From NCBI RefSeq assembly GCF_044324875.1, contig NZ_CP172185.1: a stretch of DNA of 64,000 nucleotides; one strand, written 5' to 3'. Of this stretch, positions 1 to 64,000 are shown one piece after another. Position 1 is the first letter of the stretch. Every line of letters starts with the position of its first letter. The notes under the pieces were generated by a model that was not told the origin of the DNA, did not search any database, and saw only the letters and a program-made list of their open reading frames with translations. The position numbers were made by a program, and so were the translations under genes. The DNA is from Escherichia coli. GTDB lineage: Bacteria; Pseudomonadota; Gammaproteobacteria; Enterobacterales; Enterobacteriaceae.

Positions 1-512
1 CGACTGTCGTCAGGAACCACAAAGCCGACGCCCGCTTCGGTAAAGTAGCGACCAACAATCTGGCTGGTTTTTGGCACCAGTACGCGGACAATACGCGCTT
101 CACGACGACCTTTACGGTCAGCACCCAGCGGCTGCGCCAGCACCTGATCGCCATGAATGCAGGTTTTCATCTGCTCGCTGGAGAGATACAAATCATCTTT
201 ACGCCCTTCAACCCGCAGAAAGCCGTAGCCATCACGGTGGCCAATAACGGTACCTTTCACCAGGTCGAGGCGTTCCGGCAGCGCATAGCACTGACGACGA
301 GTGAAGACCAGTTGACCATCGCGCTCCATCGCGCGCAAGCGGCGACGCAGGCCTTCAAGCTGCTCTTCGCCTTCAATGTGCAGTTCTACCGCCAGCTCAT
401 CACGGCTGGCCGGTTTTTCACGTTTGGTTAAATGTTCGAGGATAAATTCCCGACTAGGGATGGGATTCGCGTATTTTTCAGCTTCGCGTTCCTGGAAAGG
501 ATCTTGTGACAT
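1..512 (-). CDS. rnr: Ribonuclease R, N-terminal part (gene runs off the window start)
   Basis: Reverse complement from 512 reads ATG TCA CAA GAT CC = MSQDP..., open to the window edge; position downstream of nsrR-purA fits conserved synteny. Confidence 0.85.
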
Positions 513-550
513 CTCGGTTCCTCCGTTGTCATCTCTGATGAAGATTTTCG

Positions 551-976
551 TCACTCCACCAGCAATAATTTATAAAGCGGTTGATTCTCTTCAACCAAAT
601 CGGCAAGCGTGTAGTTATCAAGTTCCGTAAGAAAACTTTGCACGGCCTTAGAAAGCGCCTGTTTCAACCGACAGGCAGGTGTAATGTGGCAAAACTCACT
701 GCTGCAATTCACCAGCGATAAGGGCTCCAGCTCGCGCACCACATCACCAATACGTATCGCACTCGCCGGTTTACCCAGACGAATGCCGCCATTTTTTCCA
801 CGAACAGCAGTCACGTAGCCGGCACGACTAAGTTGATTGATTATTTTGACCATATGATTACGGGAGACGCCGTAGACGTCAGTCACTTCAGAAATACTGG
901 TCATCCGCCCTTCTGGCAATGACGCCATGTAGATCAGCGCACGTAATCCGTAATCAGTGAAACTCGTTAACTGCAC
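551..976 (-). CDS. nsrR: NO-sensing Rrf2-family transcriptional repressor NsrR
   Basis: 141-aa [26 protein letters not shown]... with Rrf2 HTH and Cys residues; synteny. Confidence 0.9.
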
Positions 977-1180
977 ATCAACCTCAAAAGGGAAATCGGG
1001 AAAAAATACATTTATATTGATGATAAACCAGCCACAAGCTGTGTCGCTAATTTATTTCAGTTCGGGGAAGGAAAAAAGCGAGGATTTAACACTGTGTCGG
1101 ATAGCGTAATGGCTTAACCGACACAGCAATGTATCACACTGTTAGCCCGGCAGGCAAAATATCTGCCAGGCGTACCAGAA

Positions 1181-2482
<1,302 letters not shown>

Positions 2483-2582
2483 TCAAAATCACCGTTTGCT
2501 TAAAAATGGATTCTACCATCGCTTTTTCAGAGTTACAGCACTTTTTGCACTCAAAAATGACCTCGATCAGTCTGTTTTTTGT

Positions 2583-2780
2583 TCAGCCAATCGTTTTCCT
2601 CAACATGTAGTAGACCACAACGCCCGCAACCACAAGTCCACCGCCAAAACGACGTAAAATATTATCGGGCAAATTGGTCATCGCAGAGATCATCTTCTTC
2701 CATGCCTTCGGGTAAAGCATCGGCCCTAAACCTTCCAGTACCAAAACCAGGGCAAGCGCCAGCCAGATTGTCGAATTCAT
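2583..2780 (-). CDS. yjeT: Small inner-membrane protein YjeT (DUF2065)
   Basis: 65-aa hydrophobic ORF between hflC and purA. Confidence 0.75.
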   Translation of the reverse strand: MNSTIWLALALVLVLEGLGPMLYPKAWKKMISAMTNLPDNILRRFGGGLVVAGVVVYYMLRKTIG

Positions 2781-2861
2781 TCATTATCCTTATAGAAAAA
2801 GAAAACCACCGACATCCCTGAGGATGCGGTGGCTTTATTGACCTGTACCGCAGTCGTTATA

Positions 2862-3866
2862 TTAACGCGTTGCGGAAGTCGGCGTCTTCATGTAGCGGAA
2901 GAAATCGCTGTCCGGGCTCATGACCATCACGTCCTGATTGCCAGAGAAGCTGTTCTCATAAGCACGCAGGCTACGGATGAATGCGTAGAAGTCCGGATCT
3001 TTACTGAATGCATCAGCAAACAGTTTGGCTGCTTCGGCATCGCCTTCACCACGCATGATGCGGCCCTGACGCTCAGCTTCTGCCAGCGTTCTGGTCACTT
3101 CATAGTCGGCAGTCGCGCGCAGTTTTTCAGCTTCTTCCTGACCTTGTGAACGGTGACGACGCGCTACCGCTTCACGCTCGGCGCGCATACGGTTGTAGAT
3201 CGCTTCAGACACTTCGGTCGGCAGGTTGATCTGCTTGATACGCACATCGACAACTTCAATACCCAGCGCCGCCATACTGTTCGGGTTGATGACCGGAACT
3301 TTGCCCTTCGTCTCAGCCGTTACGCGCTCTGCCGCTTCGGCAATGGCGTTATCTGCCGCCGGGGTAGTAACTTCATCTTCTGTACCCGCAGAACCGGAGT
3401 TCAGCGCGTCACGTACTTCGAGGGTCAGACGACCACGGGAATCAGTGACGATATCTTTCACGTCCAGGCGACCAATTTCAGAACGCAGACGGTCAGAGAA
3501 CTTACGTTTCAACAGCACTTCCGCTTGCGAAATGTCGCCACCGCCCGTTGCCAGGTAGTAACGGCTGAAATCGCTGATGCGCCATTTGATGTAAGAGTCG
3601 ACGATCAGGTCTTTCTTCTCTTTGGTCACAAAGCGGTCGGCCTGGTTGTCCATGGTCTGAATACGTGCGTCGAGCATTTTCACCGTTTCAATGAACGGTA
3701 TCTTGAAATGCAGACCCGGCTCATAAACCAGAGGTTTGTTGTCATCGTCACGCAGTACCTTACCAAAACGCAGCGTAATACCGCGCTCACCTTCTTTGAC
3801 GACAAAGACAGACATGTAAAGCACTACCAGCACGATGATGATAATCGCGATAACTGACTTACGCAT
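2862..3866 (-). CDS. hflC: FtsH modulator HflC
   Basis: 334-aa ORF with N-terminal TM segment and SPFH/band-7 domain; directly downstream of hflK. Confidence 0.95.
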   Translation of the reverse strand: MRKSVIAIIIIVLVVLYMSVFVVKEGERGITLRFGKVLRDDDNKPLVYEPGLHFKIPFIETVKMLDARIQTMDNQADRFVTKEKKDLIVDSYIKWRISDFSRYYLATGGGDISQAEVLLKRKFSDRLRSEIGRLDVKDIVTDSRGRLTLEVRDALNSGSAGTEDEVTTPAADNAIAEAAERVTAETKGKVPVINPNSMAALGIEVVDVRIKQINLPTEVSEAIYNRMRAEREAVARRHRSQGQEEAEKLRATADYEVTRTLAEAERQGRIMRGEGDAEAAKLFADAFSKDPDFYAFIRSLRAYENSFSGNQDVMVMSPDSDFFRYMKTPTSATR

Positions 3867-3868
3867 CG

Positions 3869-5128
3869 TTATTCCCCCTGACGCTGGTAGTCGTTACGCT
3901 GCGCGTTGGCGCGGCGTTGGTCCATAATATCGCCCTGACTGGTGGACGACGTGTTGCTTGCTCCACTGGTTGTGGAGGAAGAGGCTGGCGGCAGACGCAG
4001 CAGATTGCTGGCACCGTTATCGCTCTTCGCCGCAGGGGCGTTACCACCTTTCAGCATCTGGTCTAACGGCAGAACCATCAGGTTGCCACCTTTGTCGTTA
4101 ACCAGCACTTTGCGGGTGTTACCCAACACTTTTTCCATCGTCTCGATATACAGACGCTCGCGAGTAATTTCCGGCGCAGCTTTATATTCCGGCAGAAGTT
4201 TAGCAAAGCGCGCCACTTCACCCTGAGCTTCCAGGATGGTCTGGGCCTTGTACGCACGTGCCTCTTCGAGGATACGTTGCGCCTGACCGTTCGCACGCGG
4301 CTGAACTTCGTTGGTATACGCTTCTGCTTCACGAATGTATTGCTGTTCGTTTTCACGCGCGGCAATCGCATCGTCAAACGCCGCTTTTACTTCTTCTGGC
4401 GGACGAGCTGCCTGGAAGTTGACGTCCAGCAGAGTGATGCCCATGTCATACGGACGAATCGTCTCTTCCAGTTCGCGCTGAGTATCGCTACGAATCACGG
4501 TACGACCTTCCGTCAGAATGCGGTCCATGGTGTATTTACCGATAACCCCGCGCAGGGCGCTGTCGGTAGCCTGACGCAGGCTGTCATCCGGGCTGGTCAC
4601 GCTATACAGATATTTTTCCGGATCGGTGACGCGGTACTGCACGTTCATCTCAACGCGCACTACGTTCTCGTCCGACGTCAGCATCACACCAGAAGCTGCC
4701 AGTTCACGCACGGCTTCCACGTTCACTGGTTTGACTTCGTCAATAAACGTCGGTTTCCAGTTCAAACCCGGCTCAACCAGATGGCTGAATTTACCAAAGC
4801 GTGTTACCACGCCGCGTTCGGCTTCTTTAATGGTATAGAAACCACTGGCCGCCCAGATAATGACAATCGCTGCCGCTGCGATGGTAACGACGCGACCGCC
4901 AAGCTGCGGGCGCGGGCCTTGCGATGAACTGCCACCGCCAGATCCGGTGCCTTTACCGCCGCCCAGACCACCGAGCTTTTTGCTCAGCTTGCGGAAGATA
5001 TCATCTAAATCAGGTGGCCCTTGATCGCGACCGCCTTTGTTTCCATTTCCCTCAGAGTTGCCGCCAGGTTTGCTGCTTCCCCACGGGTCGCGGTCTTGTC
5101 CGTTATTACCGGGCTGATTCCACGCCAT
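3869..5128 (-). CDS. hflK: FtsH modulator HflK
   Basis: 419-aa ORF with Gly-rich N-terminus and SPFH domain; hflX-hflK-hflC order. Confidence 0.95.
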   Translation of the reverse strand: MAWNQPGNNGQDRDPWGSSKPGGNSEGNGNKGGRDQGPPDLDDIFRKLSKKLGGLGGGKGTGSGGGSSSQGPRPQLGGRVVTIAAAAIVIIWAASGFYTIKEAERGVVTRFGKFSHLVEPGLNWKPTFIDEVKPVNVEAVRELAASGVMLTSDENVVRVEMNVQYRVTDPEKYLYSVTSPDDSLRQATDSALRGVIGKYTMDRILTEGRTVIRSDTQRELEETIRPYDMGITLLDVNFQAARPPEEVKAAFDDAIAARENEQQYIREAEAYTNEVQPRANGQAQRILEEARAYKAQTILEAQGEVARFAKLLPEYKAAPEITRERLYIETMEKVLGNTRKVLVNDKGGNLMVLPLDQMLKGGNAPAAKSDNGASNLLRLPPASSSTTSGASNTSSTSQGDIMDQRRANAQRNDYQRQGE

Positions 5129-5213
5129 GTTTGTGCTCCATATTTGTTATGCGGTGATCCCTGTTGTCTTTCGACGCCAGAGGATATGACTCCACGCTTC
5201 AGACGCTACGCCG

Positions 5214-6494
5214 TTAGATCAGGTAATCGATCAACGCCGGTTCTTGTTTACAGAGGCGACGCCAGTCAACGATCGGCATACGAACTTGCAGACTTACGCT
5301 GCCGTCCTCCTCCATCCACTCTTTTTCTATTGCCTGAAGCTGATAAAAACGACTTCTCAGACGCCCTTCCTGCGGTGGCAGACGCAATGTATGCTGCGCC
5401 ACCTCGCCGGAAAGCCGCTCCGTCAAAGCCTGAAAAAGCTGTGGTATCCCCGCTCCGGTCTGTGCGGAAAGCCAGACACGGATCGGTTTGTTCTCTTCGT
5501 CCCGATCAATACGCGGTTCGAAATCTTCCAGCATATCGATCTTGTTCATCACCAGCAGGGTTGGGATCTCGTGAGCGTCGATCTCTTCAAGAACCGTATT
5601 CACCGCTTCGATGTTTTCTTGTACACGTACATCCGCCGCATCAATGACGTGCAGCAGCAATGTGGCTTGCCGCGTCTCTTGTAACGTGGCTTTAAATGCC
5701 GCCACCAGATCGTGCGGCAGGTGGCGAATAAACCCTACGGTATCTGCCAACACGGTTTCACCGACATCCGCGACGTCAATACGCCGCAACGTCGGGTCGA
5801 GGGTGGCAAACAACTGGTCTGCCGCGTAGACCCGCGCTTCGGTGATGCGATTGAAAAGGGTAGATTTACCGGCGTTGGTATATCCCACCAGCGAAACAGT
5901 AGGAACGTCGGCTTTGATACGCGATTGCCGCCCCTGCTCACGCTGCTTTTCAACTCTTTCCAGGCGCGACTGTATCTGCACGATGCGATTACGCAACAAA
6001 CGACGGTCGGTTTCGAGCTGGGTTTCACCCGGACCACGCAAACCTATCCCGCCTTTCTGTCTTTCAAGGTGGGTCCAGCCACGCACCAGGCGCGTAGCCA
6101 GATGGCGCAGCTGCGCCAGCTCAACCTGCAACTTACCCTCATGGGTACGCGCACGTTGGGCGAAAATATCTAAAATAAGGCCGGTGCGGTCGATAACACG
6201 ACACTCGCACAAACGCTCCAGGTTACGCTCTTGCGCCGGGCTCAGGGCATGGTCAAAAAGAACGACCGAAGCACCCGTCGCTTTGACAGCTTCCGCAATT
6301 TCAACTGCTTTACCTTCACCTACAAAATACTTTGGGTGCGGCGCTTTACGGCTACCGGTAATCACCTGCAATGCTTCGACACCGGCGGAAGAGACCAGAG
6401 ATTCAAACTCCTGGAGGTCTTCCATATCTTTGTCTTGCGTAAAATAGATGTGTACCAGTACCGCCTGCTCACCAGCATCATAACGGTCAAACAA
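5214..6494 (-). CDS. hflX: Ribosome-associated GTPase HflX
   Basis: 426-aa ORF with G1 motif GYTNAGKST and G3 DTVGF. Confidence 0.95.
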
Positions 6495-6550
6495 GCGTAT
6501 AACCCTCTAAATAGATCAGCGGGGAACGCAGGATCGCTGGCTCCCCGTGT

Positions 6551-6890
<340 letters not shown>

Positions 6891-6963
6891 TTATATGCTT
6901 ATTTGTACTTTGAACCTTTCGATTCTGAAAAAATTGCGCACGATACGTCTCAATTGTACACAT

Positions 6964-7914
6964 TCAGCCTGCGATAGCACCAACAACCTGTAATACTTCG
7001 TCACGCGCTTGTTCTGGTTTTTCACTGTCAAGCCAGTGAACCCCTTCCCAACCACGCAGCCAGGTTATCTGCCGCTTCGCCAACTGTCTCGTGGCGCAAA
7101 CACCTCGATAAACCATTTCATCGTATGAGATTTCGCCTTCAAGGTAAGACCACATCTGGCGATAACCCACGCAACGAATGGAAGGCAAGTCCGTATGCAA
7201 ATCTCCTCGGGCAAAAAGCGCCCGGACTTCTGCTTCAAAACCTGAAGCCAACATCTGATGAAAACGCTGCTCAATTCGTTGATGGAGCAGTTCACGGCTC
7301 GCCGGGGCGATGGCGAACTGATGCACCTGATACGGTAGAGCGTCTCCTGACGTTTGCGTCAGTTCCGTTAAAGTTTTACCCGAAATGAAAAAAACTTCCA
7401 GTGCCCGGGAAAGCCTTTGTGGATCATTTGGATGAATCCTTGCTGCCGCAACCGGATCGATCTCCTGAAGTTGACGATGCAATGACTCCCAACCTTGCTC
7501 TGCCGCCTGTTGCTCAATTCTGGCCCGCACTTCCGGGTCTGCCGACGGTAGCGGCGACAACCCTTCCAGCAATGCCTTGAAATACAACATCGTACCGCCC
7601 ACTAACAGTGGGATCCGCCCCGCCGCGGTGATATCGGCCATTTCCGCCAGCGCATCGCGGCGAAAATCAGCAGCCGAGTAAGCCTGCGACGGATCGCGAA
7701 TATCCAGCAATCGGTGCGGCGCGGCGAGTAACTCTTCAGCGTTCGGCTTCGCCGTCCCGATATCCATCCCTTTGTAAATAAGGGCAGAATCAACGCTTAT
7801 CAACTCTACTGGTAAAATTTTACGCAGCTCAATGGCTAACGCCGTTTTACCGGAGGCCGTCGGCCCCATCAAAAAAATCGCCTTAGGCAGGCTCGCCTTA
7901 CTGATATCACTCAT
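6964..7914 (-). CDS. miaA: tRNA dimethylallyltransferase
   Basis: 316-aa ORF with P-loop GPTASGKT; overlaps mutL 3' end by 8 bp. Confidence 0.95.
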
Positions 7915-9757
7915 CTTTCAGGGCTTTTATCGCCGGATGTAAATCAACAGATTGTAACAGACCACCCGGCGGCGTTTTCACAAGTTGCGGACATAACCGT
8001 TCCACGTCCGCCAGCAGGGTTATGGCCTGCGCCATTGACCACTGCGCATGTTCGCTCATCAGATTTCGTGCAATCCACTGCGCAATATTGCCAGGTTCGA
8101 ATACGGACTGCTTCGCCAGGTAGCCTATCAGTTCAGGAATCAAGATTTGTAAATTTTGTTGGCGTAAGGGTAAAGGCACGGCCCTGATGGTCACATGCTG
8201 CGCATCGGACTGGAAATCAATACCCAATTCCGCCAGGGCAGACTGCGCTTTTTCTAATGCCGATTTTTCTTCGCCAGAAACTTTTAGCCGCAGCGGAATC
8301 AGCAACGGCTGGGCGCAAACTGGCGCTTCACCCGGCGTCAGTTGCGCCTGACGCAGCCAACGTTCTGCCACTGACAAGGCTAAAAGTGAAATGTTGCCGT
8401 CGCGCTCCAGCAACGCACAGTCGGAATGGACGATAGTCAGTACCCGACCAAAACTCTGACTGTTCGCCGCAAGTGCAGATTCCTGCGGTTCTGGCGCTTT
8501 TGGTTTTTGCATCGGCGCGGGCGTTTGCAAAAGCTGGCGATACACTTCACCTTGCTGTTTCTGGTAGCCTGGCTGCGCATTCGGCCAGGGGGCAGCCGGA
8601 CGACTGCCTGAGGCGGGCGCAGGAGAGTAGCGCGGAGCTACCGGCTCACGAGCTGCCGGTTCAGCAAAATGATTGCGCCCCGCCGCCACGCGGTTTTCCG
8701 GGATGGCGCGCGGTGCAGGTTGTGGTTCATCGTCCAGCGGCAGCGGCGTTTCCAGTTGCTGTTGTAGCACGCTCAGCACGCCCTGATAGATAAAATCATG
8801 CACCAGACGCGACTGATGGAAACGCACTTCGTGTTTGGCAGGGTGCACGTTGACGTCCACCTGATGTGGGTCGATCTCCAGATACAGCACAAATGCCGGT
8901 TGCTGATCGGCCCCCAGTTTGTCTTCACAGGCCTGGCGGATCGCGTGATTGATCAGGCGATCGCGCATCATGCGACCATTCACATAGCAATACTGAATTT
9001 CCGCCAGTGCGGGCGTGGTGTGATTCGGATCTGCCACCCAGCCGCGCAGCGTAAGATCGCCGTGTTGCCATTCAATCGCCAGCGCTTGTTCGAGAAAAGC
9101 GGTACCGCAAATCGCGCCTAAGCGCCGTTCTTTTTGCCCGCCTTCCGGCACTGCGCGGTACTGACGCACAATTTTACCGTTATGCGACAGGTTGATCGTG
9201 ACGTCGAAACGCGCCAGCGCAATGCGGCGGATGATCTCATCAATGTGGTTAAATTCGGTTTTCTCGGTGCGCAGGAATTTGCGCCGCGCCGGGGTGTTGT
9301 AGAACAGATCCAGCACCTCCAGCGTCGTTCCCACAGGATGCGCCGCCGGTTTTACCGTCACGTCCATATCGCGCCCTTCGGCATAGGCCTGCCAGGCTTC
9401 CTGCTGTTCTGCGGTACGTGAAGTGAGCGTCAGGCGGGAAACCGAACTGATACTCGCCAGCGCCTCACCGCGAAAGCCCAGGCTGATAATGGCTTCGAGA
9501 TCGTCCAGAGAGGCGATTTTACTGGTGGCATGACGAGCCAGCGCCAGCGCCAGCTCATCTTTTTTGATACCGCAGCCGTTATCACGAATGCGGATAAGTT
9601 TCGCCCCACCGCGTTCGATATCAATATCGATACGCGTCGCACCTGCATCGAGGCTGTTTTCCACCAGTTCTTTGACTACCGACGCAGGTCGCTCGACCAC
9701 CTCACCTGCGGCAATCTGGTTCGCCAGTTGTGGCGGTAAGACCTGAATTGGCATCAA
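7907..9757 (-). CDS. mutL: DNA mismatch repair protein MutL
   Basis: 616-aa [42 protein letters not shown]... (GHKL ATPase N-terminus). Confidence 0.95.
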
Positions 9758-9763
9758 TAATCC

Positions 9764-11101
9764 TTAGTTTGGCAGCGTGCGATCTGGCGTCGTCACCGTA
9801 CTGGCCGTTTGTGCCGCTGCACCCTGCGGCGCAGATTGCATCGGATGCGCAAGGAAATAATTGCGCAGGCCTTTGTAAATGGCTTCTGCCAGCTGTTGTT
9901 GGTAATCGTCGCTCGCCAGCAAACGTTCTTCGCTGTTGTTGCTGATAAAACCGGTTTCGACCAGTACTGATGGGATATCCGGCGAACGCAGAACGCCAAG
10001 GCTGGCGTGTTCTGGTCGACGTTTATGTATTTCGCCAATGCGTTGCAACTGGCTGATCATACTGGTCGCTACATCATACCCTACACGCTGGGAATGACCG
10101 AACTGTAAATCCAGCACCGCCTGGCTTAAATAGGGGTCAGACTGACTGTTCGCCAGCACATCGCCCGCTCCGCCCAATAGCTCCGACTGTTTCTCATGCT
10201 GTTCCAGCCAGCTTGCCATCTCGCTGTTTGCACGACGGTTAGAGAGCACCCATACGGAAGCGCCAGTCGCACTGCGGTTTGGTGCGGCATCAGCGTGAAT
10301 CGACACGAGGAAATTGGCGTTTTGCTTACGTGCCACATCGCTGCGCCCCATCACCGAAATAAAGTAATCCCCATCACGAGTTAAAACGCCTTTAAACATC
10401 GGATCGTCATTGAGCAAGGTACGTAATTTACGCGCAATGGCGATGGTGACATTTTTCTCCCGCGTACCGCCGGGGCCGATAGCGCCAGGATCCTGACCGC
10501 CGTGTCCGGCATCAATAGCGATGATAATTTTATCGCCAGTGTTAGCCGTCGCGCGCGCTGCCGGACGCGTTACCGTATTACTGCTGATAACCCCCGTAGT
10601 GCGGTTACTTTCGGTTTTAAACGGATTGCGCGCCGGTTCGCTGACGCGCGGTGCGACAACCGCAGGTGTTTCAACGCGTTTCGCAACCACGGGCGGCGGA
10701 GGAGGCGGTGGCGGCGCATCGGCGTTAATCGTAAAGACGACAGTGTAATTGCTGCCATTCTGCCGCTTCACCGCTTCGGTTTTACCATTTTCGGTAAGAT
10801 CGACCACCAGCCGTAGCGTTTGTGCATCTTTAGGCGTTCCAGAGCGAATCGCCTTCACCAGATTATTGCCGCTGAACAACAACGGCAGTCCCTGAATCAC
10901 GCCCGTTTGTTTGATATCGAGCGCCACGGTGCGTTTGCTTTGATGGCTAAACGCATAATCAGGATCGCCAATAAAACTCAACGTTATCCGCGCCTGTTGG
11001 TTGCCGTTAGAAACCTGAATATCAGAGAGCGTCGCGGCACCCACCTGCGCGCACAGCAGCAGCAACGTCGCTACCAACCAATTTCTGATGCGATACATCA
11101 T
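9764..11101 (-). CDS. amiB: N-acetylmuramoyl-L-alanine amidase AmiB
   Basis: ORF with signal peptide [22 protein letters not shown] and amidase_3 domain; start set at MMYRIRN (445 aa), not the upstream in-frame Met. Confidence 0.9.
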
Positions 11102-11119
11102 CCCGCCACCTTTCAAAGG

Positions 11120-13098
<1,979 letters not shown>

Positions 13099-13100
<2 letters not shown>

Positions 13101-14238
13101 GTCAGAGCCCCTCGATCTCAATCAGTTAGCGCAAAAAATTAAACAGTGGGGGCTGGAACTGGGCTTTCAGCAGGTAGGTATTACCGATACCGATCTCAGC
13201 GAGTCCGAGCCCAAACTGCAAGCATGGCTGGACAAACAATACCACGGAGAAATGGACTGGATGGCGCGTCACGGTATGCTGCGCGCTCGCCCCCATGAGT
13301 TATTGCCCGGTACGCTGCGCGTGATCAGCGTGCGGATGAATTACCTTCCTGCTAACGCCGCATTTGCCAGCACGCTGAAAAACCCTAAGCTCGGCTATGT
13401 GAGCCGTTATGCGCTGGGCCGTGACTATCACAAACTTCTGCGCAACCGACTCAAAAAGCTGGGCGAGATGATTCAGCAACATTGTGTTTCGCTGAATTTT
13501 AGACCGTTTGTCGATTCTGCGCCTATTCTCGAGCGCCCGTTAGCTGAAAAAGCTGGGCTCGGCTGGACAGGTAAGCACTCACTTATCCTCAATCGCGAGG
13601 CCGGTTCATTCTTCTTTTTAGGCGAATTGCTGGTCGATATTCCGCTGCCCGTGGATCAACCAGTCGAGGAAGGATGCGGTAAATGCGTGGCCTGTATGAC
13701 GATTTGCCCGACCGGAGCCATCGTCGAGCCATATACCGTCGATGCTCGCCGCTGTATCTCTTATCTCACCATCGAACTGGAGGGGGCGATCCCGGAAGAG
13801 TTGCGACCGTTAATGGGAAACCGTATTTACGGTTGCGATGACTGCCAGCTTATCTGCCCGTGGAATCGCTATTCGCAACTCACTACAGAAGACGATTTCA
13901 GCCCGCGTAAGCCGCTACACGCACCGGAACTCATTGAGTTATTCGCCTGGAGTGAAGAGAAGTTTTTAAAAGTCACGGAAGGTTCGGCGATTCGCCGTAT
14001 AGGTCACCTGCGTTGGCTGCGTAATATCGCCGTAGCATTAGGCAATGCCCCCTGGGATGAAACGATTTTGACAGCGCTGGAAAGTCGTAAAGGTGAGCAC
14101 CCACTTCTCGATGAGCACATAGCGTGGGCGATTGCGCAGCAAATCGAGAGGCGAAATGCGTGCGTGGTCGAAGTGCAATTACCGAAAAAACAGCGTCTGG
14201 TTCGGGTGATTGAAAAAGGGTTACCGCGTGACGCCTGA
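13099..14238 (+). CDS. queG: Epoxyqueuosine reductase QueG
   Basis: ORF with 4Fe-4S Cys cluster motifs (CGKCVACMTICP, CDDCQLICPWN); start at ATG 13099 (MSEPLDLNQ...). Confidence 0.9.
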
Positions 14239-14507
14239 TTCATCCACAGCTTGTGAATAAAAATAAAAACACATTGCAATTCAAGACGAATAAAATCGTC
14301 AAGTGATCGACTCGACAAAACGGAATCTTAATTTTCAACCTATATATCAATAAGTTAAAAAAATACTATTCACCGTGCGAAGTTTCTTTGAAATTAAGAT
14401 TACGGCCTGAGGCTGTGGATAACTCTGTTTACAAGAGTTTGTCAGAGACAACAAAAACCAGCAATAACGCATTGCGTCGCTGTGGATATTTTATTGAGAG
14501 AAGAATT

Positions 14508-14583
<76 letters not shown>

Positions 14584-14618
14584 TTGGGTGGTCTGTGCTT
14601 TACAGCACTTTCAAATTT

Positions 14619-14694
<76 letters not shown>

Positions 14695-14851
14695 TTAATC
14701 TTCGTCTTTCGAACCGCTACTGCCTTGGCTGCCTTCACTCACCTTAGTCACTTACTTTTGTAAGCTCCCAAGGATTCGTTCAGTTGCCGCCTTGTCGCAA
14801 TTCGAAATACTGCGATTGGGTGGTCTGTGCTTTGCAGCACTTTTCAAATTT

Positions 14852-14927
<76 letters not shown>

Positions 14928-14976
14928 GTACTACTTAATTTTGCTTTCGTAATTTTCGCATTTCTGCGTCGTTACG

Positions 14977-15030
14977 GGAGGCGCATTATACGAGAAATCT
15001 TTCCCTCTGCAACCCCCCTAAAAAATTTTT
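14977..15030 (-). promoter_or_regulatory. Putative sigma70 promoter of the tRNA-Gly cluster with GC-rich discriminator
   Basis: Minus strand reads TTGCAG (15007-15012), 16-nt spacer, TATAAT (14985-14990), then GCGCCTCCC; A/T-rich tract upstream (15018-15040). Confidence 0.5.
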
Positions 15031-15137
15031 TTTGAGTTTTTATCTCAAATGCTGAAATTATCAGCAAGACGTTCAATTTAGCGTCAAAATCACGCCGCCG
15101 CAAGTGGATTCCGGCGCTTACGTGACCAGGAAAAATT

Positions 15138-15683
15138 TTACAGCTTGATAAAATGCTCGCGATAGTAAGCCAGTTCTGCCACCGACTCACGGATATCATC
15201 CATCGCCTGATGCGTCCCCTGCTTGGTAAAACCATCAAGAATTTCCGGCTTCCAGCGGCGCGCCAGCTCTTTCAGCGTGCTGACATCGAGATAACGGTAG
15301 TGGAAGTAGGCTTCCAGCTCCGGCATGTATTTAAACAGGAAGCGACGATCCTGGCCGATGCTGTTACCGCAAATCGGCGATTTTCCCGCAGGCACCCACT
15401 GTTTTAAGAATTCGAGCGTTGCCAGTTCAGCTTCACGATCGCCCATTGTGCTCGCTTTCACGCGCTCCACCAGCCCGCTGGCGGTATGGGTGCGCACGTT
15501 CCAGTCATCCATCAGCGCCAGCTGTTCATCAGACTGGTGTACTGCAATGGTCGGCCCTTCTGCCAGAATATTCAGGTTGGCATCGGTCACCAGCGTGGCA
15601 ATCTCAATAATGCGATCGCGCTCGGGATCCAGACCGGTCATCTCAAGATCGATCCAAATCAGGTTGTTTTCATTGGCACTCAT
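15138..15683 (-). CDS. orn: Oligoribonuclease
   Basis: 181-aa reading [27 protein letters not shown]... (DEDDh exonuclease); start at ATG 15683, not the longer in-frame extension. Confidence 0.92.
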
Positions 15684-15777
15684 GCTATTTTCCACCCATT
15701 CACAGTGACTATATTGATCCACAATTGCGTGTATCATAGATGTTTTGCCCATCAGGGGCGACCAGGAGTCTGTACGA

Positions 15778-16830
15778 TTGAGTAAAAATAAACTCTCCAA
15801 AGGCCAGCAGCGCCGCGTGAACGCCAATCACCAGCGTCGTCTTAAAACGTCTAAGGAGAAGCCCGACTACGACGACAATCTGTTTGACGAGCCTGATGAA
15901 GGTATCGTCATCAGCCGCTTTGGTATGCACGCTGATGTGGAATCCGCCGATGGCGACGTTCACCGCTGCAATATTCGCCGTACCATCCGTTCACTGGTGA
16001 CCGGCGACCGCGTAGTCTGGCGTCCGGGTAAACCGGCGGCGGAAGGCGTAAATGTCAAAGGGATCGTGGAAGCGGTGCATGAGCGCACCTCGGTGTTGAC
16101 GCGTCCGGATTTCTACGACGGCGTGAAACCTATTGCCGCCAACATCGACCAGATTGTCATTGTCTCCGCCATTTTGCCGGAGCTGTCGCTCAATATTATC
16201 GACCGTTACCTGGTGGCCTGCGAAACCTTGCAGATTGAGCCGATTATTGTGCTCAACAAGATAGACCTGCTGGACGACGAAGGTATGGAGTTCGTCAACG
16301 AGCAGATGGATATCTACCGCAATATCGGTTATCGCGTATTGATGGTTTCCAGCCATACTCAGGATGGGCTGAAACCGCTGGAAGAGGCGTTGACCGGGCG
16401 CATCAGCATTTTTGCCGGGCAGTCTGGCGTCGGTAAATCCAGCCTGCTGAACGCGTTGCTGGGGCTGCAAAAAGAGATCCTGACCAACGATGTCTCTGAC
16501 AACTCGGGTCTCGGTCAGCACACCACGACCGCCGCTCGGCTGTATCACTTCCCGCACGGCGGTGATGTGATTGACTCCCCAGGAGTGCGTGAGTTCGGCC
16601 TCTGGCACCTGGAGCCGGAACAAATCACTCAGGGCTTTGTCGAATTCCATGACTACTTAGGTCTGTGTAAATATCGCGATTGCAAACACGATACCGATCC
16701 GGGCTGCGCTATCCGGGAAGCGGTTGAGGAAGGAAAAATCGCGGAAACCCGTTTCGAAAACTATCACCGTATTCTGGAAAGCATGGCGCAGGTAAAAACG
16801 CGTAAAAACTTTTCTGATACGGATGACTGA
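15778..16830 (+). CDS. rsgA: Ribosome small-subunit biogenesis GTPase RsgA
   Basis: ORF with G motifs ([14 protein letters not shown]) and C-terminal zinc-finger Cys/His; start placed at TTG 15778 for a 350-aa product. Confidence 0.9.
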
Positions 16831-16926
16831 CAATTAAGCTAACCGTCGTTAGAATCGTCCCCTTTTTTTCAGGATCCGGCATGTAGGCCGGATCAGGAAC
16901 GACAAAACAATGGCCTGGAGGCTACC

Positions 16927-17895
16927 TTGTTAAATTCATTTAAACTTTCGCTACAGTACATTCTGCCGAAACTATGGCTTACTCGCCTGGCGGGTTGGGG
17001 CGCAAGCAAGCGGGCAGGATGGCTGACAAAACTGGTTATCGATCTGTTCGTTAAATACTACAAGGTCGACATGAAAGAGGCGCAAAAGCCGGATACCGCC
17101 AGCTACCGCACCTTTAACGAATTCTTTGTCCGTCCGCTGCGTGACGAAGTACGCCCAATCGATACCGATCCGAATGTACTGGTTATGCCTGCCGATGGCG
17201 TTATCAGCCAGTTGGGTAAAATCGAAGAAGATAAAATCCTGCAAGCCAAAGGCCACAACTACAGCCTCGAAGCCCTGCTGGCAGGCAACTATCTGATGGC
17301 GGACCTGTTCCGCAACGGTACGTTTGTGACCACTTACCTCTCCCCGCGTGACTACCACCGCGTACACATGCCGTGCAACGGTATTCTGCGTGAGATGATC
17401 TACGTGCCAGGCGATCTCTTCTCCGTTAACCATCTCACCGCTCAGAACGTGCCGAATCTGTTTGCCCGTAACGAACGCGTGATCTGCCTGTTCGATACCG
17501 AATTTGGCCCGATGGCGCAGATTCTGGTCGGTGCGACGATTGTAGGCAGCATTGAGACGGTCTGGGCGGGCACCATTACGCCGCCGCGCGAAGGCATCAT
17601 CAAGCGCTGGACCTGGCCTGCCGGGGAAAACGACGGTTCTGTGGCACTGCTGAAAGGCCAGGAAATGGGTCGCTTTAAACTCGGTTCCACCGTTATCAAC
17701 CTGTTTGCACCGGGTAAAGTGAATCTGGTTGAGCAACTGGAAAGCCTGTCTGTTACGAAAATTGGCCAGCCGCTGGCAGTATCTACCGAAACCTTTGTTA
17801 CGCCAGACGCTGAACCCGCCCCGCTTTCTGCTGAAGAGATCGAAGCAGAACACGACGCCAGCCCATTGGTTGACGATAAAAAAGACCAGGTCTAA
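16927..17895 (+). CDS. psd: Phosphatidylserine decarboxylase proenzyme
   Basis: 322-aa [27 protein letters not shown]... with the LGST self-cleavage motif; apparent non-ATG (TTG) start. Confidence 0.93.
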
Positions 17896-17916
17896 TCCAT
17901 CAAAGGAAACGCTGAC

Positions 17917-20900
17917 GTGCGCCTGATTATCACTTTTCTGATGGCCTGGTGCCTCAGTTGGGGGGCGTACGCCGCGACGGCCCCCGATAGCAAACAAATC
18001 TCACAAGAACTGGAGCAGGCAAAAGCGGCGAAACCCGCGCAACCGGAAGTCGTAGAGGCGCTCCAGTCTGCCTTAAATGCGCTTGAGGAACGGAAAGGTT
18101 CCCTTGAGCGCATCAAGCAATATCAAGAAGTCATTGATAATTATCCGAAACTCTCCGCTACTCTGCGCGCGCAATTAAACAACATGCGTGACGAGCCGCG
18201 CAGCGTGTCACCGGGAATGTCTACCGACGCGCTGAATCAGGAAATTCTCCAGGTCAGCAGCCAGTTGCTGGATAAAAGCCGTCAGGCCCAGCAAGAGCAG
18301 GAACGCGCCCGCGAGATTGCCGATTCGCTGAATCAACTGCCGCAACAGCAAACCGATGCCCGCCGTCAGTTAAATGAAATCGAGCGCCGCCTGGGGACGC
18401 TTACCGGCAATTCCCCGCTCAATCAGGCACAAAATTTCGCGTTGCAGTCTGACTCCGCACGCCTGAAAGCGCTCGTCGATGAACTGGAACTGGCGCAGCT
18501 GTCCGCCAATAACCGCCAGGAATTAGCGCGCTTACGCTCAGAGCTGGCGGAAAAAGAGAGCCAGCAACTGGATGCGTATTTGCAGGCCTTACGTAATCAG
18601 TTGAACAGCCAACGTCAGCTTGAGGCGGAGCGGGCGCTGGAAAGTACCGAATTGCTGGCAGAAAACAGCGCCGATTTGCCGAAAGACATCGTCGCGCAAT
18701 TCAAAATTAACCGCGAACTATCAGCGGCGCTGAATCAACAGGCGCAGCGGATGGATCTCGTTGCCTCGCAACAGCGTCAGGCTGCCAGCCAGACGTTACA
18801 GGTCCGGCAAGCGTTGAATACGCTGCGTGAACAGTCGCAATGGCTGGGATCGTCCAATCTGCTCGGCGAAGCGTTGCGGGCGCAGGTGGCACGGCTGCCG
18901 GAAATGCCAAAACCACAACAGCTTGATACCGAAATGGCGCAGTTGCGTGTGCAACGGTTACGTTATGAGGATCTGCTTAATAAACAGCCGCAGCTACGGC
19001 AAATCCATCAGGCCGACGGTCAGCCGCTGACCGCCGAGCAAAACCGTATTCTGGAAGCACAGCTACGCACTCAGCGTGAGTTGCTGAACTCATTGTTGCA
19101 GGGTGGAGACACGCTACTACTGGAACTGACCAAGCTGAAAGTCTCCAACGGGCAACTGGAGGATGCGCTGAAAGAGGTGAATGAAGCGACGCACCGCTAT
19201 CTGTTCTGGACCTCTGACGTGCGCCCGATGACCATCGCCTGGCCGCTGGAAATCGCCCAGGATCTGCGTCGTCTCATTTCGCTGGACACCTTCAGTCAGT
19301 TGGGCAAAGCCAGTGTGATGATGCTGACCAGTAAAGAGACAATTTTACCGCTGTTTGGCGCGTTGATTCTGGTCGGTTGCAGTATTTACTCACGCCGCTA
19401 TTTCACCCGTTTTCTTGAACGTTCGGCGGCGAAAGTCGGCAAAGTGACTCAGGATCACTTCTGGCTGACGTTACGCACTCTTTTCTGGTCGATTCTCGTC
19501 GCGTCACCGCTACCGGTGCTGTGGATGACGCTGGGTTACGGCTTGCGCGAGGCGTGGCCTTATCCGCTGGCGGTCGCGATTGGTGATGGCGTAACGGCCA
19601 CCGTGCCGCTGCTGTGGGTAGTGATGATTTGCGCCACCTTTGCCCGCCCGAACGGCTTGTTTATCGCTCATTTTGGCTGGCCGCGCGAACGGGTTTCCCG
19701 TGGGATGCGCTACTACCTGATGAGCATCGGGCTTATTGTGCCGCTGATTATGGCGCTGATGATGTTCGATAACCTCGACGACCGTGAATTCTCCGGTTCG
19801 CTGGGACGGCTTTGCTTTATCCTCATTTGCGGTGCGCTGGCGGTGGTCACTCTCAGTCTGAAAAAGGCCGGGATCCCGCTGTATCTCAACAAAGAAGGCA
19901 GCGGTGACAACATTACCAACCATATGCTGTGGAACATGATGATTGGCGCACCGCTGGTTGCCATTCTGGCGTCGGCGGTGGGTTATCTGGCAACGGCGCA
20001 GGCGCTGTTAGCGAGGCTTGAAACCTCGGTTGCCATCTGGTTTTTGCTACTGGTGGTTTATCACGTTATCCGCCGCTGGATGCTGATCCAACGCCGCAGG
20101 CTGGCGTTTGACCGGGCGAAGCATCGCCGGGCAGAGATGTTAGCGCAACGTGCGCGTGGCGAAGAGGAAGCACATCATCACAGTAGCCCGGAAGGGGCAA
20201 TTGAAGTCGATGAAAGCGAAGTCGATCTCGATGCCATCAGTGCGCAGTCCTTGCGGCTGGTGCGCTCAATTTTGATGTTGATCGCCCTGCTTTCGGTCAT
20301 TGTGCTGTGGTCAGAAATCCATTCCGCTTTCGGCTTCCTCGAAAATATTTCGCTGTGGGATGTCACCTCCACGGTACAGGGCGTAGAAAGTCTGGAGCCG
20401 ATTACCCTCGGTGCGGTGCTGATTGCCATTCTGGTGTTTATCATCACCACGCAGCTGGTGCGCAACCTGCCCGCGCTGCTGGAACTGGCGATTTTGCAGC
20501 ACCTGGATTTAACGCCGGGTACAGGTTACGCCATCACCACCATCACCAAATATCTGCTGATGCTGATTGGCGGGCTGGTCGGCTTCTCAATGATTGGTAT
20601 TGAGTGGTCGAAATTGCAGTGGCTGGTCGCCGCGCTCGGTGTTGGTCTCGGTTTTGGTTTGCAGGAAATTTTCGCCAACTTTATCTCTGGCCTGATCATC
20701 CTGTTCGAAAAACCGATTCGCATTGGCGATACGGTAACGATCCGCGATCTTACTGGTAGCGTGACGAAAATTAACACCCGCGCCACCACCATCAGCGACT
20801 GGGACCGTAAAGAGATAATCGTGCCGAACAAGGCGTTTATTACCGAGCAGTTTATCAACTGGTCGCTCTCTGACTCGGTCACGCGCGTGGTGTTGACGAT

Positions 20901-21240
20901 TCCGGCCCCTGCCGATGCCAACAGTGAAGAAGTGACGGAAATCCTGCTCACCGCAGCGCGTCGCTGCTCGCTGGTGATCGACAACCCGGCACCGGAAGTC
21001 TTCCTGGTGGATCTGCAACAGGGGATTCAGATTTTCGAGCTGCGTATTTACGCCGCTGAGATGGGTCACCGTATGCCGCTACGCCATGAGATCCACCAGC
21101 TAATTCTGGCAGGCTTCCATGCCCACGGTATCGATATGCCATTCCCGCCCTTCCAGATGCGTCTGGAAAGCCTGAATGGTAAACAAACGGGGAGAACATT
21201 AACTTCTGCGGGCAAAGGTCGTCAGGCGGGAAGTTTGTAA
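17917..21240 (+). CDS. mscM: Miniconductance mechanosensitive channel MscM
   Basis: 1107-aa ORF: signal peptide, long coiled-coil periplasmic region, multiple TM helices and C-terminal MscS-like domain; GTG start. Confidence 0.93.
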   Translation: MRLIITFLMAWCLSWGAYAATAPDSKQISQELEQAKAAKPAQPEVVEALQSALNALEERKGSLERIKQYQEVIDNYPKLSATLRAQLNNMRDEPRSVSPGMSTDALNQEILQVSSQLLDKSRQAQQEQERAREIADSLNQLPQQQTDARRQLNEIERRLGTLTGNSPLNQAQNFALQSDSARLKALVDELELAQLSANNRQELARLRSELAEKESQQLDAYLQALRNQLNSQRQLEAERALESTELLAENSADLPKDIVAQFKINRELSAALNQQAQRMDLVASQQRQAASQTLQVRQALNTLREQSQWLGSSNLLGEALRAQVARLPEMPKPQQLDTEMAQLRVQRLRYEDLLNKQPQLRQIHQADGQPLTAEQNRILEAQLRTQRELLNSLLQGGDTLLLELTKLKVSNGQLEDALKEVNEATHRYLFWTSDVRPMTIAWPLEIAQDLRRLISLDTFSQLGKASVMMLTSKETILPLFGALILVGCSIYSRRYFTRFLERSAAKVGKVTQDHFWLTLRTLFWSILVASPLPVLWMTLGYGLREAWPYPLAVAIGDGVTATVPLLWVVMICATFARPNGLFIAHFGWPRERVSRGMRYYLMSIGLIVPLIMALMMFDNLDDREFSGSLGRLCFILICGALAVVTLSLKKAGIPLYLNKEGSGDNITNHMLWNMMIGAPLVAILASAVGYLATAQALLARLETSVAIWFLLLVVYHVIRRWMLIQRRRLAFDRAKHRRAEMLAQRARGEEEAHHHSSPEGAIEVDESEVDLDAISAQSLRLVRSILMLIALLSVIVLWSEIHSAFGFLENISLWDVTSTVQGVESLEPITLGAVLIAILVFIITTQLVRNLPALLELAILQHLDLTPGTGYAITTITKYLLMLIGGLVGFSMIGIEWSKLQWLVAALGVGLGFGLQEIFANFISGLIILFEKPIRIGDTVTIRDLTGSVTKINTRATTISDWDRKEIIVPNKAFITEQFINWSLSDSVTRVVLTIPAPADANSEEVTEILLTAARRCSLVIDNPAPEVFLVDLQQGIQIFELRIYAAEMGHRMPLRHEIHQLILAGFHAHGIDMPFPPFQMRLESLNGKQTGRTLTSAGKGRQAGSL

Positions 21241-21268
21241 GGTTTTGTGCCGGATGAACCCATCCGGC

Positions 21269-21583
21269 TCACAAACAAAACTGATAGCGCAGAAAAAACT
21301 GCCACAGCCAGTAGCCGAAAATAGCCAGCGCGGTGGCGTACATAAACCAGCCGCGTTTTTTTCGCCACAAAGCGAACCAGAGAAAAGGGAAAAAGAGCGG
21401 TAACGTCATTATCACACCGACATCGCGAGTATCGTCATCTTCGAGATACATCAAAACATCACAGACGTTGTTAATCCCGCGTCCATCAATCATCCACTCT
21501 TTGTCCAGCGCGGAGGTAATGGTTATCCAGAGGAACGCCACAATGAACCAGATGCAGCACAAGACAAACATGCGCGCACTCAT
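21269..21583 (-). CDS. yjeO: Inner-membrane protein YjeO
   Basis: 104-aa hydrophobic ORF; synteny between mscM and yjeM. Confidence 0.75.
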   Translation of the reverse strand: MSARMFVLCCIWFIVAFLWITITSALDKEWMIDGRGINNVCDVLMYLEDDDTRDVGVIMTLPLFFPFLWFALWRKKRGWFMYATALAIFGYWLWQFFLRYQFCL

Positions 21584-21680
21584 GAGATAACCCGTAGTTT
21601 AATTTCGCTATAGCACATACGAAATCCCACTAATTCCCTGTCATTGCGCCCTATCGTCAGACAGACGATAGGGCATCGGG

Positions 21681-23183
21681 TTATTCCACCACCCACTGCG
21701 GATTTTTTGCCACTCTGCTGCAATAGTTCTGGTAAATCGCCATCGCTAACAGCGAGAAGAAGACAGGGCCGCCAATCATCCACAATGTGCTGTCCCAGTC
21801 TCCGGCTTCAACCACAGGTTGAATGATGGTGAAGACGTTCGCAAATGTCACAACCAGTACGACAACCACCGTCGCAATCATTGCCGACATACGCGTTTTG
21901 AAAATCACAAACGGTCTGTCGAGATCCTGACGTGCTTTAAAGAATGGGAAAGCCAGCGCGAGGAACAAGTAAGGAAGCGTCATAGACACGTTCGCCATCA
22001 GAGTCAGTTTGTTAAAGAACGCCGATGCGGTGCCACCGCCAAACGAAACCAGAAGAATGAAGATAGTAACCAACCCGCACTGCATCCACATGGCGATAGA
22101 AGGCATACCCATCGTATTCAGGCGCGTCATCGGTTCCGGCCACAACGCTTTCGGCGTTCCCTGGATGATGGCTTTCAGCGGTGAATAGCAAAGCGTAAAG
22201 AACGCACCGGTATAAGCGAGGAACATCGAAAGCCCGGTAATACGCGCAAACCATACGCCCAGCGACAATGACGCTTCTGGTGACAAATGCAGTGCGTTAC
22301 CCAGCGTCACCCCGAGGCTCTTCATCAGCACATAGGTAATATTGCCGAGGTTAACGGAACCATTACTTAATACCTGCTGCCAGTTTGTGCTGACGCCCCA
22401 TAAAAATATTGCCAGCGAATAACCGATTGAAATAACAATAGCGGCAAAAACAATACCTTTGGCAAAGTTCTTTTCTGGATTTTCCGTTTTATCGACCAGA
22501 CCACCAACCGCTTCAATTCCGCCATAGGCAAAAATAGCAAATACCACAAACGATAGCATTGCCAGACCGGACTGATAACCTGGATTCGGTGATGCAAGGA
22601 AATTAATATCCTGCGCGAAATGCCCACCATTTAATAACAAAATAGTAATGCTTACTAACAGCAATACTAAATTCAGACACATTACTGCAATACCGCCCAC
22701 CGCAGTAATGCGGGCAATTTTATTAATCCCTTTTGAAGCAACGACGGTGACCAGAATCATCCATGCCACTGCCAGCAGACCAACCACCTGCGTAGGCTCC
22801 AGTCCGGCAATATGCCAGTGCTGGGTCATGTCGCTACCATAGAGGAATGTTGAGAACGGTACCCAAACTTTCGCGGAGGTACTCACCATCCAGATGATAT
22901 AAGAGGAAAACCACATAAACGTACCAATGAAGGCAAAACGTGGTCCGACACTATTATTCATCCAGGAATAGATACCGCCTTCTTCTTTGCGATAAGCAGC
23001 TCCCATTTCAGCCATCATTAAGGCGAATGGAATAAAGAATAACAATGCAGAAAATATATAAAAGGGAATCGCACTATAACCCATTAAGTAATAAGCCGAT
23101 GGGCTATTGGCAAATCCAAATACGGAAGTAAAGATCATCAATATGAGTCCTATCAGACTCATCTTTTTTATCGTGTGAGGCAT
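21681..23183 (-). CDS. yjeM: APC-superfamily inner-membrane transporter YjeM
   Basis: 500-aa polytopic membrane protein from MPHTIKKMSLIGLILMIF...; start at ATG 23183. Confidence 0.88.
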   Translation of the reverse strand: MPHTIKKMSLIGLILMIFTSVFGFANSPSAYYLMGYSAIPFYIFSALLFFIPFALMMAEMGAAYRKEEGGIYSWMNNSVGPRFAFIGTFMWFSSYIIWMVSTSAKVWVPFSTFLYGSDMTQHWHIAGLEPTQVVGLLAVAWMILVTVVASKGINKIARITAVGGIAVMCLNLVLLLVSITILLLNGGHFAQDINFLASPNPGYQSGLAMLSFVVFAIFAYGGIEAVGGLVDKTENPEKNFAKGIVFAAIVISIGYSLAIFLWGVSTNWQQVLSNGSVNLGNITYVLMKSLGVTLGNALHLSPEASLSLGVWFARITGLSMFLAYTGAFFTLCYSPLKAIIQGTPKALWPEPMTRLNTMGMPSIAMWMQCGLVTIFILLVSFGGGTASAFFNKLTLMANVSMTLPYLFLALAFPFFKARQDLDRPFVIFKTRMSAMIATVVVVLVVTFANVFTIIQPVVEAGDWDSTLWMIGGPVFFSLLAMAIYQNYCSRVAKNPQWVVE

Positions 23184-23401
23184 GAAACCATCCTTCATTT
23201 CAGCGCGTGTATAAAACGCGCCCACTGAACTGCACTGCCCAACATTGAGCGGGCAGCGTAAAAACCAATACAGAATTGATACCTGGATGATATCAAATAT
23301 CCAGTCTTAAATTGTGGCCTTTGGCGGAAAAATGAAAACATATGCTACAGAATGGCGCTTATCACGCCATTCTTCGCGGTTAATTCAGTAATTTTTCAGA
23401 A

Positions 23402-24379
23402 TTATGCCCGGTCAACGCTAAAGGCGATGACTTCAGCCAGTGTCTCCGCGCCCAGCGCCAACATCACCAGACGATCAACACCTAATGCCACGCCGGAACA
23501 GTCAGGCATACCGACTTTCAAGGCTTCAATCAGATTCTGGTCAATGGGGTGCTGCGGCAAACCGCGCGCCGCGCGCTTACGGTTATCTTGTTCAAAGCGT
23601 TGTTGCTGCTCACGGGCATCCGTCAATTCATGGAAACCATTCGCCAGCTCAATACCTTTATAATAAACCTCAAAGCGTTCAGCGACCCGATGATCTTCGG
23701 TACTGATTTGCGCCAGTGATGCCTGGCTGGCTGGAAAGTGATACACAAAGGTCGGTTTTTCTTTGCCAATATTTGGCTCTACGCCAAAGGTAAACAGCAA
23801 TTGTAGCAACGTGTCGCGGTCTTCTTCGGTATCAGCAACGTTGCTTAAATCCAGTTTCGCTGCCACTTCCCGCAGTTGCGTTTTGTCGGCAGAGAGCGGG
23901 TCAATTTCCAGATAACGCAAGAAAGCTTGTTGATAAGAAAGGCTTTCTGCTGCCGGGCAGTCCAGCACTTGTTGTAAGAGATCGTCCACCTCGTTCATCA
24001 ACCGGTACATATCATAGTGCGGTCGATACCACTCAAGCATAGTGAACTCAGGGTTGTGATAACGCCCCATCTCTTCATTACGGAAGCTGCGGCACAGCTG
24101 GAATACCGGCCCACAACCGGCAACCAGCAGGCGCTTCATATGGTATTCCGGGCTGGTCATTAACCAGAGATTCATCCCCTGCGAATGCCCGGGGCCAACG
24201 AAACGTGTCTCAAACGGGACCAAATGAATATCGGTTACCGTCGCCTGGCTCATACAAGGCGTCTCCACCTCCAGCACTCCACGATCGGCAAAGAAACGAC
24301 GGATCTCCGCCATAATCGCCGCGCGTTTTAATAAGTTAGGAATGGATGCGCTCGGCTGCCAGGATGCCGTTTCGCTCAT
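23402..24379 (-). CDS. epmA: EF-P lysine-lysyltransferase EpmA
   Basis: 325-aa class-II aaRS-like catalytic domain starting [41 protein letters not shown]... Confidence 0.93.
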
Positions 24380-24557
24380 AGTTAAATCTCCAGTTTTTGA
24401 CAAGGGCACGAAGTCTACTCGCAACGCGACGGCGAGACAAATTTTACGCAGGAATCAAACAAGGGTGGGCTGTGACTAAAAAAAGCACGATCTGATGGTT
24501 TAGTAATTAAATTAATCATCTTCAGTGATAATTTAGCCCTCTTGCGCACTAAAAAAA

Positions 24558-24571
24558 TCGATCTCGTCAAA
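24558..24571 (+). promoter_or_regulatory. Putative FNR site of the frdABCD promoter
   Basis: TCGAT-CTCG-TCAAA dyad about 40 bp upstream of a TATACT-like -10 (24593-24598); frd is a classical FNR-activated operon. Confidence 0.5.
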
Positions 24572-24703
24572 TTTCAGACTTATCCATCAGACTATACTGT
24601 TGTACCTATAAAGGAGCAGTGGAATAGCGTTCGCAGACCGTAACTTTCAGGCACTTACCCTGAAGTACGGGGCTGTGGGATAAAAACAATCTGGAGGAAT
24701 GTC

Positions 24704-26504
24704 GTGCAAACCTTTCAAGCCGATCTTGCCATTGTAGGCGCCGGTGGCGCGGGATTACGTGCTGCAATTGCTGCCGCGCAGGCAAATCCAAATGCAAAAA
24801 TCGCACTAATCTCAAAAGTATACCCGATGCGTAGCCATACCGTTGCTGCAGAAGGGGGCTCCGCCGCTGTCGCGCAGGATCATGACAGCTTCGAATATCA
24901 CTTTCACGATACAGTAGCGGGTGGCGACTGGTTGTGTGAGCAGGATGTCGTGGATTATTTCGTCCACCACTGCCCAACCGAAATGACCCAACTGGAACTG
25001 TGGGGGTGCCCATGGAGCCGTCGCCCGGATGGTAGCGTCAACGTACGTCGCTTCGGCGGCATGAAAATCGAGCGTACCTGGTTCGCCGCCGATAAGACCG
25101 GCTTCCATATGCTGCACACGCTGTTCCAGACCTCTCTGCAATTCCCGCAGATCCAGCGTTTTGACGAACATTTCGTGCTGGATATTCTGGTTGATGATGG
25201 TCATGTTCGCGGCCTGGTAGCAATGAACATGATGGAAGGCACGCTGGTGCAGATCCGTGCTAACGCGGTCGTTATGGCTACCGGCGGTGCGGGTCGCGTT
25301 TATCGTTACAACACCAACGGCGGCATCGTTACCGGTGACGGTATGGGTATGGCGCTAAGCCACGGCGTTCCGCTGCGTGACATGGAATTCGTTCAGTATC
25401 ACCCAACCGGTCTGCCAGGTTCCGGTATCCTGATGACCGAAGGCTGCCGCGGTGAAGGCGGTATTCTGGTCAACAAAAATGGCTACCGTTATCTGCAAGA
25501 TTACGGCATGGGCCCGGAAACTCCGCTGGGCGAGCCGAAAAACAAATATATGGAACTGGGTCCACGCGACAAAGTTTCTCAGGCCTTCTGGCACGAATGG
25601 CGTAAAGGCAACACCATCTCCACGCCGCGTGGCGATGTGGTTTATCTCGACCTGCGTCACCTCGGCGAGAAAAAACTGCATGAACGTCTGCCGTTCATCT
25701 GCGAACTGGCGAAAGCGTACGTTGGCGTCGATCCGGTTAAAGAACCGATTCCGGTACGTCCGACCGCACACTACACCATGGGCGGTATCGAAACCGATCA
25801 GAACTGTGAAACCCGCATTAAAGGTCTGTTCGCCGTGGGTGAATGTTCCTCTGTTGGTCTACACGGTGCAAACCGTCTGGGCTCCAACTCCCTGGCGGAA
25901 CTGGTGGTCTTCGGCCGTCTGGCCGGTGAACAAGCGACAGAGCGTGCAGCAACTGCCGGTAATGGCAACGAAGCGGCAATTGAAGCGCAGGCAGCTGGCG
26001 TTGAACAACGTCTGAAAGATCTGGTTAACCAGGATGGCGGCGAAAACTGGGCGAAGATCCGCGACGAAATGGGCCTGGCTATGGAAGAAGGTTGCGGTAT
26101 CTACCGTACGCCGGAACTGATGCAGAAAACCATCGACAAGCTGGCAGAGCTGCAGGAACGCTTCAAGCGCGTGCGCATCACTGACACTTCCAGCGTGTTC
26201 AACACCGACCTGCTCTACACCATTGAACTGGGCCACGGTCTGAACGTTGCTGAATGTATGGCGCACTCCGCAATGGCACGTAAAGAGTCCCGCGGCGCAC
26301 ACCAGCGTCTGGACGAAGGTTGCACCGAGCGTGACGACGTCAACTTCCTCAAACACACCCTCGCCTTCCGCGATGCTGATGGCACGACTCGCCTGGAGTA
26401 CAGCGACGTGAAAATTACTACGCTGCCGCCAGCTAAACGTGTTTACGGTGGCGAAGCGGATGCAGCCGATAAGGCGGAAGCAGCCAATAAGAAGGAGAAG
26501 GCGA

Positions 26505-26512
<8 letters not shown>
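24704..26512 (+). CDS. frdA: Fumarate reductase flavoprotein subunit
   Basis: 602-aa ORF, GTG start, FAD motif [15 protein letters not shown] and covalent-FAD His region. Confidence 0.97.
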
Positions 26513-27645
<1,133 letters not shown>

Positions 27646-27655
27646 GGAGCCTGAG

Positions 27656-29211
<1,556 letters not shown>

Positions 29212-29299
29212 AATTTCATCGGGTCCGAATTTTTGGACCTTTTCTCCGCTTTTCCTTGCTGTCATCTACACTTAGAAAAAAACCAGTAAGGAAACATTT

Positions 29300-29833
29300 A
29301 TGCGCCTGCTCCCTCTCGTTGCCGCAGCGACAGCTGCATTTCTGGTCGTTGCCTGCAGTTCTCCTACGCCGCCCCGTGGCGTGACAGTAGTGAATAATTT
29401 CGATGCTAAACGCTATCTCGGTACCTGGTATGAGATTGCCCGTTTTGATCACCGCTTTGAACGTGGACTGGAAAAAGTCACCGCAACATACAGCCTGCGG
29501 GATGACGGCGGCCTGAATGTCATTAATAAAGGCTATAACCCTGACAGAGAAATGTGGCAGCAGAGTGAAGGGAAAGCGTACTTTACCGGCGCACCAACTC
29601 GCGCTGCGCTGAAAGTGTCATTCTTTGGTCCTTTCTATGGCGGTTATAACGTTATTGCACTCGATCGGGAATACCGCCATGCGCTGGTTTGCGGCCCGGA
29701 CCGCGACTACCTGTGGATACTCTCCCGCACGCCAACCATTTCTGACGAAGTGAAACAGGAGATGCTGGCAGTCGCGACCCGGGAAGGGTTTGATGTCAGT
29801 AAGTTTATTTGGGTACAGCAGCCCGGTAGTTAG
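29300..29833 (+). CDS. blc: Outer-membrane lipocalin Blc
   Basis: 177-aa ORF with lipobox (LVVACSS) and lipocalin motifs GTWYEIAR. Confidence 0.93.
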
Positions 29834-30147
29834 TGAGTGCTGAGTTTCAGACCAATAATCCCCAATACGATTAACGCCAGACTCGCCAGGCGCATCGGGT
29901 TAGCGGACTCGCCGAGCAGCACAATGCCGGTGATGGCCGCGCCGACTGCGCCAATACCCGTCCACACGGCATAAGCCGTCCCTACTGGTAACGATTTCAT
30001 CGCCCAGGCAAGTAGCGCCATACTGACAATCATCGCCGTCACAGTAATAACACTTGGCGTCAAACGACTAAAGCCGTGGGTATATTTCAGGCCAACGGCC
30101 CATACCACTTCCAGCAGACCAGCAATAACTAAGATAATCCAGGACAT
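29830..30147 (-). CDS. gdx: SMR-family guanidinium exporter Gdx (SugE)
   Basis: 105-aa reading [26 protein letters not shown]...; start at ATG 30147. Confidence 0.92.
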
Positions 30148-30321
30148 ATCAGGCTCCGGAGAATTGGGGCCGTCCCCGGTGAAAAGAGGCGTTTGCAGGT
30201 CGTCCTGCAAAGCTGATGGTTGAACGGATATTTTGCCAGGTGGCAGGGGAATTTCAACTATTACCTTTGTGACTATCGCAAAAAAACAAACGGCACGACA
30301 TAACTGTCGTACCGTTATTGC

Positions 30322-30468
30322 TTACTGCTGCGCTTTCGTTGCTGCGCCAGAAATCGCGTTACCGCCATCAGAAATGTCTTCACCAACGCCACGCGTGGTG
30401 TTGCAGGCAGTTAATACTGTTGAAAGCACCAGAACAGAAAAGATCGCTGCAATTGTCTTCTTCACCAT
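30322..30468 (-). CDS. ecnB: Entericidin B lipoprotein
   Basis: 48-aa [51 protein letters not shown]; absent from the supplied ORF track because it is short. Confidence 0.9.
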
Positions 30469-30578
30469 AACGTCTTCCTTTTAGGTAATGTTATTTATGT
30501 TTGCCTATAGCAAATTAATAATAGACAACATCACCAAAAATGATGGAAATCTGATGATTTTTCGGAAGAGAAGAAAAA

Positions 30579-30704
30579 TTAGCTGGCAGCGCGGGAGATG
30601 GAATTACCGAGATGTTTAATGTCTTCACCGAAACCGCGAGCGGTGTTACAGCCCGTGAGCAGCGCACTGGCAAGCAAAACAAGAACGATAAGGCGTTTCA
30701 TCAT
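30579..30704 (-). CDS. ecnA: Entericidin A lipoprotein
   Basis: 41-aa ORF MMKRLIVLVLLASALLTGCNTARGFGEDIKHLGNSISRAAS; paralogue of ecnB in tandem. Confidence 0.9.
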   Translation of the reverse strand: MMKRLIVLVLLASALLTGCNTARGFGEDIKHLGNSISRAAS

Positions 30705-30755
30705 CTCTGGCCTGAATAAGTGATGGTGCAGCCTGCAGGCCGCACCACAACCGCA

Positions 30756-31322
30756 TTACTTCACGCGAGAGACGTATTCACCAGAGCGGGTATCCACTTT
30801 GATGACTTCGCCGATCTGCACGAACAGCGGAACTTTAACCACAGCGCCAGTAGACAGGGTAGCTGGTTTGCCGCCAGTACCTGCGGTATCACCTTTCAGG
30901 CCCGGATCGGTATCAACGATTTCCAGTTCAACGAAGTTCGGCGGAGTAACGGAGATCGGCTGACCATTCCACAGAGTTACGATACACTCTGCCTGATCAA
31001 GCAGCCATTTCGCGTTGTCGCCAATTGCTTTTGCGTCAGCAGACAGCTGCTCGAAAGTTTCGTTGTTCATGAAGTGCCAGAACTCACCGTCGTTGTACAG
31101 GTAAGTCAGGTTCATATCGACAACATCAGCGCCTTCAGCGGAATCAGTAGATTTGAAGGTTTTTTCTACGCGAGTACCGGTCAGCAGACGACGCAGTTTA
31201 ACGCGAGCAAATGCCTGGCCTTTACCCGGTTTTACGAATTCACTCGCTTCAACCGCGTAAGGTTCGCCGTCTAACATGATTTTAAGACCAGCACGAAAAT
31301 CGTTGCTATAGTACGTTGCCAT
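30756..31322 (-). CDS. efp: Elongation factor P
   Basis: 188-aa [52 protein letters not shown]... Confidence 0.97.
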
Positions 31323-31363
31323 AAGGCCCTCTGAAATTTGTTAATTGGTAGCTAAGCCACAAA

Positions 31364-32392
31364 ATGGCGCATATTGTAACCCTAAATACCCCATCCAGAG
31401 AAGATTGGTTAACGCAACTTGCCGATGTTGTGACCGATCCTGATGAACTTCTGCGTCTTTTGAATATAGACGCGGACGAAAAACTGTTGGCCGGACGCAG
31501 CGCCAAAAAGCTTTTTGCCCTGCGTGTGCCCCGCTCATTTATCGATCGCATGGAGAAAGGCAATCCGGACGATCCTCTTTTGCGTCAGGTACTTACCTCG
31601 CAAGATGAGTTTGTCGTCGCGCCCGGATTCTCCACCGACCCACTGGAAGAACAGCACAGCGTAGTGCCTGGTTTGTTGCATAAATACCACAACCGGGCGC
31701 TTTTGCTGGTCAAAGGCGGCTGCGCGGTAAATTGCCGCTATTGCTTCCGTCGTCACTTCCCCTATGCCGAAAATCAGGGCAACAAGCGTAACTGGCAGAC
31801 TGCACTTGAGTATGTTGCTGCGCATCCGGAACTGGACGAGATGATTTTCTCCGGCGGCGATCCGCTGATGGCGAAAGATCACGAGCTGGACTGGTTGCTC
31901 ACACAACTGGAAGCCATCCCGCATATCAAACGTCTGCGGATTCACAGCCGTCTGCCGATTGTGATCCCGGCACGCATCACAGATGCGCTGGTTGAACGCT
32001 TTTCACATTCTACGCTGCAAATCTTGCTGGTGAATCACATCAACCATGCCAATGAGGTAGATGAAACATTCCGTCAGGCGATGGCTAAGTTGCGCCGGGT
32101 AGGCGTTACTTTGCTCAACCAGAGCGTTCTGTTACGTGGCGTGAACGATAGCGCACAAACGCTGGCAAACCTGAGTAATGCGTTGTTCGATGCCGGCGTG
32201 ATGCCGTATTACCTGCATGTGCTCGATAAGGTACAGGGCGCGGCGCATTTTATGGTGAGTGATGACGAAGCACGGCAGATTATGCGTGAGTTGCTGACAC
32301 TGGTGTCGGGATATCTGGTGCCTAAACTGGCGCGAGAAATTGGCGGCGAACCCAGCAAAACGCCGCTGGATCTCCAGCTACGCCAGCAGTAA
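31364..32392 (+). CDS. epmB: EF-P beta-lysylation enzyme EpmB (lysine 2,3-aminomutase-like radical SAM)
   Basis: 342-aa ORF with radical-SAM motif CAVNCRYCFRR. Confidence 0.95.
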   Translation: MAHIVTLNTPSREDWLTQLADVVTDPDELLRLLNIDADEKLLAGRSAKKLFALRVPRSFIDRMEKGNPDDPLLRQVLTSQDEFVVAPGFSTDPLEEQHSVVPGLLHKYHNRALLLVKGGCAVNCRYCFRRHFPYAENQGNKRNWQTALEYVAAHPELDEMIFSGGDPLMAKDHELDWLLTQLEAIPHIKRLRIHSRLPIVIPARITDALVERFSHSTLQILLVNHINHANEVDETFRQAMAKLRRVGVTLLNQSVLLRGVNDSAQTLANLSNALFDAGVMPYYLHVLDKVQGAAHFMVSDDEARQIMRELLTLVSGYLVPKLAREIGGEPSKTPLDLQLRQQ

Positions 32393-32626
32393 CTGATTAA
32401 ACAGGGAAGTTTAATCTTTGCACGTTGCATAACCTTTAATTATTCATATACATTGCTGTTATTACTTTTTATATAACCAACACCAATAATTAACCTTTCT
32501 TTTCTGTTTATATAGAGTGAGCACGGCTATTTATGTTATTTTAACAACTATTACTACCAAGCCCATTTATCTGGCTTATAAATTAAAATTAATGATTTAA
32601 TTGAGAAATGGTTAGGGAGAACCTAC

Positions 32627-33496
32627 ATGGCCATAAGCATCAAGGGTGTTAATACCGGTGTTATTCGCAAGAGTAATAATTTCATTGCACTGGCGCTGAA
32701 AATTAAAGAGCCTCGCAATAAAGAATCGTTGTTCTTTCTGTCTGTCATGGAACTGCGCGACCTTCTGATTGCGCTGGAAAGCCGTCTGCATCAAAAGCAT
32801 AAACTGGATGCTGCTGCACGCCTTCAGTATGAGCAAGCTCGCGATAAAGTCATTAAGAAAATGGCAGAAAATATCCCAGAAATTCTGGTTGATGAGCTTA
32901 AAAATGCCGATATTAATCGTCGGGTTAACACGCTGGAACTTACCGATAATCAGGGTGAAAATCTTACCTTCGTATTAACGCTACATGACGGTAGCAAATG
33001 TGAGTTAGTCATCAATGAATTGCAGATTGAAATGCTGGCGCGAGCAATCATTCATGCAATTAATAATGCGGAAATGCGTGAACTGGCATTACGTATTACC
33101 TCACTGTTAGATTTCCTGCCGTTATACGACGTTGACTGCCAGGACAATGGCAATCTGGAATATGACACCTATTCCCAACCGGAATGGAAACATAACTTGT
33201 TCAACCATTATCTGGCGGTGCTTTACCGCTTTAAAGATGAAAGTGGCAAAGAACAATTTAGCGGCGCAGTGGTGAAAACGCGTGAAGCAACGCCGGGTAA
33301 AGAAGTGGAGGCGATCACCCGCCGAATGCTTGATTTCAGCCCCCGACTGAAAAAACTCGCGGGTGTGCCATGTCAGGTCTATGTTCGCACCGTAGCGGCA
33401 AATAACGCCCAACCGCTAACCCAGGATCAATGCTTACGCGCGCTGCATCACTTACGTGTTCAATCCACCAGCAAAACTGCACCACAGGCGAAATAA
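32627..33496 (+). CDS. yjeJ: Uncharacterised protein YjeJ
   Basis: 289-aa ORF in the conserved position between epmB and yjeI; preceded by a strongly A/T-rich region. Confidence 0.75.
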   Translation: MAISIKGVNTGVIRKSNNFIALALKIKEPRNKESLFFLSVMELRDLLIALESRLHQKHKLDAAARLQYEQARDKVIKKMAENIPEILVDELKNADINRRVNTLELTDNQGENLTFVLTLHDGSKCELVINELQIEMLARAIIHAINNAEMRELALRITSLLDFLPLYDVDCQDNGNLEYDTYSQPEWKHNLFNHYLAVLYRFKDESGKEQFSGAVVKTREATPGKEVEAITRRMLDFSPRLKKLAGVPCQVYVRTVAANNAQPLTQDQCLRALHHLRVQSTSKTAPQAK

Positions 33497-33545
33497 TCCC
33501 ATCTGTTTTACTACGAGGCTGGAAGTATCCAGCCTCTGGATCCCA

Positions 33546-33899
33546 TCAGTTCGGGCACTTATATACCTGGCCGATAATCTGGCTATCCGTCGGGACAAAA
33601 CTGGACAACATCCCCTGCGACGGGCTGCTGATGCCATAAATCACGTTACCGCCCATTGCAGCCGCCTGGTTGCGCAGATCGTTTGCTGCGCCGCGCATAG
33701 AACCGCCCTCTTCACCGTGTTGCCCGGAAAGCCAGTTGCTTTGCTTACCTGTCGCAGTACCAATCAGCTGGCACTCTGCGCCTGGCTGCTCGTCCACAAT
33801 GCGTACACTCTGACCGGCAGCACTCAATTCGTTGCTGGAGCTACAACCCGCCATCAGTAGCGCGGCACCGACAATCCCTGCTAAGTATTTTACGTGCAT
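33546..33899 (-). CDS. yjeI: Lipoprotein YjeI (DUF4156-like)
   Basis: 117-aa reading MHVKYLAGIVGAALLMAGCSS... (lipobox); start at ATG 33899. Confidence 0.8.
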   Translation of the reverse strand: MHVKYLAGIVGAALLMAGCSSSNELSAAGQSVRIVDEQPGAECQLIGTATGKQSNWLSGQHGEEGGSMRGAANDLRNQAAAMGGNVIYGISSPSQGMLSSFVPTDSQIIGQVYKCPN

Positions 33900-33974
33900 G
33901 TTATTCCCCATAATCAATGAGCTGGACGCCACTCGCGTCGTCCGTGTCTGAATCTTATACTAGAAAGATGACCA

Positions 33975-34012
33975 AAAGAAAAACCCCCAGACATTTCTGC
34001 CCGGGGGTTTGT
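33975..34012 (-). terminator. Putative groESL terminator hairpin
   Basis: Imperfect C5/G5 stem-loop flanked by T-runs on both strands, just downstream of the groL stop. Confidence 0.4.
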
Positions 34013-34036
34013 TTATTTCTGCGAGGTGCAGGGCAA

Positions 34037-35695
<1,659 letters not shown>

Positions 35696-35726
35696 TTAAA
35701 TTCGTATGTTCAGTGTCGTGCGCGGA

Positions 35727-36071
<345 letters not shown>

Positions 36072-36097
36072 TTACGTGGTTTCCCGGCTGGTGACCA

Positions 36098-36135
36098 GAG
36101 AAATGGGGATGAGGCTTCGCCCCTTCAAGGGGGAA
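36098..36135 (-). promoter_or_regulatory. Sigma32 heat-shock promoter of groESL
   Basis: Minus strand reads CCCCCTTGAA (-35, 36124-36129) and CCCCATTTC (-10, 36101-36108) with 15-nt spacing, matching the sigma32 consensus. Confidence 0.8.
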
Positions 36136-36295
36136 AAAGAAAAAAAATCCTGATCAGCACAAAATCGGGTGAAAACCCTGATTCACCTCACATTTCATCG
36201 CAATTTCTTCATCACCGGCATAAGCGAATCTGATTGTGCTACCATCGAAAATCTACGCAGTTGCCCATAATTTGGGCGCAATCGGACATCAACCC

Positions 36296-37552
36296 ATGAG
36301 TGGACTCAAACAAGAACTGGGGCTGGCACAGGGCATTGGCCTGCTATCGACGTCATTATTAGGCACCGGCGTGTTTGCCGTTCCTGCGTTAGCTGCACTG
36401 GTAGCAGGCAATAACAGCCTGTGGGCGTGGCCCGTTTTGATTATCTTAGTGTTCCCGATTGCGATTGTGTTTGCGATTCTGGGTCGCCACTATCCCAGCG
36501 CAGGCGGCGTCGCGCACTTCGTCGGTATGGCGTTTGGTTCGCGGCTTGAGCGAGTCACCGGCTGGCTGTTTTTATCAGTCATTCCCGTGGGTTTGCCTGC
36601 CGCACTACAAATTGCAGCCGGATTCGGCCAGGCAATGTTTGGCTGGCATAGCTGGCAACTGTTGTTGGCAGAACTCGGTACGCTGGCGCTGGTGTGGTAT
36701 ATCGGTACTCGCGGTGCTAGTTCCAGTGCTAATCTACAAACAGTTATTGCCGGACTTATCGTCGCGCTGATTGTCGCTATCTGGTGGGCGGGCGATATCA
36801 AACCTGCGAATATCCCCTTCCCTGCACCTGGTAATATCGAACTTACCGGGTTATTTGCTGCGTTATCAGTGATGTTCTGGTGCTTTGTCGGTCTGGAGGC
36901 ATTTGCCCATCTTGCCTCGGAATTTAAAAATCCAGAGCGTGATTTTCCTCGTGCTTTGATGATTGGTCTGCTGCTGGCAGGATTAGTCTACTGGGGCTGT
37001 ACGGTAGTCGTCTTACACTTCGACGCCTATGGTGAACAAATGGCGGCAGCAGCATCGCTTCCAAAAATTGTAGTGCAACTGTTCGGTGTAGGAGCGTTAT
37101 GGATTGCCTGCGTGATTGGCTATCTGGCCTGCTTTGCCAGTCTCAACATTTATATACAGAGCTTCGCCCGCCTGGTCTGGTCGCAGGCGCAACATAATCC
37201 TGACCACTACCTGGCACGCCTCTCTTCTCGTCATATCCCGAATAATGCCCTCAATGCGGTGCTCGGCTGCTGCGTGGTGAGCACGTTGGTGATTCATGCT
37301 TTAGGGATCAATCTGGACGCACTTATCATCTATGCCAATGGCATCTTTATTATGATTTATCTGTTATGCATGCTGGCAGGCTGTAAATTATTGCAAGGTC
37401 GTTATCGACTACTGGCGGTGGTTGGCGGGCTGTTATGCGTTCTGTTACTGGCAATGGTCGGCTGGAAAAGTCTCTATGCGCTGATCATGCTGGCGGGGTT
37501 ATGGCTGTTTCTGCCAAAACGAAAAACGCCGGAAAATGGCATAACCACATAA
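36296..37552 (+). CDS. yjeH: APC-family L-methionine/branched-chain amino acid exporter YjeH
   Basis: 418-aa polytopic membrane protein from MSGLKQELGLAQGIGLLSTSLLGTGVFAVPALAAL...; start at ATG 36296. Confidence 0.9.
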   Translation: MSGLKQELGLAQGIGLLSTSLLGTGVFAVPALAALVAGNNSLWAWPVLIILVFPIAIVFAILGRHYPSAGGVAHFVGMAFGSRLERVTGWLFLSVIPVGLPAALQIAAGFGQAMFGWHSWQLLLAELGTLALVWYIGTRGASSSANLQTVIAGLIVALIVAIWWAGDIKPANIPFPAPGNIELTGLFAALSVMFWCFVGLEAFAHLASEFKNPERDFPRALMIGLLLAGLVYWGCTVVVLHFDAYGEQMAAAASLPKIVVQLFGVGALWIACVIGYLACFASLNIYIQSFARLVWSQAQHNPDHYLARLSSRHIPNNALNAVLGCCVVSTLVIHALGINLDALIIYANGIFIMIYLLCMLAGCKLLQGRYRLLAVVGGLLCVLLLAMVGWKSLYALIMLAGLWLFLPKRKTPENGITT

Positions 37553-37567
37553 TCCGGCGTTTTGGCA

Positions 37568-38044
37568 TTAATCCTGGCGATCGTCTTTATGATCAAGGCG
37601 GTCGCGGTCATCATCCTTTCGCTGGTACTCACCATCAAAAGTATTACCGCCACCGGTCCCGGCGCTAAAACCGCCGCCTGGCATGCGAGAAAAGCGCAAA
37701 TGCGGCATCAACTTCACTGTCAGATGCTTTTGCACCGGCGGTAATAAAAGCAGAAGACCGAGGAAGTCGGTGAAAAAGCCCGGTAATAAAAGCAGCAAAC
37801 CGGCAATGATCAGCGAAACACTTTTAATCATCTCCGCCGCTGGGTTTTCACCTGCCGCCATTTTTTGCTGCATCAGCACGAAATTCTTAAAGCCCTGGTT
37901 GCGTACCAGTGACATACCGATAACTGACGTGAATATAACCAGCACGAGGGTCAGCAATACCCCCAATACATGGGCAACCTGAATAAAGATTGAAATCTCA
38001 ATATAGACATAAAGGAAAATGGCAATAAAAGGTAACCAGCGCAA
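37568..38044 (-). CDS. fxsA: Inner-membrane protein FxsA
   Basis: 158-aa ORF MRWLPFIAIFLYVYIEISIFIQVAHVLGVLLTLV... Confidence 0.9.
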   Translation of the reverse strand: MRWLPFIAIFLYVYIEISIFIQVAHVLGVLLTLVLVIFTSVIGMSLVRNQGFKNFVLMQQKMAAGENPAAEMIKSVSLIIAGLLLLLPGFFTDFLGLLLLLPPVQKHLTVKLMPHLRFSRMPGGGFSAGTGGGNTFDGEYQRKDDDRDRLDHKDDRQD

Positions 38045-38380
38045 AGGTTTCTCCTGTAATAGCAGCCGGTTAACCCCGGCTACCTGAATGGGTTGCGAAT
38101 CGCGTTCAGCTTATATTGTGGTCATTAGCAAAATTTCAAGATGTTTGCGCAACTATTTTTGGTAGTAATCCCAAAGCGGTGATCTATTTCACAAATTAAT
38201 AATTAAGGGGTAAAAACCGGCACTTAAAGTGATCCAGATTACGGTAGAAATCCTCAAGCAGCATATGATCTCGGGTATTCGGTCGATGCAGGGGATAATC
38301 GTCGGTCGAAAAACATTCGAAACCACATATATTCTGTGTGTTTAAAGCAAATCATTGGCAGCTTGAAAAAGAAGGTTCAC

Positions 38381-39817
38381 ATGTCAAACAACATTCGTAT
38401 CGAAGAAGATCTGTTGGGTACCAGGGAAGTTCCAGCTGATGCCTACTATGGTGTTCACACTCTGAGAGCGATTGAAAACTTCTATATCAGCAACAACAAA
38501 ATCAGTGATATTCCTGAATTTGTTCGCGGTATGGTAATGGTTAAAAAAGCCGCAGCTATGGCAAACAAAGAGCTGCAAACCATTCCTAAAAGTGTAGCGA
38601 ATGCCATCATTGCCGCATGTGATGAAGTCCTGAACAACGGAAAATGCATGGATCAGTTCCCGGTAGACGTCTACCAGGGCGGCGCAGGTACTTCCGTAAA
38701 CATGAACACCAACGAAGTGCTGGCCAATATCGGTCTGGAACTGATGGGTCACCAGAAAGGTGAATATCAGTACCTGAACCCGAACGACCATGTTAACAAA
38801 TGTCAGTCCACTAACGACGCCTACCCGACCGGTTTCCGTATCGCAGTTTACTCTTCCCTGATTAAGCTGGTAGATGCGATTAACCAACTGCGTGAAGGCT
38901 TTGAACGTAAAGCTGTCGAATTCCAGGACATCCTGAAAATGGGTCGTACCCAGCTGCAGGACGCAGTACCGATGACCCTCGGTCAGGAATTCCGCGCTTT
39001 CAGCATCCTGCTGAAAGAAGAAGTGAAAAACATCCAACGTACCGCTGAACTGCTGCTGGAAGTTAACCTTGGCGCAACAGCAATCGGTACTGGTCTGAAC
39101 ACGCCGAAAGAGTACTCTCCGCTGGCAGTGAAAAAACTGGCTGAAGTCACTGGCTTCCCATGCGTACCGGCTGAAGACCTGATCGAAGCGACCTCTGACT
39201 GCGGCGCTTATGTAATGGTTCACGGCGCGCTGAAACGCCTGGCTGTGAAGATGTCCAAAATCTGTAACGACCTGCGCTTGCTCTCTTCTGGCCCACGTGC
39301 CGGCCTGAACGAGATCAACCTGCCGGAACTGCAGGCGGGCTCTTCCATCATGCCAGCTAAAGTAAACCCGGTTGTTCCGGAAGTGGTTAACCAGGTATGC
39401 TTCAAAGTCATCGGTAACGACACCACTGTTACCATGGCAGCAGAAGCAGGTCAGCTGCAGTTGAACGTTATGGAGCCGGTCATTGGCCAGGCCATGTTTG
39501 AATCCGTTCACATTCTGACCAACGCTTGCTACAACCTGCTGGAAAAATGCATTAACGGCATCACTGCTAACAAAGAAGTGTGCGAAGGTTACGTTTACAA
39601 CTCTATCGGTATCGTTACTTACTTGAACCCGTTCATCGGTCACCACAACGGTGACATCGTGGGTAAAATCTGTGCCGAAACCGGTAAGAGTGTACGTGAA
39701 GTCGTTCTGGAACGCGGTCTGTTGACTGAAGCGGAACTTGACGATATTTTCTCCGTACAGAATCTGATGCACCCGGCTTACAAAGCAAAACGCTATACTG
39801 ATGAAAGCGAACAGTAA
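38381..39817 (+). CDS. aspA: Aspartate ammonia-lyase
   Basis: 478-aa reading [34 protein letters not shown]... with the fumarase/aspartase signature [12 protein letters not shown]. Confidence 0.97.
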
Positions 39818-39841
39818 TCGTACAGGGTAGTACAAATAGAG

Positions 39842-39869
39842 AAGGCACGTCAGATGACGTGCCTTTTTT
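39842..39869 (+). terminator. aspA intrinsic terminator
   Basis: AAGGCACGTC-AGAT-GACGTGCCTT perfect 10-bp stem followed by TTTTTC. Confidence 0.85.
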
Positions 39870-39934
39870 CTTGTGAGCAGTAACTTAAAAATAACAATCT
39901 AATATCAACTTGTTAAAAAACAAGGAAGGCTAAT

Positions 39935-41236
39935 ATGCTAGTTGTAGAACTCATCATAGTTTTGCTGGCGATCTTCTTGGGCGCCAGATTGGGGGGAATA
40001 GGTATTGGTTTTGCAGGCGGATTGGGGGTGCTGGTTCTTGCCGCTATTGGCGTTAAACCCGGTAACATCCCGTTCGATGTCATTTCCATTATCATGGCGG
40101 TTATCGCCGCTATTTCTGCCATGCAGGTTGCTGGCGGTCTGGACTATCTGGTTCATCAGACAGAAAAGCTGCTGCGCCGTAACCCGAAATACATCACGAT
40201 CCTCGCACCGATCGTGACCTATTTCCTGACAATCTTTGCTGGTACTGGCAACATCTCTCTGGCGACACTGCCAGTTATCGCTGAAGTTGCGAAGGAACAA
40301 GGCGTTAAACCTTGCCGTCCGCTGTCTACTGCAGTGGTATCCGCGCAGATTGCGATCACCGCATCGCCAATCTCAGCAGCAGTGGTTTACATGTCTTCCG
40401 TGATGGAAGGTCATGGCATCAGCTACCTCCATCTGCTCTCCGTGGTCATCCCGTCCACCCTGCTGGCGGTTCTGGTGATGTCCTTCCTGGTCACTATGCT
40501 GTTCAACTCCAAACTCTCTGACGATCCGATTTATCGCAAGCGTCTGGAAGAAGGCCTGGTTGAACTGCGCGGTGAAAAGCAGATTGAAATCAAATCCGGT
40601 GCAAAAACGTCCGTCTGGCTATTCCTGCTGGGCGTAGTTGGCGTGGTTATCTATGCAATCATCAACAGCCCAAGCATGGGTCTGGTTGAAAAACCGCTGA
40701 TGAACACCACCAACGCAATCCTGATCATCATGCTCAGCGTTGCAACTCTGACCACCGTTATCTGTAAAGTCGATACCGACAACATCCTCAACTCCAGCAC
40801 CTTCAAAGCAGGTATGAGCGCCTGTATTTGTATCCTGGGTGTTGCGTGGCTGGGCGATACTTTCGTTTCCAACAACATCGACTGGATCAAAGATACCGCT
40901 GGTGAAGTGATTCAGGGTCATCCGTGGCTGCTGGCCGTCATCTTCTTCTTTGCTTCTGCTCTGCTGTACTCTCAGGCTGCAACCGCAAAAGCACTGATGC
41001 CGATGGCTCTGGCACTGAACGTTTCTCCGCTGACCGCTGTTGCTTCTTTCGCTGCGGTGTCTGGTCTGTTCATTCTGCCGACCTACCCGACGCTGGTTGC
41101 TGCGGTACAGATGGATGACACGGGTACTACCCGTATCGGTAAATTCGTCTTCAACCATCCGTTCTTCATCCCGGGTACTCTGGGTGTTGCCCTGGCCGTT
41201 TGCTTCGGCTTCGTGCTGGGTAGCTTCATGCTGTAA
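39935..41236 (+). CDS. dcuA: Anaerobic C4-dicarboxylate transporter DcuA
   Basis: 433-aa polytopic membrane protein MLVVELIIVLLAIFLGARLGGIGIGFAGGLGVLVLA...; adjacent to aspA. Confidence 0.95.
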   Translation: MLVVELIIVLLAIFLGARLGGIGIGFAGGLGVLVLAAIGVKPGNIPFDVISIIMAVIAAISAMQVAGGLDYLVHQTEKLLRRNPKYITILAPIVTYFLTIFAGTGNISLATLPVIAEVAKEQGVKPCRPLSTAVVSAQIAITASPISAAVVYMSSVMEGHGISYLHLLSVVIPSTLLAVLVMSFLVTMLFNSKLSDDPIYRKRLEEGLVELRGEKQIEIKSGAKTSVWLFLLGVVGVVIYAIINSPSMGLVEKPLMNTTNAILIIMLSVATLTTVICKVDTDNILNSSTFKAGMSACICILGVAWLGDTFVSNNIDWIKDTAGEVIQGHPWLLAVIFFFASALLYSQAATAKALMPMALALNVSPLTAVASFAAVSGLFILPTYPTLVAAVQMDDTGTTRIGKFVFNHPFFIPGTLGVALAVCFGFVLGSFML

Positions 41237-41351
41237 TGACCAATCGCGGGGCGTTCACGCCCCGCTTTCTTTCCCGCCGACTAACATCCTTCCCCCGTCC
41301 GTTGTATAGTGACCTCTCTCTTGCGGTTCCATCTGTTCTTGCGAGGTGTTT

Positions 41352-41690
41352 ATGCTTGATGAAAAAAGTTCGAATACCGCGTCTGTCGTGGTGCTATGTA
41401 CGGCACCGGATGAAGCGACAGCCCAGGATTTAGCCGCCAAAGTGCTGGCGGAAAAACTGGCGGCCTGCGCGACCTTGATCCCCGGCGCTACCTCTCTCTA
41501 TTACTGGGAAGGTAAGCTGGAGCAAGAATACGAAGTGCAGATGATTTTAAAAACTACCGTATCTCTCCAGCAGGCACTGCTGGAATGCCTGAAGTCTCAT
41601 CATCCATATCAAACCCCGGAACTTCTGGTTTTACCTGTTACACACGGAGACACAGATTACCTCTCATGGCTCAACGCATCTTTACGCTGA
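41352..41690 (+). CDS. cutA: Divalent-cation tolerance protein CutA
   Basis: 112-aa reading [45 protein letters not shown]... Confidence 0.92.
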
Positions 41691-43363
41691 TCCTGCTACT
41701 TTGCAGCACTTCCGTTTTTGCCGGATTATTCGACGCGCCGGGACGTTCACAATTTGTCCCCGCGGATCAAGCCTTTGCTTTTGATTTTCAGCAAAACCAA
41801 CATGACCTGAATCTGACCTGGCAGATCAAAGACGGTTACTACCTCTACCGTAAACAGATCCGCATTACGCCGGAACACGCGAAAATTGCCGACGTGCAGC
41901 TGCCGCAAGGCGTCTGGCATGAAGATGAGTTTTACGGCAAAAGCGAGATTTACCGCGATCGGCTGACGCTTCCCGTAGCCATCAACCAGGCGAGTGCGGG
42001 AGCGACGTTAACTGTCACCTACCAGGGCTGTGCTGATGCCGGTTTCTGTTATCCGCCAGAAACCAAAACCGTTCCGTTAAGCGAAGTGGTCGCCAACAAC
42101 GAAGCGTCACAGCCTGTGTCTGTTCCACAGCAAGAGCAGTCCACCGCGCAATTGCCCTTTTCCGCGCTCTGGGCGTTGTTGATCGGTATTGGTATCGCCT
42201 TTACGCCATGCGTGCTGCCAATGTACCCACTGATTTCTGGCATCGTGCTGGGTGGTAAACAGCGGCTCTCCACTGCCAGAGCATTGTTGCTGACCTTTAT
42301 TTATGTGCAGGGGATGGCGCTGACTTACACGGCACTGGGTCTGGTGGTTGCCGCCGCAGGGTTACAGTTCCAGGCGGCGCTACAGCACCCATACGTACTC
42401 ATTGGCCTCGCTATCGTCTTTACCTTGCTGGCGATGTCAATGTTTGGCTTGTTTACTCTGCAACTCCCCTCTTCGCTGCAAACACGTCTCACGCTGATGA
42501 GCAATCGCCAACAGGGCGGCTCACCTGGCGGTGTGTTTGTTATGGGGGCGATTGCCGGACTGATCTGTTCACCATGCACCACCGCACCGCTTAGCGCGAT
42601 TCTGCTGTATATCGCCCAAAGCGGGAACATGTTGCTGGGGGGCGGCACGCTTTATCTCTATGCGTTGGGCATGGGCCTGCCGCTGATGCTAATAACCGTC
42701 TTTGGTAACCGCCTGCTGCCGAAAAGCGGCCCGTGGATGGAACAAGTCAAAACCGCGTTTGGTTTTGTGATCCTCGCACTGCCGGTCTTCCTGCTGGAGC
42801 GAGTGATTGGTGATATATGGGGATTACGCTTGTGGTCGGCGCTTGGTGTCGCATTCTTTGGCTGGGCCTTTATCACCAGCCTACAGGCCAAACGCGGCTG
42901 GATGCGCGTGGTGCAAATAATCCTGCTGGCAGCAGCATTGGTTAGCGTGCGCCCACTTCAGGATTGGGCATTTGGTGCGACGCATACCGCGCAAACTCAG
43001 ACGCATCTCAACTTTACACAAATCAAAACGGTAGATGAGTTAAATCAGGCGCTCGTTGAAGCCAAAGGCAAACCGGTGATGTTAGATCTCTATGCCGACT
43101 GGTGCGTCGCCTGTAAAGAGTTTGAGAAATACACCTTCAGCGACCCGCAGGTGCAAAAAGCGTTAGCAGACACGGTATTACTTCAGGCCAACGTCACTGC
43201 CAACGACGCACAAGATGTGGCGCTGTTAAAGCATCTTAATGTCCTTGGCCTACCGACAATTCTCTTTTTTGACGGACAAGGCCAGGAGCATCCACAAGCA
43301 CGCGTCACGGGCTTTATGGATGCTGAAACCTTCAGCGCACATTTGCGCGATCGCCAACCGTGA
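41666..43363 (+). CDS. dsbD: Thiol:disulfide interchange protein DsbD
   Basis: 565-aa reading from [19 protein letters not shown] with periplasmic alpha-domain Cys pair, TM core and C-terminal thioredoxin CVAC motif; overlaps cutA end. Confidence 0.95.
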
Positions 43364-43399
43364 ACGACACTTGCAGTGGGAAAGACGGAGGAAAATAGC

Positions 43400-43975
43400 G
43401 TGCAACGTGAAGATGTACTGGGAGAAGCCCTGAAATTATTAGAATTACAAGGGATTGCCAACACCACGCTGGAGATGGTTGCTGAACGTGTGGATTATCC
43501 ACTGGACGAGCTGCGCCGCTTCTGGCCAGACAAAGAGGCAATCCTCTACGATGCGCTGCGTTATCTTAGCCAACAGATAGATGTCTGGCGTCGTCAGCTG
43601 ATGCTGGACGAAACGCAAACCGCCGAACAAAAGCTGCTGGCACGTTATCAGGCGTTATCGGAGTGCGTTAAAAACAACCGCTATCCGGGCTGTCTGTTTA
43701 TCGCTGCCTGTACGTTTTATCCCGATCCTGGCCACCCTATTCATCAACTGGCCGATCAGCAAAAAAGCGCGGCCTACGATTTCACCCACGAACTGTTAAC
43801 CACGCTGGAAGTTGACGATCCGGCGATGGTAGCAAAGCAGATGGAACTGGTGCTGGAAGGCTGTTTAAGCCGAATGCTGGTGAATCGCAGCCAGGCGGAT
43901 GTCGACACCGCACATCGGCTGGCAGAAGATATCCTGCGCTTCGCTCGCTGCCGCCAGGGTGGCGCACTGACCTGA
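43400..43975 (+). CDS. yjdC: TetR-family transcriptional regulator YjdC
   Basis: About 191-aa ORF with N-terminal HTH; start placed at GTG 43400 (the ORF track's 43376 start is also possible). Confidence 0.8.
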
Positions 43976-44081
43976 CAGAAACACAGAAAAGAAGCGATTT
44001 GCCGCAATCTTAAGCAGTTGAATCGCTTTTACTGAAATTAGGTTGACGAGATGTGCAGATTACGGTTTAATGCGCCCCGTT

Positions 44082-44157
44082 GCCCGGATAGCTCAGTCGG
44101 TAGAGCAGGGGATTGAAAATCCCCGTGTCCTTGGTTCGATTCCGAGTCCGGGCACCA
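44082..44157 (+). tRNA. pheU: tRNA-Phe (GAA)
   Basis: Exact 76-nt GCCCGGATAGCTCAGTCGGTAGAGCAGGGGATTGAAAATCCCCGTGTCCTTGGTTCGATTCCGAGTCCGGGCACCA. Confidence 0.97.
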
Positions 44158-44167
44158 AATTCATATA

Positions 44168-44196
44168 AACGGACCTCCACGGAGGTCCGTTTTTCG
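44168..44196 (+). terminator. pheU terminator hairpin
   Basis: CGGACCTCC-AC-GGAGGTCCG inverted repeat followed by TTTTTCGTTT directly after the tRNA. Confidence 0.7.
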
Positions 44197-44354
44197 TTTC
44201 AGGACGCCACGATTTAAGCGTCCTGCCGCCAAATCAATTCTACCGAACTCAACCAGACTCCCCCCACATCAACCCCATTGTGTGGGTATAATTGCGGGTA
44301 TACCCCAGTTCGACAGAATTTGTACCCTCTTTAACGCATTCAGAAGGCTGAACT

Positions 44355-45617
44355 ATGGCACTGACTGACGCAAAAATCCGGGCTGCAAAGCACACTGACA
44401 AGGCTTATAAACTCACTGACGGGGCTGGCATGTTCCTGCTGGTACATCCTAATGGTTCCCGTTACTGGCGTCTCCGTTATCGCATTCTGGGTAAGGAGAA
44501 AACTCTGGCACTTGGTGTATACCCGGAGGTTTCTCTCTCCGAAGCTCGTACAAAACGGGATGAGGCCCGAAAACTGATTTCGGAGGGGATTGACCCTTGC
44601 GAACAGAAAAGAGCTAAAAAAGTAGTCCCTGATTTACAACTCTCTTTTGAACATATTGCACGACGCTGGCATGCCAGTAATAAACAATGGGCACAATCAC
44701 ACAGCGATAAGGTACTCAAAAGCCTCGAAACACACGTTTTCCCCTTTATCGGCAACCGGAACATCACAACACTCAATACCCCGGACCTGCTTATCCCTGT
44801 TCGTGCTGCAGAAGCTAAACAAATTTATGAAATCGCCAGTCGTCTGCAGCAAAGAATATCTGCTGTAATGCGTTATGCCGTACAGTCTGGCATCATCAGA
44901 TATAATCCTGCTCTGGATATGGCTGGCGCATTGACCTCTGTAAAACGACAGCATCGCCCCGCTCTTGATCTTTCACGTCTGCCTGAACTTCTGTCGCGTA
45001 TTAACAGTTATAAAGGTCAGCCTGTCACCCGGCTTGCTGTTATGCTGAATTTACTGGTTTTTATTCGCTCCAGTGAACTCAGATATGCCCGCTGGGCTGA
45101 AATTGATATTGACAATTCAATGTGGACTATTCCAGCCGAACGCAAACCTCTGCCAGGGGTAAAATTCTCACACCGGGGCTCCAAGATGCGAACACCACAT
45201 CTTGTGCCACTCAGCAAACAGGCTGTAGCCATACTGACAGAACTTCAGACATGGGCTGGTGAAAATGGTCTGATCTTTACGGGAGCACATGACCCGCGTA
45301 AACCAATCAGTGAAAATACCGTAAATAAGGCCCTCAGAGTGATGGGGTATGACACAACCAAGGAAGTCTGTGGCCATGGATTCCGGGCGATGGCGTGCAG
45401 TGCATTGATTGAATCAGGTTTGTGGTCCCGCGATGCTGTGGAACGTCAGATGAGCCATCAGGAGCGTAATGGTGTACGTGCTGCGTATATCCATAAAGCA
45501 GAACATCTGGAAGAACGTCGACTGATGCTACAGTGGTGGGCAGATTTTCTGGATGCGAACAGAGATAAGGGTATCAGCCCGTTTGAATATGCAAAGATTA
45601 ACAATCCATTAAAATAG
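44355..45617 (+). CDS. P4-type tyrosine integrase
   Basis: 420-aa ORF; N-terminus MALTDAKIRAAKHTDKAYKLTDGAGMFLLVHPNGSRYWRLRYR (phage-integrase arm domain); C-terminus with HGFRAMACS and RAAYIH (R..H..R..Y catalytic signature); sits about 200 bp from the tRNA. Confidence 0.9.
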   Translation: MALTDAKIRAAKHTDKAYKLTDGAGMFLLVHPNGSRYWRLRYRILGKEKTLALGVYPEVSLSEARTKRDEARKLISEGIDPCEQKRAKKVVPDLQLSFEHIARRWHASNKQWAQSHSDKVLKSLETHVFPFIGNRNITTLNTPDLLIPVRAAEAKQIYEIASRLQQRISAVMRYAVQSGIIRYNPALDMAGALTSVKRQHRPALDLSRLPELLSRINSYKGQPVTRLAVMLNLLVFIRSSELRYARWAEIDIDNSMWTIPAERKPLPGVKFSHRGSKMRTPHLVPLSKQAVAILTELQTWAGENGLIFTGAHDPRKPISENTVNKALRVMGYDTTKEVCGHGFRAMACSALIESGLWSRDAVERQMSHQERNGVRAAYIHKAEHLEERRLMLQWWADFLDANRDKGISPFEYAKINNPLK

Positions 45618-45620
45618 TAA

Positions 45621-45650
45621 GCAGTCCGGGCTGATTGCCCGGACTGCTTT
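45621..45650 (+). terminator. Hairpin terminator after the integrase gene
   Basis: GCAGTCCGGG-CTGATTG-CCCGGACTGC stem-loop followed by TTTAACTGATTATTTTTC. Confidence 0.55.
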
Positions 45651-46068
45651 AACTGATTATTTTTCTTTGTAAATGATGACGAAGATTGATGTTCTGGCAA
45701 GTTACTCCGGCTTCCATTAAAGTCCCTTCGTCATGTTCTTCAGGCTATTTATGACTGTGATTAGCACCAGGAATATCTGGTTTCCATGAGAGCAGGTAAT
45801 AACCCCCGGTGTTTTCGGCTGTTCTGGTATCCTTGTCCAACGCAGGCAGTCATTATAAACGGTAAAAAATGTATTCACTGTTATGAAATCAATAGTCCTG
45901 ACGTACTGTTGAATGTGCTTGCGTTCTGAACCTTGTACAACCAGTACATTTGATACCGAATTATAAGCAAAACATTGCATCCAACTTTTTCAATATGGAC
46001 AATAGTTGTCCATATGGTGGTTTTATATTCGATAAATCAATGGATTTCATTGAGTCATAGGACTGGTA

Positions 46069-49000
46069 ATGGATGAAAATGCTTTAGGGTTTGCCTCATA
46101 CTGGCGCAACTCGCTTGCGGACGCTGAGTCAGGAAAGGGCAGTTTTGAACGGAAAGACGCCAAAAATTTCACTCACTGGCATGGGATAGCGGCGGGACGT
46201 CTTGACGAAGCGATTGTCAGTAAATTTTTTAAGGGAGAAAAAGACGATGTCGAAACGGTCGATGTCATCTTGCGCCCAAAAGTTTATTTCCGGTTACTGC
46301 AGCATGGTAAGGACCGTTCTGCAGGTGCGCCTGATATTGTTACCCCGATAGTGACGCCAGCCTTGCTAAGCCGTGAGGGTTTTTTATATCCGACGCCAGC
46401 GACCTCCATTCCCAGAGACCTGCTTGAACCTTTGCCAAAAGGAGCATTTTCGATTGGTGAGATTGGGCAGTATGACAAATACAAGACGACCCATACCACG
46501 TTCTCTATCAACTTTGATGACAGCGTTGATAAGACTGCCGAAACGGATGAAGAACGGGAAGAACGATATGCAGCCTTGCAGCAGGAGTGGCGTCAATATC
46601 TGGATGATTCAGAGAGGCTGCTGAAGAACGTTGCCGGCGACTGGATTAAAAATCCTGAGCAATATGAACTCGCTGAGCACGGTTATATTGTTAAAACGGC
46701 GCAATCTGGCGGTGCCAGTTTCCATATCCTTTCTCTTTATGATCACCTGCTTGTTTGCAATAAGGATGTGCCGCTCTTCAATCGATTCGCCTCGCGAGAG
46801 GTTCATGCTGCAGAGTCTTTGCTGGCCCCTGGAGCAAAATTCAGCGACAGGCTTGGACACTCCGGAGATAAGTTTCCGCTGGCAAAGGCTCAGCGCGATG
46901 CCTTAAGCCATTTTCTGGATGCTAAACATGGCGATATCCTTGCTGTTAATGGCCCTCCTGGAACCGGAAAAACCACGCTGGTGCTTTCTATCATCGCCAC
47001 GCAGTGGGCCAGAGCGGCTCTCGAAAAATCTGAGCCTCCGGTTATTATCGCGACTTCAACGAATAACCAGGCTGTAACGAACATTATTGAGGCATTCGGG
47101 AAAGACTTTTCGCAAGGTTCAGGTGCGATGGCCGGGCGATGGTTGCCAGAGCTGAAAAGCTTCGGCGCTTATTTTCCCTCAGGCAGCCGTAAAGCTGAAG
47201 CAGCCAAAAAATATCAAACTGAAGATTTCTTCAACCAGGTTGAGTCAAAAGAGTATGTAGAAGATGCACTGCTGTTTTATCTGGAAAAGGCTAAGGCAGC
47301 CTTTCCTGAAAAAGAGTGTTCATCCCCTGAAAAGGTCATTGAACTCCTGCATGGTCAGTTGGCAGCAAAATCCGAGCAACTGATAAGACTGAACGCAACA
47401 TGGCAAAAGTTAAGCCAGATTCGGGCTGCGCGTGAGCTTATTGCTAATGATATTGAGCAATATCTCAATAATTTAAATAAATTACTTTCCGGACAAGAAC
47501 AAAAAATCACTCTACTGAAGAGTGCTAAAACGGAATGGAAAAAATATCGCGCCGGTGAATCACTGATCTATTCATTATTTTCCTGGCTTCCGGCGGTTCG
47601 CAGTAAGCGACAGTACCAAATACAGCTGTTTCTCGAAGATAAATTAGGTGCGCTGATTGCAGGAAATCAATGGTCTGATCCTGAAACTATCGAACGTAAT
47701 ATTGATGGGCTGCTCAATTCCGCTGAGCGCGAGCAAACAACATACCGGCAGCAGATTGACTCCGCCCATGAAATCATTCTTAAAGAACAGCAGGCGGTTC
47801 AGGAGTGGCAGAGACTGGCTCTTGATTTAGGGTATGAGGGCGACGAGGAACTGAGCTTCTCACAGGCCGATGAACTGGCTGATACGCAGATTCGCTTCCC
47901 TGCATTTTTACTGACGACTCACTACTGGGAAGGTCGTTGGCTGATGGATATGGCCAGCATTGATGATCTGCAGGAAGAGAAGAAGAAAAAAGGCGCTAAA
48001 GGGGTAACCGCCCGTTGGCAACGTCGAATGAAACTCACTCCATGTGTGGTGATGACATGCTATATGCTGCCCGGCAATATGCAGATAAGTGAGCACAAAG
48101 GACAGCGTAAATTCGAGAAAAGTTATTTGTATGATTTTGCCGATTTACTCATTGTCGATGAAGCCGGGCAGGTGCTTCCTGAAGTGGCTGCTGCCTCGTT
48201 TGCATTAGCTAAGAAGGCATTAGTGATTGGCGATACGGAGCAGATCCCGCCAATATGGAGTATTGCTCCTGCGATTGATATCGGTAACATGCTGGCGGAA
48301 AAAATTCTGTCTGGCAGTACGCAAGAAGAGATTACCGAGAAATATACGGCAATCGCAGACCTTGGTAAAAGTGCCGCATCTGGCAGCGTTATGAAAATAG
48401 CGCAGTTTGCTTCGCGCTATCAATATGATCCCGAACTGGCTCGTGGTATGTACCTATATGAACACCGCCGGTGCTACGACAATATTATTGGATACTGTAA
48501 TACGCTCTGCTATCACGGTAAGTTGTTGCCTAAAAGAGGGCGTGAAGAGAGCAATTTAATGCCCGCAATGGGGTATCTCCATATTGATGGTAAAGGAGAG
48601 CTGGCAAGTAGTGGAAGTCGATATAATTTGCTTGAGGCTGAAACGATAGCGGTCTGGTTGGCAGAGAACCAGCAAAATATTGAAGCGCATTACGGTAAAT
48701 CGCTTCATGAAGTTGTCGGTATTGTGACGCCTTTTAGCGCTCAGGTATCCACTATCAAACAGGTGCTGGGCAAACAAGGTATCAGTACAGGCACGAATGA
48801 AAAGTCGCTCACAGTGGGCACCGTGCACTCTCTTCAGGGAGCGGAAAGAGCGATTGTGATATTCTCGCCAGTCTATTCAAAACATGAAGACGGCGGGTTT
48901 ATTGATAGCGATAACAGCATGCTGAATGTTGCAGTCTCCCGTGCGAAGGACAGTTTTCTGGTCTTCGGCGATATGGACCTGTTTGAGGTCCAGCCAGCCT

Positions 49001-49584
49001 CATCGCCACGGGGATTACTGGCAAAATACCTCTTTGAGTCAGAGAAGAATGCGCTCTCTTTTGATTATAAAGAGCGTAAGGATTTAAAAACCGCCGGGAC
49101 CAAAATCTACACACTTCATGGTGTGGAGCAACATGATAATTTCCTGAATCAGACATTTGAAAATACCAGTAAACACATCACGATAGTTTCTCCATGGCTG
49201 ACCTGGCAAAGGCTGGAGCAAACCGGTTTTCTTGATTCCATGATTGCGGCGTGTTCACGTGGAATTAACGTCACGATAGTCACTGACAGAAGCTACAACA
49301 CTGAACATAATGATTTTGAGAAGCGAAAAGAGAAGCAGCAGAACTTTAAAGCGGCGCTGGAGAAACTGAATGCGCTGGGTATTGCTACAAAGCTGGTAAA
49401 CCGTGTTCATAGCAAAATTGTTATTGGTGATGATGGTTTGCTGTGCGTGGGATCGTTCAACTGGTTTAGTGCGACACGGGAAGCGCGATATGAACGATAC
49501 GATACATCAATGGTTTATTGCGGTGATAACCTGAAGGGTGAGATTGAGGCTATTTATAATAGTCTTGAGAGGCGGCAGGTTTAG
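46069..49584 (+). CDS. Upf1-like SF1 helicase fused to a C-terminal PLD-family (single HKD) nuclease domain; candidate anti-phage defence protein with Mokosh type II-like architecture
   Basis: 1171-aa ORF. Walker [10 protein letters not shown] (aa 295-303, nt 46951-46977); Walker [10 protein letters not shown] (nt 48145-48171); helicase motifs [19 protein letters not shown] and [16 protein letters not shown] (nt 48814-48972); C-terminal HSKIVIGDD...GSFNW = H-x-K-x4-D...GSxN (nt 49408-49464). Located beside the island integrase. Confidence 0.8.
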
Positions 49585-49600
49585 AGCAGGAATGGTGAGT

Positions 49601-49637
49601 AGCCATCTTACCGATCGTTTTCGAGCGTAAGATGGCT
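49601..49637. other. 11-bp perfect inverted repeat between the convergent helicase-PLD and sulfatase-family genes
   Basis: AGCCATCTTAC ... GTAAGATGGCT with 15-nt loop; no adjacent T-run, so terminator function is uncertain. Confidence 0.35.
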
Positions 49638-49692
49638 GAATGGAATGGCTATTATTGCACAGTCCTTAATTATAACATTCATACCGACATGA

Positions 49693-51192
49693 TTATCTTC
49701 TGCCCGGAAGAATCAGAGGCTGTGGTTTCAGACTGTCTGCCGGTACATTCCTGTCTCCGTTAAAAACAATAACGGGTTCATTATCTTCGTCTGTCAGCGG
49801 ATTGAATGGCGGTATATTTTCAGTACGAATGCCGGTCAGCCACTGAAAAATACCTGCGAAATGACGGGCACTGATTTTTCTGCTGACGGACTGATGAGAC
49901 GTGATGTCACTGGCGGTAATAATCAGGGGAACGCTGTAGCCTCCTTGTATATGGCCATCATGATGAACAGGATTAGCACTGTCGCTGACCGACAGACCAT
50001 GGTCAGAAAAGTAAAGCATGGCAAAATGACGGGAGTGCCGGCGAAGGATACCATCAAGCTGACCGAGAAAGTTATCCAGTTTACTGATGCTGGCGAGGTA
50101 ACAGGCAATCTTTCGGGGATACTGCTCCAGGTAATGATTCGGCCAGGAGTTAAGTCGGTCACACGGATTCGGATGAGAGCCAATCATGTGCAGGAATATC
50201 ACCTTCGGAGAGGATTTATCCGCCAGTGCACGTTCTGTTTCCTGTAACAACAACATGTCATCCGTTTTACGGGAAGCAAAGCTGCCTTTCTTGAGGAAAA
50301 CGGTATGCTCCGCATCAGAAGCAATAACAGAGATGCGTGTATCATGCTCCCCCAGTTTTCCCTGATTGGATATCCACCATGTGCTGTATCCTGCTTTTGC
50401 TGCCAGCGCCACCACGTTGTTGCCGGAGTCAGGGTTCTGCTCATAGTCATAAATCAGTGTCCGGCTCAGGGAAGGTACGGTACTGGCTGCTGCCGATGTA
50501 TAGCCGTCAATAAATAAACCGGGAGCCGTATTCAGCCATGGTGTGGTTGGCACGGGATAGCCATATACCGACATATAATCCCTGCGCACACTCTCACCAG
50601 TAACGATAACAATCGTGTCATACAACGGTGTTCCCGGCAGGATTTTCCAGTTGTCAGCCCCGTGCTGACTCAGTTGTTTATAACGCTGCATTTCACGCAA
50701 TGTGTCAGTTGTTCCCACAACAATTCCTTTAACCATCCGCAACGGCCAGCTGTTTACAGAGCATAATACGAACAGCAGCAGTGCCAGCCAGTTACGGTGA
50801 CCGCGGTGGTGTGTCCGCCAGAAAATCACCATGAATACCAGAATCGCGGCACTGACCAGAAAATGATAAACAGGAATCATCCCGGTAAACTCTGCAGCCT
50901 CATCAGCCGTGGTCTGCAGCAACGCGACAATAAAACTGTTGTTGATTTTACCGTACGTCATACCCGCAGGCGCATACAGTGCACAACAGAACAGAAATAA
51001 CAGCGTTGTAATGGATGTGAGGGTATTTCTGTGTGCAAGGAGCAGAAGGAGAAACAGAAGCAGCACATTTCCTGTGGCATTCTTCTCAGTGTATCCGCAT
51101 GCAATTGTGGTTATCACAGAAATAACAAAAAAGAATAAAAACAATAAAATCCGGGGTGTGTCGCCCGGACAAAACAGTTTTCTGATATTCAT
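49693..51192 (-). CDS. Sulfatase-family inner-membrane protein (phosphoethanolamine-transferase-like)
   Basis: 499-aa ORF; N-terminal ~130 aa strongly hydrophobic (multiple TM helices), C-terminal domain with VTGESVRRDY and HMIGSHPNP motifs resembling EptA/OpgE/LtaS-type transferases. Confidence 0.7.
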   Translation of the reverse strand: MNIRKLFCPGDTPRILLFLFFFVISVITTIACGYTEKNATGNVLLLFLLLLLAHRNTLTSITTLLFLFCCALYAPAGMTYGKINNSFIVALLQTTADEAAEFTGMIPVYHFLVSAAILVFMVIFWRTHHRGHRNWLALLLFVLCSVNSWPLRMVKGIVVGTTDTLREMQRYKQLSQHGADNWKILPGTPLYDTIVIVTGESVRRDYMSVYGYPVPTTPWLNTAPGLFIDGYTSAAASTVPSLSRTLIYDYEQNPDSGNNVVALAAKAGYSTWWISNQGKLGEHDTRISVIASDAEHTVFLKKGSFASRKTDDMLLLQETERALADKSSPKVIFLHMIGSHPNPCDRLNSWPNHYLEQYPRKIACYLASISKLDNFLGQLDGILRRHSRHFAMLYFSDHGLSVSDSANPVHHDGHIQGGYSVPLIITASDITSHQSVSRKISARHFAGIFQWLTGIRTENIPPFNPLTDEDNEPVIVFNGDRNVPADSLKPQPLILPGRR

Positions 51193-51373
51193 CGGAGTAT
51201 ATCGACAACATTATTATGAAGAGAACAGGATAATAAAAATCAGAAATTATCTGTAAAACAGATAACAGACAACCCTGCAGCAATAGACTGCAGGGTGTTT
51301 CTGTTTAATTGCAGAAGATATACAATTATATTAATTACAGAATATTCGTGATTATCTCTCGGGAACAGTGTTG

Positions 51374-52114
51374 TCAGAAGTTATAAGTCACACCAAGCAT
51401 GATGTCATGACTTTTAACATCAACTTCTGACTTATATTTATCGCCCCACTCGTCCTTGTAACTCACACTGCTGTCACCTGCATCAAGATAGCGATAGCTG
51501 AGGTCCAGAGCGATATCCGGGGTTACGTCATAGCGGACACCCGCGCCAAGGTTCCATGCGAAGTTGTCAGCAGAGCCTGAACGTGACAACGATTCGCGAC
51601 CACTGCTTCCGTACTCATAATCCCAGGTACTGATACCGGTTGTTTTCTGGTGAATTCTGGCGTAGCCAATCCCTGCAGATATCCAAGGTGTGAATGCGCT
51701 GTCATTCCGGAAGTCATAGTACGCATTCAGCATTAGTGTGTTGACTGACACCTCATTCTTCAGGTCATCACGCCAGTAACCACCTGACCAACTGTCTTTA
51801 TCTACGTTATACTTCGAATCAGCTTTTCCACGAGCGTAAAACTCCAGTTCTGTACGAACCGGAATACTGAACTGCGGATAAAAATCATAACCAGCCGCGA
51901 TACCACCACTGAATACCGTATCATGGTCATCGCCGCCTTTATACTTTGACGTTTCTTCCTCATCTCCTGACAGGAAACGCTGGTCTGAAAGTGACACCAC
52001 AGAGGTACCGGCTTTACCGGTCAGATAAAAACCGCTTTTACCTTCCTCAGCACCTGCATTTGCTGCAAATACACAGGCTGCGGCCACCACTGAAACAGCA
52101 AAAACCTTTTTCAT
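51374..52114 (-). CDS. Outer-membrane beta-barrel protein (Opa/Ail/OmpA-like)
   Basis: 246-aa ORF with signal peptide MKKVFAVSVVAAACVFAANAGA, alternating amphipathic strands rich in Y/G/D, and C-terminal ...GVTYNF (terminal Phe typical of OM beta-barrels). Confidence 0.7.
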   Translation of the reverse strand: MKKVFAVSVVAAACVFAANAGAEEGKSGFYLTGKAGTSVVSLSDQRFLSGDEEETSKYKGGDDHDTVFSGGIAAGYDFYPQFSIPVRTELEFYARGKADSKYNVDKDSWSGGYWRDDLKNEVSVNTLMLNAYYDFRNDSAFTPWISAGIGYARIHQKTTGISTWDYEYGSSGRESLSRSGSADNFAWNLGAGVRYDVTPDIALDLSYRYLDAGDSSVSYKDEWGDKYKSEVDVKSHDIMLGVTYNF

Positions 52115-52190
52115 TTCAATTATCTCCGTTATTGCTCCGTTGCTGCAAGCAGTACTCAGTGCATTTTAAAACCCGCCATGCTATAGCCTC

Positions 52191-52235
52191 AATCGAATAA
52201 AATCGATCGAATCGATCGATGATATCGATCGTCAT
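52191..52235. repeat. ATCGA(T)-rich low-complexity tract with overlapping ATCGAT palindromes
   Basis: AATCGAATAAAATCGATCGAATCGATCGATGATATCGATCG about 80 bp upstream of the OMP start codon. Confidence 0.6.
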
Positions 52236-52601
52236 TAACCAGAAATTTTTATCGTATTCAGTCAGCACAGACACAACAAATGCATGCCATGCAGGCAGCC
52301 ATGCCCCGTCGCGACAGATGGTAGCAGTGGGCTGGCGAAGAGCAGAATTAATAAAATTTGTTTATTCTGTCAGGAGATAAGGTGTCACCTGTTCATGAAC
52401 ACAATTAAGGAAGAGACATACATGAGCTGACTGGCAGTCCAGAGTGCATGCGGTTACAAGCCGGAAAGGTGAACCGGTATAACCAGTGAGCAGAGTTTGT
52501 GAAGGGGGGATATAAAAAAGCCCACTGCATGGCTGCGGGTAAAGAGTCAGTTATTTCCGGCGTTTTTCAAGGTAGTTGTCGCCTGATGTAATAAAATTAC
52601 G

Positions 52602-52960
52602 TTATGCCGCTTCTTTTTCTGGATTCAGATAAACTGCCTGAATGAGTTCCCAGTCACGCAACTGTTTGCTCCAGCGCTCAGGATGACGCTTGCGAGCTTC
52701 GCGATAAACTTTTTTTCTGGCTTCCAGTATTTGTGCATCAATTCCGCGATGGCGTTCATCCGGAGTAACATACTTAATACCGCTGTGCTTGTGTTCCAGG
52801 TTGTACCATTACGTGAACTTGCTTAACCAACTTCTGGCTTCATCTATGGTTCGAAAACCATTCTCCGGCCACCATGAACAATACTTAATCGTCCGGAAGA
52901 GCGATTCGGAATAAAGAAGTGTTACTGGCAGTTCTTTCATCGCATCAGTGAAAACCAGCA
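52602..52960 (-). pseudogene. Transposase C-terminal remnant (DDE integrase-core type, IS3-like), interrupted by a stop codon
   Basis: Minus-strand translation ...SLFRTIKY...WPENGFRTIDEARSWLSKFT*WYNLEHKHSGIKYVTPDERHRGIDAQILEARKKVYREARKRHPERWS...; no N-terminal part present. Confidence 0.5.
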
Positions 52961-52969
52961 GGGCACTGC

Positions 52970-53391
52970 TCACCAGAGCAACACAGGAAAGTGAACCCGA
53001 ACAAAAGTTCCTGTACCATTTTCTCCCAGCAGACGTGAGGCTTGTTCCAGTGACGCTGGTATACGTCCCAGCCGGACATCAAGTGCGCCGATGGCTATTG
53101 CCTGAAATCGCATCGTACAGCAAATCACCAACAGGACACCGACAGACATTAAAGGTAACCCCCTGTAATCCAGTAGTTCCGCCAGCCAGCGGTCATTTAG
53201 GGAGTCAGAAAACCAATCGCCAGAATCGTGCCCGGAAAGGCATAACCCAGCGACGCCCCTCTCATCACACCGCGCCTGAACAGTGGCATAGCGTTGAGGA
53301 ATTCCGGGCATTCCAGACTACGAGCAGACTGACAAAAATTACGACAAAGCGTTGAAGGAAGCCAGCGCGCGGACTGACAGGACTTTACCAT
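52970..53391 (-). pseudogene. ABC-transporter permease remnant (frameshifted fragments)
   Basis: Two overlapping minus-strand ORFs with permease-type motifs (...AMPLFRRGVMRGASLGYAFPGTILAIGFL...; ...LEQASRLLGENGTGTFVRVHFPVLLW); no intact gene. Confidence 0.4.
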
Positions 53392-53440
53392 AAAAACACA
53401 GGCTAACCGCGCCTGCGTTTTTAATGACGGATAAACAGAA

Positions 53441-55420
53441 TCAGGTGCCGATTATGCCGCCGTCGGCTTTTACGATAACGACAGTTGAGGAGCGCGGACG
53501 ACCAGCCTTATCGCCGTCAGGCCAGCTTGATACTGCCGTCGGATGCTGCGGATCGCTAAGCCCTTCGCTTGGCTCGCCAGGGTGCTGGATGTTAATAAAC
53601 AGCGTCCGGTTATCCGGAGTGAACGCGATGCCGGTGATTTCGCAGCCGCGCGGGCCGGTCAGGAAGCGGCGGAACTCATTGGTACCGGGGATCGTCGCCA
53701 CCATCTGGTTGTTGCCCATGCCTTTGTAATCTTTACTATTGATGGTTGATGACGACACGTCGGTCTGGATCCATAGCACGCCGCGGTGATCGAAGCTCAG
53801 GCCATCGGCGCTGCCGAATTCCGCCCCCTTCATGCTGCCTTTGGTTTCCGGTTTGTCCGTATCGGTGCGACCGCCCATCACAAGAATATCCCAGGCAAAC
53901 TGCAGCGCGGTCGGGTCACCGTTATGCTCCAACCAGTGAATGATGTGGCCGTAAACGTTTTTGGCGCGCGGGTTGGCCGCATCCACTGGCGCTTTTCCTT
54001 CCTTACCGCGATCGCTGTTGTTGGTGAGCGTGCAGTAAACGCTGCCGGCGTGATATGGATCGACCGCAATCCACTCCGGGCGGTCCATTTTAGTGGCCCC
54101 CACGGCGTCTGCCGCCAGACGGGTTTTAATCAACAGGTCGCCCTGGTTTTCAAACCCTTTACTGGCGTCGAGCCCATTTTGTCCGAACACCAGCGGTAGC
54201 CACTCGCCTTTGCCGTCGTCGTTAAATTTCGCCACGTACAGAGTGCCTTTTTCCAGCAGGTGCATGTTGGCTTTGCGATCCTGCGGGTTGAATTTTCCTT
54301 CCGAGACAAATTTATATATGTATTCGAATTTCTGGTCATCGCCCATATAGACCACAACGCGGTTATCCGGGGCAATTGTCACCGCTGCGCCTTCGTGTTT
54401 GATGCGACCAAGCGCGGTGTGCTTGCGCGGCACTGAATGCGGATCGTATGGATCGATTTCCACCACCCAGCCGAAGCGGTTCGGCTCGTTCGGCGTGGCG
54501 TCGACGCTGAACCTTTTATCCACTTCGTTCCAGCGGTAAGAGTCGTCGCTCCCGCTGATACCGTAACGTTTTTCCAGCGGGTTCATCTCTGCTTTTTTTA
54601 CGAAAATATCGGACCAGTTCTCTTCACACGTCAGATAGGTGCCCCACGGCGTAAATCCGTTGGCACAGTTCTGCATGGTGCCGAGAATGATTTCGCCTTT
54701 CGGATCGTCAACTGTTTGCATCAGTGGGTTATGCAGCGCCGGACCGGTGATTTTCATCGGCGTGTTAACGGTGATGCGGCGTGCGAAAGATGACGGGCGC
54801 ACCACTTCCCAGCCCAGGGGCACTTTTTTTACTTCAATGACCGACACGCCCATCGCGTTCTGGCCTTTAAGAGCTTTATCGGCGCTCCAGTTGGCATCGC
54901 CATCTTTAAACAGTAGACCGTTATCGATGTATTCATGGTTTATGGCAAGCAGGCCGTGATCGGAGCTGTTCCCGCCCTGCGGCAGGCTAAACCACGCCAT
55001 GCCGTCGTGGTGCATCCCGGCCTGCGCCGCCTGTTCTTCCGTGGTGTTGCTACCGTCGGTTTTAAAAACCGGCAGATTTCCGGCAATCCCGGTGGCGTCG
55101 CCCCATTTGTAGAAGGGCTTCGCGATGTATCCTTCCGGCACGATAACGGTATCTTCCGTGGAAACCGGCAGGCTGGTGAAACCGAGCGTCGTCGCTTTGC
55201 CGAGGTTACCGCTTGCTTTGGAGACCACTTTCGCCAGCGCGTTTTCCTGTTTCAGCAGAAATGGGAACGCTGCCGCGGCACCGGCGACCGTGCCGGCCTG
55301 TAACAGACGGCGGCGTGACAAATAAACTTCCGCCACCTGCGAAAACGCGCGGTTATCGCTCGGGTTACTGATTTCTTCACTATGCTCACGTTTGAATAAA
55401 GTTTTTAACGGTCTGCCCAT
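53441..55420 (-). CDS. PhoX-family phosphatase (DUF839) with Tat-type signal peptide
   Basis: 659-aa ORF; N-terminus ...SRRRLLQAGTVAGAAAAFPFL (twin-arginine-like); body matches the beta-propeller PhoX/DUF839 pattern. Confidence 0.75.
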   Translation of the reverse strand: MGRPLKTLFKREHSEEISNPSDNRAFSQVAEVYLSRRRLLQAGTVAGAAAAFPFLLKQENALAKVVSKASGNLGKATTLGFTSLPVSTEDTVIVPEGYIAKPFYKWGDATGIAGNLPVFKTDGSNTTEEQAAQAGMHHDGMAWFSLPQGGNSSDHGLLAINHEYIDNGLLFKDGDANWSADKALKGQNAMGVSVIEVKKVPLGWEVVRPSSFARRITVNTPMKITGPALHNPLMQTVDDPKGEIILGTMQNCANGFTPWGTYLTCEENWSDIFVKKAEMNPLEKRYGISGSDDSYRWNEVDKRFSVDATPNEPNRFGWVVEIDPYDPHSVPRKHTALGRIKHEGAAVTIAPDNRVVVYMGDDQKFEYIYKFVSEGKFNPQDRKANMHLLEKGTLYVAKFNDDGKGEWLPLVFGQNGLDASKGFENQGDLLIKTRLAADAVGATKMDRPEWIAVDPYHAGSVYCTLTNNSDRGKEGKAPVDAANPRAKNVYGHIIHWLEHNGDPTALQFAWDILVMGGRTDTDKPETKGSMKGAEFGSADGLSFDHRGVLWIQTDVSSSTINSKDYKGMGNNQMVATIPGTNEFRRFLTGPRGCEITGIAFTPDNRTLFINIQHPGEPSEGLSDPQHPTAVSSWPDGDKAGRPRSSTVVIVKADGGIIGT

Positions 55421-55842
55421 TGCGGTTTCCTTTCAAAAAATCGATTTCAAGGGGAATCATTTTTATGCACGTGAGTCTACGGAAAGATTGTTACGGAAAT
55501 ATAACAATTGTCATAAAAAACCGGCGATAAAATCATCTATGGTCGGGACGCGGTTTCAGGTATGATGTGAGGCTAGAATTCTGAACGCTCTCTTTTGTTG
55601 AGCATATATGGACGTCCCGGGTGAGGCAAGTACTGGTTCGATGCGGTTTGCGACCATATATCCGGCGTCGTTAGTAGGTTCAATGACCTGCGCCATGATG
55701 TTATCCGGGCCCTGTTTCCTAATCACTACACCGGTATTTGATTACCCAGGTCAACTTCAGACTGTTACAGGGGCGGTAGCCGTTATCTCATCAGTGAATG
55801 TAAACTCAGTTAAAAATATTTTCTATAACTTACTGTTTTTCT

Positions 55843-56026
55843 TTAATTCATCACAACGGCCTTCTGCATATTAAAATCAATACTATCGCTCAAAACACGC
55901 CAGATGATTCTTGTCAGCTTATTCGCCAGCGCACCAGTGGTTTTCAGGAACCCTCGACGGGCTTCCATCCTTTGCAGACAAATACTCAGACTGTCAGTGA
56001 GCTTTTTCACACAGCGCATTACAGAC
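55843..56026 (-). pseudogene. Transposase-like C-terminal fragment (family uncertain), cut by the IS911-like end
   Basis: Short minus-strand ORF ...TGALANKLTRIIWRVLSDSIDFNMQ... abutting the IS911-like terminal repeat at 56027. Confidence 0.3.
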
Positions 56027-56440
56027 TGAAATGGCACACTGAATTTGGTCACCTGAACAGAGGTGATATGCTCACCTCAGAACAAGACTGGTGCCCTAAT
56101 GAAAAAAAGAAATTTTAGCGCAGAGTTTAAACGCTAATCCGCCCAACTGGTTGTTGACCAGAACTATACGGTGGCAGATGCCGCCAAAGCTATGGATATC
56201 GGCCTTTCCACAATGACAAGATGGGTCAAACAACTGCGTGATGAGCGTCAGGGCAAAACACTAAAAGCCTCTCCGATGACACCAGAACAAATCGAAATAC
56301 GTGAGCTGAGGAAAAAGCTACAACGCATTGAAATGGAGAATGAAATATTAAAAAGGCTACTGCACTCTTGATGTCAGCCTCCCTGAACAGTTCTCTATAA
56401 TAGGGAAACTCAGGACACGTTATCCTTTGGTCACTCTCTG
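56027..56440 (+). mobile_element. IS911-like (IS3 family) left-end fragment with inactivated orfA
   Basis: Terminal repeat TGAAATGGCACACTGAATTTGGTCACCTGAACAG at 56027; orfA from ATG 56099 reads MKKRNFSAEFKR* (in-frame TAA), then ...[29 protein letters not shown]...IEMENEILK; right boundary approximate. Confidence 0.7.
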
Positions 56441-57310
56441 TGTAGTGGATCGGTAATTCAGGACACCTCATTTTCACTGTTAATGTTAAAAAGTGAAAAT
56501 GAGGTGATGCATGATCAAAACTCGTCGGACTAAACGTACCTTTTCCCCGGAGTTCAAGCTTGAAGCTATCGAACAGGTGGTTAAATACCAGCGTGATGTC
56601 AGAGAAGTCGCGCTGGCACTCGAGCTCAACCCTGACCATTTGCGTAAATAGATACGGTTGTATAAGCAGGAACTTCAGGGTATTGAGCCCGCTGGTAATG
56701 CTATTACTCCTGAACAACGCTAAATTAAGCAGCTTAAAGCGCAGATAAAGCGCCCTGAGATGGAAAAAGAAATACTAAAGCAGGCTGCCGTGCTGATGAG
56801 CGAAATCCCCGGGGAAACTGTCGCGCTAATCACACAGCTGAAAGCAAAGTGGCCAGTGCGGGTTCTTTGTCATTTATTCGGTATTCACCGTAGCATTTAT
56901 TACGCGCAGGTGAAGCGTCCTGTTAATGTGCAAAGAATTGAATTACGAAGTCGGGTGAGGGCTGTCCATGCTCTCAGTCGTGGCGCAGTCGGTAGCCGGG
57001 CAATCAGTCAGATGTTGCGCCATAGTGGCGTTGATGCAGGTCGGTGGCTGGCACGACGACTGATGCGGGAATGCGGGCTGACAAGTCGACAGCCAGTTAA
57101 ACATCACTACCGGGTAAACGAAGACAAAAGTCCGCCATTGCCAAATTTACTGAACCGGCAATTTCACCCCGCCGCACCAAACCGCGTCTGGTGCGGCAAC
57201 ATCAGTTTTATTCGCCTGCAGGACAAATGGTGTTATCTCGCACTCGTTGTTGATTTATATTCACGGCGGATTATCGGTTCAGCCCTCTCATTAACCGCTG
57301 ATGCTGAGTT
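56441..57310 (+). mobile_element. Second IS3-family element fragment (orfA and 5' part of orfB), truncated by the IS66 insertion
   Basis: orfA from ATG 56511 (MIKTRRTKRTFSPEFKLEAIEQVVKYQRDVREVALALELNPDHLRK*), orfB-like ORF 56760-57314 (...RVWCGNISFIRLQDKWCYLALVVDLYSRRIIG...) ending at the IS66 end; left boundary approximate. Confidence 0.6.
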
Positions 57311-57347
57311 GTAAGCGTACAGCGAGGGCCGTATTGACGGGGATGTG

Positions 57348-58886
57348 TTATTCAGCTGGCAGTGCTATGCGCCACGGAAGCAGTTCGCTGACCCGGTTGA
57401 CCGGCCAGTCTGCTATGACGCCAAGCACATGGCGAAGGTAGCTTTCTGGATCCACGTCATTCAGTTTGCACGTCCCTATCAGGCTGTACAGTAGCGCTCC
57501 CCGCTCACCACCATGGCCAGAGCCGAAGAACAGGAAGTTTTTACGACCCAGACTTACCGCCCGCAGGGCATTTTCAGCGATGTTGTTGTCGATTTCCACC
57601 CAGCCATCGTTCGCATAGTACGTCAGTGCCGGCCACTGGTTAAGTGCGTACGCGAACGCCTTCGCCAACTCTGAGTGTCGCGACAGGGTCTTCATCTTTT
57701 CACGCAACCAGCTTTCCAGGGATTTCAACAGCGGTTTCGTTTTTCGCTGACGTTCAGCAAGCCGCTGCTCTGCCGGCATTCCCCTTATATCCGCCTCTAT
57801 GGCGTACAACTGACCGATCTGCTCCAGGGCTTCTTCCGTCAGTGCTGACGGGATGCGGACGTGCACATCGTGGATCTTTCGGCGGGCATGAGCCCAGCAG
57901 GCAGCTTCCGTTATCCCACCATTGCGATACAGCTCGTTGAACCCGGCGTACGCATCCGCTTGCAGCACACCGCTGAAGCAAGCAAGATGAGTCTGCGGAT
58001 GGATGCCTTTTCTGTCCGGGCTGTAAGCGAACCACACTGCAGGTGCCAACGCTGACCCGGCATTGCGGTCATCACGAACATACGCCCACAACCGCCCGGT
58101 CTTCGTCTTCTTATTACCCGGCATCAGTACCTGGACCGGGGTATCATCGGCATGGAGTTTGCCGTCAGTCATGACATAGCCATGAAGCGCCTCTTCCAGC
58201 GGAGACAGCAGCCGGCAGCATGCATCCACCCAGCCCGACAGCAGTGAACGGCTCAGCTCCACACCTTGCCGGCCGTATATTTCTGACTGGCGATACAGCG
58301 GGGTGTGCTCTGCATACTTCGAGGTCAGCACGCGGGCCAGCAGCCCCGGTCCGGCGATACCCCGCTCGATGGGCCGCGAAGGTGCAGGTGCCTGCACGAT
58401 GGCATCGCACTGAGTACAGGCATGTTTTTCCCGTACCGTCCGGATAACCCGGAAGGCGCTACGCATCAACTCCAGCTGTTCGGCGGTATCCTCGCCCAGA
58501 TAGCTCAGTGAACCGCCGCAGTTCGGGCAGCACGGCGCCGCAGGCAACAGTCGCTTTTCGTCACGGGGTAGTGATTCAGGGAACGGCTTACGGATGCGGG
58601 TCTGACGCAACGGACGCTGTACTGCCGGGTCATACACCCTACCAGTCAGCGTATCGCTCTCTTTCTGAAGCCGGTTCAGATCGGCTTCCATTTGTGCGAT
58701 ACGGCGGGAGACTTTTTCGGAACGACTGCCGAAGTTCATCCGGCGGAGTTTATCCAGCTGCGCCTGCAGATGGTCTATTTCGCGCTCCCGGTTGCTCAGC
58801 TTTTCCTGCAGGGCGTGGATCAGCGCTTCCTGTTCGGCCAGGCGCTGTTTCAGCAGGAAGATGTCGTCAGAAGAGATGTCGTTCAT
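57348..58886 (-). CDS. IS66-family transposase TnpC
   Basis: 512-aa ORF with N-terminal leucine-zipper/coiled-coil ([24 protein letters not shown]), Cys-rich zinc-finger region (CPNCGG...CTQCD) and DDE core. Confidence 0.88.
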
Positions 58887-58935
58887 AAGCCCGTATTTTA
58901 CCGGGCTTATTCTGTGACAACCAGGATAAAGAGAT

Positions 58936-59283
58936 TTACAGCATGGTCAGGGAGGTCAGCAGCCGCTTAGGCTGTCGCCAGTCGATACCTTCCAGCAGCA
59001 TCGCCAGCTGCGCCTGTGTAAGGAACACTTTGCCATCACGGGCTGACGGCCAGGCGAAGCGCCCACGCTCCAGCCGTTTGGTCAGGAGGCACAGTCCGTC
59101 ACCGGTGGACCACAGCAGTTTAACCTGACTGCCGCTGCGGCCCCGGAAAATGAAAACATGGCCGGACATGGGATCGTCTTTCAGCGCCGTCTGTACTTTC
59201 GCAGCCAGGCCGTTGAAGCCATTTCTCATATCGGTGATACCGGCAACCAGCCAAATTTTGGTCCCGGAAGGTAAAGGGATCAT
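58936..59283 (-). CDS. IS66 accessory protein TnpB (orf2)
   Basis: 115-aa [34 protein letters not shown]... Confidence 0.85.
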
Positions 59284-59681
59284 CGCTTCAGTTCCTGTAT
59301 CAGCAGAGTCAGGAGCTTTTCGCTGACATTGCCATTGAAGCGGAGCGTCCCGTGCCGGAACGTTACCTCACAGCTGATACTGAGGGTTTCCGGGTCCTCT
59401 GCGAGCGATTCTGGCTGTTCGGCAGCTGCATCGAGAGTCACAGGAAGTAGCTGGGGGCTCTCTGAAGAAGGTAATAGCAGCTTTCCCTCGCGCCATTGTT
59501 GTCGCCATTTGAACAACAGATTGGCGTTAATGCCATTTTCAAGAGCAAGTTTTGAGATGGATATCCCGGGTTCACAGGAGGCAGCAACGAGCTGCTGTTT
59601 AAATTCGGGAGGATAATTAGGGCAGCCTTTTCGCCTGCCGGGAGTCACATTTTTCTGCATATCTGACACTTTGGTTCCCAC
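59280..59681 (-). CDS. IS66 accessory protein TnpA (orf1)
   Basis: 133-aa ORF; 4-bp overlap with tnpB. Confidence 0.8.
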   Translation of the reverse strand: MGTKVSDMQKNVTPGRRKGCPNYPPEFKQQLVAASCEPGISISKLALENGINANLLFKWRQQWREGKLLLPSSESPQLLPVTLDAAAEQPESLAEDPETLSISCEVTFRHGTLRFNGNVSEKLLTLLIQELKR

Positions 59682-59752
59682 TACTTATTTGGTGGACACC
59701 ACTTTGTCTAATTCGTCAGATTCTGACCAGACGGTTCAGGCTGTACGCTTAC

Positions 59753-61833
59753 GCCTGACCGGTGTCTCTGGTGACATATTCCGGAGCTCCGGAGAGAGTA
59801 AAGGTAACGCGATCATCGGCAGAAGCATCTCCATACTGCAGATGCCCGTCGTTGGGGATCATGGCCAGTTTGCCGTAATAGCGATACACATTGTATTCAT
59901 CCTGTGTATAGCCAAAGAAGGACTGATTATTCAGTTGTGAACCCGACAGGCTGACAAACTCGCTGGCAAGAAGATGACTTCCCGTATTATCCAGTTTGTT
60001 CGCGTCAATCAGCAGATTATTACCGGCCGAAATTCTGGCATCCCCCCCTGTTGCACCAACATCGACGCGTGTTGTGCCAGTCAGAAATTTCCGGGTGGCT
60101 CCCTTTTCAGTCGGAACGGCCCATGCCTCAAAACCACCACCGGCAGTACCGCTCCAGGACTTCACATAATATCCCCATCCATTTTCACCTAAATCGCCCA
60201 CTCTGACTGAAACAGAATTTACACCATCAGGTACTGCGACATTCTCAACCGGAATGTATGATTTTGTCTCATTTATACCCTCCCGCTGATTCAGTAAATG
60301 TCCGGTTCTGATGGTGATATCACCGCGGGTGGTTTCGATATTCCCGGAGGTATTAATCACTTCAGCATTCGCGGCACCACTGACATCTTTCTGCATCACC
60401 AGGCTGTAACCCGCCAGCATATCGCCGTGATGGTTCCGGATGGTGCTGGCAAACAGCGAGAGGTTATTGCCCGCATACAACAGTGCGGTGTTAATGACTG
60501 CCCCGGCGACCGTTAACACCAGACTACCCGTCGTGCCGGTAAAACCGTCGAGAGTGATATCTCCCCTGCTGGTCAGGCTGACGTCCCCGCCTGCCTGCAG
60601 GCTGCCGCTGGCATTCATCGCAATCCCGCTGCCGCTCAGTGCCGTGGTGCCGTTGCCGGCGGTCAACTGGCCATTGTTGGTCAGCCTGCCTGCAGCATTC
60701 AGCGTGATACCGTTGCCCTGCAATGTGGCGCCATTGGTAATATCACCCTGGCTGCTGACGGAGAGTTGTTTATTCGCGGCGATAACGCCCTGTGCGGTCA
60801 AACCACGTGTGAGCTTCAGCGTCAGGTTACCGAGTGCAACCAGCTGGCCCGCGCCGCTGAGCGAGACCATTTCAGCAAGCATATCACCGCCGCTGAACAC
60901 CTTCCCGCCGGCGTTGTTCAGGCTGTTCCCTTTTATTGTCAGGCCCTGATTACCCAGCAGCGTGCCGCTGTTGGTGATGGTCTGCGTGTTGACGTTCAGT
61001 TGTGCAGCCTGGAACAGGCCACGGTTGGTCAGACTGTTACCTGTGAGCGTTGCCTGATTCGCCGCCATCACAGTGCCATTACCGGCAAGCTTCGCCACGT
61101 TCAGCAGCAGGTCAGTGGCCTGTAGCCAGCCACTGCCACTGTAGTCCGGCGTGGTGAACGTCAGCTCACCGCCGGAAAGAATCTTGCCACTGTTGTGGGC
61201 CTGCGTTGCCGCGCTGAGCGTGGTTTTACCGTTGCCCTGAATGGTGCCGTCATTAGTCAGCACAGGTGCAGAAAGCGCTGATACGTTCTGACTGAGAAGC
61301 ACACCGCTGGTCTGGTTGGTCAGGGCATTCAGCAATGTAAGAGTCAGCCCGCTGTCGCCCTGCACACGACCTGAGTTGGTCAGCGAACTGGCGGTGATTC
61401 GGTTATCCGCCCCCTGAAGCTGCCCACTATTGCTGATGTCTCTGGCGTTGACGTTTAATGTACCGCCTGTCAGCATTTTACCGTGCTGTTGCAGATTACC
61501 ACTGAGTGTCACATTCAGGCTGTTAACACCACTGATTTCGCCACCGTTGCTGAGCGAATCACCATTCACTTCCAGCGTCTTCGCGCTGATTAATCCCTTG
61601 TTACCCAGCACTTTCCCGGTAAGGCGGGCATCGCCCAGGGCGGTAATTTTGCTGCCGGTGGCAGCAATAACATCGCCACTCAGGGTCAGAGCCAACTCCA
61701 GCGCACTCTGAACAGCACCGCTGCTGGTCAGGCTGCTGGCATCCAGAGTAATGTTCTGCCCCTGAATCCGGCCGCTGTTGGTCACATCTCCTGCGCTCAG
61801 CGTCAGCGAGTTCTGGCTCGATCCGCGCACCAC
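59753..61833 (-). pseudogene. Internal fragment of a filamentous-haemagglutinin / CdiA-like two-partner-secretion exoprotein
   Basis: 694-aa minus-strand ORF made of degenerate repeats (...LTNSGRVQG..., ...LNNAGGKVFSGGDM..., ...GNSLTNRGLFQAAQLNVN...); no TPS secretion domain; reading frame terminates inside the IS66 terminal repeat. Confidence 0.7.
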
Positions 61834-61872
61834 TTATCCCGAACTGCGTCAGCAGTTGATCGGAGGTACACC

Positions 61873-62424
61873 ATGAAACGCATTCTGACCCGTGGCCTGG
61901 CGCTGCTGATGCTGATGCTCGCCGGCTGCAGCATCGAGGTCACCGAGTACCGGCAGCAGCAGCCCGCCCTCGACATCTTCCACTATTTTCAGGGTCGAAC
62001 CGAGGCGTGGGGGATGGTGCAGGATCGCCGCGGTAAACAGCTGCGCCGCTTCCATGTAGCGATCGATGGCGACGTCGTCGGCGACACCCTGACGCTCCAT
62101 GAGCGCTTTGTCTATGACGATGGCGAGAAACAGCAGCGGGTGTGGCGCATTCGCCGCACCGGCGATAACCATTATCAGGGCACCGCCGGGGATATCGAAG
62201 GCGTGGCCAGCGGCCAGGCGGCAGGCAATGCCTTTCACTGGCGCTACAGCATGAACGTCGAGGCCAGCGGCAGCCGGTGGCTGCTGCACTTTGACGACTG
62301 GATGTTCCTGCAGGACGGCAGCCATTTGTTTAACAAAACCGAGATGAAGAAATTCGGCATTACGGTGGCCACCGTGACCCTTTTCTTTACCCGAACCACA
62401 GCAGAAGAGAGGACAGCGCCATGA
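61873..62424 (+). CDS. Putative lipoprotein
   Basis: 183-aa ORF with signal peptide and lipobox MKRILTRGLALLMLMLAGCS; stop overlaps the next gene's start (ATGA); high-GC codon usage. Confidence 0.65.
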   Translation: MKRILTRGLALLMLMLAGCSIEVTEYRQQQPALDIFHYFQGRTEAWGMVQDRRGKQLRRFHVAIDGDVVGDTLTLHERFVYDDGEKQQRVWRIRRTGDNHYQGTAGDIEGVASGQAAGNAFHWRYSMNVEASGSRWLLHFDDWMFLQDGSHLFNKTEMKKFGITVATVTLFFTRTTAEERTAP

Positions 62425-63380
62425 ACACGCAACCTGTCATTGGGATCAGCGGATGTTTAACCGGCTCAGCCGTGCGATTCGACGGCGGGCATAAGCGTAT
62501 GGGCTTTGTGATGGATGAGCTCGCGCAGTGGGTGGCGTTTAAGCCCGTCTGCCCGGAGATGGCGATCGGCCTGCCCGTTCCCCGCCCGGCGCTCCGGCTG
62601 GTGCAGACCCCGGTCGGGGAGATCCGCATGCGCTTCAGCCACGCCCCGCACGAGGATGTGACGGAGAAGATGGCCGATTTCGCCAACGCCCATCTGGCAA
62701 CCCTGGGCGAGCTGTCGGGCTTTATCGTCTGCGCCAAATCGCCGATCTGCGGGATGGAGCGCGTGCGGCTGTATGATGAAAAAGGCAATCGCGGGCGTAA
62801 GGAAGGCGTGGGGCTGTTTACCGGCGCCCTGATGGCGCGCTACCCGTGGCTTCCGGTGGAAGAGGATGGCCGGCTGCACGATCCGCTGCTGCGGGAGAAT
62901 TTTGTCGAGCGCGTCTTCGCCCTGCATGAACTCAACGCCCTGCGCGCCCGCGGCCTGACCCGCCACGGCCTGCTGGCCTTTCACAGCCGCTACAAGCTGC
63001 AGCTGCTGGCTCACCACCAGGCGGGCTACCGCGAGATCGGCCCCTTCGTCGCCTCGCTGCATGAATGGGAGGATCTGGAGGCTTTCTTCGAGGTCTATCG
63101 CGAAAAGCTGATGGCGATCCTCAAGCGGCCCGCCTCTCGGAAAAACCACACCAACGTGCTGATGCATATTCAGGGTTATTTCCGCGACCAGCTGAACAGC
63201 CGCCAGCGCGGCGAGCTGCGGGAGGTGATCCTCAACTATCGCGCCGGGCTGCTGCCGATCCTCGCGCCGCTGACGCTGCTTAAGCACTATCTGGCCGAGT
63301 ATCCGGATCGCTACCTGCAGGCGCAGAACTATTTTGACCCCTACCCGCAGGATCTTGCCCTGCGCCTGACGGTGAACTGA
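62421..63380 (+). CDS. YbgA-like protein (DUF523 plus DUF1722-type)
   Basis: 319-aa ORF MNTQPVIGISGCLTGSAVRFDGGHKRMGFVMDELAQWVAFKPVCPEMAIGLP...; high GC and Leu/Arg/Ala-rich composition. Confidence 0.6.
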   Translation: MNTQPVIGISGCLTGSAVRFDGGHKRMGFVMDELAQWVAFKPVCPEMAIGLPVPRPALRLVQTPVGEIRMRFSHAPHEDVTEKMADFANAHLATLGELSGFIVCAKSPICGMERVRLYDEKGNRGRKEGVGLFTGALMARYPWLPVEEDGRLHDPLLRENFVERVFALHELNALRARGLTRHGLLAFHSRYKLQLLAHHQAGYREIGPFVASLHEWEDLEAFFEVYREKLMAILKRPASRKNHTNVLMHIQGYFRDQLNSRQRGELREVILNYRAGLLPILAPLTLLKHYLAEYPDRYLQAQNYFDPYPQDLALRLTVN

Positions 63381-63395
63381 GGGAACCTGGGCCAG

Positions 63396-63616
63396 CTGCC
63401 CGGCGGCGCTGCGCTTGCGCGGGCCTGGGAGGGGATCCCGCAGGCCTCCTCAGGAACGTAGGCCGGATAAGGCATTTATGCCGCCATCCGGCACAACCAC
63501 AGGTATGGAGCTTGAAGTGTCCTGCCCGGCGGCGCTGCGCCTGCCGGGCCTGGGGGGTATCCCGCAGGCCTCCTCAGAAACGTAGGCCGGATAAGGCATG
63601 TATGCCGCCATCCGGC
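63396..63616. repeat. Two tandem ~97-bp REP/BIME-type palindromic repeat units
   Basis: Units 63396-63492 and 63522-63616, about 90% identical, each containing TAGGCCGGATAAGGCAT(T/G)TATGCCGCCATCCGGCA. Confidence 0.8.
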
Positions 63617-63692
63617 ATAAATGGAGCGCACCAGTCGTAGCCCGGCTAAGCGTAGCGCCAGCCGGGAACGCTCCTTCGACAACGCTATCGCA

Positions 63693-64000
63693 TCAGAACC
63701 ACGCCTCAAACATCCCGCCGACGTTCAGCGAATCCAGCTGCTGGTCTTTGGTGCCGTTGACCTTAGCGGTATGCTCGTTGTCCACCTGACCGCCGGTCAC
63801 GTAGAAGCGCAGCATCGGACGGAACTCCGGCCCCATGCCGATGGCGATGTTCTGCGACAGCGTCAGCTTCCAGCCGTGGTTATCCCCGCCCTGGTCGTAG
63901 TCCACGCGCTGGTAGCCCGCTTCCAGCCAGGTGGAGTGCACGTCGTTCCAGAAGTACATCGGCCGCACGATGGCACCGTAGTTTTTGCGGTTGTCGGTAT
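63693..64000 (-). CDS. LamB-family sugar porin, C-terminal part (gene runs off the window end)
   Basis: Minus-strand ORF ending ...DSLNVGGMFEAWF*, resembling maltoporin-type C-termini; frame open to the window edge. Confidence 0.55.
   Translation of the reverse strand, partial: TDNRKNYGAIVRPMYFWNDVHSTWLEAGYQRVDYDQGGDNHGWKLTLSQNIAIGMGPEFRPMLRFYVTGGQVDNEHTAKVNGTKDQQLDSLNVGGMFEAWF

Follow-up and report, generated by a model that had tools for sequence, protein, structure and literature searches.

A Klebsiella chromosomal fragment with a DUF3833 lipoprotein gene and rudS in a pheU genomic island of Escherichia coli

The window (the whole stretch of E. coli DNA analyzed, 64,000 nucleotides) ends on its right side with a GC-rich lipoprotein gene and a YbgA-like gene inside a genomic island. 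The locus raised the question of where this pair came from, how far the foreign DNA reaches, and what the two genes may still do in their host. We are fairly confident that positions 61812–64000 form the leftmost part of ~10.4 kb of Klebsiella DNA in a pheU island, and that the gene pair is a promoter-less, dispensable passenger, likely unexpressed or impaired.

Composition and boundaries of the GC-rich block

The GC content of positions 61812–64000 was 62.8%, against a mean of 0.515 (sd 0.032) and a maximum of 0.577 in the 597 other 2,189-bp windows. The GC3 was 0.772 for the ORF at 61873–62424 and 0.812 for the ORF at 62421–63380, and the 36 other long ORFs of the window had a mean of 0.551 (sd 0.059) with a maximum of 0.667. 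Furthermore, the codon usage of the pair differed from that of the core genes (chi-square 254, 59 df, p = 6e-26). The block thus deviated from the rest of the window in GC and GC3, and its gene pair from the core genes in codon usage, as the original prediction had claimed; the sliding GC analysis set the block apart (0.628 against at most 0.577). Among the codons said to dominate, CTG (74% of Leu) and CGC (63% of Arg) were borne out, but GCG was not, the main Ala codon being GCC (55%); GGC made up 68% of the Gly codons. The switch had been described as abrupt, with a start near 61834 or 61850. The foreign block is real, but its true start is 61812; the change is sharp in GC3 and homology and less abrupt in raw GC, because the adjoining cdiA fragment is itself GC-rich (0.585–0.60 at 60400–61400). 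Position 63380, given as the end, is merely the end of the second gene, since the block runs beyond the window.

The features of the island are collected in Table 1. The ORFs upstream of the tRNA-Phe were core E. coli genes (purA through groEL and aspA to dsbD). After the tRNA came an integrase and cargo of differing composition, with a GC of 0.501 in the island versus 0.522 in the core. In related islands of E. coli, at selC and leuX, a tyrosine recombinase occupied the equivalent position. The idea of a patchwork island held, as tRNA-Phe, integrase, low-GC cargo, IS3 remnants, ISEc8, an internal cdiA fragment, and Klebsiella DNA followed one another in this order. No 8-bp target duplication was found around ISEc8, whose flanks GCTGAGTT and GCCTGACC differ. 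The tRNA-associated (P4-integrase, CP4-like) islands of E. coli and Klebsiella likewise start with a tRNA and an integrase and contain mosaic cargo, IS elements, and CP4-like tail genes. Unlike in the usual islands of this kind, the captured flank came from another genus, and the Klebsiella block has the opposite orientation to the island tRNA and is now present at three tRNA sites.

Table 1. Features of the pheU island and of the Klebsiella block in the window.
Feature	Position	Strand	Basis
tRNA-Phe(GAA), pheU-type attachment site; core genome ends and island starts	44082..44157	+	ARAGORN
Island integrase, 420 aa, GC3 0.42	44355..45617	+	ORF list
ISEc8, IS66 family, 2,442 bp; tnpA/tnpB/tnpC on the minus strand	57311..59752	-	Terminal inverted repeats GTAAGCGTACAGC; RefSeq, identical copy in ES1
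Internal fragment of cdiA (contact-dependent inhibition toxin gene), both ends missing	59753..61819	-	Homology to intact cdiA
Left 2.2 kb of the ~10.4 kb Klebsiella pneumoniae-complex chromosomal fragment	61812..64000	.	Identity and synteny; extends past the window
Junction, 8-bp microhomology TCTGGCTC common to cdiA and the Klebsiella 174-aa gene	61812..61819	.	Three-way alignment of window, intact cdiA (L003), and K. pneumoniae chromosome (L002)
Remnant of the 174-aa operon gene, last 20 codons and stop	61814..61876	+	RefSeq pseudogene, same place in ES1
DUF3833 lipoprotein, 183 aa	61873..62424	+	Pfam PF12915, E 1.9e-64, residues 14-174
RudS-type tRNA 4-thiouridine desulfidase (predicted), 319 aa, RefSeq 'YbgA family'	62421..63380	+	TudS domain fused to DUF1722
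RudS codon 109, ATC (Ile), substitution beside cluster ligand Cys110	62745..62747	+	Homologue alignment
Two tandem REP/BIME-like units of ~100 nt (63396-63496, 63522-63620), rudS-porin spacer	63396..63620	.	Repeat families D1 and D2, 82-88% identity
LamB-family carbohydrate porin gene, 3' end, leaves the window	63693..64000	-	ORF list; RefSeq 'carbohydrate porin', Pfam PF02264 LamB

The left junction was examined against intact cdiA and Klebsiella DNA. The cdiA fragment corresponds to approximately residues 877–1565 of the 3,236-aa CdiA of strain N1. The intact gene was 98% identical over 59753–61834, and hand alignment placed the end of true identity at 61819. No IS terminal repeat was found at the composition boundary, the nearest IS (ISEc8) ending 2,060 bp away at 59752. 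A coincidence with an IS end, raised originally as a point to check, was not confirmed, and the join of cdiA to Klebsiella DNA runs through an 8-bp microhomology. On the Klebsiella side, the TGA of the 174-aa gene remnant overlaps the ATG of the DUF3833 gene; the intact gene lies at 11519–12043 of the K. pneumoniae chromosome L002.

It is next to impossible that the pair represents ancestral E. coli genes of odd composition or that the junction is an assembly chimera. E. coli does have ybgA, and high-GC genes occur in this species, but the same cdiA::Klebsiella junction was identical in five independently finished genomes and present in further assemblies, and of 5,426 complete E. coli genomes, just 13 carried the block. 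In addition, the native YbgA (b0707, 169 aa, encoded upstream of phr) is a stand-alone DUF1722 protein; its NCBIfam equivalog matched residues 160–315 of the window protein with a score of 200.8, below the curated cut-off of 237. The distribution and the repeated finding of the junction already rule this reading out. The rarity also agrees with the proposed different origin.

Among the E. coli copies, the left end of the block fell at five different points, and the right end was constant. Strain LH50-c keeps 557 bp more Klebsiella DNA leftward, including an intact 174-aa gene, and other strains have retained progressively less. Therefore, the left junction of the Klebsiella block is a secondary deletion endpoint and not the original edge. 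Another model considered was one inversion in a leuX island, with the inverted 8-bp repeats in cdiA and the 174-aa gene as its endpoints. This model suited every gene orientation and predicted a reciprocal junction with the 5' part of the Klebsiella operon; it was rejected in that form because the predicted 5' DNA was absent from E. coli except for the 557 contiguous bp in LH50-c. For strain H8, a tandem-duplication or circular-intermediate reading was dropped because the partial PT-restriction gene beside the truncated DUF3833 gene was not a duplicate of the full copy at the same locus.

Source of the block and its probable route into E. coli

The full fragment was present in E. coli ES1 (L001 19979–30407, ~10.4 kb), with genes for DUF3833, RudS, a LamB-type porin, XylA, a transporter (MFS), and a GH43 enzyme, followed by two restriction genes of the HNH type. 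Eleven of the 13 copies in complete genomes were chromosomal. The chromosome of K. pneumoniae CP125156 possessed the same gene order with 96.2–96.5% identity (96.5% over 9.4 kb). Nine more large contigs, taken as Klebsiella chromosomes, showed 96.9–98.6% identity, with the native order of MerR through RudS, porin, xylA, MFS, GH43, HNH, and SBD-HNH. The closest of the Klebsiella-type chromosomes was L108 (98.1–99.2% per gene), and an exact donor with at least 99.9% identity was not found. The identity was 82–86% in the K. oxytoca group and ~80% in Enterobacter-like genomes. The donor had been given as Klebsiella or Enterobacter; the former was supported (96–99% identity, syntenic, K. pneumoniae complex), and the ~80% identity excludes the latter.

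Protein look-ups gave a narrower picture. Exact matches to the DUF3833 and RudS proteins were found in E. coli island contexts only, and the XylA look-up alone reached Klebsiella chromosomes. The DUF3833 protein was unchanged in 712 assembly blocks. A GTDB scan with the RudS protein returned 77 Enterobacterales loci, with no K. pneumoniae-complex representative among them. A contig of a mis-binned 'Clostridiales' MAG (L005) had a RudS protein of 100% identity, its DNA being only 95.7% identical. The chromosomal matches identify the GC-rich stretch as the left margin of a ~10 kb segment of the Klebsiella chromosome in an E. coli genomic island. This horizontal transfer is a clear but ordinary case and a new instance of a known process, because both genes look like promoter-less, decaying passengers. 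No published description of the block was found in a limited literature search.

A very unlikely source is the Klebsiella IncF-type lac plasmids, such as pKPN-262, from which the pair would have come in an IS903-bounded DUF3833/RudS/porin/lacYZI module, leaving the junction as an IS scar. This module shares three genes with the window at 97% identity and was found on more than 100 plasmids, two of them in E. coli. Its left breakpoint, where an IS903-like terminal repeat meets Klebsiella DNA, is 2 bp left of the window crossover, and IS903-like copies were also present in this region in two further contigs (L103 and L110). However, the module was 97.0–97.3% identical overall, versus 98.1–99.2% per gene for the chromosome L108, though for rudS alone the two were about equal (97.9% and 98.1%). 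Moreover, lacY follows the porin on the plasmids, whereas xylA, MFS, GH43, and HNH follow it in E. coli and in the Klebsiella chromosomes. The IS-bounded module also belongs to another sequence lineage. No IS903 sequence was found at the window junction, and in LH50-c the additional 557 bp of Klebsiella DNA continues leftward past the IS903 point, where no IS is present. A metagenome scan for an IS903::Klebsiella junction gave 0 matches. As a separate observation, one plasmid match had at least 99% identity, with rudS not covered.

The chromosomal origin was consistent with the position of the block. In Klebsiella, it directly adjoins the leuX tRNA-Leu(CAA) island site, just beyond the distal (attR) end. 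The fragment in E. coli, whose right end was read in other genomes than that of the window, stops precisely at a degenerate leuX 3' end, after which the tail genes of a CP4-like island follow. The leuX 3'-end remnant of this right junction was also present in L109, L112, and L103, and a full tRNA-Leu(CAA) was found 4.3 kb off in L104. The block occupies islands at selC (ES1, EC0585), leuX (H8, L090), and pheU (the present window). Judging from the att remnant, the most likely route begins with an integrative island at the Klebsiella leuX, which would have taken along the adjoining chromosomal DNA beyond its attR when it was transferred. The block may then have been spread by related islands to the leuX, selC, and pheU sites of E. 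coli. The left edge is an illegitimate join, via the 8-bp microhomology, to the internal piece of cdiA. Relative to the island tRNA, both the block and the att remnant were inverted in every E. coli copy, so that this route would need at least one further rearrangement. The arrangement resembles the products of imprecise excision or specialised transduction and of homology-facilitated illegitimate recombination, with att-flanking host DNA captured, a tRNA 3'-end repeat on one side, and microhomology on the other. It is a concrete inter-genus transfer, from the Klebsiella chromosome to an E. coli island, with boundaries resolved to single nucleotides, one of which falls on a tRNA attachment-site remnant. 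The case illustrates that integrative islands can ferry adjacent host DNA between genera, and it alters no general principle.

The native operon and its loss

In Klebsiella, the pair forms the last two cistrons of a 10-gene cluster, in which neighbors overlap by ATGA where the boundaries were read. The order is MerR/MlrA-type regulator, SnoaL-like protein, SDR, UfaD-like FAD oxidoreductase, UfaO-like DUF1365 protein, cyclopropane-fatty-acid-synthase-like methylase, DUF2878 protein, 174-aa protein, DUF3833, and RudS. In the window, the ATGA coupling of the two genes, noted originally, was present as a start/stop overlap at 62421–62424. The pair is thus the decapitated tail of a longer operon and not a self-contained two-gene unit. 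The furan-fatty-acid operon RSP1091-1087 of Rhodobacter sphaeroides (Lemke et al., JBC 2020, PMC7380195) encodes the UfaD FAD desaturase, UfaO (DUF1365), a CFA-synthase-like enzyme, and an SDR. The Klebsiella operon has the same enzyme types (FAD amine-oxidase-like, DUF1365, CMAS, and SDR), the likeness to UfaD and UfaO being by Pfam families only. Unlike RSP1091-1087, the window has none of those enzyme genes.

No sigma-70-like promoter was found on the plus strand between 61300 and 61873, and one weak match (9/12) was located at 59963–59990. Read-through or a weak promoter could still express the pair, as the absence of a consensus is no proof of silence. The MerR regulator was linked to RudS in 62 of the 77 Enterobacterales loci and was missing in the window. 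Both ORFs are intact here; among the 11 chromosomal E. coli copies, five had lost part of the DUF3833 gene or most of rudS, and all had kept the segment from the porin to the PT-restriction genes. These nested left-end deletions point to a dispensable part (DUF3833, RudS) and a retained cargo made up of the porin gene, the xylA/xyloside genes, and the genes for restriction. In E. coli the pair has lost its promoter and regulator and is dispensable, and in this lineage RudS has Ile at the catalytic serine; most likely, therefore, the two genes are passengers that are unexpressed or impaired.

RudS and the DUF3833 lipoprotein

The second gene encodes, as far as its sequence tells, a full-length RudS, a putative [4Fe-4S] desulfidase removing UVA-sensitive s4U from tRNA. 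It had been called a YbgA-like DUF523/DUF1722 protein. The two domains were verified, with PF04463 (TudS/DUF523) at residues 7–149 (E 4.4e-37) and PF08349 (DUF1722) at residues 192–309 (E 3.1e-40), and the name YbgA-like understates the protein. The native E. coli YbgA contains no TudS domain and left tRNA s4U unchanged (PMC11417400). The TudS structure 6Z92 aligned with the window protein across Cys12 and Cys44, and Cys12, Cys44, Glu46, Ser107, and Cys110 were conserved in 73/73 homologues. The characterized RudS_ST (STM1389/ORF319) from Salmonella LT2 has the same two domains, 319 aa, and Cys12/Cys44/Cys110 (Jamontas et al., NAR 2024, PMC11417400). Glu46 and Ser107 correspond to Glu51 and Ser111 of RudS_KT (PP_0741; PMC11417400), and the E. 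cloacae RudS is linked to a MerR-family regulator, as in the native Klebsiella context (PMC11417400). Unlike the known RudS proteins, the window copy is cut off from its regulator and promoter, in a host natively without RudS. A few E. coli strains thus carry full-length RudS, against the species-level statement of absence, which is relevant to s4U and UVA work on isolates.

The window protein differed from RudS_KT at residue 109, which is Ile where RudS_KT has Ser113. Ser was found at this position in 69/73 Enterobacterales homologues, in every Klebsiella copy sampled, and in six copies from E. coli. Ile109 was the sole amino-acid change from the Klebsiella consensus, and the Ser109Ile substitution is derived within E. 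coli. The S113M mutant of RudS_KT, altered at the equivalent residue, was inactive (PMC11417400). By extrapolation from this Ser-to-Met mutant of the Pseudomonas orthologue, Ile109 would argue against full activity. It is probably no bar to membership of the RudS family, because Ser113 is not labeled 'conserved' in that study (PMC11417400).

It is unlikely that the pair has been kept because it is useful, with RudS as an s4U eraser that shortens the UVA growth delay and the DUF3833 lipoprotein assisting. E. coli natively lacks RudS and TudS, and overexpression of RudS lowered s4U by 4.7- to 26-fold and shortened the UVA growth delay (PMC11417400); the intact ORFs, all cluster ligands, and Glu46 would also suit such a role. 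However, the promoter and the MerR regulator are missing, the losses in five of the 11 chromosomal copies fell on this pair and never on the porin-restriction segment, and the sole change from the Klebsiella consensus falls on the active-site Ser109. A passenger role remains the preferred reading. A more speculative and quite unlikely idea is that Ser109Ile, fixed in one sub-lineage, was selected, since a RudS copy stripped of its light/stress regulator may harm the host as an unregulated s4U eraser. If selection did act, Ser109Ile would amount to a natural test of what deregulated tRNA de-modification costs the cell. A separate and smaller possibility is that positions 61810–61812, in the 174-aa gene, are an IS903 insertion hot spot from which both the deletion in E. 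coli and the module on the plasmids arose.

The first gene encodes a DUF3833 protein matching the profile over its full length (model positions 2–163 of 163); the PF12915 family has 1,880 representatives at E <= 0.001. The lipoprotein assignment was supported by a signal peptide and the lipobox LAGC (MKRILTRGLALLMLMLAG-C19), with Ser at +2 and lipidation predicted. Cys19 was at least 90% conserved in 96 homologues, with the consensus LxGC. Sequence searches of DUF3833 against PDB and NCBIfam gave no matches. The AlphaFold2 model (pLDDT 95.6) was an all-beta barrel, with ten beta-strands by DSSP after short N-terminal helices. Foldseek matched CpeS (4tq2), BFA1 (5yvf), Ycf58 (3bdr), and nitrobindin with a probability of 1.0, TM of 0.52–0.63, and 9–16% identity, and the closest solved folds were FABP/nitrobindin/CpeS-type barrels (TM 0.58–0.63). 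The modeled protein therefore resembles a calycin/FABP-nitrobindin-like barrel in fold only, and its role may be the binding of a hydrophobic (lipid-type) ligand.

To the right of rudS, the copy number of the REP/BIME-like units in the spacer varied between Klebsiella strains, and for this reason the BLAST alignments were split there.

Composition and donor of the block

Up to tRNA-Phe the window carries core E. coli genes (from purA via hflKC, mutL, frdA, groEL and aspA to dsbD). The GC content at 61812-64000 was 0.628, while 597 other windows of equal length had a mean of 0.515 and none exceeded 0.577. The GC3 values of the DUF3833 and rudS ORFs were 0.772 and 0.812, respectively, compared with 0.551 ± 0.059 (maximum 0.667) for 36 other long ORFs. 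Moreover, the codon usage of the gene pair differed from that of the core genes (p 6e-26), with CTG, CGC, GGC and GCC predominating. The compositional switch was borne out, and the sequence also shows the lipobox LAGC with Cys19 and an ATGA overlap at 62421-62424, in line with the earlier description. The foreign DNA placed at about 61850-63380 is present, but it starts at 61812 and continues past the window end. The switch itself stood, but the step in raw GC was softer than claimed because the adjoining cdiA fragment itself has a GC content of about 0.59.

Features of the window and gene orders of the Klebsiella-derived block (window coordinates unless a record is named)
Feature	Coordinates	Remarks
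tRNA-Gly(GCC), three in tandem	14508-14927 (-)	Ordinary core feature
tRNA-Phe	44082-44157	Core/island limit
Integrase	44355-45617	Follows tRNA-Phe; island DNA from there to the window end
1,171-aa ORF	46069-49584	Adjoins integrase; GC 0.469
EptA-like phosphoethanolamine transferase (499 aa) and adjacent small outer-membrane protein	49693-52114	Both low-GC
PhoX-family alkaline phosphatase (659 aa)	53441-55420	GC3 0.667, top value outside the Klebsiella block
ISEc8 (IS66 family)	57311-59752	Adjoins other side of the cdiA piece; perfect terminal repeats
cdiA fragment	59753-61819 (-)	Internal, truncated at both ends
DUF3833	61873-62424 (+)	183 aa
rudS	62421-63380 (+)	319 aa
REP/BIME-like units	63396-63620	Two in tandem, ~100 nt each, in the rudS-porin spacer
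Block in E. coli ES1	L001 19979-30407	10.4 kb
Block gene order (ES1)		Last 63 bp of 174-aa gene, DUF3833, RudS, REP spacer, LamB-type porin, xylA, MFS_2 transporter, GH43 glycosidase, ScoMcrA_N-HNH gene, SBD-HNH gene ('phosphorothioated-DNA-binding restriction endonuclease')
Native Klebsiella run		MerR/MlrA-type regulator, SnoaL_2, SDR, FAD amine-oxidase-like, DUF1365, CMAS methylase, DUF2878, 174-aa protein, DUF3833, RudS

The block sequence was present in 13 of 5,426 complete E. coli genomes, with 11 chromosomal copies and two on Klebsiella-type plasmids (97% identity). Among plasmid records, 97 of the 108 matches were Klebsiella. CP125156, a K. pneumoniae chromosome catalogued with the plasmids, showed 96.5% identity over 9.4 kb and the same gene order. 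Furthermore, nine more large contigs, found via an identical XylA protein and counted as Klebsiella chromosomes by similarity and shared gene order, possessed identities of 96.9-98.6%, and the closest chromosome (L108) reached 98.1-99.2% per gene. The loci of K. oxytoca, K. michiganensis and K. grimontii showed only 82-86%, and Enterobacter-like genomes about 80%. This pattern points to a donor in a K. pneumoniae-complex lineage outside the present sample. The predicted Klebsiella-type origin was therefore supported and sharpened, with 96-99% identity in K. pneumoniae-complex-type chromosomes, and a clear Klebsiella-to-E. coli transfer is embedded in a mosaic tRNA island.

Several side observations concern related DNA. 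A 28.7 kb contig of an 'uncultured Clostridiales' MAG (UMGS1307, URSI01000001.1) encodes a RudS differing from the window protein by I109S alone; given its 99% DNA identity to the Klebsiella operon of L104, a presumed Klebsiella chromosome, this contig almost certainly came from Klebsiella and was mis-binned. The PhoX-family gene is another compositionally distinct island module. Other strains have the transferase/outer-membrane protein pair in their selC and leuX islands, and in EC0585 the transferase gene is cut off and fused to a rudS remnant. The variable leuX-side region of L108 holds a 1,171-aa helicase/PLD-type gene (AAA_11, AAA_12, PLDc_2), the 3' half of which has 71% DNA identity to the window ORF of 1,171 aa; the equivalent L108 island region therefore carries similar defence-like cargo types.

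Junctions and proposed route into E. coli

Intact cdiA homology ends at 61819, and its overlap with the Klebsiella homology is TCTGGCTC. A check for an IS end at this junction found none; cdiA is instead joined to Klebsiella DNA through TCTGGCTC, and the left junction is a microhomology join. Measured against a 3,236-aa CdiA, the cdiA piece spans approximately residues 877-1565; it lacks the TPS domain, toxin tip, cdiB and cdiI. ISEc8 sits between an IS3-family remnant and this fragment, and no 8-bp target duplication was found at its flanks, so ISEc8 also marks a rearrangement. In E. coli LH50-c, an inverted ISEc8 occupies the corresponding left-hand position, with the IS3 remnant resuming beyond it; the window arrangement therefore goes back to recombination or inversion between ISEc8 copies. 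The cdiA::Klebsiella junction recurs in E. coli CP034843 (L090), where ISEc8 is absent. Beyond it, cdiA runs on to the toxin tip (Endonuclease_NS_2), followed by a YezG-like cdiI, the adjoining leuX integrase and tRNA-Leu.

The left junction in the window is secondary. LH50-c retains 557 bp of extra Klebsiella DNA contiguous with the block (the DUF2878 end and the entire 174-aa gene), which joins a truncated ABC-transporter gene. The left ends of the other copies lay at window-equivalent 62166 within DUF3833 (H8 group), 62322, where a Tn3-family transposase end cuts DUF3833 (L110, GCA_046569665.1, not in the complete E. coli set), and 63247 within rudS (EC0585). All of them share one right-hand side, so that a single right end goes with five nested left ends. 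Hence the DUF3833-RudS end appears dispensable in E. coli, with the porin-to-restriction-gene segment as the part kept.

The copies also vary internally. In LH50-c (L114 19900-25400) the porin gene and xylA are separated by an inserted low-GC (0.469) PTS cellobiose-type operon (IIA, GH1, IIC, IIB, LacI), which also brings yicS and adenine deaminase gene fragments; its porin gene is of a divergent allelic type in the 5' part, where identity to K. pneumoniae is about 90%. The L110 copy (13346-17334) is 99.94% identical in a different mobile context: xylA is set apart from the transporter gene by IS elements, and the HNH gene is followed by an ars operon. The REP/BIME-like units, which contain GCCGGATAAGGCAT..ATGCCGCCATCCGGC, differ in copy number across Klebsiella strains and plasmids.

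More than 100 Klebsiella-type plasmids carry a DUF3833-RudS-porin module beside lacYZI, and its left edge, an IS903-like terminal repeat, lies 2 bp left of the window crossover. A single inherited breakpoint was rejected, since the plasmid module is a separate lineage (about 2.9% divergent) with other right-hand synteny and LH50-c has a longer block. For separately formed breakpoints, so close a coincidence has a chance probability of roughly 0.2%; alternatively, a hot spot for IS903 insertion may have given rise to the E. coli deletion as well. A metagenome scan for an IS903::Klebsiella junction gave no match.

Outside the window, the right end of the E. coli block reads ...GATATTGATG, joined to CGAAGGCCTGACTC... 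The DNA past it was 95% identical to the CP4-like island tail of the unrelated E. coli Z135-2 (regulator fragment and DUF957, then DUF5983 and CbtA/YeeU in Z135-2). CGAAGGCCGGACTC is the reverse complement of the tRNA-Leu(CAA) (leuX) 3' end. This leuX remnant occurs at the corresponding position in the Klebsiella-type chromosomes L109, L112 and L103; in the last of these it is where a CP4-like island tail (antirestriction, DUF932, RadC, DUF987) stops. L104 has a complete tRNA-Leu(CAA) 4.3 kb off, with a small restriction-modification island between. In Klebsiella, therefore, this DNA borders the attR end of the leuX island site on the chromosomal side. The E. coli right junction would most simply be the native island/chromosome boundary made in Klebsiella. 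The island and its attR flank may have been co-transferred from Klebsiella, and later recombination among related islands would explain the spread of the block to leuX (H8, L090), selC (ES1, EC0585) and pheU (window). All E. coli copies of the block have the reverse orientation with respect to the island tRNA; a one-step inversion model was rejected, as its own prediction failed.

The gene pair in Klebsiella and in E. coli

In Klebsiella-type chromosomes the pair ends a one-strand gene run, the adjacent genes of which overlap by ATGA where boundaries were read (CP125156). In the Rhodobacter singlet-oxygen regulon, the FAD desaturase UfaD and the DUF1365 protein UfaO make furan fatty acids (PMC7380195). 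By this analogy, with orthology judged by Pfam families alone, the Klebsiella operon resembles a membrane-lipid/photo-oxidative stress unit to which RudS has been added. Among 77 Enterobacterales loci, rudS was near the MerR regulator in 62, after DUF3833 in about 28 and in the long operon in about 25. The window keeps neither the regulator nor the promoter of the operon; no σ70-like site was found on the + strand at 61300-61873, and one weak promoter match lay at 59963-59990. The pair, of known families, is probably an inert passenger here.

RudS consists of two fused domains, TudS (PF04463, residues 7-149) and DUF1722 (PF08349, residues 192-309), an architecture shown to remove tRNA 4-thiouridine and shorten UVA-induced growth delay (PMC11417400). 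The window protein matches the experimentally tested Salmonella RudS_ST in length and in Cys12/Cys44/Cys110, and Glu46 and Ser107 were invariant in 73 homologues. The NCBIfam YbgA equivalog matched residues 160-315 only, with a score under the cut-off. E. coli was reported to lack RudS and TudS and to have only the inactive, DUF1722-only YbgA (PMC11417400). A full-length RudS in such a species is notable, along with the active-site Ser109Ile and the leuX att remnant at the far block end. Ile109 (codon ATC, 62745-62747) was the single difference from the Klebsiella consensus protein. This position holds Ser in 69 of the 73 homologues and in every Klebsiella copy, as well as in E. coli L082, L089, L090, L091 and L114 and in L110. 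It directly precedes the cluster ligand Cys110 and is equivalent to Ser113 of Pseudomonas RudS_KT, of which the S113M variant left tRNA s4U at 0.86 of control, versus 0.04 with the wild type (PMC11417400). L089 and L091 have the cdiA junction and kept Ser109; therefore, Ile109 arose in E. coli after the junction formed. The change would fit either decay of the eraser or selection against it in its unregulated state.

The DUF3833 protein belongs to PF12915 (E 1.9e-64), and its Cys19 is conserved among homologues. Outer-membrane anchoring is probable because of Ser at position +2. A sequence search for related solved structures found none. The AlphaFold2 model (96 diverse homologues, pLDDT 95.6) was an all-β barrel of ten strands (DSSP), and its closest solved folds were FABP/nitrobindin/CpeS/BFA1-type barrels (TM 0.52-0.63), which suggests a lipoprotein that binds a hydrophobic ligand.

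Follow-up and report, generated by a model that had tools for sequence, protein, structure and literature searches.

A BIME-2-like cluster of five Klebsiella-type REPs between convergent ybgA and porin genes in Escherichia coli

The region analysed here lies near the end of a 64,000-nucleotide stretch of Escherichia coli DNA (contig NZ_CP172185.1), hereafter the window. A YbgA-family gene, with its stop codon at 63378-63380, converges with a carbohydrate-porin gene, which has its stop codon at 63693-63695 and continues past the end of the window. A gap of 312 bp separates the two stop codons (63381-63692) and is mostly filled by repeats (Table 1). Sequence reading, a repeat finder and pairwise alignment delimit two direct repeats of approximately 100 bp each, at 63396-63497 and 63522-63621, which match at 95 of 102 aligned columns, with 5 substitutions and 2 single-base gaps. 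The copies start 124-126 bp from each other, so that a conserved part of approximately 100 bp recurs with a period of approximately 125 bp, and the 28-bp spacer that follows the first copy (63494-63521) has no counterpart after the second. Tandem Repeats Finder, run over 63000-64000, returned nothing; there are two copies only, and the spacer is not shared. A sequence-only reading of this DNA had described two units of approximately 97 bp with a common palindromic core, placed between convergent YbgA-like and porin genes. The alignment bears out the two repeats, and open reading frames and annotation bear out their placement. The core that was quoted is present in both units, at 63459-63493 and 63583-63617, and a 31-nt pattern made from it matches the window twice with up to 3 mismatches allowed, and none of 100 shuffles. 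Open reading frames of 42-77 amino acids that cross the repeats are made up of REP sequence and were set aside as spurious.

Table 1 Position and strand of the features in and around the ybgA-porin gap, with the basis of each assignment.
Feature	Position in window	Strand	Basis
Klebsiella-derived chromosomal fragment	61812-64000, continuing beyond the window		GC content, identity, gene order, rarity in E. coli
YbgA-family gene (DUF523 + DUF1722)	62421-63380	+	ORF; RefSeq annotation of identical E. coli records
REP-A, unit 1, Y-like (iREP on + strand)	63398-63428	-	Pattern match and fold
Head-to-head linker, unit 1, 29 nt, GAGGGGATCCCGCAGGCCTCCTCAGGAAC	63429-63457		Locus- and allele-specific
REP-B, unit 1, Z2-like, GTAG head	63458-63493	+	naRNA4 partial match, hairpin, published consensus
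Tail-to-tail spacer between modules	63494-63521		Conserved between units in other alleles
REP-A′, unit 2, Y-like	63524-63553	-	Pattern match, hairpin, covarying family stem
Head-to-head linker, unit 2, 28 nt	63554-63581		Sequence reading and alignment
REP-B′, unit 2, Z2-like, GTAG head	63582-63617	+	naRNA4 partial match and hairpin
REP-C, Y-like, GTAG head, GTAGCCCGGCTAAGCGTAGCGCCAGCCGGG	63637-63666	+	Pattern match and hairpin
Carbohydrate-porin gene, 3′ end	63693-64000	-	ORF and annotation

The quoted core is only one part of each unit. Rather than a single palindromic unit, each repeat is a BIME module of two REPs, and a fifth REP, overlooked in the sequence-only reading, follows the second module. 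When REPs are read, as is conventional, with GTAG at the 5′ end (PMC3333891), REP-B lies on the + strand and REP-A on the - strand, and the array reads A(-), B(+), A′(-), B′(+), C(+), with heads facing each other across the 28-29-nt linkers. REP-C, a REP of the A type in the opposite orientation after unit 2, breaks the strict alternation at the end of the array. This arrangement agrees with the earlier rejection of a CRISPR array. Such arrays have at least three short identical repeats and unique spacers of similar length, and the gap holds two units of approximately 100 bp, one 28-bp spacer and known REPs.

All five REPs are extragenic hairpins of 30-36 nt with folding energies of -16.3 to -22.2 kcal/mol, and the stem of the first REP-A begins 17 nt beyond the YbgA-family stop codon. 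In REP-A the loop GGCGCTGCGC lies between arms GCCCGGC and GCCGGGC. REP-A′ keeps the intact 7-bp outer stem GCCCGGC/GCCGGGC (-22.2 kcal/mol), and the stem of REP-A in unit 1 is weakened by one additional base in its 3′ arm. REP-B reads GTAGGCCGGATAAGGCAT(T/G)TATGCCGCCATCCGGCA, has the marks GTAGGCCGGATAAGGC...GCCGCCATCCGGCA and contains an asymmetric internal loop. Folding of each unit, proposed earlier as a check, gave a divided answer: the two REP-B copies fold better than shuffles (both -18.4 kcal/mol; z -3.8 in unit 1 and -3.25 in unit 2), and REP-A of unit 1 does not (-16.3 kcal/mol; z +0.4). REP-C (-16.5 kcal/mol; z -2.6) occurs in all five aligned alleles and is enclosed by an outer stem, GGAGCG/CGCTCC, pairing 63624-63629 with 63680-63685. 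Folds of the whole region are modestly better than shuffles (z -1.9 and -2.9). GTAG is found at 63458, 63582 and 63637, the heads of REP-B, REP-B′ and REP-C, and both REP-A copies have CCAG in its place. The orthologous REP-A in contig L088 and in unit 1 of the p550k allele keeps the CTAC/GTAG head, and the CCAG-headed copies of the window look mutated. It is conceivable, although very unlikely, that the head-to-head linker, which contains GCCTCCTC and is a small palindrome in the window allele, constitutes a third structured module.

Strong stems placed directly beyond both stop codons could serve as Rho-independent terminators of the two convergent genes, and the GGAGCG/CGCTCC stem around REP-C is followed by AUUUAU on the porin sense strand. 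No U-tract follows the hairpins, however, a scan of the gap for intrinsic terminators found none, the extended REP-C stem does not fold better than shuffled sequence (z -0.9) and the same hairpins recur as a family at hundreds of unrelated sites, all of which makes this reading unlikely. That the region encodes a nucleoid-acting small RNA derived from REPs, like naRNA4 (REP325), is extremely improbable. Rfam naRNA4 (RF02564), whose first hairpin is a z-type REP, does match twice, at 63461-63497 and 63585-63627, but the scores of 30.9 bits (E = 0.0025) and 29.1 bits (E = 0.0065) fall well short of the gathering score of 59.5, REP-B aligns to the first hairpin of the model alone with 39-44 model positions skipped, and a promoter scan of 63200-64000 found no promoter-like site. 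One matched hairpin below the gathering score indicates that the region is no member of naRNA4. Rfam matches to mir-3661 and RtT (E = 0.49 and 4.7) are noise, and no family reached its gathering score.

Both REP types have published counterparts in Klebsiella. Two REP consensus sequences, GTAGGCCcggcAAGCGcAGCGCCgccgGGC and GTAGGCCggatAAgGCGaAGcCGCCatccGGC, are given for the RAYT of K. pneumoniae 342 (Nunvar 2010 Table 1, PMC2817692). The reverse complement of REP-A′, CCAGGCCCGGCAGGCGCAGCGCCGCCGGGC, matches the first and REP-B, GTAGGCCGGATAAGGCATTTATGCCGCCATCCGGC, matches the second, so that the window has both types of this RAYT-associated pair; it differs from the pair in the mutated CCAG head of REP-A and in a slightly longer inner stem-loop of REP-B (GGCAT-TT-ATGCC). 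We used as Klebsiella reference the K. pneumoniae chromosome CP125156.1 (5.37 Mb), which is recorded in PLSDB as 'plasmid unnamed2', a mislabelling. Strict patterns found 4 A-like and 8 B-like REPs in 200 kb of it against 0 in shuffles, and the 312-bp gap used as a query matched 34 places in the same chromosome. In the 64-kb window all five strict-pattern REP matches fall in the ybgA-porin gap, and 149 kb of the core of E. coli ES1 holds five Z-like REPs, one E. coli-type Y REP and zero of the A type. Elsewhere in the window, a short palindrome at 16868-16900, GGATCCGGCATGTAGGCCGGATC, follows a T-run beyond an ORF ending at 16830 and has a REP-like head, GTAGGCCGGAT; it failed the REP patterns used and may be a REP remnant or a terminator.

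The pairing of a Y-type loop with a Z-type head is widespread among Enterobacteriaceae. A scan with the pattern GGCGCTGCGC-N25-50-TAGGCCGGATAAGGC over one genome per species gave at least 120 stretches with at least 146 instances outside the present locus. Among the matches listed are Citrobacter, Kosakonia, Salmonella, Enterobacter, Kluyvera, Superficieibacter, Pseudocitrobacter, Leclercia, Phytobacter, E. albertii and E. coli, with 25 instances in one genome of Kosakonia cowanii; they include no genome labelled Klebsiella and one mislabelled Klebsiella contig, L088. Many of the listed instances form tandem arrays, in which 3-5 units recur every 86-114 bp. The window differs from most sampled arrays, among the matches listed, in its period of approximately 125 bp, and its 28-29-nt head-to-head linker exceeds most linkers in the family sample.

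The search pattern left the arms of the Y-like hairpin free, and covariation could be examined in 86 distinct copies; the Z-like REP, its 5′ arm fixed by the pattern, lies outside this test. Pairing holds in 94.7% of the cells of the Y stem but in 18-47% when partners are slid, and double-sided changes number 78, against 2-12, and affect 5 of the 7 pairs; the observed values were reached by 0 of 500 shuffles. The commonest arm pairs are GCCTGAT/ATCAGGC (54), GCCGGAT/ATCCGGC (18) and GCCCGGT/ACCGGGC (17), followed by GCCCGAT/ATCGGGC (10) and GCCTGCT/AGCAGGC (3). The Y-like hairpin is thus under selection, its stem kept by compensatory change.

Together with the naRNA4 hairpin, the K. pneumoniae consensus and an ISKpn1 insertion in a REP-A loop described below, this widespread pairing upholds the REP/BIME assignment made from the sequence alone, and the 312-bp gap holds five Klebsiella-type REPs in a BIME-2-like cluster. 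REP/BIME clusters in the intergenic DNA of enterobacteria are textbook knowledge. The element is accordingly of a kind already known, an ordinary enterobacterial intergenic repeat of little importance in itself, and annotators need call neither ORFs nor a CRISPR-like repeat here. Klebsiella BIMEs were reportedly described by Bachellier et al. in 1993.

As in the E. coli BIME-2 arrays of tandem y and z2 REPs (for example malE-malF), two REP types alternate in orientation, the heads face each other across a variable linker, the tandem modules are conserved at the locus and variable between strains, and an IHF site is lacking. REP-B is close to E. coli z2 but has GCCGCCATCCGGC, with one extra C. 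Unlike E. coli y, the Y-like REP of the window combines the GGCGCTGCGC loop with a CCCGGC stem, as is usual in Klebsiella, Citrobacter and Kosakonia, and the linker is 28-29 nt rather than short. The y-type and z-type REPs that stand head to head around a longer linker are also shared with the IHF-binding E. coli BIME-1 (RIB/RIP). BIME-1, however, occurs singly, and its conserved L linker holds an IHF site (PMC3333891), whereas the modules of the window are tandem, their linker is unconserved between alleles and the gap has no WATCAANNNNTTR. This IHF consensus, with at most 1 mismatch, has 57 matches in the window and 0 in 63381-63692. The suggestion that the repeats act as IHF sites is thus not borne out, and an IHF role for the cluster appears unlikely.

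A locus-specific tandem duplication with incidental palindromes, outside any dispersed family, would look similar in some respects. A query spanning the REP-A/linker/REP-B junction of the unit of approximately 100 bp matched 13 of 5,426 E. coli genomes, with 2 places per chromosome (n = 11) and 1 per plasmid (n = 2), so that unit and linker junction are confined within E. coli to the present locus; the full unit was found in 11 E. coli genomes. The 19-nt linker core shared by the two units, ATCCCGCAGGCCTCCTCAG, has 0 exact matches in 100,044 species genomes. The palindromes themselves nevertheless belong to dispersed families: relatives of REP-B occur in 5,176 of the 5,426 E. coli genomes, at a median of 5 places (E ≤ 1e-3), the Y stem covaries among its distinct copies, and the listed pairing matches and the K. 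pneumoniae REP matches lie on different contigs with different flanks from the present locus. ISKpn1, which is REP-specific, has targeted REP-A, and locus-specific linkers are usual for BIME-2. A chance duplication is therefore scarcely credible at all, and for the REP modules it is refuted. Uniqueness of the unit in the genome had been put forward as something that would overturn a REP/BIME assignment. The whole unit is indeed unique to the present locus in its host. In a BIME, however, each locus has its own linkers and dispersal concerns the REP modules alone, so that uniqueness of the unit refutes no REP/BIME call, and the test was ill-posed.

Alleles of the gap differ in the number of modules. 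That of pKPN-262 consists of REP-A, a linker and REP-C, with no REP-B (0 modules), the chromosome of K. pneumoniae strain 176 (Kpn176) has one module and REP-C, the window two modules and REP-C, a 550-kb K. pneumoniae replicon (p550k) three modules and REP-C, and contig L088, which ends within the array, at least 3.5 modules. In the allele alignment the head-to-head linkers differ between units and between alleles, which explains why the 19-nt linker core has no exact match elsewhere; linkers differ even between units, and we dropped the absence of this 19-mer as a sign of uniqueness. The tail-to-tail spacer is conserved between units, and the true module is therefore approximately 121-126 bp. 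The two units of the window are copies of this approximately 125-bp module, the number of which varies between strains. E. coli BIME-2 and atypical BIMEs are likewise tandem, with variable linkers, conserved within a locus and different in number from strain to strain (Ton-Hoang 2012, PMC3333891). All 11 of the E. coli chromosomal carriers have the same two-module allele; in Klebsiella the number of modules runs from 0 to at least 3.5. This variation could make the locus useful for typing within the K. pneumoniae complex.

On the 550-kb replicon NZ_CP129856.1, a copy of ISKpn1 (L003, 2459-3902) lies in the loop of the first REP-A, with the junction GGCGCTGC, IS, TGCGCTTGC and a 3-bp TGC target duplication. 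Specific insertion of ISKpn1 into K. pneumoniae REPs has been reported (PMC1525189), and this insertion is a clean natural example of REP targeting.

Could the unit instead be a REPIN or MITE-like mobile doublet, copied to new sites by a RAYT? The layout described for REPINs is two inverted REPs with a spacer (PMC3337134), and similar pairs flank the RAYT of the donor species. We took a REPIN to be two inverted copies of one REP that form one long hairpin and disperse as a unit. REP-A and REP-B, by comparison, are of different types, each forms its own hairpin with no mutual pairing in the folds, the unit with its linker was found at no other locus in the species-genome and E. coli scans, and in other alleles even adjacent units have unlike linkers; the REP-A/linker/REP-B unit is thus no such doublet by this definition. 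Separate hairpins, a unit confined to one locus and varying linkers therefore favour local amplification of modules over dispersal of a fixed doublet, which is very improbable.

The DNA around the cluster is foreign to its host. From 61812 onwards the GC content is 62.8%, against 51.6% for the remaining window, and the identity to Klebsiella loci is 95-97%. The segment 61800-64000 occurs in 13 of 5,426 complete E. coli genomes, with 100% identity in a few E. coli chromosomes (GF43, ES1, I2 and ST38). Its genes run from DUF3833 and ybgA through the BIME to the porin and, beyond the window, to xylA, an MFS transporter, GH43 and HNH, and the K. pneumoniae chromosome shares this order: DUF2878, a hypothetical gene, DUF3833, ybgA, the REPs, porin, xylA, MFS transporter, GH43 and HNH. 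GC content, identity to Klebsiella and shared gene order lead us to conclude that the repeat is a Klebsiella intergenic region that was transferred horizontally to E. coli. In ES1, which is identical to the window over the present region, the segment sits inside an island with IS66, IS3 and other IS remnants; the fragment comprises roughly 9 kb of Klebsiella chromosomal DNA and lies in an island bounded by IS elements. A Klebsiella-type BIME-2-like REP cluster, transferred into E. coli and with a function that is read from E. coli REP/BIME work, is very probably the best explanation of the locus as a whole. Klebsiella-type REPs and a 63% GC content thus flag imported DNA, and REP type could be used as a cheap indicator of the donor lineage.

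At 61812 the 63%-GC segment starts abruptly, abutting a truncated pseudogene of beta-strand repeats (CdiA/haemagglutinin-like; 59749-61833, - strand), and of the Klebsiella gene upstream of DUF3833 the last 63 bp alone survive there. Recombination at the left end of the imported DNA appears to have taken place here. The DUF3833-ybgA-porin block is also present on large conjugative plasmids, namely pKPN-262 (L004) and the E. coli replicons NZ_CP067312.1 and NZ_CP067266.1, where it adjoins lacY and lacZ and has a shorter gap without REP-B. With a chromosomal and a plasmid version, E. coli has therefore gained the Klebsiella locus at least twice.

A search for a REP-associated transposase had also been proposed, and it found one in the donor species and none in the host DNA covered. 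The single RAYT of the K. pneumoniae chromosome shares 69% identity with E. coli RayT and carries on both flanks a Y-like iREP, a linker and a Z-like REP. No RAYT was found in the 64-kb window (best tblastn E = 0.029), nor any RayT match in the 175 kb of ES1 examined. Within the species, rayT is present in 3,574 of 5,426 genomes and has no match in 1,852, about a third. The yafL-lfhA interval that holds rayT in K-12 has, in ES1 (NZ_CP133856.1, 1086481-1089737; L133, 46482-49738), hicAB between yafL and an lfhA pseudogene, with rayT absent. With hicAB at the rayT site and no RayT in 175 kb, RAYT action in the present host is therefore unlikely. The recognition rules of E. coli RayT (PMC3333891) suggest, moreover, that loss of the GTAG/CTAC head should impair recognition on the REP-A side. 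It is conceivable, although distinctly unlikely, that the array is an orphaned foreign BIME in E. coli lineages apparently without rayT; should the stability of the allele stem from loss of the cognate RAYT and not from recent common descent, the locus would provide a natural test of whether RAYTs drive changes in BIME copy number.

The work on E. coli REPs summarised in PMC3333891, which underlies the RNA protection, gyrase and RAYT steps, suggests how the BIME-2-like cluster may act. Neither gene has a U-tract terminator, and both convergent transcripts, ybgA and porin, should therefore run into the REP cluster. There, the GC-rich hairpins (-16 to -22 kcal/mol each) would block 3′-to-5′ exonucleases, and they may also act as points of transcription pausing or attenuation and fix the 3′ ends of both mRNAs. 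At the DNA level, alternating Y and Z2 REPs would provide the kind of site at which DNA gyrase binds and cuts E. coli BIME-2. Module number may have changed in the Klebsiella donor by homologous or slipped-strand recombination between modules or, alternatively, through cleavage and strand transfer by a RAYT. In E. coli, its present host, the array is probably carried along passively.

Enterobacterial REP contigs also appear in assemblies with foreign labels: URSI01000001.1 (L088) in a Clostridiales MAG, NZ_POTX01000528.1 (L089) in Micromonospora endophytica and NZ_VIFM01000789.1 (L120) in Myxococcus. The two isolate contigs are 439-461 bp long at approximately 1x coverage, and L088 is the Klebsiella ybgA locus; all three probably reflect contamination or mis-binning.
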